NCBI GenBank assembly: GCA_963677485.1
Contig: OY781964.1
Span: forward strand, 3,584,001 to 3,648,000
DNA from: Armatimonadota bacterium
Lineage (GTDB): Bacteria; Armatimonadota; HRBIN16
Direction: 5' to 3'
Length of the DNA: 64,000 nt
Numbering within the stretch: the stretch's first letter is position 1; each line of letters begins with the position of its first letter. The notes beneath the pieces were generated by a model, which was not told where the DNA came from, ran no database searches, and saw only the letters and a list, made by a program, of their open reading frames with translations. The position numbers were made by a program, and so were the translations under genes. Below, one piece after another: positions 1-64,000 of this stretch.

Positions 1-2
1 CC

Positions 3-734
3 GGCAAGACAGACGACAAGCCGTATCTTCACAAATACAAAGGCAATTACTATCTTTCCTGGGGATGCTTCTACGCGATGTCCGATAGCGTCTACGGTCC
101 ATATACTTATAAAGGCTCCGTGATCGTGGAAAGCCGCACCTCACCCGAGTTTCAAAAGGGGCTGACAATGGACCGTCACGGCTGCTTCTTCGAGCTCTAC
201 AACCAATGGTATTTCATGTGCAATGATCAGAGCTGGCCTGGCAGCCACGGAGTGTTTCGAAACTCGGTGATCTGCTATGTTCACTACCGTGACAACGGTG
301 AGATTGAACCCGTCACGCTGGACTCTGTAGGAGTGGGAGAATATGATGCGGCCAATGGGCGCATCGAGGCGGAGAACTACTTCAAGGCGGTGAACACCAC
401 CAAGCGACAGTCACCTGAGGGCGGATTTGAGATCAAGGGCATTCGGGAGAACAGCCGTCTGGTGTATCCCCGTGTGAGGAATATACCCGCCAACTGCTCG
501 ATGAAGTTCCACGTGGCCTCAGCAGCTCTGCAGGGGGGCGTCATAGAGGTGCGTGCAAGCGGTTTCCGGGGCAAGTTGCTGGGCCGATGTCAGGTGCCGT
601 ATACCGGAGGATGGACCAGTTACAAGACCGTCGAGTGCAAGCTTAAAAACACGGCAGAGAAAATGGACATTGCCCTGGTATTTAAAGGTCAAGGGGCTGA
701 GCTGATGAGGCTTGACTGGATGAGCTTCGACTAG
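3..734 (+). CDS. GH43-like glycoside hydrolase with C-terminal CBM6 (5' end outside window)
   Basis: Frame is open from base 3 (GKTDDKPYLHKYKGNYYLSWG). The C-terminal IEAENY...TGGW...LVFKG...LDW segment is typical of CBM6. Confidence 0.8.
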   Translation, partial: GKTDDKPYLHKYKGNYYLSWGCFYAMSDSVYGPYTYKGSVIVESRTSPEFQKGLTMDRHGCFFELYNQWYFMCNDQSWPGSHGVFRNSVICYVHYRDNGEIEPVTLDSVGVGEYDAANGRIEAENYFKAVNTTKRQSPEGGFEIKGIRENSRLVYPRVRNIPANCSMKFHVASAALQGGVIEVRASGFRGKLLGRCQVPYTGGWTSYKTVECKLKNTAEKMDIALVFKGQGAELMRLDWMSFD

Positions 735-796
735 GCACACCAAACCAAATTTACAATGGGTTTCCAGCATAGTTTGGGGGGTGCCGTGCAGTATCG

Positions 797-1741
797 CTAC
801 GTGGCCCAGTTGACCCCAGTCAAATTCACATTTTCCAGGTTGACACCGCGCAGGTTGGCACGGTGTAGATGCGCCTTATTCAAGTTGGCTCCGTCCAAGT
901 TGGCTCCTACGAGACTAATACCGGCCAGCTTGGCGTTGCTAAGGTCCACATTGGACAGGTTTGCTTTAGAAAAATCTGCACAGTGAAGATTGGCGTAGTG
1001 CAGTATCGCATGGCTCAGATCTGCACCTTCCATACAAACGCCGCTCAGGTTGGCGCAATGTAGAACGGCATCACGAAGATTCGCACCGTGTAAGTCGGCA
1101 TCACTCAGATTCGTGTGCTCCATTTTAGCGCGTTCAAGTGTGCAGCCGCTTAGGGTGGTGCCATGCATATCAGATTGAGACAGATTGGCATCCTCGAAGT
1201 TGGCGCTCACCAAGTTCGCGCTGGTGAGGTTTGAGTCTTCCAGTTTCGCGTTGCTCAGGTTCGCACCTTGTAGATTAGCACCGGTCAGATTAGCAAAGTT
1301 GAGCCACGCACCGCACAGTTGGGCATCACGTAAATCAGCACCACTCAGATCAGCTCCAACCAGATTCGCCTCGGTCAAGTCAGCACCCTTGAGGCAGGCG
1401 TTGATCATCCGCGTATTACTTAAATTGGCTTTGCGAAGGTTGGCGTTAGAGATATTAGCTTCCGACAGGTCCGCCCTGATTAACTTAGTGCTCTCTAAAT
1501 TGGCTTTAGTGAGATTGGCACCACGTAAATCGGCACCCCACATCTGAGCCGATTCCAAGTTGGCATTTGCCAGCATCGCGCCTTTTAGATTGGCATCGGG
1601 CAGGTCGGCATGGGCTAAAACCACACCCTTCAGGTTAGCGGTATGTAGTTCGTTTTTGCTAGTCTGTATTGCGGTCAGGATATCCTGGTAATCACCGGTC
1701 ACGATGACTGCATTGTTCGTGTCCTTAATTTCTATCTGCAT
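797..1741 (-). CDS. Pentapeptide repeat protein
   Basis: About 55 uninterrupted A(D/N)LXX repeats after a short N-terminal cap. Confidence 0.95.
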   Translation of the reverse strand: MQIEIKDTNNAVIVTGDYQDILTAIQTSKNELHTANLKGVVLAHADLPDANLKGAMLANANLESAQMWGADLRGANLTKANLESTKLIRADLSEANISNANLRKANLSNTRMINACLKGADLTEANLVGADLSGADLRDAQLCGAWLNFANLTGANLQGANLSNAKLEDSNLTSANLVSANFEDANLSQSDMHGTTLSGCTLERAKMEHTNLSDADLHGANLRDAVLHCANLSGVCMEGADLSHAILHYANLHCADFSKANLSNVDLSNAKLAGISLVGANLDGANLNKAHLHRANLRGVNLENVNLTGVNWAT

Positions 1742-1996
1742 CTATCTTCATTCTGCCTTGTGTGTGTTCCGCTCATGCTGTGGTTCGAGACTTCACAAAC
1801 TCTACCGCAGACGCATGATCCGTTGCCTGCATGTGCCGAATAAAACATTATACCCTAATACATATAGTTTACACCATAAGTCCGAAAATGACAAGCTGAC
1901 GCCTGCTGAGGGGGTACGGTTGCTTGTCAGCTTAGGACACACGAATAGCTATGGCCTACTTCTTGGGTTCCGGGAGGAACCGAATCCGCCGGAATA

Positions 1997-2031
1997 GTCT
2001 GAACCACGGATTACGCGGATGACACAGATGG
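1997..2031 (+). repeat. Dispersed repeat module GTCTGAACCACGGATTACRCGGAT (9-bp period)
   Basis: Same motif at 29889-29934 (+), 30046-30091 (-) and 40869-40892 (-). Confidence 0.85.
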
Positions 2032-2155
2032 AGCGGGATGATGGCGGACGCATTTCAGGCTGCTTCAACAGTCTTGTCAGTTAGTAATCGGGGACGCCCC
2101 GATAGTTCAGTTACAGCCTGGGCTGCCGTGCAAGCACGGGCCGATGCTTGGTGTT

Positions 2156-2227
2156 CAATAGCCGAGACATTTATGTCGCGGAACCGGTGACCTACTGGCC
2201 ATGCGATATTTGCGGGTAATAGACTGA
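2156..2227 (+). repeat. AATAGCC-hairpin REP-like element with conserved tail
   Basis: 2169-2227 matches 47286-47344 with 2 mismatches in 59 bp. The head CAATAGCCGAGACATTTATGTCGCGG recurs at 56105-56130. Confidence 0.85.
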
Positions 2228-2269
2228 CATTGATGTCGCGGCATGGGTGATGGCCATAATTCCCATACC

Positions 2270-2304
2270 AAAAAAAGCCCCGGGTGGAAAAATCCACCCG
2301 GGGC
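2270..2304 (-). terminator. Rho-independent terminator of groESL
   Basis: GCCCCGGGTGGA-loop-TCCACCCGGGGC hairpin followed by a U7 tract on the minus strand. Confidence 0.9.
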
Positions 2305-2354
2305 GAAACCTGCGGGGTTAGCCGCCGGTCTGATAACCCTCTGCTGGTGCAGAG

Positions 2355-4297
<1,943 letters not shown>

Positions 4298-4355
4298 CGC
4301 TGTTACCTCCTTGTGGTTACGGGATTGCTCCCATTTGGTTGTGTCACTAATCATG

Positions 4356-4382
4356 TTAGCACTCTCGATGTCTGAGTGCCAA
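4356..4382. promoter_or_regulatory. CIRCE operator (HrcA site)
   Basis: TTAGCACTC-N9-GAGTGCCAA, one mismatch to the CIRCE consensus, upstream of groES. Confidence 0.97.
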
Positions 4383-4386
4383 TAGT

Positions 4387-4415
4387 TTTATACCACGCCA
4401 TTTAACATGAGTCAA
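4387..4415 (-). promoter_or_regulatory. Sigma70 promoter of groESL
   Basis: TTGACT-17 bp-TATAAA with a TG extension, directly upstream of the CIRCE. Confidence 0.85.
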
Positions 4416-4480
4416 GTATTGTCAAGTGAATTGAGAGATATTTGGAAGGATGCGTGTTTTTAGTGTGAAAACCAGTGAAA

Positions 4481-4590
4481 ATACCTGATATGTCGACGAA
4501 ATGGCGAATCATCGACACTAGGTGTGTAATATGTCGATAGCGTCGACATATACGGGATGATATGTCGAAGAAACGCCATTTCGTCGATAT
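4481..4590. repeat. Direct repeat downstream of fic (GTCGAC-core palindrome array)
   Basis: Aligns without gaps to 5731-5840 (offset 1250, 9 mismatches in 110 bp by hand count). Contains three palindromes. Confidence 0.95.
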
Positions 4591-4600
4591 AAGTCTGTCG

Positions 4601-5695
4601 TCAGGGCGATAACAGCTTCAAGAGCCGGTGGTTTATGTAGAGCGTCTCCCGGCCAGCAATGACCGCGGTCAGTATCTCGGCCGCCTGCAGCTCCTTCAAG
4701 TATTTGCTTGCTGTCTCACGTTTGGCGATTCCCGCTTCCACCAGGTTGCGAACCCGTGTATAGGGCAGTGTGTACACCAGTTCAATCAACTCTTTAGCGG
4801 GCGTGGTATTCTTGGTAACTTGCCGATAGAGTGCGGTTGCTCTGTCGATGTCTGCGCGGATGGCGATGATTTTGGCTAAGGTGGTACGCGATGTTTGTTC
4901 CACGGCATCAAGCATGTATAGAAGCCACGGTTCCCAAACACGTTGCTCGGTGACGGCACGAAGATTGGCGTAGTAATCAGGCCTATTCTTGATGATGTAA
5001 CCGCTGAGGTATAGAATCGGCTGTTCTAGCAGATTTTTCTGCAGCATGTACAAGATATTGAGTATCCTTCCCGTTCTGCCGTTGCCATCTGTAAAGGGAT
5101 GTATGGATTCGAACTGATAATGAATGATCGCCAGCTTTAACAGCGGGTCTGCAGAATACATCTCATCATCGTTTATGAACTGTTCGAGATTCTTAAGCAG
5201 CCGCAGGATATCCGACTGGTTATCTGGCGGCGTATAGATGACCTGACCAGTGATCTGGTTAGCGATCACTGTTCCTGGCATCGTCCTGATACCGGAGTTG
5301 GTATTTCGGATCTTCTGCACAATATGTACAAACGTGTTGGTTGTGATGAGTTGGTGTTGCTGCAGCTCCTGGTAACCCTCCCACAAAGCGGTTTGATAGC
5401 GGATTACCTCTTTGGTTGCGGGATCAGTTCCGTTAGTCTCAGGATTGGCCAGAGCCTTATACAATGAATCCGTCGTCGTGACGATGTTCTCTATCTCGGA
5501 ACTATCACGCGCTTCCTGCAAGGCGATGGTATTCAATAACACCTTTTGGTTTGGGATCAGCTCTCCAGAGCCTTTCAGCTCCGCTAACGCTCTGGAGGCG
5601 GTTGCGAGTTTACGCAGCACAGGGATGGTCTCGATTTGCTCCTTTGGCGGAAGCTCAGAAAGCTCGTTGAAAGCAATAGACGGATCGAAGCTCAT
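4601..5695 (-). CDS. Class II Fic-family AMPylase (SoFic-like) with putative C-terminal HTH
   Basis: Canonical Fic motif HPFTDGNGRTGR; N-terminal inhibitory motif SSEIEN; C-terminal GIAKRETASKYLKEL helix. ATG 5695 follows AGGTGA. Confidence 0.93.
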   Translation of the reverse strand: MSFDPSIAFNELSELPPKEQIETIPVLRKLATASRALAELKGSGELIPNQKVLLNTIALQEARDSSEIENIVTTTDSLYKALANPETNGTDPATKEVIRYQTALWEGYQELQQHQLITTNTFVHIVQKIRNTNSGIRTMPGTVIANQITGQVIYTPPDNQSDILRLLKNLEQFINDDEMYSADPLLKLAIIHYQFESIHPFTDGNGRTGRILNILYMLQKNLLEQPILYLSGYIIKNRPDYYANLRAVTEQRVWEPWLLYMLDAVEQTSRTTLAKIIAIRADIDRATALYRQVTKNTTPAKELIELVYTLPYTRVRNLVEAGIAKRETASKYLKELQAAEILTAVIAGRETLYINHRLLKLLSP

Positions 5696-5730
5696 TTGAC
5701 TCACCTGTCGGCATATATACTACATCAGTT

Positions 5731-5872
5731 ATACCTGATATGTCGACGAAATGACGAATCGTCGACATTAGGTGTGTAATATGTCGATAGCGTCGACATA
5801 TGCGGGATGATATGTCGACGAAAGACAATTTCGTCGACATGACTCTGACCACATGTCGATGGTGTCGACATA
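5731..5872. repeat. Direct repeat upstream of fic (four GTCGAC-core palindromes)
   Basis: Long ATGTCGACGAAA-N-WTCGTCGACAT and short ATGTCGAT-N3-GTCGACAT palindromes alternate with about 72-bp period. Confidence 0.95.
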
Positions 5873-5952
5873 TCATACAAGCACACCCCGAAACGAATCA
5901 GGCCCTCTGCACGGTAAAATGAGGGTAGAAGACGAATGCAGGAGGGTGTATA

Positions 5953-6525
5953 TTGAAGCGGATTATCATCGGGGTGACCGGAGCCAGTGGGGCGATTTAC
6001 GCGGCCCGGTTGGTCGCATTACTGGCACCACTGGTGGACCGATTGCTGGTGGTGCCTACACCCACCGCGTGGAAGGTCTGTGATTATGAAATGCCTGACC
6101 TTAATCCGCTGGAGCCCATGAACCTTCCTGCGAATGCCACGCTCTATCAAAGTGATGAGCTGTTTGCGCCTCCCGCCAGTGGTAGTTACCACCATGACGG
6201 TATGGTGGTGATCCCCTGCAGCATGGGCAGTGTGGGCAAGATCGCGAATGGGATCGCCGATAACCTGCTGTGCCGCGCGGCTGATGTCACGTTGAAGGAG
6301 CGTCGCCCGCTTATTATCGTGCCGCGTGAGGCGCCGCTGGGGATTATCCACTTGCGCAACCTGACGAAACTTGCGGAAGCTGGCGCATGCATCATACCCG
6401 CCTGCCCCAGCTTTTACCGGCATCCAAAAAGCGTGACAGAGGTCGTAGATAGCGTGGTGCATCGCGTGATGTGCCAACTGGGTGTAACCCCACCAGGTCT
6501 ACCTGAGTGGGGCGATGATATCTAA
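5953..6525 (+). CDS. ubiX: Flavin prenyltransferase UbiX
   Basis: GVTGASG, ASGS, PCSMG, LKERRPL and PREAP motifs. Confidence 0.95.
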   Translation: MKRIIIGVTGASGAIYAARLVALLAPLVDRLLVVPTPTAWKVCDYEMPDLNPLEPMNLPANATLYQSDELFAPPASGSYHHDGMVVIPCSMGSVGKIANGIADNLLCRAADVTLKERRPLIIVPREAPLGIIHLRNLTKLAEAGACIIPACPSFYRHPKSVTEVVDSVVHRVMCQLGVTPPGLPEWGDDI

Positions 6526-6539
6526 AATGGAGAACTAAG

Positions 6540-7718
6540 ATGATACATGCAGGAGAGCGAAAAGTGAATGATTGGAACAAGGAAGTAAATGTACGCTTGC
6601 GTCCCAAGTCCATACTATCTGGACTGGTTCTGGTCATCATTGCATTGGCTGTAGGCTATCTGGCGGGCGCATTTAACCGACAACCTGATCTGCCGATTCT
6701 CAACGGAAGCCGTGCGATTGCCGCTGGGGCACCAGATTTTCGAACAGTGGCAAAGTCGGCACTGCCGTCGGTGGTGAACATCAAGAGCGCGACTGTGATC
6801 CAGGGCCGTCGGTCGCCCATGGCTGATGACCCGTTCTTTCAGTTCTTCTTCGGCGACCGCGGTGAGATGCGTATCCCAGACCGAGTCCAGCAGAGCCTGG
6901 GTTCCGGCGTGATCGTCAGCAAAGACGGTCTGATACTCACCAATAACCACGTGGTGAATGGTGCCACCCAGATTCAGGTGACGCTGTCCGACGGCCGCAG
7001 CATGGAAGCGAAACTGGTCGGAACCGACCCTGGCGTTGATCTGGCCTTGCTTCAAATCAAAGCCAACGACTTACCCGCCATCACCTGGGCTGACAGCTCC
7101 AAGGCTGAGGTGGGGGAGTGGGTTCTGGCCATCGGCGCACCGTTTGGGCTGAAATCCAGCGTGACGGTAGGCATTGTCAGCGCAAAAGGCCGCAGCGATG
7201 TGGGCATCAATCTGTTCGAAGACTTCATCCAGACCGATGCCGCCATCAACCCTGGTAATAGCGGCGGCGCCTTAGTGAACTCACAAGGTGAACTGGTGGG
7301 TATCAACACCGCCATCTTTAGTCAAAGCGGAGGCAGCGTGGGTATCGGATTTGCGATTCCAAGCCGTCTGGCCCAGCAGACTATGGGTATTTTGTTGAAG
7401 AATGGCAAGGTCACGCGAGGATGGTTGGGCATTATTCCATCGGATGACGCTGATGTGCCGGTCAGTGGCGTGGTGGTGGCGAACCTGTTCCGCGATAGTC
7501 CTGCGGACAAGGTCTCCGTGCGACCAGGCGACATTATCGTGAAGGTCGACAATAAGGCCTTCAAGACCAGCGGCGAAATGAAAAGCTACATCATCGCTAA
7601 GAAGGCTGGCGAGAAGGTCAGCTTGACCGTAAAACGCGGCAGCCAGTCAGCCACGGTAGAGGTTCCTGTGATGGACCACCCGTTTGACAGTTCAGGCCGT
7701 GCCGTGCCGGGGTTGTAA
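6540..7718 (+). CDS. htrA: HtrA/DegP-family serine protease with one PDZ domain
   Basis: LTNNHV, TDAAINPGNSGG, N-terminal TM anchor, C-terminal PDZ. Exact start is uncertain. Confidence 0.93.
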   Translation: MIHAGERKVNDWNKEVNVRLRPKSILSGLVLVIIALAVGYLAGAFNRQPDLPILNGSRAIAAGAPDFRTVAKSALPSVVNIKSATVIQGRRSPMADDPFFQFFFGDRGEMRIPDRVQQSLGSGVIVSKDGLILTNNHVVNGATQIQVTLSDGRSMEAKLVGTDPGVDLALLQIKANDLPAITWADSSKAEVGEWVLAIGAPFGLKSSVTVGIVSAKGRSDVGINLFEDFIQTDAAINPGNSGGALVNSQGELVGINTAIFSQSGGSVGIGFAIPSRLAQQTMGILLKNGKVTRGWLGIIPSDDADVPVSGVVVANLFRDSPADKVSVRPGDIIVKVDNKAFKTSGEMKSYIIAKKAGEKVSLTVKRGSQSATVEVPVMDHPFDSSGRAVPGL

Positions 7719-7739
7719 CATCCGCTGCGACTGATCGAG

Positions 7740-7773
7740 CAGACGGATCGGGCCGATTGGACCGATCCGTCTG
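7740..7773. terminator. Hairpin between convergent genes
   Basis: CAGACGGATCGG-N10-CCGATCCGTCTG; related to the 9-bp GGATCGGAC-type module. Confidence 0.6.
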
Positions 7774-7784
7774 AGGTTGTGTGG

Positions 7785-8989
7785 CTACTTCCGCTTGCGC
7801 CAGGCCTTGATGGCGCTTGCCAGGTCGTTCAGCCGAGTGCAGTCGGGCTTCTTTGGGTTCAGAGCTTTCCCGATGATGGGGCAGAGGAACCCGCCCTCGC
7901 TGTGCTCATTCCAGGCGTAGATCAGCACGCTGTTCGCCTCGCACTTGGCCGGATTCGCCTTGATATACTCAAAGGCGTTCGTCAGCAGTTTGCCGATCTC
8001 ATCCGGTTTTGGCTCTTGATACCACAACGCAGCGGGATTACGGGGCCGGTCATCTACGCCTGAGAGTAGCGGTACTACCACTTTGCGGGCACCACCACCC
8101 ATATCACCATTCTCCAGGAAATCCTTCTTGATGTTCCCCAAAGGCTGCTGTATGGCGGCCCCTGTTTCGTGGCACCAAAGGCACCCCGGTAGGCACTTAC
8201 TGCATCCAGACCCGCTTCGTCGATGTAGCGCGCGGCCCAGATTCCACCGGAATTCATACCCACGATATATGGATTACCCAATCCAGCCGACTGCACCTGT
8301 TGCCGGAGATACAGAATCGCCAGTTTAAGCTGATCAATCTTGTAGTCTTTATCGCCCAGTCTTTCCGAGAACTCATCTGGTCCCATGATGTATAATAGCG
8401 GTCGGTTCCCCAGTACCTTCTGGTAAGTGGGTTCTCTCATCAGGCTAATGTATTCCGCGACCGTGTTGTGCCAGTCTGACCAGGTCGTATCTGGGCCGCT
8501 TGTTGGTAGTCCCGATCCAATAAGCCCACCCAGGCAGATTAACGAGAATCCAATGCGCTTTTTCAGAGGGCTATCTAGATAGGCCTGCAGGTTATTTCGG
8601 AGCTGCCAACCATCACCTTTACTCTTTAGGTAGTGGCAGAAGGCCCAGTAGTCGATGCCAGCATCGGCAGCGTAGCGGATTTCCTGGTTGGTGACCTTTT
8701 GAATCTCGCTCTGTGAAAATCCTGGGTTGAAGGAAAAAGGCTTCTCGGGATCGCCGGTCAGCTTCACAAACCATGGGGCCCGCCAGTGGTGTTCCGCAGG
8801 TTTGAGGAAGCCGAACTCCTGCTTTTGAGTGATCGCAGGGCTGCCGTTATAGCCATCCCAGCGGATGACGCCCACCAGTGGCGCGGTGCGAACAGGGGCT
8901 GCGGACGCGACAGCTGAGATGACGGCCGTGGCCAGGCAAAGCGTGAGTTTCAAAACCGTGGCGTAAGGTGGAATGTGGGCTGATCCCAT
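7785..8989 (-). pseudogene. Secreted GH99/GH71-like glycoside hydrolase split by a 1-bp frameshift
   Basis: The N-part (signal peptide, IRWDG, AGIDYWAF, NRPLLY) and the C-part (LIYAWNEHSEGG) join if one G is added to the G4 run at 8136-8139. Confidence 0.75.
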
Positions 8990-9020
8990 ATGGTTTCTCC
9001 TGTAGATAGGGTTGGGCGGG

Positions 9021-10040
9021 TTATATCTTGAGCTGATCGAGCTCATATTTACGGATAAGCTCACTGACATGTATCCCACAAGGGGCCACATGCTCAGCTC
9101 CAGCGTCCAGCAACCGTTGCGCCAGTTCCTCATGCCGACATCGGCAGGCGATGTGCAGTGCGGTCCATCCGAACACGTCGGGCTGGTTCAGCAACTCCGG
9201 CTGGCTCAGCAAAATCTGATCCACCAGGTCGGCATCACCTAAGAATGCGGCTTGTGGAAGGGTGACTTCGCAGTCATCGTAACAAAAGCTGAGTGCCACC
9301 GCGATGTTGATCGCCCTGGCTGGGCTTGGCTGTATAGCGAGCTGCGCCGAATGAACTCCAACGACGCCAAACTCATCTGTGGGCATGATGCCTGCGTAAT
9401 GGCACTCATAACCAAACAGTGCAGGATTGAGGCTGGCATTGATGGCACTGAGCCCTGTGAAGTCCTGATCGTAGGGATCTACTCCCAGCAAGATCAGCGC
9501 GTTCAGCACATCGTCATTGCCGTGCAGCGCGGCCAGTACGATCGGCGGGCGGCCATCTGGATCGATGTTGCGCGGATTGGCCCCGCTTAAAAGTAGCTCT
9601 TTACCGACGTTGGGGTTAAGATATCTGCAAGCGACATGCAGCGGCGCGAGGCCGGCTTCATCGCATGAATCGGTGTATGCCCCATAGCGCAGGAGAGTGC
9701 GGACACTGTCCACCGGCCCGAACTCGCATGCCAAGTGAAGGGCGGTGGTCTGAGTGCCGTCGTCACGGATGATGGGCTCTTCGATGTCAGCCCAGAATTC
9801 CATGAGCAGATCAAGAAGCTGTGGCTGGGCTGTCAATGCCAGTGGCAGCAGTGGTGTGCTCGGAGCCCCATTGCTGAGCAAATGGCGTAGGCTGAGTTCA
9901 TCATCGAGTGCGAGTGAGATCTCGGCTGCTGTCCGGCCTAACTCGTCTTGAACAGCTATCAGCTCCGGTTGATCGGCTAGCAGCGCGATGACTTGATCAC
10001 AATCTCGATTTTGGATAGCCTGAAACCAAAGCTCACTCAA
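9021..10040 (-). CDS. Ankyrin repeat protein
   Basis: GRTAA, TALHLAC, GLAPLHVAC, GRPPIVLAA and GWTALHIAC repeats. Confidence 0.9.
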   Translation of the reverse strand: MSELWFQAIQNRDCDQVIALLADQPELIAVQDELGRTAAEISLALDDELSLRHLLSNGAPSTPLLPLALTAQPQLLDLLMEFWADIEEPIIRDDGTQTTALHLACEFGPVDSVRTLLRYGAYTDSCDEAGLAPLHVACRYLNPNVGKELLLSGANPRNIDPDGRPPIVLAALHGNDDVLNALILLGVDPYDQDFTGLSAINASLNPALFGYECHYAGIMPTDEFGVVGVHSAQLAIQPSPARAINIAVALSFCYDDCEVTLPQAAFLGDADLVDQILLSQPELLNQPDVFGWTALHIACRCRHEELAQRLLDAGAEHVAPCGIHVSELIRKYELDQLKI

Positions 10041-10161
10041 ATGAATCCACTCCCCGAACTGTACTGTTTTTCGTCACCTAGTGTGCATTATACCTTCATC
10101 GTTGATGCATGACCGATCCCGATGGATAATGTAGGCACTACGGCTTTCATAGGAGAACTCA

Positions 10162-12327
10162 ATGCGCATTTCTGAGATCACTGAGACGCCTCAAGACTTG
10201 CTGGAAGGTGCCCCAAAAGGCTTCAGCCGGTTCAGCTTCCCCGGTGGACAGCTTCAGGCACAACTGCTCAACAGGTACCTGTGGGATTTTTTCAAGAACC
10301 GGGCAGTCAACCTAAAGGCACCATATTTCAAGGAGTATCTTCAGATTGCCGACCTATGGCTGACTGAGGCTAATGAGCCCCGCACAGGGGTACCAATACA
10401 AGATACGCATGCAATTGAGCTCAGTGAAATATACCAGGAGAAGGACGGTTACCTGAGCAGCCATCAGGTGCCTAGCAGTGCGTATGACGCCGGATGGCCG
10501 TTTCCGGTTTGGTGCTACCCTCCCGGCTTCGAGGGGCATACCGTAGCCTGGAACTGGTGTGGTCCATACGGTCTGCCGGCCTTGTTCGTGGACTGGCAGC
10601 GGGCTCCTTATACAGGAGAAGGTGCCATCAAGGGCTGGAGCTTCCAGAACATGGAGAACGGCGGCATCACTGGCGGACACTGGCTGCTGAAGAGCACAGG
10701 GGCTGCCCCGAGTATGACCAGCCCGGAAGGTATGGAGTTCGACTCGTTCTGTACGCCATTTATCCAACTGCGCGGAATCTGTCAGACAGATATCCCGCTG
10801 ATGGCGGATGCCGTGCTGCAATGGCGGCGTGAAGGCGACAAGGGCTTCAGCACGCAGCGGCAGGTGGCCTTCGAGATCGACCCAGATAATCTGAAGGAAC
10901 CAGGTGTGAACGCGGTCACGGGCACGAACCACCTGCTCGCCAGGCTGCACCAACACCCGCAGTACAGCGGCAAGATCGCCCAGCTCCGAGTGGTGTTTAC
11001 ACCAAAGGACGTTCGCAATGATTACTGGCTGCACGAGTTTTTCACTGTTTATGACACCCGACACCCCATTAACTGCCCGATCTTCATCATCGCATCGTGG
11101 ATGCAGTATCAATGGTCGGGCGATGTGGGGTTTCTGCGCAAGAACGTGCTTCGCATGCGCAAGGCGCTCGCATGGCAGCAGCGTGAGTTTCATACGCTGA
11201 AGATGAACCATGTGCGGAACACCCTCACAGGTCATGATGGGCTGCCTGGGTTCACCAACCTTCCCGGTGGGAAGAAGCGCATCGAGTTCGGCCACGGCAT
11301 CGGCAATAACTACTTCGACATCTGCCCGTTTGGCTACGATGACCCCTACGCCACATCGCAGTATTATAAGAGCGCACTGGTGATCGCGGAGATGGAAGAG
11401 GCGATAGCCCAACATCCTGAATGGCGCATCGACCCTACTGAGGCCTGCAATCCGCGGCAGTTGCGTTCCCACGCGGCGAAAGTCAAGGATGTGATGAACC
11501 GCAAGTTCTGGGATGAGAAGAAGGGCCGTTTTATCGCCTGCATCGACCAGAACGGCAAAAAGTGGGACTACGGCTATACCTTCCTCAACATCGAGGCGAT
11601 CAACTACGGCATCGCGTCACCAGAACACGCCAGGCGCATCATACAGTGGCTGGATGGTGACATCACCATACCGGGCGAAACATCCACGGGTAAGGATATC
11701 TATGCCTGGCGGTTTGGCCCCAGAATATCGACCGTGCGCAACACGGAGTGGTACGGTCAGGGTTGGTTTGCCCCAGAGAACGTGCCGTGGGGCACTCAGG
11801 TGCAGGACGGCGGCGGTGTGCTGGGTTTCAGCTACTTCGATATCATCGCCCGCCTTCGTTCTGCCGGAGCTGATAACGCCTGGAAGCGGCTTCAAGAGAT
11901 ACTTCAGTGGGAAAAAGAAGTGCGTGACGCTGGCGGATACCGCGAATATTACAAGAAACTCGGTGTCACCCTGCAGGGCGGAGGTACTGCCGGCGGCATC
12001 GGTGTCGACTTTGAGTTCCTCGAGAGCAGCATGCTGCCGGCTGTGATACCGCTTGGCTTCATGGGTTTACGTCCAAATGGTGAGGAGCTGGCGATCAATC
12101 CGCAAATGCCAGCAGCACAGCCGGAGATGGCACTCCATGGGTTGCGGTTCCGAGATGCAGAGCTGGATGTTCAGTGCAGCAACACGCAGATCGTGCTTCG
12201 CTTGCGCAAGCGGGGCGGCCAACCCGTGATCGTGCGCCTGCCCGAGGGCTGGAAAGACCAGCAGGGGCGGAAGCTCTCGACGGCCCGGCTGTTCGCTGAG
12301 GGTGTTTACGGGTTTAGTAAGGGGTAG
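10162..12327 (+). CDS. Putative (alpha/alpha)6-barrel glycoside hydrolase, paralog 1 (no signal peptide)
   Basis: WSGDVGFL, NNYFD, KFWDEKKGRF, QVQDGG and GIGVDFEFLES motifs; GH65-like C-terminal beta domain; strong RBS. Confidence 0.7.
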   Translation: MRISEITETPQDLLEGAPKGFSRFSFPGGQLQAQLLNRYLWDFFKNRAVNLKAPYFKEYLQIADLWLTEANEPRTGVPIQDTHAIELSEIYQEKDGYLSSHQVPSSAYDAGWPFPVWCYPPGFEGHTVAWNWCGPYGLPALFVDWQRAPYTGEGAIKGWSFQNMENGGITGGHWLLKSTGAAPSMTSPEGMEFDSFCTPFIQLRGICQTDIPLMADAVLQWRREGDKGFSTQRQVAFEIDPDNLKEPGVNAVTGTNHLLARLHQHPQYSGKIAQLRVVFTPKDVRNDYWLHEFFTVYDTRHPINCPIFIIASWMQYQWSGDVGFLRKNVLRMRKALAWQQREFHTLKMNHVRNTLTGHDGLPGFTNLPGGKKRIEFGHGIGNNYFDICPFGYDDPYATSQYYKSALVIAEMEEAIAQHPEWRIDPTEACNPRQLRSHAAKVKDVMNRKFWDEKKGRFIACIDQNGKKWDYGYTFLNIEAINYGIASPEHARRIIQWLDGDITIPGETSTGKDIYAWRFGPRISTVRNTEWYGQGWFAPENVPWGTQVQDGGGVLGFSYFDIIARLRSAGADNAWKRLQEILQWEKEVRDAGGYREYYKKLGVTLQGGGTAGGIGVDFEFLESSMLPAVIPLGFMGLRPNGEELAINPQMPAAQPEMALHGLRFRDAELDVQCSNTQIVLRLRKRGGQPVIVRLPEGWKDQQGRKLSTARLFAEGVYGFSKG

Positions 12328-12412
12328 GGGAGATGCGTTGATGGCAGTGTTTGTCTGCCCTCAATGCCCTTGATGGCTATAATAAAACACCACACCTGCA
12401 GAAGGAGACATC

Positions 12413-14584
12413 ATGCCCAGGCCTGAGATAATACCCGCACCGACCGACTTGATGGAAGGGGCCCCCACAGGCTTCAGCCGGTTCAGCTTCCCGGGAGGGC
12501 AGCTTCAGGCGCAACTGCTGAACAGGTATCTGTGGGACTTCTTCAGGAACCGTGCGGTGAATGTAAAGGCCCCATACTATAAGGAGTACCTTCAGATTGC
12601 GGACCTCTGGCTGACGGAGGCTAACGAACCGCATACGGGTGTGCCCATCCAGCAGACCCACGCCACAGAACTGAGCGAGATATTTCAGGATGTGGACGGC
12701 TACCTGAGCAGTCACCAGGTGCTAAGCTGTGCTCATGACTTGGGTTGGCCTTTCCCTGTGTGGTGCTGGCCCGATGGATTTTCGGGTCATGCGACTGCCT
12801 GGAATTGGAGTGGTCCTTACGGCCTGCCTGCGCTGTTTCCTAACTGGAAACTGCCCGATTCGCCTTTCATTGGCGAACAGGCGCTGATGGGCTGGACCAC
12901 CCAGAACATGAAAAGCCGAGGTATCGTGGACAATCACTGGGAGCTGGAGGGCACAGGTTCATCGCCCAGCATCACCTCACCCGAAGGCTGGATCATTGAC
13001 GCCTTCTGCGCGCCGTTCACTCAGCTCAGAGGCGTATGCGCCACGGATGAAGCGGGCATGTCAGGGGTGGTGCTGCAATGGCAGCGCAAGGGTGACCGCG
13101 ATTTTAGTTCAGATCGTGAAGTGCCCATGGTGGTCGGCAAGGACAACCTGAACGCGCAGGGACTGAACTACATGACAGACGACCACCACTTGACCGCCAC
13201 ACTGCATCGACATCCATTATATAAGGGTAAAATCAAACGGCTTCGGGTGGTCTTCACAAAAACCGATGGCCGTGAGACTTATTGTCTGAACAACCTGTTC
13301 ACCGCATACGACACCCGGCACCCCATCAACTGTCCGATATTCATCATCTCTTGCTGGATGCAATACCAGTGGACCGGCGATGTGGATTTCCTGCGGATGA
13401 ACGCGCTTCGGATGCGCCGGGCGTTGGCCTGGCAGCAGAGCGAACTGAACACCCTGAAATACCAGCATGTGCGGAACACCATGACCGGGCACGACGGTCT
13501 GCCGGGCTTCAAAACGCTGCCTGGCGGCAAGAAGCAGATCGAGTTTGGGCATGGCATCGGGAATAACTACTTCGATGTCTGCCCGTTTGGGTATGACGAC
13601 GCCTACGCCACATCGCAGTATTACCGCAGTGTTCTGGTGATGGCTGAGATGGAGGAGGCCGTCGCTCAGCACCCAGAATGGCGTGTGGAACGAGAGAAAG
13701 CCTTCAATCCGCACCAACTGCGTGACCACGCCGCGAAGGTCAAAGTGGTGATGAACCGAAAGTTTTGGGATGACAAGAAAGGGCGGTTCATTGCTTGTAT
13801 CGACCAGAACGGAAGAAAATGGGACTTCGGCTATACCTTCTTGAACATCGAGGCCATCACCAACAGCATCGCCACACCAGAACATGCGAAACGCATCCTG
13901 GAGTGGCTGGACGGCAAGCATATCGTGCCAGGTGAAACCTCAACCGGCAGCGACATCTATGCCTGGCGGTTTGGTCCGCGCGTCTCCACAGTGCGCAACA
14001 CCGAGTGGTATGCTCAAGGATGGTTTGCGCCGGAGAACGTGCCCTGGGGCGGTCAGGTGCAGGACGGCGGTGGGGTGCTGGGATTCAGCTACTTCGACCT
14101 GCTGGCAAGGCTTCGGACCGCCGGAGCAGATAACGCCTGGAAGCGGCTACTGGAGATTCTGGACTGGGAGAAGGAGGTGCGTGACGCTGGCGGTTACCGT
14201 GACTACTACAAGAAGCTTGGTGTCACCCTCCAGGGCGGTGGTACCGAAGGAGGTATCGGCATCGACTTTGAGTTTTTGGAGAGCAGTATGATCCCTGCGA
14301 TCATCCCGCTGGGGTTCATGGGCTTGCAGCCGATGGGGGATGGGTTGGCGATCAACCCGCAGATGCCGTCCGCTCAGCCGGAGATGGCACTACACGGTCT
14401 GCTATTCCGTGGTTCGGAGCTGGATGTGCAGTGCAGCAACCAACAGATTATCTTCCGCTTGCGGAAGCATGGGAAGTTACCGGTGATTCTGCACCTCCCT
14501 GAAGGCTGGCGTGACGTCCACGGCCGCCAGGTGGGTTCCGCCCGGCTGTTCGCTGAGGGCGAGTTTGTGTTTACGAAGAAATAA
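12413..14584 (+). CDS. Putative (alpha/alpha)6-barrel glycoside hydrolase, paralog 2
   Basis: Colinear with paralog 1, with long identical stretches; own TATAAT and AAGGAG. Confidence 0.7.
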   Translation: MPRPEIIPAPTDLMEGAPTGFSRFSFPGGQLQAQLLNRYLWDFFRNRAVNVKAPYYKEYLQIADLWLTEANEPHTGVPIQQTHATELSEIFQDVDGYLSSHQVLSCAHDLGWPFPVWCWPDGFSGHATAWNWSGPYGLPALFPNWKLPDSPFIGEQALMGWTTQNMKSRGIVDNHWELEGTGSSPSITSPEGWIIDAFCAPFTQLRGVCATDEAGMSGVVLQWQRKGDRDFSSDREVPMVVGKDNLNAQGLNYMTDDHHLTATLHRHPLYKGKIKRLRVVFTKTDGRETYCLNNLFTAYDTRHPINCPIFIISCWMQYQWTGDVDFLRMNALRMRRALAWQQSELNTLKYQHVRNTMTGHDGLPGFKTLPGGKKQIEFGHGIGNNYFDVCPFGYDDAYATSQYYRSVLVMAEMEEAVAQHPEWRVEREKAFNPHQLRDHAAKVKVVMNRKFWDDKKGRFIACIDQNGRKWDFGYTFLNIEAITNSIATPEHAKRILEWLDGKHIVPGETSTGSDIYAWRFGPRVSTVRNTEWYAQGWFAPENVPWGGQVQDGGGVLGFSYFDLLARLRTAGADNAWKRLLEILDWEKEVRDAGGYRDYYKKLGVTLQGGGTEGGIGIDFEFLESSMIPAIIPLGFMGLQPMGDGLAINPQMPSAQPEMALHGLLFRGSELDVQCSNQQIIFRLRKHGKLPVILHLPEGWRDVHGRQVGSARLFAEGEFVFTKK

Positions 14585-14607
14585 TCTATATCACATGAGG
14601 TGCATCG

Positions 14608-16887
14608 TTGGTGTTTAGCATGTTCGTCTCAGTCATGGCCGTCATCGTGCTCGCTGGTTCGGTATCGGCAGATGGCTCGCAGCCGGCGGTGAGCCCAGCG
14701 ATTGGGACCATCCCCGCCGAGTTCACTAGCTTTGAGTTTGCGGGTCACCAGCGTGAATCTGCGTTTCTGAACGGCTATCTCTGGCGTCATTTCAACTCAC
14801 GGCTGGCCGGAGGCGGGAAGGCCGTGTTCAATAAAGAGTATCTCACACTTTCAGATTTGTGGGTGGCGGGTGCCGTCGATAAGGTCGCGGAGAAGCCGAT
14901 TCAGGAGCTGCTCCGCTCAGACATCACCGACATCCAGCTCGATGATGAAGGCTATGTGCATACCCATCAGCACTTCTCCCATGCCCACGAAAACGGCTGG
15001 CCATTTCCGCTTTGGACGCAAGCAGGCACCAACCCTGAACAACTGAATGGCAAAACAGCAGGATGGCACTTCACACCGCCGCCTGCCTGGTCGCTGCTGG
15101 CCATCGTCACCAACGGATGGGATATGGCACGCTACTTCGGCGAGACGGCGATCCAAGGATGGGAACTCAGCAATTTACGCTCGCTGGGGTTCAAAGAGAA
15201 AAAGTGGCAACTGGAAAGCACCGGCCCGTCGCCAACTCTCACAACACCCAATGGCTCGGTCATAGATGCTTTTCAGGCACCATTTCTGCAGCTCAGGTGG
15301 AACCGCATCGGTGAGCCATCCAACAATGCGATGCCTTATGTAGAGTGGCTGCGTGAAGGTGATACGGAGTTTGGTGCGGACCGGCGCGTCTACTTTGGCC
15401 TGAAGAGCACCGATCTGTCCGAAATCTGTGCGATTTGGCGTCCTGACAGCAACCGCACCAACACCGCCGAATCCGGCACCGAGCACTGCATGATCGAGAT
15501 GTTTCAACACCCTAAGTGGCGGGGCAAGATCAAGCGGATGCGGATCGTGCTGGCTCCTGGCGAGTCGCACATGCAGTTCGCGATCGACTCCTTCTTCACC
15601 GTCTATGACACACGTCAATCGATCAACAACCCCCTATATGTGTTGAGTTGCTGGAATACCTTCCGCTGGACAGGCGACCTGGAGTTCCTGCGGGCCAACA
15701 TCAACAAGATGCGTGCTGCCCTGCGTTACGATCAGACGGTGATGGGCGGGATGGAGCTTGGCCACATCCGCAACCCGTGGAATGGCCACGACGGTCTGCC
15801 ATCCTGGACGACCAACCCCGACGGCTCAAAGCTGTTCCATTCGGGAAATGGTCTGGCTGATAATTACTACGATCTGCTGCCATTTGGCTGGGATGACATG
15901 TATGCCACCTCGAACTATTATGCTGCGACCAAAGCGATGGCGGATTTGGAGCAGGCGGTCATCGACCACCCGGGCTGGAATGTGTCTTGCGGGGCTTCGG
16001 CGTTCGATCCCGCTGATCTTCTGAAGCACGCGAAGGCAGTAGCGGCTGTGGCGAACAAGCGGTTCTGGAACAAACAGACCGGCCGGTTTGTGGGGTGCAT
16101 TGATCAAAACGGGAATGCACATGACTACGGCTTTACCTATATGAATCTTGAGGCCGTCTGCCGTGACCTACCGACCCCTGACCACGCAAAGGAGATCATG
16201 AGCTGGATATCCGGCAAGCGCGTGGTGAAGGGCGATACATCGACTGGCGCCGACATCTACAAGTGGGAGTTCGGTCCGCGAATGACCACAAAACGCAACG
16301 TCGAGTGGTATGTCCAGGGCTGGTATGAGCCAGAAAGCGTGCCCTGGGGCGGACAGATACAAGATGGCGGCGCGGTGCTGGGCTTTGCATATTACGACAT
16401 CATGGCCAGGTTGAAGACATTGGGACCGGATGATGCCTGGAATCGGATGAGTGAGCTGCTGGCTTGGGAGGCGAAGACACTGCCGTTCAGCAGCTATCGT
16501 GATTACTATAAAAGCGTGCCCGATGCACCCATGCAGGGGAGTGGGGTGGCTGGCGGGCTTGGTATCGACGTGGAGTTCTTTGAGAGTAGTCTGGTGCCCT
16601 CAGCGGTGGTCTATGGATTTTTGGGACTGGAGCCGAAGTCGGCTGTGTTGTGCATCGAACCCAAGCTGCCCGCGAAATGCCCTGAGATGACGGTCAGGAA
16701 CCTTCTCTACCATGGGGTTCGGATGGACGTGAGGGCCGGTAAAGGCTTTGTGGAGTTCACACTCAAGGACCGGCCTGTTGAGGGCTTGCGCCTGGAGTTC
16801 ATGCACGACCTGGCTCTGAAGGGCACCACCACGCGCGGGCGGCGGTTTGAGCTGCTCGAGCCGGGGGTCTACCGGTTCGCGGGGTAG
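14608..16887 (+). CDS. Putative (alpha/alpha)6-barrel glycoside hydrolase, paralog 3 (signal peptide)
   Basis: Same motifs (NYYDLLPFG, QIQDGG, GLGIDVEFFES); hydrophobic N-terminus ending VSA. Confidence 0.7.
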   Translation: MVFSMFVSVMAVIVLAGSVSADGSQPAVSPAIGTIPAEFTSFEFAGHQRESAFLNGYLWRHFNSRLAGGGKAVFNKEYLTLSDLWVAGAVDKVAEKPIQELLRSDITDIQLDDEGYVHTHQHFSHAHENGWPFPLWTQAGTNPEQLNGKTAGWHFTPPPAWSLLAIVTNGWDMARYFGETAIQGWELSNLRSLGFKEKKWQLESTGPSPTLTTPNGSVIDAFQAPFLQLRWNRIGEPSNNAMPYVEWLREGDTEFGADRRVYFGLKSTDLSEICAIWRPDSNRTNTAESGTEHCMIEMFQHPKWRGKIKRMRIVLAPGESHMQFAIDSFFTVYDTRQSINNPLYVLSCWNTFRWTGDLEFLRANINKMRAALRYDQTVMGGMELGHIRNPWNGHDGLPSWTTNPDGSKLFHSGNGLADNYYDLLPFGWDDMYATSNYYAATKAMADLEQAVIDHPGWNVSCGASAFDPADLLKHAKAVAAVANKRFWNKQTGRFVGCIDQNGNAHDYGFTYMNLEAVCRDLPTPDHAKEIMSWISGKRVVKGDTSTGADIYKWEFGPRMTTKRNVEWYVQGWYEPESVPWGGQIQDGGAVLGFAYYDIMARLKTLGPDDAWNRMSELLAWEAKTLPFSSYRDYYKSVPDAPMQGSGVAGGLGIDVEFFESSLVPSAVVYGFLGLEPKSAVLCIEPKLPAKCPEMTVRNLLYHGVRMDVRAGKGFVEFTLKDRPVEGLRLEFMHDLALKGTTTRGRRFELLEPGVYRFAG

Positions 16888-16908
16888 GGGCGATTCGCGA
16901 ATCGCCCC
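16884..16908 (+). repeat. GTAG-type REP
   Basis: GTAG-GGGCGATTCGCGAATCGCCC; the GTAG overlaps the TAG stop of the upstream gene. Confidence 0.85.
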
Positions 16909-16974
16909 AATGGCGAACACCGCCCCGGTTCAGGTAACCGGTGCGGTGTAGTCCGCTTGGCTTATAATGAATAG

Positions 16975-20851
<3,877 letters not shown>

Positions 20852-21082
20852 GAGAGCGGAGGTTCCTCGACCTGAATGGGTATTGGTATACCATGTGCTG
20901 TGACTTTGTGTCACCTAAATTCGTCAACCAGTCAGATCACCAGACTCGGTAATAACCGATCATTCTGCGTCTCTAGCATCAGCATCACCACACATTTTCA
21001 GCTTCCTTAACATCATTGGGTCCCATTGTTCAAATACACAGAAAAAACGTAGGAAATAAGTCAAGAATACATACAAGTGCCC

Positions 21083-21112
21083 TTGACGCTCACAATGTTA
21101 TTGAGGTAAAGT
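21083..21112 (+). promoter_or_regulatory. Putative sigma70 promoter
   Basis: TTGACG-18 bp-TAAAGT upstream of the lipoprotein gene. Confidence 0.4.
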
Positions 21113-21193
21113 AATGCAAAGCATCGTATTTGAGGTGCTAATACCCATATTGGCAGGCATGTCTCTGCCAAATACTCGAATAGGAGACGGAAG

Positions 21194-23082
21194 ATGAAAC
21201 AGTCCACGAAGAGGTTAGTGCTTGCTCTTCTACCGTTAGTCGTATTACAACTTACCATGACCGGATGTGGAGGAGGAGGTGGAGATGACGGTTCGAACTC
21301 GTCATTCACCGCCGTGGAAACTCAACAGATTCAACAACTAGACCAAGCTGTTGAAACGGTGAAAAACAGTAGCAGTAGTGCTGAAATGATCGAGAAAATG
21401 GTAAATACGGCGAAGGCATGCCCTGGCGTTGAGAAGGTTTCGAAAGGATCTTACGGAATCAAGGTAACGATGACCAATGGGGTTACGACGATCTGGGATT
21501 TTTCACCGCTTGATAAGAGTGACATTCGATCATCTCATGTTCCACATCCCACTCGCGCTAGTCGGGGTAATAATGTGGGCACTCTTCTGTACCTTAGCCC
21601 ACTACATGATGTGAGCCATTCTGGCATCGCAGATTATTCCAATGACTACCAATCACTAGCATCATCCGCCAACCTAAACTTTCAAGAAATTGAGGGATCT
21701 AGTGTGTCTGTTGATGCACTAAAGCATCTACCTTCTGCAGACATGATCATATTTAACACACATGGGGGTAACTATGATGGTAAGGTTGTACTCGCAACAG
21801 GTGAAGATCCTTCTGCAAATACCTATTTAAATCAATATTACGGTGACCTAACTGGTGGTAATCCGCGACTTGTTCGATTACATCACGATTGGGATAGGAA
21901 CCATGGTGGCGCGTTTAGGTACTGCATCACTCCAGAGTTCCTCGACTATTATTATGGATCACAGAAGCTCAAACGCAACTCATGATCTATACAGGCGCCT
22001 GTTTCGGGGCAGCAAATACAAGTATGGGGGATGCATTTCGACGCGCTGGGGCCTCTGTATTTATCGGCTGGAGCGATGCCGGAAATCATGGTGCTCAATA
22101 TGGTGCCCGATTCCTGAGTTATTTGATAGATGGCCGAACACTTCGGCAAGCGTATGACAGTGCCAAAAACGAAGGTATTACTGACTACCAGATCAAAAAT
22201 GAGGACACATGGTGGCCATTCGACTACTACCACCCAGAGTTGCGATTAGTTCGCAACGAAGACAGCACTGTCTGGGGATGGAAATTACCGGTTGCCTCTA
22301 CGACCGCGGCTCCTGCGATCACAATTAGCAGCCCGCTAGACGGAAGCTCGCAGTATTCACCTGTTATCCATCTTGTAGGGACTGTCAGCGATGCTTCAAT
22401 AGATAAGGGAACGGTTACCATTACAAACAATGGACGAAGTGTATCTGCTCCTCTGCTACTAGTTAATGGGGTGTTCGATGCCCGTGAAGCTATCTCGCCA
22501 GGACTAAACCGGGTAACCGTTTCTGCTCTGAACTCAGGAGGCGTCGGAAATACCAGTGTGAACGTTCGGTGTAGCTCCGCTAACCCAGTTATATGGACGG
22601 AGCTTGTTTGGGACACAAACGGAACGGATGTCGATATACACCTACTGAAACCTGGAGCATCGCTCTTCGATATCCCCGGTGATTGTTATTTCAGTAATAT
22701 GAAACCGGACTGGGGAGCAGCAGGGGCAGGTGATGATCCCCAGCTAGATATCGACGACATCGACGGATACGGACCTGAACATATCACGTTGAACAAGATG
22801 CCTACCGCTGGGCGTTACAGTCTTTGGGTACACTATTGGAACGGATATGGTTCTACCAAGTTTAATCTAGTGGTGTCGACTCTCACGGGCCTTCGCACAT
22901 TTGGTCCTTTTGAACTTAACTACTCTGGCGATCGGCAAGGCGAGGCTATACATGTTTGTGACATTGATCTACCATCGGGTAACGTTGTTGGCGCTGGCTC
23001 GCGATCATACTCTTCAGTGAGAATTGACGTGCCGACCCAAATCAAGAAGGCCATTGGCGCGCGTTTACCTGCAAAACGGTAA
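21194..23082 (+). pseudogene. Lipoprotein with caspase/gingipain-like domain, Ig-like domain and YfaP/DUF2135-like domain, split at about 21983
   Basis: Lipobox MTGC plus poly-G; NTHGG in ORF 21194..21985 and IYTGACFG in ORF 21982..23082; LVWDTNGTDVDIH...LDIDDIDGYGPE. One added base fuses the two ORFs. Confidence 0.65.
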
Positions 23083-23509
23083 TAATTTGTAGATCGATGT
23101 CGTAGTAAGGATGCGTGTATTTCTATGGTTCAGTTTTAGATTTGCTTTATCGAAGCTGAACCATACTTAGAAATGCATTAAGATTAGGTAATGCAGCCAA
23201 AGTAATCCAAAAGGTATGCTGTAGATCACCTGTCATGAATCGCTACAATGTCTTCGCTTCTGACGGAGTAGCTATGCGTATATGTTTCAGATAAATCACT
23301 AGAGTGCCAGTCCAGAACTACAATGGCAGTATCATATCGGTAAATCACAATACGTGATCGGAAGATAAATCGTTTATAATTTAGAGTATAGGGATACTGG
23401 GTATCTAACAACCCAATGCCTGATCTGTGGAGAGCATTAACTACCATTTCGGTATTTATTTCGTTTATCTAGTAATTGACAAACATTGTTACCTGTTATC
23501 ATACCCCCC

Positions 23510-24205
23510 CTACACCTCAACCCACGCGCCGGGGGTGGGGGTGAGGATATCCAACCCGGCGCCAGCCAGCGCGGCTTTGAACTCATCCTGAGTTCCTTGA
23601 CCGGCCCAGGTGCCGCTATGGATGGGCAGCATGCGCTTCACACCCAGCCAGCGTGTGGCGAGGGCGGCGTGCTTCGGACCCATGGTGTAGTGCCCGTCGA
23701 TAGGCAGGCATGCCAGATCGGGCTGATAGAGCTCGCCAATCAACTTCATGTCACCGAACAGGGCCGTGTCTCCCGCAAAATAAACGGTGGGTCCGGCGGA
23801 TACTTCAAGCACGAAGCCCACGGGTTCGCCAAGCATCCTGGAAGTGCCGTCGCTGTCGGTGATCGCGCTGCTGTGTTCGGCATGGACCATATGCAGCCGG
23901 TTCTTGCCGAGTAAGATGCTGCCGCCCTTATTGAAGCCTTTGGTGGTGACCCCGTTGCTGCCCAAATAACGGGCGACTTCGCCTATAGAGACGATCGTGC
24001 TTTTGTGCTGAACTGCCAGCGGAACCGCTTCGCCAATATGGTCGTTGTGGGCGTGTGTCACCATTATCCAGTCCAGCTTGTCAAATACGACGTCCTTGGG
24101 TGCATTGGGGTTGGATATCCAGGGATCGACCAGAATATCCAGCCCGTCTGCCGTCTGTAGATGGATGGCCGCATGACCTAACCAGCGAAGTCTATTGATG
24201 CTCAT
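23510..24205 (-). CDS. Metallo-beta-lactamase-fold hydrolase (UPF0173-like)
   Basis: WLGHA, THAHNDH, AEHSS, YFAGDT and PIH motifs. Confidence 0.9.
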   Translation of the reverse strand: MSINRLRWLGHAAIHLQTADGLDILVDPWISNPNAPKDVVFDKLDWIMVTHAHNDHIGEAVPLAVQHKSTIVSIGEVARYLGSNGVTTKGFNKGGSILLGKNRLHMVHAEHSSAITDSDGTSRMLGEPVGFVLEVSAGPTVYFAGDTALFGDMKLIGELYQPDLACLPIDGHYTMGPKHAALATRWLGVKRMLPIHSGTWAGQGTQDEFKAALAGAGLDILTPTPGAWVEV

Positions 24206-24206
24206 A

Positions 24207-25013
24207 TTAAAGCAGGTGCTCCAGACCAACCACCAGACCTTGACACTTGATGCTTCCGCGAACGGCCAGCATCACCCCGCCCATGAACGATTCGCGGTCG
24301 ATTGAGTCATGGCGAATGGTGAGTGTTTCGCCGTTGCCGCCGAACAGCACCATCTGGTGGGCGATGTAGCCGCTTAAACGTACGCTATGCACAGGCACCC
24401 GAGCTACCTCGGCACCGCGGGCACCTTCGAACTTCTCTTCTTGAACCAGCGTCTTGGGCTCCTCTGTGCGTCCAGCAGCGATCATCTCAGCGGTGCGGAT
24501 GGCGGTACCGCTGGGGGCGTCGACCTTCTTGTCGTGATGCATCTCAATGATCTCGGCATTGGGGAAGTATTTCGCGGCCTGCTGAGAGAAGCTCATCATT
24601 AACACCGCGCCAATCGCAAAGTTGGGGATAATCAGAACGGGCGATGATGATGGCTCCATCATGCTTTCGATCTGTGCCAGTGTCTGTGCCGAGAAACCGC
24701 TGGCGCCGACCACGGGTATCACGCTGTTCTGAAGGCAGATTCCGATGTGGTTCATGGCGGAGCCAAGGTTGGTGAAGTCAACTACCACCTGTGGTTTGTG
24801 CTCAGCGATCACATCGGCCAGGTTCTGCTGCACGAGTACACCGTTGGGGGTTCCGCTGGCGATGCTGCCGATGTCCTCGCCGACATGCATCTGGTCGGCC
24901 GCGCCGACGAGTTCGATGTCGGTCTGCTGCATGGCGGTGTTGACCACAGATCGGCCCATCCGACCGCACGCGCCTGCGACCGCCATGCGGATTTTGGGGT
25001 TGGTAGTATTCAT
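24207..25013 (-). CDS. dapB: 4-hydroxy-tetrahydrodipicolinate reductase
   Basis: GACGRMG, VDFT, EMHHDKKVDAPSGTA; RBS before ATG 25013. Confidence 0.97.
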   Translation of the reverse strand: MNTTNPKIRMAVAGACGRMGRSVVNTAMQQTDIELVGAADQMHVGEDIGSIASGTPNGVLVQQNLADVIAEHKPQVVVDFTNLGSAMNHIGICLQNSVIPVVGASGFSAQTLAQIESMMEPSSSPVLIIPNFAIGAVLMMSFSQQAAKYFPNAEIIEMHHDKKVDAPSGTAIRTAEMIAAGRTEEPKTLVQEEKFEGARGAEVARVPVHSVRLSGYIAHQMVLFGGNGETLTIRHDSIDRESFMGGVMLAVRGSIKCQGLVVGLEHLL

Positions 25014-25141
25014 TTGGCTCTCCTTAGGGTTCAATATATATAAAAAGTATAGGATACTAATGCGCCATCGTAAGGTGGCATTCCCACGAGGTGGGTAAGG
25101 GTCGTTAAGCGACGGGTAAACAAGGTGGCCTCGGGACGGAC

Positions 25142-25320
25142 ACCCACGAAGTGGGTAAGAATCTTATAGCCACGGGTGAGCGCAGCGTAACCCGTGGTGG
25201 ATGGTATGTCATTCCTACCCCGAAGTGGGTCGACCCCCATTCTGGGGTTAACAGAGTGGCCCTATACCAGGGGTATCGCTTCGCTCACCCCTGGCTATAA
25301 GAATCATACCCCTTCGGGGT
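25142..25320. mobile_element. REPIN/MITE-like inverted doublet (IS200/RAYT-type hairpin ends), no transposase
   Basis: 25142-25198 and 25266-25320 are imperfect inverted copies. Each is a short palindrome, a spacer and an ATAGCC hairpin. A degenerate copy lies at 25083-25115. Confidence 0.7.
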
Positions 25321-25410
25321 GCCGGACGGTCCATCAGCATTACCGCTTACAATTGTTGGCCACCATCATGTGACCTCGCTGCGACGATGGCCGGTATACG
25401 GTCTATGTTT

Positions 25411-25436
25411 CGGATGGCCACAAGGGCCATCCCTAC
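25411..25436 (-). repeat. GTAG-type REP
   Basis: GTAG-GGATGGCCCTTGTGGCCATCC; near-identical copy at 55851-55881. Confidence 0.8.
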
Positions 25437-25545
25437 GAATTCCATGAAACCAAACATGGCCATCCGCGAACATATTGAAACCCCACAGGGCCATCGGCGA
25501 ATACATTGAACCCAAACACAGCCGTCGGCACGTGTTCCATGCAAC

Positions 25546-25590
25546 CATCCGCGTCTATCCGCGTCTATTCGTGTCCATACGTGGTTGAAA
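25546..25590 (-). repeat. 10-bp-period AACCACG module
   Basis: Reverse strand reads TTTCAACCACGTATGGACACGAATAGACGCGGATAGACGCGGATG, a variant of the modules at 40522 and 53575. Confidence 0.7.
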
Positions 25591-25628
25591 TATCCTTGCG
25601 AACACAACACAACACCCTAGAGCGCCTG

Positions 25629-26876
25629 TTACGGATTACTGCTTGTGTTGATGATACTACTTTTCGGCCCCAATATCACTTCCGCAGGCGGGCATTTAAA
25701 TAGGGGCGCCAGATGCTGCTGCATGCTCTCGGCGGTGACGGCTAACACCTTATCTTGAATCTCCTGCATACTGATCACTCGGTTGAGATACAACAGGCTG
25801 CGGGTGTTGTGGAACATCCGCGATTCGGTGCTCTCGGTAGAGATCAGCATCCCGCCGAGTATCTGCTTTTTGGCGGTCTCCAACTCACCCTCATGATAAC
25901 CATGAACGAACGGCTTCGCCAACTCGGCCGATACCAATTCTCTTACCTCAGCCACATTGGTGGGTGAACAGCAGGCATAGGTGCCGAAATACCCCGCCTG
26001 GGGGTAACAGTTGGTGAAGCTCTGCACGTGATACACCAGCCCGCGCTTCTCACGGATTTCCTGAAACAGCCGGCTGCTCATGTTGGCACCCATGAGTATA
26101 TCGAATACTACCAGCTCAAACCGCCGGTCATCGCTTTGGGTGAACGCAGGATAAGCGGTGCAGTAGTGGCACTGCTTCACACGGCTGCTGATCTGCTTAG
26201 ACTTGGGTGCCACCTTGATCTCGCGTAGCGGTTTGAGTGGCTCACCTGCCGGTATCTGTCTGAACGCCTTGGTCAGCAGCTTCAACACTGCCGGTCGGGA
26301 AAACTGGCCTGACACCGAGATAATAAGATGACAACCCGAGCAACGCTCCAGCATCATCGCGCGTAACTGATCGGCGGTGATGCTCTCAATGGTGGAGGGT
26401 GTGCCCAGCACGGTCATGGCCAGGGGGTGGCGTCCCCACAAACTGGTGGGTACATGGTCATGAACGGTGTCTTCAGGGTCGTCATGCACCTGGTAATACT
26501 CTTCCAGCACCACCTGTTTTTCGCGCTGAAGCTCTTGTTCATCCATCAGCGGGTGAGTGAGCATATCTGCCAGCACATCAATGGCTGTGCCGATTTCATC
26601 TGTGGTCACGCGGGCATAAAAGCTGATGTGGTCTCTGTCGGTTTCGGCATTCAAATACCCGCCGCATCGTTCCACCTGGTGGGCGATCTGCTGGGCGTTA
26701 CGTGTGGTGGTTCCTTTGAACAGCATGTGCTCCAGCATATGCGAGATGCCGCGTGAGGGCAGCGGATCATTCATGGAGCCGGTATCGACTGTCACGCCGA
26801 TGGATACGGAGTAGGCGGTTGGGATATCCTCAAGTACGACACGTATGCCGTTGGGAAGAAGGCTAGTAGTGATCAT
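25629..26876 (-). CDS. M16 family zinc peptidase
   Basis: HMLEHMLFKGT inverted zinc motif; SRLFQEIREKRGLVY; lies after pnp. Confidence 0.95.
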   Translation of the reverse strand: MITTSLLPNGIRVVLEDIPTAYSVSIGVTVDTGSMNDPLPSRGISHMLEHMLFKGTTTRNAQQIAHQVERCGGYLNAETDRDHISFYARVTTDEIGTAIDVLADMLTHPLMDEQELQREKQVVLEEYYQVHDDPEDTVHDHVPTSLWGRHPLAMTVLGTPSTIESITADQLRAMMLERCSGCHLIISVSGQFSRPAVLKLLTKAFRQIPAGEPLKPLREIKVAPKSKQISSRVKQCHYCTAYPAFTQSDDRRFELVVFDILMGANMSSRLFQEIREKRGLVYHVQSFTNCYPQAGYFGTYACCSPTNVAEVRELVSAELAKPFVHGYHEGELETAKKQILGGMLISTESTESRMFHNTRSLLYLNRVISMQEIQDKVLAVTAESMQQHLAPLFKCPPAEVILGPKSSIINTSSNP

Positions 26877-26884
26877 ATATAAGA

Positions 26885-26907
26885 AGGGCGAACCGGTGGC
26901 TCGCCCT
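26885..26907 (-). terminator. Hairpin after pnp
   Basis: AGGGCGA-N9-TCGCCCT with a weak U tract. Confidence 0.45.
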
Positions 26908-26932
26908 CTGTGTTACCTCGTCCGTTTAGCTG

Positions 26933-29239
26933 TTATCGGCGGGGACGGAAGCGAGCTCGGGGCATATCATCATCCTCGGGCTTCTCTTCTGGTTTCACGT
27001 CTGGCTGTGCTTGAGGCTCAGCTTCACGACGTGGGGCTCTTTCGGAGCGGTCAGGGCGCTCGGAGCGTTCGCGGCTGAAGCCACGGTCGCCTCTATCACC
27101 ACGATCGCTGCGCTCGCCGGATGGTGCACCGCCGCTGGGACGGCCTCCACCGGTGAACACGTTACCCAAGCCTTTGGCGGTGAGGTTGATGCGACCCTGC
27201 TGGTCGACCTCAATCACCTTGACCTTGATTTCGTCACCGATCTTGACCAGTTCATCAGCGCGGCGGACGCGCTCGTCAGACAACTGGCTCATCGGAACCA
27301 GACCGTCCTTACCGGGGATGATCTCCACGAACACACCAAGACTGGCGGTGCGGGTGACCTTACCGGTGAACTCTTCGCCAACCATGACTTCTTTGGTGAG
27401 GGAGGAGACGATCTTGCGAGCGGCTTCCCCAGCTTCACCGGAGTCGGCGGCGATGAATACGCGGCCGTCTTGCTCAACCTGGATGCGGGCACCGGTGTCA
27501 GCACAAATCTTCTTGATTGTGCGTCCGCCTGGCCCGATCAGTTCGCCGATGCGCTCGGGGTTGATCTCGATGCAGATCATGCGAGGCGCATACATGCTCA
27601 GGTCTTCGCGAGGGGCTTCGATGGCTTCGTTGATCTTGCCCAGAATGTGGAAGCGGCCCACCTTAGCCTGAGCTAGTGCCTGCACGAAAACTTCGTGCGG
27701 GATCGCTCCGCATTTGGTGTCCAACTGCATAGCAGTCACGCCTTCAGCGGTGCCTGTGACTTTAAAGTCCATGTCACCGGTGAAGTCTTCCATACCCTGA
27801 ATGTCGCTGAGCACAACAAACTTGTCACCCTCAGTCATCAGTCCCATAGCGATACCGGCGACTGGCGATTTGATCTTCACACCAGCGTCCATCAGGGCCA
27901 AAGTGCTTCCGCAGGTGCTGGCCATAGAGGACGACCCGTTGCTCTCCATTACTTCGGAGGTGAGCAGCATGGTGTAAGGGAATTCGTCTGCGTTGGGTAT
28001 CACAGGACGCAGGGCTCGCTCCGCCAGGGCTCCGTGGCCGATCTCTCGGCGTCCGGGTCCGCGCATGGGGCGGGTCTCGCCTACGCTGTAGGGAGGGAAG
28101 TTGTAGAAGTGCATATAGGTGCGCTCGCCGTCTTCTTCCAGCGTGTCGATGATTTGAGCATCGTCACGCGGGCCGAGGGTGCAGGTAGTGAGTACCTGCG
28201 TTTGACCGCGGGTAAACAGACCGGAACCATGCACGCGAGGCAGAATGCCTACTTCGCAACTGATCGGGCGGATTTCATCATACTTGCGGCCGTCAGGACG
28301 CACGCCATGGTTGATAATCAGGTCGCGGATGCCTTCCTTGACCACTTTGTCGGCAGCCTCTTTAAGGTCGGTCATCTGGTCGGCGTACTCACTGCTGAGT
28401 TCGCCCACGATTTCGTCCTTAAGCAACTGGATACCGGCCTCACGAGAGGCTTTCTCGGGGTCCTGGATGGCGGTCAGAATCTGGGCTGCGTAGTCCTTGC
28501 GGACGCGCTCTACTATTTCGTAGGCGGGCTTGTAGCAAGGCACTTCAGTCTTCGCTTTACCGACCTTGGCAGCGAGCTCAATCTGAGCATCGCAGATGGG
28601 CCGGATCGCTTCCTGAGCAATGAGCAATGCTTCGAGGATGATATCCTCGGACACTTCATTGGCACCAGCCTCAACCATGCAGATGGCGTCTTTAGTAGCA
28701 GCCACAACCAGGTCGAGTTCACTCTCTTCGCACTGAGCGAGAGATGGGTTGATAACCCACTCACCCTCAACACGTCCCACGCGGACTGCGCCAACTGGCC
28801 CGGCCCATGGGATGTTGGAGATCATCAGCGCTGAGGAGGCGGCGTTGATAGCCAGCACGTCCGGAAGCCGCTCACGATCTACAGAGAGGGGAAGAGCTGC
28901 GATCTGCACCTCGTTGCGCATACCGTCAGGGAACAACGGGCGCAGAGGGCGGTCGATCAGCCGAGATGTCAGAATAGCTTTTTCACTAGGGCGTCCGCCG
29001 CGCTTCATAAATCCACCGGGGATTTTGCCAACGGCATACTTACGCTCTTCGTAGTCTACGGTGAGAGGAAAGAAGTCGATGTCTGTTCGGGCCGTTCGAC
29101 TCATGGTCGCGGCGCAGAACACGATGGTATCTCCCCATTGCACCGTGACGGAGCCGCCGGCTTGCTTAGCCAGCTTGCCCGTCTCGATGATAAGGGGAGT
29201 ACCAGCGAGATTGACTTCTACGTTTAAAATGTTGTGCAT
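26933..29239 (-). CDS. pnp: Polynucleotide phosphorylase
   Basis: FFPLTVDY, HGSGLFTRGQTQ, SNGSSSMAS and GDMDFKV motifs; KH and S1 domains. Confidence 0.99.
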   Translation of the reverse strand: MHNILNVEVNLAGTPLIIETGKLAKQAGGSVTVQWGDTIVFCAATMSRTARTDIDFFPLTVDYEERKYAVGKIPGGFMKRGGRPSEKAILTSRLIDRPLRPLFPDGMRNEVQIAALPLSVDRERLPDVLAINAASSALMISNIPWAGPVGAVRVGRVEGEWVINPSLAQCEESELDLVVAATKDAICMVEAGANEVSEDIILEALLIAQEAIRPICDAQIELAAKVGKAKTEVPCYKPAYEIVERVRKDYAAQILTAIQDPEKASREAGIQLLKDEIVGELSSEYADQMTDLKEAADKVVKEGIRDLIINHGVRPDGRKYDEIRPISCEVGILPRVHGSGLFTRGQTQVLTTCTLGPRDDAQIIDTLEEDGERTYMHFYNFPPYSVGETRPMRGPGRREIGHGALAERALRPVIPNADEFPYTMLLTSEVMESNGSSSMASTCGSTLALMDAGVKIKSPVAGIAMGLMTEGDKFVVLSDIQGMEDFTGDMDFKVTGTAEGVTAMQLDTKCGAIPHEVFVQALAQAKVGRFHILGKINEAIEAPREDLSMYAPRMICIEINPERIGELIGPGGRTIKKICADTGARIQVEQDGRVFIAADSGEAGEAARKIVSSLTKEVMVGEEFTGKVTRTASLGVFVEIIPGKDGLVPMSQLSDERVRRADELVKIGDEIKVKVIEVDQQGRINLTAKGLGNVFTGGGRPSGGAPSGERSDRGDRGDRGFSRERSERPDRSERAPRREAEPQAQPDVKPEEKPEDDDMPRARFRPRR

Positions 29240-29247
29240 GAAAGCTC

Positions 29248-29523
29248 CTATATTTTGGCGCGAATGCCCAGCGAAGCGACGACAGTTCGGAATCTAGTAA
29301 TGTCGATTCTCGCAAGGTATTCCATCAATCGTTTTCGCTCACCAACGAGCATCATAAGACCTCGTCTGGTAGCGTGATCGTGGATATGCGTTCGCAGGTG
29401 CTCAGTCAGGTGTTGAATCCGAGCGGTCAGGAGCGCAATTTGAACCTCGGGTGAGCCGGTATCTCCCTCGGTGCGACCGTATTTTTTTACGATCTCCGCT
29501 TTGTGATCAGTGCTAAGCGGCAT
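29248..29523 (-). CDS. rpsO: 30S ribosomal protein S15
   Basis: [13 protein letters not shown]; AAAGGAG RBS before ATG 29523. Confidence 0.98.
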
Positions 29524-29654
29524 GTTGGTGGTATCTCCTTTGTGGTGTGAACAGCGATTATCGCTGCCATATGGAATTAGTTTTGATAGTGGTGACGGAG
29601 TGAGGCCGCACGGCTCCGGAACGGAGAGGCGTGGAAACACACAGAAACCATATT

Positions 29655-29683
29655 AGTGTATCACATGTGGTCTGTCCAGTCAA
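29655..29683 (-). promoter_or_regulatory. Sigma70 promoter of rpsO-pnp
   Basis: TTGACT-17 bp-TACACT with a TG extension. Confidence 0.85.
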
Positions 29684-29703
29684 TTCGCGTTTGGGGATCT
29701 TTC

Positions 29704-29884
29704 TCACGCGAAGACGCGAAGGGGTATGGTAAGTGTCACGCGAAGACGCGAAGACGCGAAGGGGTATGGTAAGTGTCACGCGAAGACGCGAAGACGCGAA
29801 GGGGTATGGTAAGTGTCACGCGAAGACGCGAAGACGCGAAGGGGTATGGTAAGTGTCACGCGAAGACGCGAAGACGCGAAGGGG
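29704..29884 (+). repeat. Perfect 40-bp tandem repeat (4 full copies plus a partial)
   Basis: GGGGTATGGTAAGTGTCACGCGAAGACGCGAAGACGCGAA at 29721, 29761, 29801 and 29841. Confidence 0.98.
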
Positions 29885-29888
29885 GATC

Positions 29889-30091
29889 GTCTGAACCACG
29901 GATTACACGGATTGACTGGATGACACGGATGGGAACGGATTGGAGAGGGGGACGTGTCACGCGAAGGCGCGAAGACGCGAAGGGGATGGAGTGACTGCCA
30001 CCTGGGAACGCCAATCTCCCGATTGGCATCCGGTGTCCCTCTCCGTCCCATCCGTGTCATCCTGCAAATCCGCGTAATCCGTGGTTCAGAC
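29889..30091. repeat. 203-bp element with 46-bp terminal inverted repeats and nested modules
   Basis: 29889-29934 versus the reverse complement of 30046-30091 shows 4 mismatches. It encloses an ACGCGAAG module (29954-29985) and the palindrome CTGGGAACGCCAATCTCCCGATTGGC (30002-30027). Confidence 0.85.
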
Positions 30092-30168
30092 AATCACCCA
30101 GCGCGGTCACACGGCTGCGGTTTCCACGCCCCGTGTATCCATAGAATGTCTGACGTATCTATATATAT

Positions 30169-32334
30169 ATGAAGAAGCAGATATTTCGTATCACAGGTAT
30201 GAGCTGCGCAGCCTGCTCAGCGGGGGTGCAGAAGCGGGTTTCGCAGATGGACGGAGTGGCGGAAGCCAGCGTGAACCTGGCCTCCGAGCGGCTGGTGACC
30301 AGCTTTGACCCCGACCGCACCTCTGTGGACGGCATCGTGGCAGCGGTCAAGAGCGCCGGATATGGTGCCATCCCGATGGAAGCCAACGATACCCTGCAGG
30401 CCGGACAGCAAAGCTCAGAGGCGGTCAGCACCAGGCTCTGGGTGTCGCTGGCGTTTGCCATCCCGCTGCTGGTGATCTCTATGGGCCCGATGGTCGGCTT
30501 CCACGCGCTGCATTTGCCCGATCCTTACGGCGGTTGGCTGCAGGCCGTGCTGTGCATGCCGGTGATCATCGTAGCCGCACCACTTTTCCGCAGCGGCTGG
30601 AAGGCGGCTCAGGTCGGCAGTCCCAACATGGACTCGCTGGTAGCACTGGGCAGCGGGACAGCATTTGTATACAGCCTGTATCTGATGATCGCGGGTGGCA
30701 GCCAGCACCACCTCTATTTCGAAAGTGCGGCGGTGATACTGGCACTGATTACCCTGGGCAAGCATCTGGAGGCACGCTCCAAAGGGAGGGCCAGCCTGGC
30801 CATCCAAGCATTGATGCAGCTCACCCCCGCGACCGCCACAGTGATTCGAGACGGTCAAGAGACCACCATCCCGGCGCAGGAGCTGAAGCCCGGCGAGTTG
30901 GTGCTCATCCGGCCGGGTGAGCGTATCCCCGCGGACGGCGAATTGGCCGAGGGGACGACCTCTGTTGATGAGTCGATGCTCACCGGTGAAAGTATGCCGG
31001 TCAGCAAACAGCCTGGTGAGCGCGTGTATGGCGGGACGGTCAACGGCAACGGGCTGATCACTATCGAGGTTCATCAGGTGGGCAGCGACACCGCGCTGGG
31101 GCACATTATCCGCATGGTGGATGACGCCCAAAGCAGCAAAGCTCCCATCGCCCGGCTGGCCGACCAGGTCTCGGCCTGGTTCGTGCCGGCGGTGCTGGTC
31201 ATCGCGATACTCAGTGCGGTGGGATGGATGCTCGCGGGTAAACCTCTGGAGTTTGCGTTGACCGTGTTTGTTTCGGTGCTCGTGATCGCCTGCCCCTGTG
31301 CACTCGGCTTAGCCACCCCCACAGCGGTGATGGTGGCGGTAGGCCGTGGTGCCGAACTAGGCGTTCTGCTGCGACATGCCGAGGCACTGGAGCAAGCGGG
31401 ACGAATCGACACCATCGCCTTTGATAAAACCGGCACCCTCACGGAGGGCAAACCGAAACTCACACGGCTTATCTGCGCAGAAGGTATCTCTGAGGAGGAA
31501 CTGCTCATCATAGCCGCCAGCGTGGAGCATGGCTCCGAGCATCCTCTGGCCAGTGCTGTAGTGAACGCCGCGGAGGATCGTGATCTCACCCTGAAGCGTG
31601 CGCTTCAGTTCCAGAACCTGCCCGGGCAGGGGGTGCAGGCCACCATCTCTGGCAAGCGCATCCTGGTGGGCAGTGCGGAGCTATTGGCTTCACGCAACAT
31701 CGAGCTGCCATCTGACTGGCCGGCAGAGGCCAGCTTCTATGTCACCAGCAATGAGCTGCCCATCGGGGCGCTGATTGTGGCTGACCCCATACGGGCCGAA
31801 TCGGCCTCGGCTATACGGCAACTCAAGGCACTGGGCATCAGCACCGCCATGATCACCGGTGACCGCGCCGAAGTGGCGCAGAAGATCGCGGATGAACTGC
31901 ATATCACCGAGCTGGTAGCAGGCGTGCTGCCCGATGGCAAAGCGGCGCAGATCGCCCGGCTGCAGAACAAGCCTGCGCATGTCGCGTTTGCCGGCGATGG
32001 CATCAACGACGCGCCTGCATTGGCCAGCAGCGAGTTGGGCATCGCGCTGAGCAGCGGCACCGATGTGGCGATGGAGTCGGCGGATGCGGTGGTGATGCAC
32101 CGAGGTATCGAAGGGGTGGTCACGCTGATCCGACTGGGACGCGCTTCCATGCGGATCATCCGGCAGAACCTGTTCTGGGCCTTTTTCTACAATCTGCTGG
32201 GCATCCCCGCGGCGATGGGGCTGCTCACACTTTGGGGTGGGCCAATGTTGAACCCGATGATCGCAGCAGGGGCCATGAGCCTCAGCTCGCTGACGGTGGT
32301 GTTGAATGCCCTTCGGTTGCGGCGGTTCGTGTAG
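30169..32334 (+). CDS. copA: Cu(I)-exporting P1B-type ATPase
   Basis: GMSCAAC HMA domain, [29 protein letters not shown] and MSLSS motifs. Confidence 0.95.
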
Positions 32335-32345
32335 GTGAATTTGTG

Positions 32346-32368
32346 GGGCGGATCGGTCGGATCCGCCC
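32346..32368. terminator. Hairpin between convergent genes
   Basis: GGGCGGATC-N5-GATCCGCCC. Confidence 0.65.
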
Positions 32369-32386
32369 TATTCCTTTGTCCCCAAA

Positions 32387-33469
32387 CTATGAACTTTGCC
32401 GACCGTAACCGCGGCGCAGGCCGATGGCGGAACGCAGCTCGCTTGCCAGATTGACCGCCTCATGTCTACTGAGTCCCTGAAACAGCCGCGTGTTCACACC
32501 GCATATCACCACATCAAGGCCGCATTGAGGTGTGTTTTTGGTGGTCAGAAGCCATTCCGAAGGCTGGATGTCACCGATGTCGGAGAGCTGGTACTCGTAC
32601 CGCTGCCCGAATGGACGTTCACCAACGACAAATAGGCCTTGCGTTACTTCGATGTATCTGTTTTTCAAAGACGATGCGGCTATCGTCACCAAAGCCACTA
32701 AGGCGTTGATCAGCGCATTTGCATACTGGGTTAGCGCGTGCCACAACCGCTCCCAAACTGGCGATGAGGAGGCATCAGATAGCGCACCTATGGCCACATA
32801 GACGATGATGGCCACGGCGATGACACCCTTAAAGGCCAAGGCTACCGGTTGCGGCATCCAGTACTGCATCCCCTGACCAACCTGGCGCGAGAGAACCTTC
32901 CGCTTTTTCGCGGGTTCATGTGTTGCATATGACACCCCAAGAGGCTGCATCACCATGGGGAAATACCTTTGCACGAGAGAGCGTATCTCCTCCATGCTGT
33001 CGCGATCGATGTTCTGGCAGGCGGCGAAATCACCGCTTTCCGTGCTGAACACCAATGTCCATCCTGCATCATCGCTACTGGCCGGATTATGGATGGCTTG
33101 GAAGTCACGCACACTACCCAGGCTGAACACTTTCGGCTTGAACGGCCAACGCACCACAGATAGATGGCTTAAAGTGATCTCTAGCTGCTCATGGCTTAAA
33201 TGCATGTAGCCCAGAATGACGAGGATTAATACAATACCAGGCCCTAGGACAAAAAAGGCCGCAGACGCATCAGAAACCAGCATGTGGTAGGCGATCATAC
33301 CCAACAGCGTCGACATGACCAATATAAACACCGTCTTAACAAACACAGGGTTATCGTCGCTCTTGCGCACGCGCAGTCCATCATGGGTTTGCTGGATAGT
33401 GACCATTTTCGAACGGCCTTTACGAACTGGGGATACTGGCTTTGGTGACTTAAGCGCACGCAGATACAT
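32387..33469 (-). CDS. Hypothetical membrane protein (two TM-hairpin + soluble-domain units)
   Basis: Two hydrophobic pairs each followed by a beta-rich domain; GGGAG RBS. Confidence 0.7.
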   Translation of the reverse strand: MYLRALKSPKPVSPVRKGRSKMVTIQQTHDGLRVRKSDDNPVFVKTVFILVMSTLLGMIAYHMLVSDASAAFFVLGPGIVLILVILGYMHLSHEQLEITLSHLSVVRWPFKPKVFSLGSVRDFQAIHNPASSDDAGWTLVFSTESGDFAACQNIDRDSMEEIRSLVQRYFPMVMQPLGVSYATHEPAKKRKVLSRQVGQGMQYWMPQPVALAFKGVIAVAIIVYVAIGALSDASSSPVWERLWHALTQYANALINALVALVTIAASSLKNRYIEVTQGLFVVGERPFGQRYEYQLSDIGDIQPSEWLLTTKNTPQCGLDVVICGVNTRLFQGLSRHEAVNLASELRSAIGLRRGYGRQSS

Positions 33470-33573
33470 AAACGGCTCCCACTAATCATAGGTTGTAGCG
33501 GACGGATCAGACGTATCTTGCCAATCCGTCCGATCACAATAAAACCAAATTCCTGCCCGTAAGTGTGACGGGT

Positions 33574-34674
33574 TTACAGCCCGGCGCCTGTTTTGCGAAT
33601 CACGCCATTCGTCGCCGTAGTGATGGCTTCCACTATTGATTCCGCCTCACTGTGGGTGATGTCTTTCACCAGCACCACTGGCATCAGCTTCTCACGGAAG
33701 GCGACCATGCTCTGTGCTGCATGTGGATTGCTGTTCTTCAGCGTCAAAGCCTGAAGGTCGGTCACTAGCTTCAAGTTCACCGACCTGCGTCCAGATCCCT
33801 TCGGGTAACTGATATCATCAAGACCCACCACGATATGGCGGTCGCTGGGTCGGCGGCGGATGCCATACACAGCAACCGCCAGCAGCACGATCAGTGGCAG
33901 GACGATGGATCCAAAAGAGACCAGCGTCGAAGCGACGAGGTTGACAGCCATGATGATGGCACCTGCGGCCAGGGCCCACCAGCCCATCACACCGTAGCTG
34001 GCGCGTTGTTTGGGCTTGATGATGAGCATCCCCTGATCCGTCTCACAGGTATAACGCATCGTCAAATGGCTCAACTCACCATCTGCGAGCTGTTCACGGA
34101 TGTCCTCTCGGATAATCTGAGCGTGCCTGGGCTTCATATACTGCCATATCCGGTCGCGTTCCTTCAAGGTCAGGCCCAATCCCCACGGGTGGCATTCGCT
34201 GCCTTGTACCATCCACATCCGGGGCTCGTTGCCAAGCAGGCCAGGCATCGGCAGTGTGCCGAAGTGCAGGTAAGCCCCCTTATCAGCTTGAAACATGATG
34301 TCCGGCAGGAAGCTACGCTGTAACCTTATGGTGTGACCATCTGTGCTGAGCTTCTCACGACGAAAAGCCCACATAAACAACACGGCACAAGGAACCAGTA
34401 TCATCGGGCTCATACGCAGCAGCAACACCCAGTCGAAGCCTTTGGGTCCAGACATCACCATCGTCTGCGCCACCACCCACAGCATCCCAAACACCACAAG
34501 CACCATACCGGAAAATCGGGCTCCATTACCGCCTGTGAAGGCACTTACTGTAGTGGTGCCATCACTATCGGTGACTGTAGCCTCTTCCCATTGCTCGTAG
34601 TAAGGTGTGCCCGGTAACCAGGCATTCCGCTGTTCAAACTCCTCAACCCTGTTTTGCAGCCACTCATCAGCCAA
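33574..34674 (-). CDS. Hypothetical membrane protein (same architecture)
   Basis: Two TM pairs plus soluble domains; starts 9 bp after the methyltransferase. Confidence 0.7.
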   Translation of the reverse strand: MADEWLQNRVEEFEQRNAWLPGTPYYEQWEEATVTDSDGTTTVSAFTGGNGARFSGMVLVVFGMLWVVAQTMVMSGPKGFDWVLLLRMSPMILVPCAVLFMWAFRREKLSTDGHTIRLQRSFLPDIMFQADKGAYLHFGTLPMPGLLGNEPRMWMVQGSECHPWGLGLTLKERDRIWQYMKPRHAQIIREDIREQLADGELSHLTMRYTCETDQGMLIIKPKQRASYGVMGWWALAAGAIIMAVNLVASTLVSFGSIVLPLIVLLAVAVYGIRRRPSDRHIVVGLDDISYPKGSGRRSVNLKLVTDLQALTLKNSNPHAAQSMVAFREKLMPVVLVKDITHSEAESIVEAITTATNGVIRKTGAGL

Positions 34675-34683
34675 GACTGTTCT

Positions 34684-35532
34684 CTACTTTGCCGGGCTGG
34701 TACACCGGGCTATGAAATAGTAGACCAGTGCGCCTGTGATGTGATCAACATGAACTTCCTGACTTAACAGTGCATGAAGCTCAGGCTTGGAAAAGCGGAA
34801 ATAATAGATGCCGCCCTCATGTTCGCCTTCTTTTTGGCTCATGAGGCGTGTATATAAGGAGTGCTTATAGGCAGAGATCACGATCGGTCTACCGGCGCTG
34901 CACACCCGGCCCATTTCGCGAATCGCCTGCCTCCGCAAGTCATCCGTAGGGATGTGCTCCAGCACTCCGCAACTCACCACACGGTCACAAACCTCCTGCC
35001 GTAATGGCATATTGCACAGGTCAGCTTGAATGAGGTCCACGTTCTCCACACCGGCTTCTTTAAGCTTCCGGGCACACACCAATAGCGATTCCCAGCTAAA
35101 GTCCATCGCGATGACCTGCTGGCTCCGCTTGGCAAACTCAATCGTCATTCGTCCTGTGCCGCATCCCGCTTCCAGCAATACGTGCCTGGAACACAGGTCC
35201 AGATAGCGGATGGTCATCGGAATCTCAAGCAGTCCGTAAAGATTGAGATACCACATGCCGTCGTAGTCGTTGACCTGAGCATCGCGCGCCTGGATCTCTT
35301 TCTGCTGCTGCAGCGAATCGGTGGGAAGACTTCCCGCGGCACTCGCTGGAGTGCGAAGATGATCGGGCAGCATTTTAGGAATGCCGTTGACTATTTCATA
35401 TACTCGGTTGCATACCGGACAAGTTAACAAGCCAGATGTGACGATATCGCCGTTGCTAACCTCATCTTTAAGCTTTAGTGACGATTCGCATCCTGCCGGG
35501 CAGCGTAATGATGCTAATAACGAGAGATGCAT
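34684..35532 (-). CDS. Class I SAM methyltransferase with N-terminal Trm112-like Zn domain
   Basis: LRCPAGC...LTCPVC...YEIVNGIP; LEAGCGTG; VLEHIP. Confidence 0.9.
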   Translation of the reverse strand: MHLSLLASLRCPAGCESSLKLKDEVSNGDIVTSGLLTCPVCNRVYEIVNGIPKMLPDHLRTPASAAGSLPTDSLQQQKEIQARDAQVNDYDGMWYLNLYGLLEIPMTIRYLDLCSRHVLLEAGCGTGRMTIEFAKRSQQVIAMDFSWESLLVCARKLKEAGVENVDLIQADLCNMPLRQEVCDRVVSCGVLEHIPTDDLRRQAIREMGRVCSAGRPIVISAYKHSLYTRLMSQKEGEHEGGIYYFRFSKPELHALLSQEVHVDHITGALVYYFIARCTSPAK

Positions 35533-35608
35533 TTTTGGGCTTTCTCCTTTGAGGTCGCGATGGCTGTTAGCTCATCCATGCGCTCCCCAACATACAGTAT
35601 ATGCGAAT

Positions 35609-35637
35609 GGCCCGGTCTGCGGTAGTTAGACCGGGCC
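35609..35637 (-). terminator. Hairpin after beta-propeller paralog A
   Basis: GGCCCGGTCT-N9-AGACCGGGCC; homologous to 36847-36871. Confidence 0.65.
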
Positions 35638-35650
35638 CAATTTAAAGGTT

Positions 35651-36751
35651 CTATTTCTCCCAGGTAATCTTGACGGAGTGCAGCTCCGTATTCCAGTTGG
35701 CCCAGTTCACACCAGGGGTCGCGCTATAAGCGTATCCCAGGTATATCGGCCGTTTGAGGTCGATATGCCCTTGTGTGTCGGCACTGATGCCACAGTTGTG
35801 GAGATAGGGAATCATATTTTTGGTGATGCTGATCGGTTCGCTCCAGCTTAGTCCATCTTGCGAAGTCCTGACAGCGATGAAACTGTTCGGCCCCATCCGA
35901 CTGGCTGTGCTGACCGAAATGAAGCTTTTATATGCAGGGATATACTTCACATCGGCGCTGTCTTCATTGTCAAGCCTGTCCCATGCGGTGCCAATAAACT
36001 TTATCTTCGCTGGCCAGTTTTCATCGTCAGCAGGAGCGGTGGCAATCATCGTGCGGTTGGTACTCACCCTGGCATTTTGCGGCCCCTCAGCACTCATGAC
36101 GGTGTAGTAGATATACAGCGTCTTGCCCAGGCGCACAAAACTGGGTTCTCCAGCCCCCCATACAAGCAATGGCGTGCGGAATGGCACAATCGGCAGCGGC
36201 TTCAAACCACCCCAGCCGGATCCGTTCCACTTCTCAAAAGGGCCCGTGGGGCTGCTGCTGCGTGACACAAAAATCTCGGCACGGTTCCCTGCCAGATTAT
36301 CGGCGGCTGTCACACCCAGGTAGTAATATTTCCCTAGTTTGATGACACACGGATCGCAAACGCTGAATTTGTCACGCGAGAATGGGGTAGGCATCAGAAC
36401 GATGGTTTCATCGCTGGCCCACTTTCCTTCAGCGGTCAGCTTGCGGTGGCGGATCCAGTCCCACTGGTAATAGCTGTCACCTTCTACAGCATTCTCAGGA
36501 AAGGGATGGAACACCTTGAAGTCTGGTTTGTTTTCTACCGAACCACCCGGTGATGAAAAGTAAGCATCGATGCTGCCATCGGGATTGATCAACAGGGAGG
36601 GACCATATCGATAGGCGGCGCCGTCTTTTGTGGGATCGAAGAAGGTTCGGCCGGGTTCGGCATCAATCGTGAGGCGTTTGATGGGCTTCGCCATTCCACA
36701 CGCCGAGGAAACCATGATCAAGGCCACTAATGGCCATGCGGGATATTTCAC
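35651..36751 (-). CDS. Secreted five-bladed beta-propeller glycoside hydrolase-like protein A
   Basis: Signal peptide; YRYGPS, VCDP, PTGPFEKW, GAGEPS and SQDGLSW motifs; GTG start after AGGAG. Confidence 0.75.
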   Translation of the reverse strand: MKYPAWPLVALIMVSSACGMAKPIKRLTIDAEPGRTFFDPTKDGAAYRYGPSLLINPDGSIDAYFSSPGGSVENKPDFKVFHPFPENAVEGDSYYQWDWIRHRKLTAEGKWASDETIVLMPTPFSRDKFSVCDPCVIKLGKYYYLGVTAADNLAGNRAEIFVSRSSSPTGPFEKWNGSGWGGLKPLPIVPFRTPLLVWGAGEPSFVRLGKTLYIYYTVMSAEGPQNARVSTNRTMIATAPADDENWPAKIKFIGTAWDRLDNEDSADVKYIPAYKSFISVSTASRMGPNSFIAVRTSQDGLSWSEPISITKNMIPYLHNCGISADTQGHIDLKRPIYLGYAYSATPGVNWANWNTELHSVKITWEK

Positions 36752-36846
36752 TAACAGATTCTCCTGAGATTGATTAAGAAGCCGCAAACTGCGGCATGAG
36801 TAGCATCTTGTTCACTCGGTCCGCAAGATGCAGGATATGGGAATGG

Positions 36847-36871
36847 CCCGGTCTGCATGAGGCAGACCGGG
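36847..36871 (-). terminator. Hairpin after beta-propeller paralog B
   Basis: CCCGGTCTGC-N5-GCAGACCGGG. Confidence 0.65.
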
Positions 36872-36887
36872 TTTGGAGATGATGTGG

Positions 36888-37988
36888 TTATTTTTCCCAG
36901 GTGATCTTCACGGGGTGAAGCTCTGTATTCCAGCTGCCCCAGTTCACGCCGGGGGTCACGCTATAGGCGTATCCCAGGTAAATCGGCCGTTTGAGGTCGA
37001 TATGCCCCTGTGTGTCGGCACTGATACCACAGTTATGAAGGTAGGGGTGGAGGTTCTTCTTGATATGGATCGGTTCACTCCAGCTTAGCCCATCTTTAGA
37101 GGTGCGGACTGCAATATAACTATCCGGTCCCATCCGGCTGGCGGTGCTGACCGATATGAAGCTCTTGTAGGCTGGGATGTACTTCACGTCGGCACTATCT
37201 TCGCCTTCAAGCCTATCCCATGCGGTGCCGATAAACTTCATCTTCGCAGGCCAGTCTTCATCATCGGCCGGTGCGGTGGCGACCATCGTGCGGTTGATAC
37301 CCACTCTGGCATTCAACGGACCCTCAGCACTGGTGATGGTGTAATAGATGTATAGTGTGTTGCCCAAGCGCACAAAGCTGGGCTCTCCAGCTCCCCATAC
37401 CAGCAACGGTGTGCGGAATCGCACAATCGGCAGCGGCTTCACGCCACCCCAGCCAGACCCGTTCCATTTCTCAAAGGGACCGGTGGGACTGGTGCCGCGT
37501 GCCACGAATACCTCGTTACGGTTACCCGGTAGATTGTCGACGGCGGTTACACCAAGATAGTAGTAGGTACCCAGCTTGATCACACCCGGATCGCATACGC
37601 TGTATTTATCACGCGAAAAAGGGGTCGCCATCAGCACGATGGTTTCAGCGCTGGCCCACTTACCTTCAGCGGTCAGCTTACGGTGTCGGATCCAGTCCCA
37701 CTGGTGGTAGCTGTCACCCTCCACGGGAGTTTCAGGAAATGGGTGGAATACCTTGAAATCGGGCTTGTTTTCCACGGAGCCACCTGGCGAGGCGTAGTAT
37801 GAATCGATACTGCCGTCCGGGTTGATCAACAGTGTCGGGCCATACCGATACGCGGCACCGTCTTTTGTATGATCGAAGATAGTCCAGCCGGGTTCGGCAT
37901 CTATCGTAAGGCGCTTGATAGGCTTAGCCATTCCACACGCCGAAGAAACCATGATCAAGGCCACTAAGGGCCATGCACTGAATCTCAT
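36888..37988 (-). CDS. Secreted beta-propeller glycoside hydrolase-like protein B
   Basis: Gap-free colinear paralog of A; ATG 37988 after CAGGAG. Confidence 0.75.
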   Translation of the reverse strand: MRFSAWPLVALIMVSSACGMAKPIKRLTIDAEPGWTIFDHTKDGAAYRYGPTLLINPDGSIDSYYASPGGSVENKPDFKVFHPFPETPVEGDSYHQWDWIRHRKLTAEGKWASAETIVLMATPFSRDKYSVCDPGVIKLGTYYYLGVTAVDNLPGNRNEVFVARGTSPTGPFEKWNGSGWGGVKPLPIVRFRTPLLVWGAGEPSFVRLGNTLYIYYTITSAEGPLNARVGINRTMVATAPADDEDWPAKMKFIGTAWDRLEGEDSADVKYIPAYKSFISVSTASRMGPDSYIAVRTSKDGLSWSEPIHIKKNLHPYLHNCGISADTQGHIDLKRPIYLGYAYSVTPGVNWGSWNTELHPVKITWEK

Positions 37989-38195
37989 AGTTTGATACTC
38001 CTGGGACAGATTTGGAAGCGACACACTGTAGCCCGGTAATGAACCTGGCCACTTTCAATTTCGCCATTTGTTTCTCGATTCCTGCGTGACCGTTGGCACA
38101 AATACTCAGCCTTCGGCGACGGGTTCCATCAACCCACAAAAGCGGGCCTCGTCACCCGTGGCAATCGTGGTTGAGCAGCTAATCACACGCACCAA

Positions 38196-39266
38196 CTACC
38201 ATTGGTACTCATACATCGCCCGTGCGTTTGCTAATGGCACCGCATGGTGAAGCTCTGTGGTGCTGCCCATGAAGAACTTGCGGCCGCCTGTGATCTCGAT
38301 CGCCTGGCGACAGCATTCCTGCACCTGCTCCGGCGTGCCGAACGGCAGCAACTGGCTGACGTCGATACCTCCCGCCATGAAAAGCTGCGGTTGCAGCTCG
38401 CGAACTGTGGCCATGCTCATACCCGCGCAGCTCTCGATCGGGTTGATGCCATCGATACCGGCACCCGCCAAGTCGGCCAGGATCGGTGTGAGGTCGCCAT
38501 CGCTGTGGAACAGGCAGGTCACACCATATTGATGCCAGGCTTCCACCAGCCGCTGCAGCCGGAAGAAGAAGTGGTCCCGCAGCCATTTTGGGCTGAACAT
38601 CGGTCCGCCCTTGGCGGCGATGTCATCATATGTTAGTGCGACTTCTATCAGCCCCGTGGGGGCGAGGGCATGGACCCATCGGATCTGTGCCTTGTTGCGT
38701 GTTTCCAGCCAGTCGTCTACCAGCTCGGGTTCATCGGCACAGAGCTCCGCGAAGAGCTGCAGCCCGCATGATCCGTAAGCCTCTGTGAGTCCTACCCCGC
38801 TTTCCAGAACGAACATCGGAAGCTCTTTCTCGTCACCTACGGTAGACATACATTCGGTGTAGAACTGCTTCACCATGGCTTCGGTACCGGCCACAGCCGC
38901 GGGGTCAACCGTATCGGCTGCGTTGATGGCTGTAATCTGCGTCTTGACCCACTCCGCCAGACCTTCCACATCGTGGTATGGCCGTTTGGTGATCCAACTC
39001 GTCCAGCGCTCCGTCTGCCAGGCATGGCCGTCTGGAGATTCGTAAGTGCCGGGCGCATTCGGGCCGAACACCATGCGGGTCATATCCAGGCAGCGGGAGA
39101 TCGCTTTGGCCTTGACTTGACGGCCATTCTCCACGGTCAGCGCCTCGCCGGCATAGTATTTAATCACATCGTCGTTCATTAGGATGTCGTATGTTGGGAC
39201 GCGGTCTACCTCCTCGCCACGGATAGCTCTGGCTACTCGTTCTCGTCGGCTCATGCTGATTGCCAT
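38196..39266 (-). CDS. Uroporphyrinogen decarboxylase-family TIM-barrel protein
   Basis: MSRRERV...DRVP, YDDIA, FSPKW, FHSDG, GIDGINPIE and GGID...LLPFGTPE motifs. Confidence 0.88.
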   Translation of the reverse strand: MAISMSRRERVARAIRGEEVDRVPTYDILMNDDVIKYYAGEALTVENGRQVKAKAISRCLDMTRMVFGPNAPGTYESPDGHAWQTERWTSWITKRPYHDVEGLAEWVKTQITAINAADTVDPAAVAGTEAMVKQFYTECMSTVGDEKELPMFVLESGVGLTEAYGSCGLQLFAELCADEPELVDDWLETRNKAQIRWVHALAPTGLIEVALTYDDIAAKGGPMFSPKWLRDHFFFRLQRLVEAWHQYGVTCLFHSDGDLTPILADLAGAGIDGINPIESCAGMSMATVRELQPQLFMAGGIDVSQLLPFGTPEQVQECCRQAIEITGGRKFFMGSTTELHHAVPLANARAMYEYQW

Positions 39267-39361
39267 AAAATACGCTCCGTTTTTCGTCTCGCTGTATATC
39301 GCGAAAACTTTGTCCATGTGGGACAATAAAAATAGTAGATCATTTCTTTTGAGGTCGCAAC

Positions 39362-40459
39362 ATGCAATACCGTGAATACGGACGAACCGGAATCAAAGTG
39401 TCTGCATTAGGATTTGGTGCCATGCGGCTGCCATTCCAAGATGTGGATCTCTCTGTAAGCATCTTACAACATGCAATGGACAAAGGGGTAAACTTCATCG
39501 ATACCGCCTATGTCTACGGTGAAGATGGGGCCAGCGAGAAGGTAGTGGGGCAGGCTCTGAAGGGCCGTCGAGACAAAATCATCTTGGCGACCAAGAACCC
39601 GCTATTCGATGAGACTGCGGAAGGCTGACGCACTCGTCTGGAAACAAGCCTTAAGCGGTTGGATACAGACTATATCGACTTTTACAAAGTGATTCATGGC
39701 ATCAACTACAGTAACTACGAAGGTGTGTATCTTGACACCTTACTGCCAGAGATCATGAAAGCCAAAGAAGAGGGTAAAATCCGTCACATTACCTTCAGCA
39801 GCCATGACAGCCCGGAGAACATCATCAAGCTGATTGATACAGGTGCCTTCGAGGGCATGCTGGTGCAGTATAACCTTCTGGACCGCCGCAACGAACCCGC
39901 CCTCGCTCAGGCACTTGCCAAGGGGATGGGCGTGGAGATCATGGGGCCGGTGGGCGGAGGGCGCCTGGGCATGGCCAGCAACCGGCTGCGCGACCTGATC
40001 CCGGGCATCTCGGGCACGCCGGAATTGGCACTGCGATTTGTTTTGAGCAACCCTGCGGTGGTCACCGCCTTCAGCGGCATGAACACCATGCAGCAGGTGG
40101 ACGAAAACTGCACCACGGCCAGCCGTGAAGAGCCTTTGAGCGCCCAAGAGCGCACGCAGATCGAAGAAGCGTTGGAAGAGAACCGCAGCCTGAGCGAGCT
40201 GTATTGCACCGGATGCAACTACTGCCTGCCTTGTCCGCAGGGAGTGGCTATCCCGGAGATATTCGCTGCGATGAACCATCACCGTGTGTGGGGGCTCACC
40301 GATTTGGCCAAACACATGTATTCTCACTTTGGTGTGAACAACAAAGATGGCAAACTCAACGCCGAGGGTTGCGTGGAGTGCGGTGAATGTGAAGCCAAGT
40401 GCCCGCAGCACATCGAGATCATCCGGCAGTTGAAGGAAACACACGCTGCAATAGGCTAG
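39362..40459 (+). pseudogene. Aldo/keto reductase with C-terminal Fe-S domain, in-frame TGA at 39626-39628
   Basis: ORFs 39362..39628 and 39659..40459 share one frame: ETAEG*RTRLETSLKRLDTDYIDFY. CTGCNYCLPCP and CVECGECEAKCP are intact. Confidence 0.85.
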
Positions 40460-40465
40460 AAGAAG

Positions 40466-40493
40466 GTAGGGGCGGTTCGCGAACCGCCCTTAC
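40466..40493 (+). repeat. GTAG-type REP
   Basis: GTAG-GGGCGGTTCGCGAACCGCCC; shows compensatory changes relative to the copy at 16884. Confidence 0.85.
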
Positions 40494-40521
40494 CGTGCCT
40501 GCCCTTCTTTTTGCGGGTGCA

Positions 40522-40826
40522 TTTAACCACGAATGCACACGAATGAACACCAATGGGACATCTCACGCGAAGACGCGAAGGGGTCAGATTGGCAGTGTCC
40601 TACTCGTCTTGCTCATCCTAATCGCCCTATTAGGGGCTCTTTTAACCGCGGATGAACACGAATGAACGCGAATGGGAAGTCTCACGCGAAGACGCGAAGG
40701 CGCGAAGGGATGGCTTGGCAGTGTCCTACTCGTCTTACTCATCCTAATCGTTCTGCTGGGGCTCATTTTGACCGCGAATGCACACGAATGGACGCTAATG
40801 GGACATCTTACGCGAAGACGCGACGT
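40522..40826 (+). repeat. Tandem composite repeat (units start at 40522, 40641 and 40767)
   Basis: Each unit is a 10-bp-period ACGAATGAAC module, an 8-bp-period ACGCGAAG module and a 9-bp-period GTCCTACTC module; the third unit is truncated. Confidence 0.9.
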
Positions 40827-40948
40827 ATAGGGGCGTACTGCTTATTCCCGTGCTCTCCCCATCCTCCCATCCGCGTAATCCGTGGTTCAGACAAATTCCC
40901 TGGGCACATTCCACAAATATCCCACTATTTTACCAAAAAAGCACGAAG

Positions 40949-40988
40949 TATATATGAATATCCCTATATAGTGATATAATTATATTCA
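40949..40988 (+). promoter_or_regulatory. Extended -10 promoter and putative ArsR-family operator
   Basis: TGaTATAAT at 40972-40980 inside an AT-rich dyad TGAATAT...ATATTCA. Confidence 0.55.
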
Positions 40989-41002
40989 GGTGCTCAAAAC
41001 AC

Positions 41003-41317
41003 ATGAAAAAAACAACCAAATTGATACCGATGGAAGTGCTGAACCAGGTGGCCCCTGTGATACGAAACACCGCACATCCACTGCGTTTGCGTATTCTGGA
41101 CTACCTCCAGTGCGCAGGGGAGCCACAGAACGTCAACCAGATCACTGAGGCAACCGATGTTGCTCAGGCATTCGTCAGTCAACAACTGCGCATACTCAAA
41201 GACCAGGGCGTGCTCACCTGCCAACGTCACGGCTTGTTCATGATGTATGAAATATCCAACCCGGCTCTGCTGCACCTTCTGGAGTGCATCCGGACACATG
41301 GTAAAGACTGTAAATAG
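41003..41317 (+). CDS. ArsR/SmtB-family regulator
   Basis: AHPLRLRIL, VSQQLRILKDQG wHTH; four Cys. Confidence 0.9.
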   Translation: MKKTTKLIPMEVLNQVAPVIRNTAHPLRLRILDYLQCAGEPQNVNQITEATDVAQAFVSQQLRILKDQGVLTCQRHGLFMMYEISNPALLHLLECIRTHGKDCK

Positions 41318-41364
41318 ACCAGATGGGCATATCTGCTCATGACAAACACAAGGAGACATCTCTA

Positions 41365-41616
41365 ATGGCCGCAAATCTTGAATCCATCACCCCAGATAAG
41401 TCTGTTGACGCCCGTGCTATGGCATGCCCCGGTCCGCTGCTTGAAGCCAAAAAGGCTATTAGCACCGTCGCTGTGGGGCAGACACTTGAAATCATGTCCG
41501 GTGACAAGGGAAGCCAGGAAGACATCCCCGCATGGTGCAAAAAGACCGGACACGAGTACCTCGGATTTGTAGAGCGCGACGGATACGACAGCCTCTACGT
41601 CATCCGAAAAAAGTAA
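41365..41616 (+). CDS. tusA: TusA-family sulfur carrier
   Basis: VDARAMACPGP motif, DIPAWC; AAGGAG RBS. Confidence 0.92.
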   Translation: MAANLESITPDKSVDARAMACPGPLLEAKKAISTVAVGQTLEIMSGDKGSQEDIPAWCKKTGHEYLGFVERDGYDSLYVIRKK

Positions 41617-41634
41617 GCCGCATTGGGAGCAGCC

Positions 41635-42036
41635 ATGGAACCGCAGGTTAACTCCAAAATACTGATCATCACCACTATGATCAGTTCCTATCCTGGCGCA
41701 AACACAACAGGTCAAGCCCGGTTGCAATACTCGCCGGGCACCTCCATCATTCGTGTGCCCGACCCAGTGATGTTCCCCGAGGAGTTCTATATGCGCGCGT
41801 TTGAGAAGGGCATCGAGGGCATCATCATCATGTCTAGTGGCTCGGACTGCCCGTATGAAGGAGCCTATAAACGGCTTTCAGACCGGGTTGGGCGCCTCTA
41901 CAAACGCATGAAAGAGGCTGGGATTGACCAGTCCAGGCTGAAACTGACCACAGTCTGCACGGTATGTAAGGCCGCTTTTCTGAAAGAGATCGCCGAAATG
42001 CAGGCCAATATTAACAAACAACGGACGGCATCCTAA
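41635..42036 (+). CDS. MvhD/FlpD-like iron-sulfur subunit (variant Cys pattern)
   Basis: SYPGA...G.ARLQY...IIRV, AFEKG.EG, DCPY, GIDQSRL; extra CTVC. Confidence 0.8.
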   Translation: MEPQVNSKILIITTMISSYPGANTTGQARLQYSPGTSIIRVPDPVMFPEEFYMRAFEKGIEGIIIMSSGSDCPYEGAYKRLSDRVGRLYKRMKEAGIDQSRLKLTTVCTVCKAAFLKEIAEMQANINKQRTAS

Positions 42037-43350
42037 GTGGAAAATCCTATAAGCACACTCACCGAAAAACTAGTCGCAGATGCATTGGTTGTCGGCGCAG
42101 GGATTGCTGGACTGCAATCCGCACTGGACCTGGCGGACCAGGGCAAGCACGTGCTGCTGGTGGAACCCCAACCCAGCATCGGCGGACGCATGATCAACCT
42201 TAGTAAAGTGTTTCCTACGCTGGACTGCGCAAGCTGCATCACCACCCCCCGCATGGCATCCGTGTCGCACCATCCGAATATTACTCTTTTCACCTACACC
42301 GACGTCGAGCAGATCGAGAAGAACGGCAGCCGCTTCCATGCCACGATCGTGAAGAAACCCCGTTACATCAACGAGGAAGACTGCATCGCTTGCAAACAGT
42401 GCGAAGAGGCCTGTCCCACTTTCCTGCCGGATGAGTATGACCACGCGCTTGGAGCCAAGAAAGTCATCTCTATTCCATTTACTAATGCCATTCCGCAACT
42501 ACCGGTGCTGGACATGTCTGAATGCGTGCTCTGCGGGGCCTGCGCGAAGGTCTGCCCAAAAGACTGCATAGACTTCCTGCAGCAGCCAAAGCGAATTGAA
42601 GTGGATGCCGGTGTGGTGGTGATGGCGACCGGCTACAATCTGACGGAGATGAGTGCGAAGAAGCAATATGGCGGGGAGAAATACCCCAATGTCATTTCGC
42701 CCATCCAAATGGAACGCATCCTGGCACCACATGGTCCTTTCGGAGGCGTGATGCGACCTTCTGACGGCAAGATTCCTTCTTCAATCGCCTATGTGCAATG
42801 CGCGGGCTCACGTGATAAAAGTCTGGGTGTGCCGTATTGCTCACGCGTCTGCTGTATGTATGCCATCAAGCAGGCGATGCTGCTTTCCGGTTCGCTGCCC
42901 ATCGCCGACATCACCATCTATTACATGGATATCCGTGCGTTTGGGAAGGGCTACGAACAGTTCTACCAAAACGCCAAGGCCATGGGGATCGAGTTCGTTA
43001 AGGCCAAAGTCGGACGTATCACTGAAGGCGAAAACCATGATTCTGTGCTGCGCATAGAGCGTCAGGAGGATGGCTCCAAACCGGAGGAAGTCACGCACGA
43101 CCTGGTGGTGCTCTCTCTGGGAATGGTGCCAGCCTGGCAGCCTTCGCCGGGCGGTATGATCCCGCTGGAAGCCAGTGCTGATGGCTTTATACACAACCCA
43201 AAAGCGAAGATTAACCCCACGCTGACCAGCATGCCGGGAGTGTTTGCCGCCGGTGCCGCGACGGGACCTAAGGACATTGTCGACGCGATTGTGGACGCCA
43301 GTGCCGCCGCGGCAGAAGCAGCGAACTACCTGATGAGTATAGAGGCATAG
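42037..43350 (+). CDS. HdrA/Qmo-like flavoprotein 1 (FAD + inserted 2x[4Fe-4S] ferredoxin)
   Basis: VVGAGIAG, FPTLDCASC, two CxxCxxCxxxCP motifs, QCAGSRD...YCSRVCC, GPKDI. Confidence 0.9.
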   Translation: MENPISTLTEKLVADALVVGAGIAGLQSALDLADQGKHVLLVEPQPSIGGRMINLSKVFPTLDCASCITTPRMASVSHHPNITLFTYTDVEQIEKNGSRFHATIVKKPRYINEEDCIACKQCEEACPTFLPDEYDHALGAKKVISIPFTNAIPQLPVLDMSECVLCGACAKVCPKDCIDFLQQPKRIEVDAGVVVMATGYNLTEMSAKKQYGGEKYPNVISPIQMERILAPHGPFGGVMRPSDGKIPSSIAYVQCAGSRDKSLGVPYCSRVCCMYAIKQAMLLSGSLPIADITIYYMDIRAFGKGYEQFYQNAKAMGIEFVKAKVGRITEGENHDSVLRIERQEDGSKPEEVTHDLVVLSLGMVPAWQPSPGGMIPLEASADGFIHNPKAKINPTLTSMPGVFAAGAATGPKDIVDAIVDASAAAAEAANYLMSIEA

Positions 43351-43354
43351 TGAT

Positions 43355-45145
43355 ATGACACAATCTGAACAAACAACACCAGGCACACCGCCCTTCGATG
43401 ATATCCGCGTTGGCGTGTATGTATGCCACTGCGGCGGCAACATCTCCGATGTCGTGGACACCAAAGCGGTGGCAGAGGCGGTCGGACAAGACCCCAACGT
43501 GAAGATCGCACGCGACTATGTTTTCATGTGCTCCGACCCGGGCCAGCAGCTCATCATTGACGACATCATCGCGAACAACATCAACCGCGTGGTGGTCGCT
43601 GCCTGCTCACCGTCGCTTCATGAGCTCACGTTCCGTAATGCACTCATACGTGCCGGTCTGAATCCCTACTTTTATGAGCACGTCAACATCCGAGAACAGG
43701 TCAGCTGGGTTCATAAGGGTGACCATGGCGGGGCGACCGCCAAAGCCATCCGCCTCACTGCTGCCGGTGTCGCGAAGATTGTGCGGCAGGACGCCTTGGA
43801 GCCGATAGAAGTTGATGCCAACGGCCATGTGCTAGTGATAGGGGCTGGCGTCGCAGGACTACGCGCTGCGCTCACCCTGGCACAACGCGGTTTGGGTGTG
43901 ACCGTGGTGGAGAAAAATACCGCCGCAGGCGGACGAATGGCCGAGTTGGACACGGTATATCCCACCGCGGAGAAGGCCTCCGAGCTGCTGGCTGAGCTCA
44001 CCGACGCGGTGACTCACAACCCCAAGATTGAACTGCTGACGAGTACCGAGGTCACCGCCATTGACGGCTTTGTGGGTAACTTCAAAATCGCACTCAGCTC
44101 TCAGACGGAGATACTGGCCGGTTCGATTATCATCGCCACAGGCTTTGACCACTACCAGCCCTATGATGGTGAATTTGGCTACCACACCTCCCCCGAGGTG
44201 GTGACGCTGCCAGAGTTCAACCAAATTCTTCGCCAACACACCTCCAGTGGCAGCCAACTCAAGCATAATGGCCGCGCAATTCATGACATCGCCTTCATCC
44301 ATTGCGTGGGAAGCCGCCAAGTGGAGGGTGTTCATCAGCCACAACCTGACGGTAAAGTCAATGACTATTGCTCACGAGTGTGCTGCACATCAACGCTGCA
44401 TACCATCGAGCAGACGCTAGACCGCTACCCTGATGTCAACATTTACGATCTCTACAAAGACATCCGCACCTACGGACGAGGCCATGAAGAATACTACGAA
44501 AATGCCTCCAAGAAGGGCGTGCTCTTCTTCAGATATAACGACGACGGTCTTCCGCAGTTTGAACCGGGACTCAACGGGAAACAGGCTAGCTTGAAGGTCA
44601 CCGACTGGCTGACCTGGGGAGAGGAGGTCACGATCCCCGTGGATATGGTCGTTCTTGCCACAGGTATGATGCCCAGAGACATTTCAAGCATCGTGTCCAT
44701 GTTGAAACTGCCGATTGGTGCTGACCGCTTCCTGCAGGAGGTGCATCCCAAGCTTCGGCCTGTGGAGCTGGCCAACAACGGCGTGATGATCGCGGGCACA
44801 TGCCAGGGGCCCATGGACATCAACGAGGCCTGTGTGGCAGCGGGAGCCGCCGCCAGCAAGGCGTCCATCCTGCTCTCTAAACCGATCATCGAGATTGACC
44901 CCTTCGTAGCGCGTGTCGATATTGATAAGTGCGACGGCTGCCAGCTTTGCCTGGCGGAGTGTGAGTACCGAGGTGCCCTGACCATGGTGGGTGATAAGGC
45001 TTCGGTTAACCCCGCCATCTGCGTGGGTTGCGGAGCGTGTGTGGCGGTCTGCCCGCCTCGCGCTATCAACATCGCTGGATGGACACTGGAGCAGTTTGAT
45101 GCTATGATCGACGCCATCACCACCGAGGAGGTGCCTCATGCCTGA
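43355..45145 (+). CDS. HdrA/Qmo-like flavoprotein 2 (N-terminal Fe-S domain + FAD + C-terminal ferredoxin)
   Basis: GVYVCHCGGNI, FMCS, AACSP, NIREQ, IGAGVAG, HCVGSR...YCSRVCC and two C-terminal CxxCxxCxxxC motifs. Confidence 0.9.
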   Translation: MTQSEQTTPGTPPFDDIRVGVYVCHCGGNISDVVDTKAVAEAVGQDPNVKIARDYVFMCSDPGQQLIIDDIIANNINRVVVAACSPSLHELTFRNALIRAGLNPYFYEHVNIREQVSWVHKGDHGGATAKAIRLTAAGVAKIVRQDALEPIEVDANGHVLVIGAGVAGLRAALTLAQRGLGVTVVEKNTAAGGRMAELDTVYPTAEKASELLAELTDAVTHNPKIELLTSTEVTAIDGFVGNFKIALSSQTEILAGSIIIATGFDHYQPYDGEFGYHTSPEVVTLPEFNQILRQHTSSGSQLKHNGRAIHDIAFIHCVGSRQVEGVHQPQPDGKVNDYCSRVCCTSTLHTIEQTLDRYPDVNIYDLYKDIRTYGRGHEEYYENASKKGVLFFRYNDDGLPQFEPGLNGKQASLKVTDWLTWGEEVTIPVDMVVLATGMMPRDISSIVSMLKLPIGADRFLQEVHPKLRPVELANNGVMIAGTCQGPMDINEACVAAGAAASKASILLSKPIIEIDPFVARVDIDKCDGCQLCLAECEYRGALTMVGDKASVNPAICVGCGACVAVCPPRAINIAGWTLEQFDAMIDAITTEEVPHA

Positions 45146-45422
45146 CAACACACCCAAAGCCTATCTGCAGCAGCTTAAGCAGCTCAGGGCTGCGCGTGGT
45201 CCTTTGCCGAAAGAGATGGTAGAGCGGGGCAAAAGCCAGATTACCATGCAAAAGGCCATTCTAGCGGCGATCGAGACGGAAGCAAAAACCGTGCCCGAGA
45301 TCGCGGAGATCACCGGTATAGCCACCCAGGACGTGTTCTGGTGGGTCACCGCGATGCGCAAATATAACCGCGTTCAAGACGGTAAAAAGCGCGGCGAATA
45401 CGCCACGTACCTGAAGAAGTGA
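45138..45422 (+). CDS. Small winged-helix-like protein
   Basis: KTVPEIAEITG HTH-like segment; GAGGAGG RBS; overlaps the upstream stop. Confidence 0.7.
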   Translation: MPDNTPKAYLQQLKQLRAARGPLPKEMVERGKSQITMQKAILAAIETEAKTVPEIAEITGIATQDVFWWVTAMRKYNRVQDGKKRGEYATYLKK

Positions 45423-45432
45423 GAGGCCAGGC

Positions 45433-46563
45433 ATGAGTGTTACCATCAACCCAAAACTAATCAAAGATATCAAGAAGTATGGTGCGTTTGATATCAGTGC
45501 CTGCTTCAATTGCGGCAACTGCACAGCGGTCTGCCCATTATCTGACGAGCATGGGAATTTCCCCCGCAAGCTGATACGGCTGGGACAGATCGGCAGCAGA
45601 GACCGGATCCTGTCCAGTCCTGAGCCCTGGCTCTGTTACTACTGCGGCGAATGCTCCGATACCTGCCCGCGTCAGGCCGAGCCCGGCGAGTACATGGCCG
45701 CTCTGCGCCGTTACACCATCGCTGCCAGTGAACCAACCGGGATCGCAAAGCTGATGTACCAAAGCGGCATCATGGCGATACTCGTCACGCTGCTTGTCGG
45801 CATCGTGTTCGGGGCCTTCATGCTGTCGGTCAAAATGGGGGAGAACCCGGCGCACTGGCTGTTTTCTCCCATCTCCTACGAGTTCATACACGTGTTTGGT
45901 ATCATCGTGTCCATCGTCACTTTACTCACCATACTTGGTGGGGTTTCCAATGTGTGGCGGCGCATCATGAACGGTGCTGAGATGCCGAAGACTAACGGCC
46001 CCCAGTGGGTCGCCGCCATTAAAAAGACCATCGTAGAAATCGCCACAATGGCCCGCCATCGCCAGACCACAGAAGAGTCGGTTCCTGGCCCCTGGTATAA
46101 ACAGTCCGCCTGGGTTCATATGGGTATCATGTATGGCTTCATAGGCCTACTGGTGGCCACCACCCTGGACTTCATCTTCCTGGTGCTGCTGCCGTTGCAC
46201 CTTACGGTGTTTTGGCCGGCACGTATCATCGGGACGGTGGCTGGTCTGGCCATGATGTGGGGCGTGAGTGCTGCCATCGGTCGACGCATGAGCAGGGCCG
46301 AGAAGAACGTCGAACACTCACGGCTGCCAGACTGGTGGGTTCTCGTCTTCCTGTTTGTGCTGGGAGTCACGGGCTTCTGGCTCGAACTCGCTGTCACATT
46401 CAAAGCTGCGGGGACCATCAATGACGCAGTGATGCTGATCCATGCCGCCATGGCGATGGAACTCGTGCTGCTGATGGCGTTCACCAAAATGGCGCACGTC
46501 ATCTATCGCCCTATCGCACTGTTTGCCTATTTCCTGAAGAAATCTACGGAGGAACCAGCATGA
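45433..46563 (+). CDS. QmoC-like protein (HdrC-type 2x[4Fe-4S] + membrane cytochrome b-like domain)
   Basis: CFNCGNCTAVCP, WLCYYCGECSDTCP, about 6 TM helices, TKMAHVIYRP. Confidence 0.85.
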   Translation: MSVTINPKLIKDIKKYGAFDISACFNCGNCTAVCPLSDEHGNFPRKLIRLGQIGSRDRILSSPEPWLCYYCGECSDTCPRQAEPGEYMAALRRYTIAASEPTGIAKLMYQSGIMAILVTLLVGIVFGAFMLSVKMGENPAHWLFSPISYEFIHVFGIIVSIVTLLTILGGVSNVWRRIMNGAEMPKTNGPQWVAAIKKTIVEIATMARHRQTTEESVPGPWYKQSAWVHMGIMYGFIGLLVATTLDFIFLVLLPLHLTVFWPARIIGTVAGLAMMWGVSAAIGRRMSRAEKNVEHSRLPDWWVLVFLFVLGVTGFWLELAVTFKAAGTINDAVMLIHAAMAMELVLLMAFTKMAHVIYRPIALFAYFLKKSTEEPA

Positions 46564-47132
46564 GCACCGACAACGCGCTATCTATAGAACAACTTTCTGA
46601 GCAAGTGTCCAGCCTGCAATCTCAGATCGATGATATCAAGGCCATGTCCCTGCCCGAAGACAAACTATCAATGGTAGTCTTCAGCGGTGATCTCGATAAG
46701 CAGCTTGCCGCCTTCATCATCGCCACCGGAGCCAGTGCCATGTTTGAGGAGGTGGTGATGTTCTTCACCTTCTGGGGAACTGCCGCACTGCGCGACCCAA
46801 ATAAGAACAAACAGGGCAAGGACCTCATCTCACAAATGTTCGGCTGGATGCTGCCCAAAGGCGCGTCAAAGCTGAAGCTTTCGCAGATGCATATGGGCGG
46901 AATGGGCACAAATATGATGAAGGGGCTGATGAAGAAGAAGAACGTCATGTCCCTGGAGCAGCTCATCAAGACGGCGGGCGAAGCAGGTGTTCGGATCGTC
47001 GTTTGTCAGATGAGCATGGATCTGATGGGCATGTCGATCGACGAGATGGTGGACTATCCCAACTTGAAGGTCGGTGGCGTGGCCGCCTTCCTGGGCGACG
47101 CAGGTACCAGCAAGACCACGCTGTTCATTTAG
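46560..47132 (+). CDS. DsrE2-type (DsrE/DsrF/DrsH-like) sulfurtransferase
   Basis: FSGDLDK, MFFTFWG and VCQMSMDLMG motifs. Confidence 0.9.
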   Translation: MSTDNALSIEQLSEQVSSLQSQIDDIKAMSLPEDKLSMVVFSGDLDKQLAAFIIATGASAMFEEVVMFFTFWGTAALRDPNKNKQGKDLISQMFGWMLPKGASKLKLSQMHMGGMGTNMMKGLMKKKNVMSLEQLIKTAGEAGVRIVVCQMSMDLMGMSIDEMVDYPNLKVGGVAAFLGDAGTSKTTLFI

Positions 47133-47143
47133 GTCCGGGTGAC

Positions 47144-47344
47144 GTAGGGGCATCCCCCTGTGGCTGCCCCTTAGTGTGATGTATCGGACGCATCAGACGA
47201 ATCGGACTAATAAGCTGCCCCTCATCCCCGAGCAGTCGATGACCTACAAATCCAGATTGGGCTCGTATCGACCATGTACCGAAATATTTATGTCGCGGAA
47301 TCGGTGACCTACTGGCCATGCGATATTTGCGGGTAATTGACTGA
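47144..47344 (+). repeat. Repeat cluster: GTAG REP, 9-bp module and 59-bp repeat
   Basis: GTAGGGGCATCCCCCTGTGGCTGCCCC (47144-47170), three ATCRGAC units (about 47181-47210) and a copy of 2169-2227. Confidence 0.8.
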
Positions 47345-47415
47345 TCCCCGAGTAAACCATACATGACCGCACTTCCCCGAAACCACGCACCAAAACAGAA
47401 TCCGCGTGATGGGCT

Positions 47416-48582
47416 CTATTCGTGACTGTTCCAGGGGAAGGTCACGGTAAATGTGGTGCCTTCGCAAAGCTGGCTTTCCACAGTGATCTCCCCGCCGTGT
47501 GCCTCCACCAGGTGATGCACGATGGCCAGACCAAGCCCTGTTCCGCCCGATGCCCGGCTTCGCGACTTATCCACACGATAGAACCGCTCGAAAATGCGTG
47601 GCAGGTGGTTGCTGCTGATGCCCAACCCATCATCGGATATCTTAATGGTGACTTGCTGAGGGGTTTCTGCGGCGGTCACCAGCACATGCCCGCCAGGATG
47701 GTTGTATTTCGCACCATTATCAATAAGGTTGATGAGGATCTGCTCTAAATAGTTGCGGTCTGCATGAACCACCAGTTTCTCCGATACCTGGTTCTCTATG
47801 GTTACATTCAATGCCTGGGCTCGTGAACTGAGCTGGTTCAGCACCTCTTCAACTATCGGACGCAATACCACAGGCGTGGGCGTGGCTACAGGATGCACTT
47901 CGGCGTTGGCCAAAGTCAGAAGGTCGTCCGTCATGTTGGCCAGCCGGATACTCTGCTGCACAATGGCTTGCAGGAATTTATCACGCATCTCCACAGGCAC
48001 ATCGGGGTTGTCCAGCAGAGCTTCGGCGTTCACCCGGACGGCGGCCAGGGGGGTTCTGAGCTCGTGTGACACATTGGCCACGAAGTCTCTACGTACCTGC
48101 TCCAAGTGGCGCACTTCGGAAAGGTCGGTGATGACCACCAGGTAGGTTGGGTCTGACATCGGGCGGTGTTCCATCAACGGGGATATCCGCACGGTGCCCA
48201 CAACCCGATTGGGGTGTGAGATCACCAGCTCAGCCTGTTGAAACTGCTGAGTCTGCACGGTGCGTTGCAGAAGCTGGTTGAGGTCGTAGCAGAGTGTTCT
48301 TGCCAACAGGGTATCGCCCATCAGCAGGGAGCCCATCATGTGGTGGGCTGACGGGTTGGCCTCCAGAATGAAGCCATCATTGCTCACAATCAGCACCGCG
48401 TCACCGATGGAGTTCAGTAACTGTTCGCGCAGCAAGTGGCTGTCTTTGAGCTCTTTGGCCACACCCTGCATCTGCAGCTCACGCAAATTCAGGTTGGACT
48501 GGATGAACTTGGTACGCACAAGCAGTGCCCAGCACAGAGTAACCAGAATGACAATACCTATGATAAGCAGGTTAGTGATCAA
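47416..48582 (-). CDS. PhoR-like sensor histidine kinase (TM, PAS, HisKA, HATPase)
   Basis: DFVANVSHELRTPL, NLIDNGAKY, FERFYRVDKSRSR and GTGLGL motifs. Start is approximate. Confidence 0.92.
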   Translation of the reverse strand: MITNLLIIGIVILVTLCWALLVRTKFIQSNLNLRELQMQGVAKELKDSHLLREQLLNSIGDAVLIVSNDGFILEANPSAHHMMGSLLMGDTLLARTLCYDLNQLLQRTVQTQQFQQAELVISHPNRVVGTVRISPLMEHRPMSDPTYLVVITDLSEVRHLEQVRRDFVANVSHELRTPLAAVRVNAEALLDNPDVPVEMRDKFLQAIVQQSIRLANMTDDLLTLANAEVHPVATPTPVVLRPIVEEVLNQLSSRAQALNVTIENQVSEKLVVHADRNYLEQILINLIDNGAKYNHPGGHVLVTAAETPQQVTIKISDDGLGISSNHLPRIFERFYRVDKSRSRASGGTGLGLAIVHHLVEAHGGEITVESQLCEGTTFTVTFPWNSHE

Positions 48583-48585
48583 CGG

Positions 48586-49263
48586 TTAACCTCTGAATTT
48601 ATAGCCAATCCCTCGGACGGTGAGCAGATACTGAGGCTTCGGCGGATCGAGCTCGATCTTCTCGCGCAGCCATCGGATATGCACATCGACTGTTCGTTCA
48701 TCGACATAGCTCTCAGCACCCCAGACACGGTCAAGAAGGGTTTGCCTGTCGAAGACAAGACCAGGGTTCTCCATCAAAAACTTTAGCAGCTCGAACTCGC
48801 GCGGGGTGAGCTCCAGCTTTTTGCCCGCCATGGTCACCTCATGCCGCTGCGGGTCAACCGATAGCTCACCAGCACGCAGTATATCTTGTGCATTCACCGG
48901 CTGCTTGCCGGAGCGGCGCATCACGCTTTGGATGCGTGCCAGCAGCTCTCTGGTGCCAAAAGGCTTGGTGATGTAGTCATCAGCCCCCAGTGTGAGCCCG
49001 GTCACTCGGTCACTTTCGGTGCCCTTGGCCGTCAGCATGATGATGGGCACGTTGCTGGTGAGGCGTATCTGCTCGCAGAGTTCAAATCCGCTACGAGTGG
49101 GCAGCATGACATCCAATAGCAGTATGTCGGGGTTTTCGGATTCCCACAGCGCCAGGGCAGGTTCGCTGTCGCTGGCTGTAATCACCTGGTAGCCTGCACG
49201 TTCCAGGCTGAACTGCACCGCATTCAGGATGGTCTCTTCGTCATCAACTACCAGAATCTTCAA
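48586..49263 (-). CDS. OmpR/PhoB-family response regulator
   Basis: VVDDE, LDVMLP, GADDYITKPF, RTVDVHIRWLREK and TVRGIGY motifs. Confidence 0.95.
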   Translation of the reverse strand: MKILVVDDEETILNAVQFSLERAGYQVITASDSEPALALWESENPDILLLDVMLPTRSGFELCEQIRLTSNVPIIMLTAKGTESDRVTGLTLGADDYITKPFGTRELLARIQSVMRRSGKQPVNAQDILRAGELSVDPQRHEVTMAGKKLELTPREFELLKFLMENPGLVFDRQTLLDRVWGAESYVDERTVDVHIRWLREKIELDPPKPQYLLTVRGIGYKFRG

Positions 49264-49269
49264 AATGAC

Positions 49270-50394
49270 TTACTCCGTAATCAACTCGACATTCGCTCTG
49301 GGAAGGGTAAACTCACTGCCGTCTTCCAGCTTGACCACATAGACCCTGGCATGAGCACCAGACGGGATGGTGACCAAGTCAGCCGGCATCCCGACGACCT
49401 TGGCGATCTGTCCGAAGTTTGGTTCCCTGATGATGCGCACGCGACGGCCAAGCTCGACGCTATTCGAGGCCATTTCCGAGACTTCGGCCGTAGATGGGGC
49501 CTGAGCGCAGGGAACCACGACCTCAGGACGGATCACGCCAGCCCTGATCTGGGTGGCACCGTTGATGGAGGCTCGTTGGCCATTGAGCTTCTTGAAAAGA
49601 TCAAACGTGTGCTGCGCCATGGGGATATGTCCAAACCCTTCGGTCAGGATCAGCGTCAGTCCGACTTCCTCATCACCGGTGATTGCCACACCGATCTCGC
49701 TGCCCAGGAAAGCCGCGAGGTCAGTATCCAGCATTCCACCCACCACAATACCTGACACTCCGACGGCGACGGCGTGTTTCAATGTCTCACCGGAGATGAA
49801 TGACCCACCTATTATCACTTTGCCAGCATGGCTGGATGTGATCATCTCAGGCAGCAGCTCATCTTCAGGGGACTGGCAGACGACGGCGATCTCACCATAA
49901 CGCTCACCACCCACACCGAAGATACCCTGCACCAGCGCACCAAACGCCGAGATCACCACACCTTCCTCAGGAATCACCGTGGTGACGGTGCCGGCGATGT
50001 AGGCGTTGACCTCAAGCGGATTCGCCTCTTCACGGATGCCTAGATGCCCCGACAGTTGGGAGTATACTTCGACCGTGCCAGAGAGGGGACTTTTGACGGT
50101 GTTCCTTATTAAGCCGAAAAGGCCACGGCTTTCGGCGATCATGTCTCCCTTTTGAACATGATGACCGATTTCGATTTTGAGGAACTTCGGCACATCCTCC
50201 GGGTCCTGGCCCAATAGCTCCGCTACCTTGACTGTGTGCATAATGCCTGGGATGGCCGCCTTCGCAACGGCCATCTGTGGGGTTACCTCGTCACCAACTG
50301 AGACAAGCACCTTGCCTTTCAGCGGTAATCGGCGTGTTTTGGTGAGGAGTGTGTATCCGCTGACAGTCAGTCCAGGTGTATATGCGGTGCCCAA
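49270..50394 (-). CDS. Conserved hypothetical protein (barrel-sandwich hybrid-like repeats, C-terminal KOW-like motif)
   Basis: AYTPGL, RRLPLKG.VLV..GD.V, QGIFGVGGE, LTEGFG, TQIRAGVIRPE, GRRVRIIREP; GGAGG RBS before TTG. Confidence 0.7.
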   Translation of the reverse strand: MGTAYTPGLTVSGYTLLTKTRRLPLKGKVLVSVGDEVTPQMAVAKAAIPGIMHTVKVAELLGQDPEDVPKFLKIEIGHHVQKGDMIAESRGLFGLIRNTVKSPLSGTVEVYSQLSGHLGIREEANPLEVNAYIAGTVTTVIPEEGVVISAFGALVQGIFGVGGERYGEIAVVCQSPEDELLPEMITSSHAGKVIIGGSFISGETLKHAVAVGVSGIVVGGMLDTDLAAFLGSEIGVAITGDEEVGLTLILTEGFGHIPMAQHTFDLFKKLNGQRASINGATQIRAGVIRPEVVVPCAQAPSTAEVSEMASNSVELGRRVRIIREPNFGQIAKVVGMPADLVTIPSGAHARVYVVKLEDGSEFTLPRANVELITE

Positions 50395-50460
50395 GTTTTG
50401 CCTCCGTATACTGCGCCGTGTGTTTACGGTACAGCGTAACTGATTAGTATTATGTGTATG

Positions 50461-51246
50461 TTAAGAGATGAGTGCTTGTTCTTTACTGAACAGCCTGCGA
50501 AAGGCCATGCCGATAATCGACAGGCTGCCAATGGCGGTCGCGGTGGTCATCATAAACATCACCACGATCTGGTATTTCACGGCCATCCGTGGGTCCGCTC
50601 CGCCGATGATCTGGCCCGTCATCATGCCGGGCAGGCTGACGATGCCCACCACCATCAGCGCGTTGATGCTGGGGGTCATGCCGACCTGCAGCGCGGCTCT
50701 GACGGAGTCAATCACCGATTCCCAGGGCGAGGCTCCCATTGCCAGGCGCTGTTCGATTTCGTCTCGCCGGAGCCGTGCCTCGCGGAACAGACTTTCCACC
50801 GACAGGCTCATGGCGGTCATGCTGTTGCCTAATAGCATCCCGCAAATGGGGATGGCCACTCGCGGCGACCACACCGGCACCGGCCTGATGATACCGCCCA
50901 GCACGATCACCGCCGTCAGCAGGGTGCTGGTCCACAGGCTGGTGAAGGCCATCCACTTGGGCAGTCCTTTTGCGGAGGGGGCTCTCTTTAGCGCATCATG
51001 CGTGGCGGCGGTACTCATCACGCAGAACACCAGCAGCACCAGCCAAAGGTTGGCGTTGTGAAACAGCCAAACCAGTACATATCCTGTGACCGTCAGTTGC
51101 ACGATGGTGCGCACAGCACCTACCAGTAGATTGCGCCATAGTCCCAGCCCCATCAAGGCACTGATGCCGCCCGTGAGCAGCAGCAGTAGGGCACTCAGCA
51201 TCAACTGCCCGTCTGAGATGGGGATGACACCGGTATGGGCTGACAT
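50461..51246 (-). CDS. fetB: UPF0014/FetB-family ABC permease
   Basis: RTIVQL, GMLLGNSM, VSLPGMMTGQIIGG and AVKYQI motifs. Confidence 0.88.
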   Translation of the reverse strand: MSAHTGVIPISDGQLMLSALLLLLTGGISALMGLGLWRNLLVGAVRTIVQLTVTGYVLVWLFHNANLWLVLLVFCVMSTAATHDALKRAPSAKGLPKWMAFTSLWTSTLLTAVIVLGGIIRPVPVWSPRVAIPICGMLLGNSMTAMSLSVESLFREARLRRDEIEQRLAMGASPWESVIDSVRAALQVGMTPSINALMVVGIVSLPGMMTGQIIGGADPRMAVKYQIVVMFMMTTATAIGSLSIIGMAFRRLFSKEQALIS

Positions 51247-51248
51247 CG

Positions 51249-52481
51249 CTACCGGCCCGACTTCTCTTTAACGGCAGGGGAGTTCACCATGATGGCTTTA
51301 TCTTTCATACCTAGTGTGTAGTTGCTGTATTTCAGTGCTTTGCTGGTGAGCTGGGGCAGCGCACTGAGAAGCCATACGCCGTTCTTTTTAACCATCGGCA
51401 GCAGTAAACCGCTTTGAGATGGGTCTGGCTGGTAGATGGCGATGCCTTCCAGACTGACGTTTGCGCTGGCTGTGGTTCCGCGCGACGACACCAGTAATAC
51501 CCACATTGGCACCCACGAGGGGAGTTTTACACATGATTCGGGCCTGTCGGACTTCAGAGCACTGATGCCAAACTGGGCTCGGATGGGTTCAATCTGTTTG
51601 GCATTTAACCCTGTTTTCGGTGAGCTGCCATATAGGTAGAGCGCGTTCAGCGTATTGAGGTTGCCATGCACCATCGCTCCCGCAACGGCTTGAGCACTGG
51701 CTACCATGCCTGCAAACTCGCTGGAGCTCTGCTTATATACGGCGTTACTGAGCCGCCAGTCCTTCAGTTTCTGTGGCTTTTTGCTGGATTTGGCCGCATC
51801 AGGCTTCACGACGGGTTTCGGTTTGGGCTTTATGCTGACCGGTGCTGGCTTGACGGCTGGCTTGGCAGGGGACGGCAGCTTAGGAGCCAGTATGAACATC
51901 GCGAGGGCCTTATCTTTCTTGTCGGCTGTATTGACCTCGAGAACACTGTTTAGCTTATTCTGGCTGGCGATATAGTCGAAATACCAGTCGTTGTTGACCT
52001 TAACGAAGTGAAAGAGATACCCATCCATCTTGATGGCGTCAGGAAGCCCTTCGAGACTGAAGATGGGGTTGGGCTCAGTGCCGGGGATCATCGCCACCCA
52101 GGCCTCTTCGGAGCTGCTCGAAAGCACCTTGACGCTGTAGTCCAGTCCCATTTGCAGGTTGTGGGTCATCGTCAAAAGGTGGTTCATTCCCAAATCTTTA
52201 GTGAAGCAGGCGTCAATCAGTGGCTTTGAATTCACGTCCAGCCGATCAAGCACCGCTGCTCGGTCACGGGCGCGCAGGGCCGCAATGAAGTGCTGGAGTG
52301 CGCCTTCGGGCTGGTCGATGTTCGGGATATAGATCATCCAAGCCACACCGTTGCGCCAAGGGATCACACCATTGGCCGGTTTTACGGCGGTTGTTGGTGC
52401 GGAGCCGCCGCCCATCATCTGAGCCGATGCGAGCTGTGCGCAGAGTAACACGATCGCTACGCATTTGAGCAGATACTTCAA
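51249..52481 (-). CDS. Secreted hypothetical protein with Pro/Lys linker
   Basis: TTG start after GGAGG; signal peptide ending ASA; PAKPAVKP linker between two domains. Confidence 0.7.
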   Translation of the reverse strand: MKYLLKCVAIVLLCAQLASAQMMGGGSAPTTAVKPANGVIPWRNGVAWMIYIPNIDQPEGALQHFIAALRARDRAAVLDRLDVNSKPLIDACFTKDLGMNHLLTMTHNLQMGLDYSVKVLSSSSEEAWVAMIPGTEPNPIFSLEGLPDAIKMDGYLFHFVKVNNDWYFDYIASQNKLNSVLEVNTADKKDKALAMFILAPKLPSPAKPAVKPAPVSIKPKPKPVVKPDAAKSSKKPQKLKDWRLSNAVYKQSSSEFAGMVASAQAVAGAMVHGNLNTLNALYLYGSSPKTGLNAKQIEPIRAQFGISALKSDRPESCVKLPSWVPMWVLLVSSRGTTASANVSLEGIAIYQPDPSQSGLLLPMVKKNGVWLLSALPQLTSKALKYSNYTLGMKDKAIMVNSPAVKEKSGR

Positions 52482-52621
52482 TCCCGGCGTCCTCCGAATA
52501 TATAGAAAAAACATGAAAATGCAGTGTATTGTGCAGCTTTTTTGTGCTCCACCGTGTTAAGTGTAGCACGGATAAGCACCTGGTGCTCGATACCAACCAT
52601 CACACCCAGTAGAATATTAGT

Positions 52622-53569
52622 ATGAAATGGCTTTACAGAATAGGCTTGCCACACTATGCTCAGTGGACACTGCTATACCTTCTGCTGGTCGCCCTTGCGA
52701 AGACGGGTGAACCGCTGGGTTGGTGGCCGTTTATACTGGTGGATTACCTTCCTGTGATTGGCCTGCTGGCACCCGTGTTTATTGTGGCCATCATATATGG
52801 TTTGTGCCGTTGGCCGCGGCCGGCCTGGATCCTAGGTCTATCTGGCTTGATCTGTCTGGTTTTCTGGACAGATTGGATTCCCTTCCGCCCACAGCCTGCG
52901 TCCTTCCGCGGCGCCATCCGACTGATCACTTGGAACACCAAGTGGAACGGCGGGTTGGCTGAGGTGCCGGCTTTGCTGAAGCGTGAACACCCCGATGTGC
53001 TGTGCCTGCAGGAGATTATGGCGGAGGGACGCACAAACCCGTTGTGGCAGAGGCTGCGGAAGCAGGGCTGGTCTGTGATCCAACAGCGGCAGTACGCGGT
53101 GATCAGCCGGTATCCTGCGCAGATGACCAGCCTGAACCCAAACATGATGGCGGTGGAGCTTCGCATCGATAAAGCCCGGTTGCGTATCACCACGGCCCAC
53201 CTTTGGCTGCCGTATAACATGTTCGCCAAGACTCCGCGGCAGTATCAGCGCAGCCTCTGGCCGATGTCTTGGTATCGGAACAAGCAGGTCGATGCCATCA
53301 TGGACGCACACCCGCAGCCCGACATCGTGTGCGGCGATATGAATTCGCCGTCCCACACTGCCCTGTTGGACAGGTTCTTAGCGCGATATCAAGATAGCCA
53401 TCTCGCCGGCGGCGTGGGTTCTGGCATGAGCTACCCAAGCCGATTTCCGCTGCTGCGTATCGATCATGTGTTCTTGGCACACCGCCTGCGGGTGCTCAAG
53501 AGCCGCGTGCTGCGGCTTCCCGGCTCCGACCACCGCGCGGTGATGGTGGAGTTTCTCCTGAAGCGGTAG
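52622..53569 (+). CDS. Membrane-anchored endonuclease/exonuclease/phosphatase-family protein
   Basis: TWN, LCLQE, CGDMN, RIDH and SDH motifs; three N-terminal TM segments. Confidence 0.92.
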   Translation: MKWLYRIGLPHYAQWTLLYLLLVALAKTGEPLGWWPFILVDYLPVIGLLAPVFIVAIIYGLCRWPRPAWILGLSGLICLVFWTDWIPFRPQPASFRGAIRLITWNTKWNGGLAEVPALLKREHPDVLCLQEIMAEGRTNPLWQRLRKQGWSVIQQRQYAVISRYPAQMTSLNPNMMAVELRIDKARLRITTAHLWLPYNMFAKTPRQYQRSLWPMSWYRNKQVDAIMDAHPQPDIVCGDMNSPSHTALLDRFLARYQDSHLAGGVGSGMSYPSRFPLLRIDHVFLAHRLRVLKSRVLRLPGSDHRAVMVEFLLKR

Positions 53570-53574
53570 TTATT

Positions 53575-53786
53575 TTTAACCACGAATGAACGCGAATGAA
53601 CGCGAATGGGGAAGAGGCTTCCAACGCAAATGCGCAAAGGTGCAAAGGCGCAAAGTGGGGGGGTGACTGCGCCGGTGCGCCACATTATGTCCTACTCGTC
53701 TTACTCATCCTACTGGTCCTATTTGGTTGTTATTTACCGCGGATGAACGCGAATGAACGCGAATGGGAAAGCCTCACGCGAAGACG
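53575..53786 (+). repeat. Composite repeat of the same modules as 40522-40826
   Basis: AACCACGAATGAACGCGAAT module, GCAAAGG variant 8-mer module, GTCCTACTCGTCTTACTCATCCTA, then a second 10-mer module and CTCACGCGAAGACG. Confidence 0.88.
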
Positions 53787-53796
53787 TTCCCAGGGT

Positions 53797-55746
53797 TTAT
53801 TCGCCGCTCGTCTTCGGCGGTTCATATGCCACCCCGTCAACGGTCACGCCGGAGACAAACGGCCCAATCCGCAGGTTGACCAGGTTACCGGCGGTGAGTC
53901 GGCTTTTCCCCCAAATCACGTTGCGGAAAGCCACACCACGAACACCGTGTTCCGAATCGGCACCCTGAATGGTGGAGACATACTCGTTCTCCCCGCTGTA
54001 GCGGATGTTTTGAAACAACAGGTTCTGTATCTTGCCGGCCGGGTAGTCACGGCTGGTGGTTTCGATGTGCAGCAGCGATGCGATCTCCGGGGCACGGAAC
54101 CGCTCAATTCGGAGGTTCCGAAACTGAAGGTCGGCAATGGTATTTCCACCGGTGGCCACCAGGTGGACCATACCACCAGCATAAGCCATGTCCCACACAT
54201 TATGAACGTTCAAGATGTCGCAACTATCGATGGTCACCCCGGTGATGTCGCCATGCGTTTTGTCCAGGCCGATCAGAAAAACGCGGGCACCGTCGCTCCA
54301 GAAGACACAGTTTTTGACCGTGATATCTTTTGCGGGGCCATAGTGATACATCACGAACAGGTCGTCGGTAGTGCGGATGAAGCACCCTTGCACCACGCCG
54401 GTGGTCACGCGGCTCATGTGGATGCCATCGCCGTTGAACACCGATCCGAACACATTGATATTACGAACAGTGGCATTCTTGGAGCCATTCACGACCACCG
54501 CCCACATGGGCGAATCCAGCACGGTGATCCCCTCGATGGTGATCCTGTCTGTGTTTTCGCACCATATGGCTGAGGTGCGCGCTTCGTTGAGCTGGGTACC
54601 GGGTTCGTGCAGCAGATCCGAGGCGTCCAGCACGCCTCGGCCTTTGATGGTCAGGTTGCGACGACCGTCGGAGCGGATGGCCCCTTTGACCACCGCTCCA
54701 GGGGCCAGGTATAGCGTGACATCGTCTTGGGTAAGGAAGAACACCTCACTCGCGCGAATGTTGCCGTACGGCGTGGTGTAGTTCTCCTGGGCCACAACGG
54801 CGAAACCTTCGAGCGCGCCATTCACCGCTTTCCCGTTGCTGACTACGCGTTTGCTCCCGGCTTCATACACCTTGAAAGCGGTGATGTAGTTGGAGTGGGG
54901 CCATCGGAAGGAGGCCTCTTTACGCTCGTTGTTGGAATTGCCCAGCAGCACCAGCCGCACACATCGTGCGCTGACAGGAGGGAAGGGCACTTCGCGTAGG
55001 TCGGTCTCGAAGTTCGCCAAGTTCTCGCAGGCGGTCTTCCAGGGTTCAGTCGCGTTCTGACGGTACTGGATGCGATAATTCTGACCACCGGGTACCTGCC
55101 AGGGCTTCAACGGTCCGCTGAGCAGGTCGAACCGGTCGACACGATATACCGCACCCAGATCGAAATCGATCCACAGACCGCGGGGCAGATGATGCATGCC
55201 TGGCTTGAAAAAGTATATGGATTTGCCTTTCGGCAGCGTGCGGGGGATATCTTGACCCGGTTCGATGACCAGCACCGCAGGGTCGTTCTCGCGCGGGGCG
55301 TCTTTCTCCAGCGGGTTACTGAGGATGTGCAGGCAGTCCTCTTCCCAGTTGTCATTGGCGCGCAGCACCATCTTCCGCGGCGCGTTGGCATTTTGTCGGA
55401 CGGTAAAATAAAGCGTGTTACCCTCTTTGCGGACGGGAATTTTGTATGACAGCGGAGACAAGTGTGAAGTGGTCAGCGTCCCCTTCATATAGGTAGCCCT
55501 GAACTCCACGACACCATCAAAGTCAAGCGTGATAAGGGAGGTACCGACCGGTCCGCGGAACGGTATGCCAGCCTTCACCAACAGCGGATCGACCACCCCG
55601 ATAGCACCTTGATGCCCAATCTTGACCGTGCTGACGAAGAGCTCGGTCCAGTCATTTGTGCCGACCTCCCGCACGGCGACCTGCCAGGTCTCGTTGGATT
55701 GGGTTCCTGCAGGCTGCTGCCAGGTCACCAGATTGCTTTTCCGCAT
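53797..55746 (-). CDS. Right-handed beta-helix glycosidase (GH28/GH49-like) with inserted discoidin-like domain
   Basis: YFFKPG.H, LYLAPGAVVKG, I.GRGVLD, NGDG and RTTDD motifs; insert WIDFDLG...VSARCVRL. Confidence 0.75.
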   Translation of the reverse strand: MRKSNLVTWQQPAGTQSNETWQVAVREVGTNDWTELFVSTVKIGHQGAIGVVDPLLVKAGIPFRGPVGTSLITLDFDGVVEFRATYMKGTLTTSHLSPLSYKIPVRKEGNTLYFTVRQNANAPRKMVLRANDNWEEDCLHILSNPLEKDAPRENDPAVLVIEPGQDIPRTLPKGKSIYFFKPGMHHLPRGLWIDFDLGAVYRVDRFDLLSGPLKPWQVPGGQNYRIQYRQNATEPWKTACENLANFETDLREVPFPPVSARCVRLVLLGNSNNERKEASFRWPHSNYITAFKVYEAGSKRVVSNGKAVNGALEGFAVVAQENYTTPYGNIRASEVFFLTQDDVTLYLAPGAVVKGAIRSDGRRNLTIKGRGVLDASDLLHEPGTQLNEARTSAIWCENTDRITIEGITVLDSPMWAVVVNGSKNATVRNINVFGSVFNGDGIHMSRVTTGVVQGCFIRTTDDLFVMYHYGPAKDITVKNCVFWSDGARVFLIGLDKTHGDITGVTIDSCDILNVHNVWDMAYAGGMVHLVATGGNTIADLQFRNLRIERFRAPEIASLLHIETTSRDYPAGKIQNLLFQNIRYSGENEYVSTIQGADSEHGVRGVAFRNVIWGKSRLTAGNLVNLRIGPFVSGVTVDGVAYEPPKTSGE

Positions 55747-55850
55747 GTTTGTGTTTCCTTGTGGTCAGTGTTCGCTTACGGGGTTAGTATTCGGTGACTA
55801 GGCGCCGTAATCCTCTGTGTGCGTAGGTGCGTCACCATGTGTGGTGCAGT

Positions 55851-56138
55851 GGAATTCGTGGATGGCCCTTGTGGCCATCCGGAACCACAATGCGCATAAT
55901 ATGCACTCACCACCGCGCCCTAAAGGACACGGCTATTACCCAAAAGTCCGAACGCGGGGTTATATCGTTGTATAACTATATATGCCTGCCCTACCACGCG
56001 CTAAAGCACATGGCTATTGATCAGCAAGCCTGCTGAAGCAGGCTGCACCACATCGCATTGTGGCTGGATGCGGCACCCAGACTGCTTCAGCAGGCTTGGT
56101 CGGTCAATAGCCGAGACATTTATGTCGCGGAATCGGTG
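55851..56138. repeat. REP cluster with inverted REPIN-like doublet
   Basis: Degenerate GTAG REP at 55851-55881; AATAGCC hairpin at 55913-55937 (-); inverted arms at 55994-56044 and 56079-56130. Confidence 0.75.
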
Positions 56139-56341
56139 GCCACATACCTGCTACTCATCTATGGGTAACTGGCTGGGTTCAATCAGCCTGACCACACGGC
56201 TGATCATTATGGGCCGACATCGAACCGCTAACTAAAGATGATGTTGTATGGCAAGGGCGATCCGACATGATGAGATAGCCCCCGATTAAGATGTGGCAGG
56301 AGGAACTCGCAGCAATACAAAATCCACCAAAGAAACATCGA

Positions 56342-58936
56342 CTAAACGTTACATTGCACAATCCGTACAATTTCGTCAACACAACCGGCGCAATTGCGGA
56401 TGACGGCCGCAATTTCCGCCCGTTTTTCCTTGTCCTGCAATATCTTCAGCGTGACATTGAACCCGCCTCCGAGCGCCTCTAGATCGCTGCCGTTGTCATT
56501 GTTCCACATCTGACCCATGCGGCGATACAATTCTTTGACTTCGTCAAGCCAAATATAATCGGGATTGAGTTGCTGGGCCTTATCCAAAAATCCGTAGCAA
56601 CAACTACCATTGGTAGCAAGAACACAGACATAGTTGGTGTAGTATGACCATATGTCAAAGTCATCGGGTGTCATACTGTCGAATTTCCCGGCCTCAATAT
56701 CCTTGGCCCATGCCCTGAAAGCCTCCGCACCGAAACAATAGGTGTCTGATTTCATGTTCAGGTGTTGTGGTATCGCGGCGATGGCATTCCGGTATATTTG
56801 AGCGAGTGGAAGGCTTTCCTTTTTCTCTCCCACAAAAATCAAGCCACCTTTGCTTATCGCCTCATCAACCGTCACACGATCGGGTTGATTGTTGTTGCCC
56901 GTGATATAGAGCAGAATCTTCCCATTTTCCTCATAGCCGACATAAATGCCGACAAGAGAGTTGCCCCAAGTGATGACGGGTATCCCCTTGTCGATATATG
57001 CCATCAGCGTGTTCAGATACATCTCTGTGTTTTCGCTGAACTCCTCCTTGGAAACATAGGTAGCAGCGTAGCCGCACTTAGCGAAGGTATCCTTAACATA
57101 TTGCTTGGGATTTTCGTCCATCATATAGCTCGATAAGGCATCGCCGGAGTATTTCGTGTAGCTGTAATGCTGCGTGAACAGGTCGCCGGTTAATCCCGCG
57201 AAAAACCAGTAGTCATATTCCGATTCGCCCAAACACTCCATCACATATTTCGCACAGCCATTGAACCAGTAGTTTTCACCGTATTCGTCGGTGACAAGGC
57301 GGTGAATGACAGGGATTATGTTGTTACTTTGTTTCGTAACCATGGTCAGTTCTCCTTTGAGTTTGTTCTTTTTCATATCGGTGAGCTGCGAAACTTGGAT
57401 GGAACGAAAAAACAGCTTGTCATTCCCATGTGCGCCGATGACGATAGGACAGGCCTCTTCACGGCTCAGATCCAGTGACATATATGGGAAGTTCACGCCG
57501 CAGTAGCGTACATCGCCGTTGATAATGACAACAAGGTGTTTTTGGCCCACAATCCATGTCAACCGGTTTAGGCTATCTTTATTGATGGCGCCACGGCCCG
57601 GCAAATTGAAACTGTCCCAGAATAGAGGCTGGTGAAAACGGATGGCTTGGGTCATTTGCTCATTATCATTGCCCATGTTGACACCAAAGCCCCTTCTGCC
57701 TATGTTTCCTGTGGAATAGCCGGTGTCCTCGCTGTGGTAGAAAGCGAGACCAGTAATCCCTTCGCCGGAAACCCGAAATTCAATGTCAACTCGGAAAGGT
57801 AGTTTGACAGATATGTGGGTGTTCAGTACGGCTCTGATGATCCAACCGATGTATTCCGCTTCGCCGTTCTCGTTTATTCGAAATTGCGAGTTATTCACGT
57901 GGGTCTGTGTCAGACTGGCCAGTGGAACGTCAGTTTTCCATAGAGTGGGGTTCGCCGCTTCTATTTCTGCAATGGAAATGCCGGTCACTTCTTCCGCTTG
58001 ATTAAACAGCGCAGGATCGGCCATACGCTTTTTCACCGGCATCAGCAGAGCGACAAGCTCCCGTTGGTCGTCAGGAGAAATCAAATCTTCCAGCATCGCC
58101 GCATGGCGTAGACTACCATCGCTCCGATAATCGATCTGGTAGTATTTATTGGTATCAAAATCTTTAATCAAAGCGCCGAATCGCCCCCCGATATCTTCGT
58201 CCAAATAGACATTGGCTACCGCGAACAACCCACCGTCGAACATATAGTCGGAGTAATCGCCGTCATTCACAAAATCATTGGCGACCCGTAATACAAGCAC
58301 GTCGCCGGCTTCCGTTTGAAATTCAAATTGCTCATGCCGCCCTGGTTCGCCGTACGGGATACCTTTCGTCTGCACCCAGCGCCAGAAACCGTCTGGGTCA
58401 CTTCTCCCATCCTTACGTACCGACGATAGGACGCGCATAGGCGGCAAAGGTAGTATAGACGGCTCAACGGGCTTTCCCAGCTTGTCCGACAGTTCAGACA
58501 GCTCCTTGTAGTTGATAGTATTACGCTTATCCAGAGTATCAAGCTGTTTTTCCATTTGATCATACAGGAATGGTAACGCAGAGATTTTAGTGACGCCGTT
58601 TTGGAGCATGACCTGGAGAAACACATCCGTAATTCGTTTAAGCTCAGACAATGCTCCAATTTCATCGTCAAGATCATTGATGCGTTTTGTAAATACTTCA
58701 ACGACTGTACGCATATCCTCGTCTTCGTAAATGCGAATAATATCTCTAATTGATATCTGCATTTTGCGGAGTATGATGATTTGCCTTATTCGTTCGACTT
58801 CCGCTTCGTCATAGTATCTGTAGTTATTACTGTCGGCGCGTTTGGCTTCCAATAGCCCAACACGCTCATAGTAACGCAGCGTTTTTGATGTCACGCCGAA
58901 TAATTTCACCGCATCGGTAATACATAACCCATCCAT
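56342..58936 (-). CDS. Large multidomain MerR-family regulator
   Basis: GVTSKTLRYYERVGLL...YRYY MerR HTH, coiled coil, GyrI-like segment and two further domains; ATG 58936 after GGAGG. Confidence 0.88.
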   Translation of the reverse strand: MDGLCITDAVKLFGVTSKTLRYYERVGLLEAKRADSNNYRYYDEAEVERIRQIIILRKMQISIRDIIRIYEDEDMRTVVEVFTKRINDLDDEIGALSELKRITDVFLQVMLQNGVTKISALPFLYDQMEKQLDTLDKRNTINYKELSELSDKLGKPVEPSILPLPPMRVLSSVRKDGRSDPDGFWRWVQTKGIPYGEPGRHEQFEFQTEAGDVLVLRVANDFVNDGDYSDYMFDGGLFAVANVYLDEDIGGRFGALIKDFDTNKYYQIDYRSDGSLRHAAMLEDLISPDDQRELVALLMPVKKRMADPALFNQAEEVTGISIAEIEAANPTLWKTDVPLASLTQTHVNNSQFRINENGEAEYIGWIIRAVLNTHISVKLPFRVDIEFRVSGEGITGLAFYHSEDTGYSTGNIGRRGFGVNMGNDNEQMTQAIRFHQPLFWDSFNLPGRGAINKDSLNRLTWIVGQKHLVVIINGDVRYCGVNFPYMSLDLSREEACPIVIGAHGNDKLFFRSIQVSQLTDMKKNKLKGELTMVTKQSNNIIPVIHRLVTDEYGENYWFNGCAKYVMECLGESEYDYWFFAGLTGDLFTQHYSYTKYSGDALSSYMMDENPKQYVKDTFAKCGYAATYVSKEEFSENTEMYLNTLMAYIDKGIPVITWGNSLVGIYVGYEENGKILLYITGNNNQPDRVTVDEAISKGGLIFVGEKKESLPLAQIYRNAIAAIPQHLNMKSDTYCFGAEAFRAWAKDIEAGKFDSMTPDDFDIWSYYTNYVCVLATNGSCCYGFLDKAQQLNPDYIWLDEVKELYRRMGQMWNNDNGSDLEALGGGFNVTLKILQDKEKRAEIAAVIRNCAGCVDEIVRIVQCNV

Positions 58937-58957
58937 AATCATCACCTCCATGCAAAT

Positions 58958-58988
58958 AGTATAGCGGTTGTCCCAAGGACAATGTCAA
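58958..58988 (-). promoter_or_regulatory. MerR-type promoter/operator
   Basis: TTGACA-19 bp-TATACT with the dyad TTGTCC-N3-GGACAA (58968-58982) in the spacer. Confidence 0.92.
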
Positions 58989-59303
58989 CAGGATTTTGCA
59001 TATATCTGTGGGTATTTCGAAAATGGGAGTCAGCTAGAATAGGTTTCTCGAATCGAAACCCGTGGAGAGCTGGATTCCACGGATTGGGAGAGGTGCCCGT
59101 CTGGTCATCTGTGCCGTAGGTTCTGTCGCCCCGTCTATTACTCACAAATACAGATTAGGTTTCCCAACACGCTCACGAGATGCTACAAGAAGGAACAACT
59201 TAACATCCGTGCATTCTTGATACGTACAAATGTAGAGCAGGAGGGTTATGCCTACAGAATGGTCACAGAGTGGCTAGATCAACACTAAGGTAAACTGAGT
59301 GCT

Positions 59304-59966
59304 CTATTTTGTATTCCATGGAATGGGATTGCTTGGCTCAAATGTTCCGACCATAATCGGCGATTTTTCCGCTGATTCCGGATTGGTAGCTTGGTCAACT
59401 TGATACAAAAACCCGGTCTTTCCGTATCTGCCGAGTTTGCTTTGATCGTAGTGGTCACTATCCATACATATATTGACGGCTTTCAGTGCCACTGTCACGT
59501 CCTCTTGGCCAAAGAAACCGGTGTTCTCAAATAGCTCATGTTCCCACAAATACTCACATTCGATATTCAAAAAACACTCTTTAATACGCGGCGCATTCAC
59601 CTTCACGGCCATCTCTGCTGTTAGGCCGGTAGTGGTAATTTCATCTGTGTCAAATTCATTGTTGCCAATGGTTTTGATACAGCGGTCATATATGTCATAT
59701 GTAGGGAAGTTCAGCACGCAAACCCCGGTCTCTTTGAGGGATTGATACATATGTCCGCCTTTTGGGACTGCGCCCATGATACAGACAAATTCATCATTCC
59801 CGCCTCCCACAAAGGTCGACCAGGATTGGAGACAGGCGTTTTCTTTCCCATTTGATTTCCAGCCAGTCACGACGAATACCAATGATGGCATGGCAGTTAG
59901 AAAACCCTGCCATGTACACCATGGTTCGGTCATTTTTTCAGGCCTTGCGGAAAAATCAATTTTCAT
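59304..59966 (-). CDS. Flavin reductase-family protein
   Basis: VVTGWKSNGKEN, CVLNFP and VNAPRIKECFLNIEC motifs. Confidence 0.85.
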   Translation of the reverse strand: MKIDFSARPEKMTEPWCTWQGFLTAMPSLVFVVTGWKSNGKENACLQSWSTFVGGGNDEFVCIMGAVPKGGHMYQSLKETGVCVLNFPTYDIYDRCIKTIGNNEFDTDEITTTGLTAEMAVKVNAPRIKECFLNIECEYLWEHELFENTGFFGQEDVTVALKAVNICMDSDHYDQSKLGRYGKTGFLYQVDQATNPESAEKSPIMVGTFEPSNPIPWNTK

Positions 59967-59994
59967 AACACAATGCTCTCCTTGTTTTATGAAA

Positions 59995-61365
59995 CTACAA
60001 TACCGCTTTGGCCTTCTCGATCTGCTCCAGCACGGCGCTGGGGGCGGTACCGCCCTCGCTGGTACGGGCGCGCATCACGGCGATGTGCTGCAGGTATTGC
60101 GGCGCATCCTCGTCTATCAGCTCGCTGAAGGCGCGCAACTGGGCTACGCTCAGGTCCTCTAGATGGAGCTCCTGCTCGATGCACCAGCGCACCACATGGC
60201 CGACGACGGAATGCGCCTGTCGGAAGGGCATACCCTTGCGAGCCAGGTAGTCCGCAAGGTCAGTGGCGTTGCTGAAGTCGCCGCTCAGGCTGTCCTTCAT
60301 CTGCTGTGGCCGGAACTGCGCGGTGCTGAGCATCAAGTAGCTCATCTCCAAGCAGCTTTTCACCGTATCCAGCGCGTCAAACAGATAGCTTTTATCTTCT
60401 TGAAGGTCGCGGTTGTAGGCCAGAGGCAGGCTCTTCATGGTGACCAGCATACCGGTCAAGTCGCCTACTACTTTGCCCACACGCCCGCGGATCAACTCCG
60501 CCACGTCCGGGTTCTTCTTCTGCGGCATGATGCTGCTGCCAGTGGTGACGGTGTCATCGCATTCCACAAAACCAAGATCGGGCGAGCTCCACCAAATCAG
60601 CTCCTCGCAGAGCCGGCTGAGGTGCGTCATGATGGTGGCGGCGGCGCTCAGGAACTCTATGATCCAGTCGCGGTCGCTGACTGCGTCCAAGCTGTTCGGG
60701 ATCACAGCCTCGAAGCCCAGCTCCTTGGCCACCATCTGGCGATCGAGCGGGAAGCCTGTTCCGGCCAAGGCCGCACTGCCAAGCGGCAGGCGATTCATGC
60801 GCTTACGGCTGTCGCGAAGGCGGTCGCGGTCGCGCTCAAACATCCAGAAATAGGCTAACAGGTGATGCGCCAGGCTGACGGGTTGCGCGTGCTGCGTGTG
60901 CGTCAAACCGGGAAGCATCGTCTCCACATACTGCGGAGCGGCTTCCACAATCCAGCCCATCATATCGCTGAGCATGGCGTCCAAACCGTCGATCTCAGCC
61001 CGCATATAGAGGCGCACATCGGTGACCACCTGGTCGTTGCGGCTGCGTCCCGTGTGCAGTTTACCCGCCACCGGACCGATCTCTTCCGTCAGGAATCGCT
61101 CGATCTCGCTGTGGACATCCTCTGCGTTTGGGTCGAATTGCAGCTCACCTTTAGCGATTCGGTTGCGGACGATCTGCAGTCCGGCGATGATCTCGGATGA
61201 GTCTTGCGGCGGGATGATACCCTTCATGCCCAACATGCGCACATGTGCGATGGAGCCGATGATATCGGCGTGCCACATCCGCTGATCCAGGCTCATGGAG
61301 GCGCTGAACGCCTCCACTGCCTGGTTAGTCTCTTTTTCGAATCGGCCTCCCCAGAGTTTCGCCAT
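59995..61365 (-). CDS. argH: Argininosuccinate lyase
   Basis: LWGGRF, LHTGRSRNDQ and TGSSIMPQKKNPD motifs. Confidence 0.98.
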   Translation of the reverse strand: MAKLWGGRFEKETNQAVEAFSASMSLDQRMWHADIIGSIAHVRMLGMKGIIPPQDSSEIIAGLQIVRNRIAKGELQFDPNAEDVHSEIERFLTEEIGPVAGKLHTGRSRNDQVVTDVRLYMRAEIDGLDAMLSDMMGWIVEAAPQYVETMLPGLTHTQHAQPVSLAHHLLAYFWMFERDRDRLRDSRKRMNRLPLGSAALAGTGFPLDRQMVAKELGFEAVIPNSLDAVSDRDWIIEFLSAAATIMTHLSRLCEELIWWSSPDLGFVECDDTVTTGSSIMPQKKNPDVAELIRGRVGKVVGDLTGMLVTMKSLPLAYNRDLQEDKSYLFDALDTVKSCLEMSYLMLSTAQFRPQQMKDSLSGDFSNATDLADYLARKGMPFRQAHSVVGHVVRWCIEQELHLEDLSVAQLRAFSELIDEDAPQYLQHIAVMRARTSEGGTAPSAVLEQIEKAKAVL

Positions 61366-61366
61366 A

Positions 61367-62560
61367 TTACCGGCGCTGCTGACGGAGGGATTCCAGCATG
61401 CGGGCCTGCATACCGAAGTTCTTTACCATACCGGTCATTTCGCTCTGATCGAAGGTGTTGGTGTCGAACGAGATCAGGTCTTCTGAATAGAGAGCCCATT
61501 CGCTCTTGCGTCCGGCTATCCGCATGCCGCCCTTGAACAGTCGCATGGTGACCTCGCCGGTCACGCGCTCCTGGCTCTTGTTGATGAACGCTTCCAGGTC
61601 TTCTTTTAGAGGATCCCACCATAGACCTGCATAGGCCATTTCGCCCCACTGAGCATCTACGATGGACTTGAATTTGAGCTCTTCCCGGGTCATGACGAGT
61701 GCTTCTAATGCCTTATGCGCGGCTATCAATACCACCGCGGCGGGGCACTCGTAGTTCTCGCGGGCCTTCAGGCCAAGCATCCGGTCTTCCATGATATCTA
61801 CGCGGCCAACGCCGTTCTCGCCTGCGATTTTGTGCATTGCAGCAATGAGTGCCATCGGGGCCATCTTCTGACCATCAAGTGACACGGGGATGCCGTTCTC
61901 AAAGCCGATGGTGACCTCGCGGGGAGTGTTGGGAGCTTCCACGGGGTTGGTGGTCCAGATGTATACATCCTCTGGGGTGTGGAAGTTCGGCTCTTCCAAG
62001 TGTCCACCTTCGATGGAGCGTCCCCACAGGTTCTCGTCAATACTGTATATCTTCTCAGTGCTGACGGTGATCGGAATACCGCGCTTTTGGGCGTATTCAA
62101 TTTCCCAGCTTCGAGTCATGCTGCGCTCGCGCATGGGGGCGATGATCTGTGCGTCCGGCATATGGGCGCGGATACCAAACTCGATTCGGAACTGGTCGTT
62201 ACCCTTGCCGGTGCAGCCATGGGCAAAATCCGAGCATCCCAGCTTCTGAGCCACTTCCACCGCTTTTTTAGCGATGAGCGGGCGAGCGATGGAGGTGCTG
62301 ATGGGGTAGCCCTCGTAGTCGCCATTTGCCTTCACTGAAGCGAAGCAGTAATCGGCGGCGAACTCCTCTTTGGCATCTATGGTGTAATGTTCGGTGCCCA
62401 TCACACGCGCTTTGCTTTCTGCTTGATCAATGTCGGCTTGGGGTTGGCCCACATCAACGGTGACCGTCACGACATGGTCGAAACCATAGTCTTCTTTCAT
62501 CATTGGGATGCAAACGGAGGTGTCTAACCCTCCGGAGTATACGAGTATCACATTTTTCAT
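61367..62560 (-). CDS. argG: Argininosuccinate synthase
   Basis: [18 protein letters not shown] and [11 protein letters not shown] motifs. Confidence 0.98.
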
Positions 62561-62609
62561 CGTTTCCGAATCTCCTTAAGAGCAGTTAACTTCCGCTCAT
62601 TCCTTGTTT

Positions 62610-62618
62610 ATTATAGCA
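62610..62618 (-). promoter_or_regulatory. Extended -10 promoter of argGH
   Basis: TGcTATAAT about 50 bp upstream of the argG start. Confidence 0.55.
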
Positions 62619-62669
62619 ATCTGAGAAAATAGTTGCTTTGTGTATGATGGTTGCATGTCACGAAATAGT

Positions 62670-62689
62670 CTCACGCGAAGACGCGAAGG
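62670..62689 (+). repeat. Solo CTCACGCGAAGACGCGAAGG module
   Basis: Identical to the module at 29703, 40563 and 40681. Confidence 0.85.
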
Positions 62690-62762
62690 CAGTGACCGGT
62701 GTGGTCAGGAGACTGTGGCTACCATCGGCGTATCCAAAGGCCACCCGGACATGGACCAGTGT

Positions 62763-62798
62763 CAAAGCCCTTACCAGCGATTGCTGATAAGGGCTTTG
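62763..62798. terminator. Strong hairpin downstream of the SLBB gene
   Basis: CAAAGCCCTTA-N14-TAAGGGCTTTG; the T-rich tail is on the plus strand. Confidence 0.7.
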
Positions 62799-62817
62799 TT
62801 TGATTTCCGTACCGCGA

Positions 62818-63993
62818 CTATTTGATGCGGTCGCCAAGATAGACGATAGACAACAATGCACTAAGCACGGTGCCGATGGGCTGCCATGCGGCGGATGGTC
62901 CACGGCTTTCGCCGACTACGATCTTATCGTTGGCCTCGATGAGGATATCATCGGCCTCGCCTTTTTCCAGCTTAGTGAAGTCCACCTTGATGAGGGTTGG
63001 CTTTTCGCTGCCCTTCACCTGGCGCAGCACCTTGATATCGCGTTTTTTGGCTGTTTCGATCTTAAACCCGCCGGCGGCGCTGATGGCCTCGGATAGGCGC
63101 ATGCGGCCCATCAACGGCAATGTGCCGGGTTTTGCGACTCCACCCATCACTGAGAAGTAGGTCGGGTCTATCATCACCGGCACCAGGATTCGGTCATTGG
63201 GCTTCAGCATTACTTGCTTGAAGGCGTCGCTGCTCATTGCATCAGTGTAGGAAACGAGCACTTCCTCATTACTGCCTTCACTGCGAATGGAAACGCGTGT
63301 GGTATCAGCTTCTACGCTGATGCCGCCGGCAGCAGCTATAGCTTCACGCAGGTTCCCGCCTGTCTGAAGCTCGTATGCTCCAGCCTTCACCACGGCACCC
63401 ACCACATACACGCTCATCGTCTGTTTCGCACTGACTGTTACCAGGTCGCCCGGCTTGACTTCTTCACGGGCTGCCGGGTCGGCCTTCTTCAGCATCTCTT
63501 CCAGGTTCACACTGGTCTCTATGGTTGCTCCTGCTTTTCGCAGCAGCACACGGGTGAGGTCTGCATTATCAAGCGGCTCAGCGGCTTGGACGACCTCAAG
63601 TAAATAGGCTGGCACATCAGGGCGAAGAGGGGTCTTGCCTGGCTTTTTGACGGCACCCATCACTGTGACGAACCGCTCTGCGCGTTCGATAATGACGATG
63701 GTGACCTGAGGGTCGATGTAGTATTTCTTCAGAAGAGCCGTGATCTTGTTGGCGGCCTCTTGTTCACTCAAACCTAGCACATTCACAACATTGATCAATG
63801 GCAGCTTGATATTACCTGCATCGTCAACTTGCTGTTTGCCACCCATTTCTTCATCTGTGCCTAGTATCGTCACTTGAATCTGGTCGCGTGTTCCAATGAT
63901 TACAGGATCAGTGGAGGTTTGCGCGGATGCTGGTAATGAGAAACAAGCGATGACGGCACATAACGCACCTAACAGGAATCGGACGGTTTTCAT
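62818..63993 (-). CDS. Polysaccharide export (Wza-like) protein with three SLBB domains
   Basis: Signal peptide; G.I.LPLI...V.GL, V.V.GAV.KPG and AI.AAGG repeats. Confidence 0.88.
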   Translation of the reverse strand: MKTVRFLLGALCAVIACFSLPASAQTSTDPVIIGTRDQIQVTILGTDEEMGGKQQVDDAGNIKLPLINVVNVLGLSEQEAANKITALLKKYYIDPQVTIVIIERAERFVTVMGAVKKPGKTPLRPDVPAYLLEVVQAAEPLDNADLTRVLLRKAGATIETSVNLEEMLKKADPAAREEVKPGDLVTVSAKQTMSVYVVGAVVKAGAYELQTGGNLREAIAAAGGISVEADTTRVSIRSEGSNEEVLVSYTDAMSSDAFKQVMLKPNDRILVPVMIDPTYFSVMGGVAKPGTLPLMGRMRLSEAISAAGGFKIETAKKRDIKVLRQVKGSEKPTLIKVDFTKLEKGEADDILIEANDKIVVGESRGPSAAWQPIGTVLSALLSIVYLGDRIK

Positions 63994-64000
63994 CTACAGG

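Follow-up and report, generated by a model that had tools for sequence, protein, structure and literature searches.

The 64,000-nucleotide stretch of Armatimonadota DNA analysed here (hereafter the window) carries an operon that, judged from sequence, encodes a conserved HdrA1-HdrA2-wHTH-QmoC-type complex together with a CxxC variant of MvhD and two sulfur carriers, TusA and DsrE2. With such a module, sulfur bound to proteins would likely serve anaerobes as an electron sink. The original prediction of a quinone-linked, possibly bifurcating or confurcating module acting on TusA/DsrE2 persulfide is partly supported; the most telling feature of the operon, a rebuilt MvhD with a CxxC pair, was overlooked in that first reading.

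Operon layout and host genome

Eight ORFs form one co-oriented block on the + strand (41003..47132), in the order ArsR, TusA, MvhD-like, HdrA1, HdrA2, small wHTH, QmoC-like and DsrE2. All the ORFs are present, with gaps of 5, 6, 0, 4, –8, 10 and –4 nt between the longest ORFs (from –8 to 10 nt), which bears out the earlier description of eight tightly coupled genes. A separate short-read contig, from a run that is possibly the source sample, covers 40680-47315 with zero differences, so the operon is not an assembly artefact. Just 5' of arsR, an AT-rich palindromic stretch (40949..40988; inverted repeats I1, I3 and I18) is a possible promoter/operator; it is nearly identical in a congener (L001), and a promoter scan found no sigma-70 consensus site. 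At 47146..47171, past the stop codon of dsrE2, a short inverted repeat rich in GC may mark the end of the transcript. RNA-run contigs from one bioreactor tile most of the operon at roughly 85–94% identity; they are the sequence of a relative and do not show transcription, and we dropped them as expression evidence.

The ArsR/SmtB-family regulator (41003..41317, 104 aa, HTH_5) is accessory to the operon and is present in 27 of 60 well-flanked loci. The window protein has Asp33 where 22 of 41 aligned operon-linked ArsRs carry Cys, and it keeps Cys103, as do 25 of the 41. At the two positions where the BigR/SqrR persulfide sensors have conserved cysteines, it carries Asp and Cys, respectively, and it scores 28.7 bits against the BigR model (cut-off 155). 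TusA (41323..41616; PF01206, 78 bits) probably starts at a downstream ATG (41365) with a purine-rich ribosome site, and its active-site Cys35 is found in 55/55 aligned rows. The DsrE2-type sulfur carrier (46560..47132, 190 aa) matches PF13686 (DrsE_2) at 173 bits and NF047629 below cut-off, with Cys149 in 33/33 aligned rows. The small winged-helix-like protein (45138..45422, 94 aa) has no Pfam or NCBIfam match, and its ESM Atlas neighbours lie in clusters that are unnamed or weakly HTH-like. Present in 54 of the 60 well-flanked loci, it is a marker of the chassis, and its predicted role is that of a chaperone or structural subunit, not of a regulator.

The absence of the usual partners, first described for the window, extends to the genome: neither aprA, sat, dsrA nor MvhAG was found in this single contig, which is 97.4% complete. 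The claim that HdrB is lacking holds for the operon, which encodes no CCG protein, and fails for the genome, where a single two-CCG HdrB belongs to a separate hdrC-hdrB-hdrA-mvhD-flx-like cluster, some 2.27 Mb from the operon and with a canonical MvhD. With MqnA/D and an MqnP-like prenyltransferase, the host makes menaquinone; complex I is also present, and cytochrome bd and a COX1-family ORF are quinol sinks. The only molybdopterin-family match adjoins nuoH, which leaves the host without a match to polysulfide reductase; a rhodanese was not found in the genome either, and the single member of the GcvH family is an ordinary GcvH encoded at a distance from the operon. The sugar-degrading lifestyle originally proposed is loosely supported, by a weak GH43 match below cut-off nearby, a ribulokinase and a trimeric FeFe hydrogenase.

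A rebuilt MvhD subunit

The MvhD-like subunit (41623..42036; PF02662, FlpD/MvhD), which we call MvhD*, also probably starts at a downstream ATG (41635) with a purine-rich ribosome site. In an alignment to solved MvhD it retains one of the four canonical [2Fe-2S] cysteines (C76) and adds C112-x-x-C115, encoded at 41956..41967. Its structure model (pLDDT 89.6) leaves the fold unchanged (TM 0.86 to 5ODC_D) and puts the CxxC at a predicted strand-to-helix junction, where canonical MvhD has S-A-A/S-E. The CxxC occurs in 92 of 94 MvhD-like proteins collected via QmoC or wHTH anchors; a metagenome set was left out of this count because its search pattern included part of the CxxC. None of the 92 retains all four canonical ligands, and 24 retain one or none. 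Across the ligand and CxxC sites, 68 of them carry four or five Cys, 22 carry three and 2 have the CxxC alone, the extra ligands following four patterns that vary by lineage. The window MvhD* has three Cys at these sites, with Asp residues nearby.

Both proteins without a CxxC keep all four ligands and adjoin MvhG and MvhA, with no TusA, and one of these loci (L035) has the same HdrA1/HdrA2 clades, wHTH and QmoC. L225, a third locus, in which the chassis carries an MvhD of canonical type, also lacks TusA and DsrE. Because MvhAG-linked MvhDs keep four ligands and have no TusA, TusA/DsrE/MvhD* likely occupy the hydrogenase slot of the complex, a swap that rests on three loci, just two of them in this chassis. 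Complex prediction for MvhD* and TusA reached a score of 0.01, where the mark is 0.32, and gave no answer. Apparent TusA-MvhD*-HdrA fusions (P0001, P0005, P0007, P0009 and P0013), from a search in which 7998 candidates were scored, were rejected as frameshift artefacts with out-of-frame-looking tails.

The HdrA pair and the membrane subunit

HdrA1 (42037..43350, 437 aa) consists of an FAD core with an inserted 2x[4Fe-4S] domain and the core [4Fe-4S] motif, and has no N- or C-terminal Fe-S domains. Its E226 and K278 align to E356 and K409 of 5ODC_A, a Glu/Lys pair that a passage of PMC12054007 proposes as a mark of bifurcating HdrA; its conservation is insufficient as proof of bifurcation (PMC5861303). 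All the HdrA1 homologues displayed retain both this pair and the inserted ferredoxin domain. HdrA2 (43355..45145, 596 aa) has an N-terminal Fe-S domain, the FAD core and a C-terminal 2x[4Fe-4S] domain; it has lost the Glu/Lys pair, and the window copy has no inserted ferredoxin. We read the two as a putative asymmetric dimer with one bifurcating-type flavin. In a 55-row tree, QmoA+QmoB, HdrA1 and HdrA2 form three separate branches, each with 100% SH-aLRT; with midpoint rooting HdrA1 groups with HdrA and HdrA2 with QmoAB, at only 88% support each. HdrA1 scores about 390 bits against methanogen HdrA versus 129 bits against 6TJR, which we take to be the sHdrA structure. HdrA1 exceeds 650 aa at 13 loci, and the one long HdrA1 scanned (L009) carries an inserted Fer4_20 and a pyridine-nucleotide oxidoreductase module.

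The QmoC-like membrane subunit (45433..46563, 376 aa) combines an HdrC-like 2x[4Fe-4S] domain with about six TM helices and scores 211.8 bits against NF038018, under the cut-off of 300. Eight Cys, His229 and His355 are present in 75/75 rows, His337 in 64/75 and His153 in 52/75, and all four His lie at positions that are mostly His in APS-linked QmoC. Its QmoC clade also takes in some QmoC proteins encoded next to aprA, and QmoC monophyly was rejected as a diagnostic on that account, a long-branch join at the root also being flagged. The distinctness from canonical Qmo that was first claimed is thus upheld by the HdrA pair, which lies outside the QmoA/QmoB clade, but not by the QmoC clade.

Distribution of the module

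The block recurs across 13 phyla of bacteria and two lineages of archaea, and the QmoC-like protein has at least 485 GTDB relatives, some of them of other types. The TusA/DsrE linkage, on whose conservation the original prediction was staked, proved near-invariant: TusA is present in 60/60 well-flanked loci (of which four labelled QmoC are HdrC-plus-CCG variants) and a DsrE in 59/60. Among metagenome loci whose upstream DNA spans 1.2 kb or more, 47/47 have TusA within 1 kb of MvhD*, and TusA is alongside MvhD* in 36/36 wHTH-anchored loci, regardless of outlet type. The HdrB-free layout describes the window operon, but 24 of 40 wHTH-anchored regions have a CCG protein in place of the membrane domain (we use this count; a helix-count-filtered survey gave 21 and missed some membrane QmoC). 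HdrC plus a one-CCG protein can thus take the place of the membrane end, and the label "HdrB-less" does not fit every such operon.

Near the operon in the 60 loci we found FadL-like channels (10), rhodaneses (5) and thioredoxins (3). Among 46 carrier genomes, aprA is above cut-off in 7, 6 of which have a separate canonical qmoC, and dsrA in 8. The wHTH marker occurs in 41 of 401 sampled Thermodesulfobacteriota genomes, and distribution among relatives of the host is patchy (2/41 related genomes).

Discussion

Canonical QmoABC resembles the window complex in that one of its HdrA-like subunits lacks the terminal domains, the other has them, and the membrane subunit is of the Fe-S/haem type, and the window QmoC has the canonical 2x[4Fe-4S] domain and haem-ligand His in the membrane domain, while scoring below the family cut-off. 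However, QmoA and QmoB form their own fully supported clade, their partner AprAB is absent in the host, and the MvhD domain fused to QmoB keeps its four Cys in 5/5 examined, with no CxxC, whereas MvhD* is a separate upstream gene with one of the four ligands. The methanogen MvhAGD-HdrABC and ElpABC-HdrABC complexes (5ODC, 8RVU; PMC12350162) share the E356/K409 core (with equivalents in HdrA1 only), the inserted ferredoxin and the terminal Fe-S domains, along with a subunit of MvhD fold and an HdrC-like domain. They are homodimeric, whereas the window complex would have two unequal HdrA paralogues, no hydrogenase, QmoC instead of HdrB and an MvhD that has lost its [2Fe-2S] ligand set. In the sHdr-LbpA system, as covered in part of PMC11094781, TusA and DsrE-type sulfur transferases are likewise always linked; unlike it, the window operon has a membrane QmoC, no sHdrB or lipoate-binding protein, and an HdrA1 far closer to methanogen HdrA than to 6TJR. 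HdrABC-FlxABCD, which interacts with DsrC in Desulfovibrio according to a passage of PMC10504309, also joins an Hdr-type complex to a protein-bound sulfur carrier, but it is soluble, with HdrB and a canonical MvhD, and the host holds such a cluster separately. Also close is the "type II" QmoABC of genomes without Apr, called uncharacterised and without assigned function in the main-text passages of Neukirchen et al. 2023 (PMC10504309), a type whose QmoAB is nearer to typical HdrA than to bacterial QmoAB and whose examples include proteins of Vulcanisaeta moutnovskia and Ammonifex degensii; these passages do not mention TusA/DsrE linkage, a small wHTH or a CxxC-type MvhD, and the supplementary spreadsheet contains neither "TusA" nor "type II", although the other supplements may describe part of the system. 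The relevant passages of PMC13490349, PMC12142623 and PMC8477390 treat other clusters. The literature searched held no description of the eight-gene operon, part of which Appel et al. 2021 and Chernyh et al. 2020 may cover.

Our tentative reading, to which we give a little less than an even chance, is that menaquinol and ferredoxin confurcate onto the MvhD* CxxC, with reduction of the sulfane sulfur on TusA to sulfide. The HdrA1 flavin would be the site where electrons of menaquinol and of reduced ferredoxin are combined, to be passed on through C112/C115 to this sulfur. Following methanogen Hdr structures, the high-potential branch would connect the Fe-S clusters and haems of QmoC with menaquinone, the low-potential branch would be the inserted ferredoxin domain of HdrA1, and the domains at both ends of HdrA2, the N- and the C-terminus, would be a mobile arm taking MvhD* to the HdrA1 flavin. 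On grounds of thiol chemistry, DsrE2 would load TusA and the MvhD* dithiol would free H2S from the TusA persulfide. The purpose would be an electron sink together with sulfane-sulfur detoxification, by an enzyme that may work near equilibrium and possibly in reverse. The sulfur/sulfide couple lies at about –260 mV. The mean of the ferredoxin and menaquinone potentials, –245 mV, is near this value, the two being –420 mV and –70 mV, respectively (PMC5861303). In solved complexes, as presented in parts of PMC12350162, MvhD shares a mobile arm with both terminal domains of HdrA, N and C, directed towards the FAD of the partner HdrA'. MvhD is about 25 Å from the FAD in the solved states, a distance at which a dithiol and a flavin could not exchange directly unless the arm moved further. 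The variants with a CCG protein also count against this reading, as that protein might itself provide the sulfur-reactive site.

The Cys counts bear on another account, which we consider rather unlikely, in which MvhD* is a remodelled Fe-S relay or catalytic cluster and TusA/DsrE either carry other sulfur species, such as thiosulfonate, or supply sulfur with which the complex is built or repaired. The four or five Cys of most MvhD* proteins would be enough for such a cluster and speak against a dithiol, the fold is unchanged in the model, and archaeal DsrE/TusA move thiosulfonate according to passages of PMC4175335 and PMC11094781; on the other hand, the extra ligands vary among four patterns, two proteins have the CxxC alone and 22 have three Cys. 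A maturation role for TusA/DsrE is further opposed by the hydrogenase-type chassis, which bears the same Fe-S load without them. The confurcating wiring could also run backwards, sulfide being converted to TusA-bound sulfane sulfur and electrons bifurcating to menaquinone and ferredoxin. MvhD is the point of electron entry in Hdr complexes (part of PMC12350162) and MvhD* replaces the hydrogenase donor arm, TusA and DsrE act in sulfur oxidation in sHdr and rDsr systems (passages of PMC11094781), and the cytochrome bd and COX1-family enzyme would serve as quinol sinks for the oxidative direction; we nevertheless judge it unlikely, as a downstream pathway of sulfur oxidation was looked for in the host and not found (dsrA, aprA and sat absent, GcvH ordinary and distant) and dsrA exceeds cut-off in so few carrier genomes. 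Two further observations against the confurcating reduction of TusA-bound sulfur are the lack of a host rhodanese match and of the first Cys in the window ArsR.

ArsR control and the patchy spread would suit a stress module, and the long HdrA1 variants, with the oxidoreductase module of L009, would suit a non-bifurcating persulfide or disulfide reductase, quinone-linked or, in those variants, NAD(P)H-linked, serving detoxification only. This is decidedly unlikely given the Glu/Lys pair and inserted ferredoxin domain kept in HdrA1, and menaquinol alone (–70 mV) would be a poor reductant for sulfane sulfur. That the complex recruits the distant HdrB as its catalytic subunit is highly improbable: the genome has one two-CCG HdrB and CCG-type operon variants are known, but this HdrB is already provided with an HdrC, an HdrA, a canonical MvhD and Flx-like partners, in a type of cluster common in relatives without MvhD*. 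An ordinary QmoABC serving APS reductase is largely refuted and almost certainly wrong. The QmoA/QmoB-like domain division and the nested aprA-adjacent QmoC proteins recall it, but aprA and sat are absent, the HdrA pair falls outside the QmoA/QmoB clade, and the few carriers with aprA nearly all have a separate canonical qmoC.

Beyond the confurcating reduction that we favour, it is possible, if doubtful, that the thiol pair on the repurposed MvhD is the mid-potential terminal of a new class of bifurcating enzyme coupling protein-bound sulfane sulfur, menaquinone and ferredoxin. If so, fermentative anaerobes in many phyla would gain energy-conserving sulfur respiration without polysulfide reductase or Dsr, on a plug-and-play chassis whose input would be a sulfur carrier or a hydrogenase, its high-potential end a quinone or a CCG protein, and its low-potential end ferredoxin or an NAD(P)H module. 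In many anaerobic heterotrophs, to our knowledge, no enzyme has been recognised for the elemental sulfur or polysulfide that they handle. The module is a concrete candidate, with TusA C35, DsrE2 C149, MvhD* C112/C115 and HdrA1 E226/K278 as the residues in question. Its hdrA and qmoC genes are unsafe as markers of sulfate reduction or methanogenesis. Among the carriers is a cultured organism, Ancylomarina longa (L056).

Results

Eight same-direction ORFs occupy positions 41003–47132 of the window on the forward strand, in agreement with the tightly coupled operon of the original prediction, with junction gaps of 5, 6, 0, 4, –8, 10 and –4 nt. They encode, in order, ArsR, TusA, an MvhD/FlpD-family protein, HdrA-like proteins of 437 aa (HdrA1) and 596 aa (HdrA2), a 94-aa winged-helix-like protein (wHTH) for which a family search gave no match, a QmoC-like membrane protein and a DsrE2-type protein. 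GC content is alike in operon and genome (55.4% vs 54.4%), and a short-read contig is identical to window 40680–47315. The flanks are unrelated, consisting of a split aldo-keto reductase upstream and an opposite-strand two-component pair downstream. The aldo-keto reductase/ferredoxin gene (39362–40459) is divided by an in-frame stop into two same-frame ORFs of 88 and 266 aa. Also 5' of the operon, a ~109-nt repeat stands three times in tandem (40470–40823) and has 67 BLAST matches genome-wide, so it is probably a dispersed REP-like element. Farther upstream lie two tandem 378-aa paralogues (35651–38024), one with a weak, below cut-off GH43 match, and consecutive ORFs of 721, 723 and 759 aa (10162–16887), none with a Pfam match.

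The gene order tusA-mvhD-hdrA1-hdrA2-wHTH-qmoC was found in 13 bacterial phyla, Heimdallarchaeota and Archaeoglobales, as judged by record titles and tree labels, the nearest named carrier being an Armatimonadota MAG (61–82% identity). For the QmoC-like protein, at least 485 relatives were confirmed in GTDB, from which 80 loci were retained. The predicted TusA/DsrE linkage is conserved: among 60 loci with enough flanking DNA, four of them variants with HdrC plus a CCG protein, TusA is present in 60 and DsrE in 59 (DsrE2 in 38, short DsrE in 31), with wHTH in 54 and ArsR in 27. Metagenome loci anchored on MvhD gave TusA in 77 of 80, and the three misses have less than 60 bp of upstream DNA. At 26 loci (L146:58-330 and 25 others) a second TusA-like protein lies near the operon, the representative seen apparently being without the active-site cysteine; at 13 loci (L032-L052, L092, L100-L102) a FadL-like outer-membrane channel directly follows dsrE2, some adding a CGGC-domain protein. 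Among 46 carrier genomes, mostly incomplete MAGs, aprA exceeded the cut-off in 7, compared with 4/4 Qmo controls, and dsrA in 8; six of the seven aprA-positive genomes have a separate canonical qmoC.

The window's MvhD-like protein is predicted to fold as MvhD (pLDDT 89.6; TM 0.86 to 5ODC_D, the MvhD chain of a solved methanogen Hdr complex), retains one of the four [2Fe-2S] cysteines and has gained C112-x-x-C115 where the model places a strand-to-helix junction; we call this type MvhD*. Of 94 MvhD-like proteins gathered through QmoC or wHTH anchors, 92 carry the CxxC, and none of these has all four canonical ligands (three in 38, two in 30 with two different patterns, one in 22, none in 2). 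The other two keep four ligands, with MvhG and MvhA next and TusA absent; one of them (L035) also encodes wHTH and QmoC, and its HdrA1 and HdrA2 fall in the same clades as those of the operon. A third locus (L225) combines the HdrA1/HdrA2/wHTH core with a canonical-type MvhD and is devoid of TusA, DsrE and QmoC. No MvhA was found at any MvhD* locus in three locus sets. These patterns, which include only a few swap cases, suggest that TusA, DsrE and MvhD* jointly stand in for the hydrogenase arm. Three clusters (P0002-P0004; 15 member sequences) consist of clean fusions, 275–277 aa long, in which a response-regulator receiver domain is joined to an MvhD* homologue, and P0002 carries the CxxC.

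HdrA1 combines the FAD core and core cluster motif with Glu226/Lys278 and an inserted ferredoxin domain of two clusters, and is without terminal Fe-S domains. In HdrA2 both of these domains are present, whereas the Glu/Lys pair has been lost. One HdrA cysteine, presumably a ligand of the partner's N-terminal cluster, is kept in HdrA1 and lost in HdrA2. E226 and K278 align to E356 and K409 of the methanogen HdrA (5ODC_A), which are proposed to set bifurcating HdrA apart (PMC12054007). Methanogen complexes have a mobile arm, made up of MvhD together with the terminal domains of HdrA, which nears the partner HdrA's FAD (PMC12350162). The simplest interpretation is that the pair forms a half-sited dimer, with the arm from HdrA2 and the bifurcating flavin from HdrA1.

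The expected separation from canonical Qmo holds for the HdrA pair: HdrA1, HdrA2 and QmoA+QmoB form three separate branches, each with 100% support (55 rows, hand-picked subset). QmoC is less diagnostic than the HdrA pair. A separate branch unites four canonical QmoC encoded next to aprA, but five others that belong to qmoAB clusters (aprA is visible in the same locus for four of these) nest in the operon's clade. Clusters of aprBA-qmoAB with QmoC of this clade are L055, L067, L078 and L080; in L078 a CCG protein separates QmoB from QmoC. QmoC-like genes also occur alone, the HdrA pair being absent (L027:8016-15866, L079:8001-9119), followed in L027 by a short DsrE, a rhodanese and an apparent persulfide-dioxygenase-type protein. 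The Bacteroidota mvhDGA-hdrA-qmoC clusters L069 and L074 represent an Hdr module that leads from hydrogenase to quinone and uses HdrA of different types.

The wHTH marker was detected in 41/401 sampled Thermodesulfobacteriota and 5/401 Planctomycetota genomes. Of 40 regions fetched around it, 36 contain MvhD*, all 36 with TusA; the outlet is membrane QmoC in 14 and HdrC plus a single-CCG protein in 24. Since TusA is found in all MvhD* regions with either outlet, TusA and DsrE go with MvhD* and the HdrA pair, not with the membrane end. Thirteen loci have a long HdrA1, the single one scanned bearing an inserted NAD(P)H-oxidoreductase module.

The host genome is a single 5.22-Mb contig (completeness 97.4%) in which aprA, sat and dsrA were searched and are all absent; the lack of aprA and sat speaks against an operon that serves APS reductase. 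The predicted lack of HdrB is true of the operon but not of the genome, which encodes a single CCG protein, an HdrB belonging to a separate hdrC-hdrB-hdrA-mvhD-flx-like cluster. The NiFe hydrogenase detected belongs to the HoxEFUYH type; a trimeric FeFe hydrogenase, a Hyf-like membrane complex, complex I, futalosine-type menaquinone genes and cytochrome bd are also encoded, and neither Rnf nor rhodanese was found in the genome. An unclassified COX1-family ORF (814 codons, G000:C1:150378-151733 on the host contig; no NCBIfam match at 1e-25) is possibly a quinol-dependent NO reductase. A second, stand-alone TusA lies at G000:C1:4049508-4049819.

Discussion

The operon is a real, widespread, uncharacterised Hdr/Qmo-family variant, outside canonical Qmo, HdrABC and sHdr by the features tested. 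As in this operon, TusA and DsrE accompany sHdr systems (PMC11094781). Neukirchen et al. (PMC10504309) mention uncharacterised 'type II' QmoABC complexes, which have no assigned function in genomes lacking Apr. We found no description of the operon or of a CxxC-type MvhD in the literature searched, of which coverage was partial.

The sulfur/sulfide couple lies at about –260 mV. With ferredoxin at –420 mV and menaquinone at –70 mV (PMC5861303), the mean is –245 mV, near this couple. We propose that menaquinol would enter via QmoC and reduced ferredoxin via the inserted domain of HdrA1, their electrons confurcating at the HdrA1 FAD; the disulfide of arm-borne MvhD* would become reduced, and its dithiol would free sulfide from TusA persulfide, DsrE2 helping to load TusA. 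Against this proposal, cluster binding is still possible for 68 of the 92 MvhD*, the MvhD-FAD distance in solved structures is about 25 Å (PMC12350162), the CCG protein of the variant operons is another candidate for the active site, and the window's ArsR is without one cysteine common in operon-linked ArsR homologues. Sulfur oxidation instead of reduction is also possible because the host has quinol sinks, namely cytochrome bd and the COX1-family ORF. Finally, of 41 related genomes only two, those of the host and of one congener, carry the MvhD* type, a distribution suggestive of lateral gain or frequent loss.
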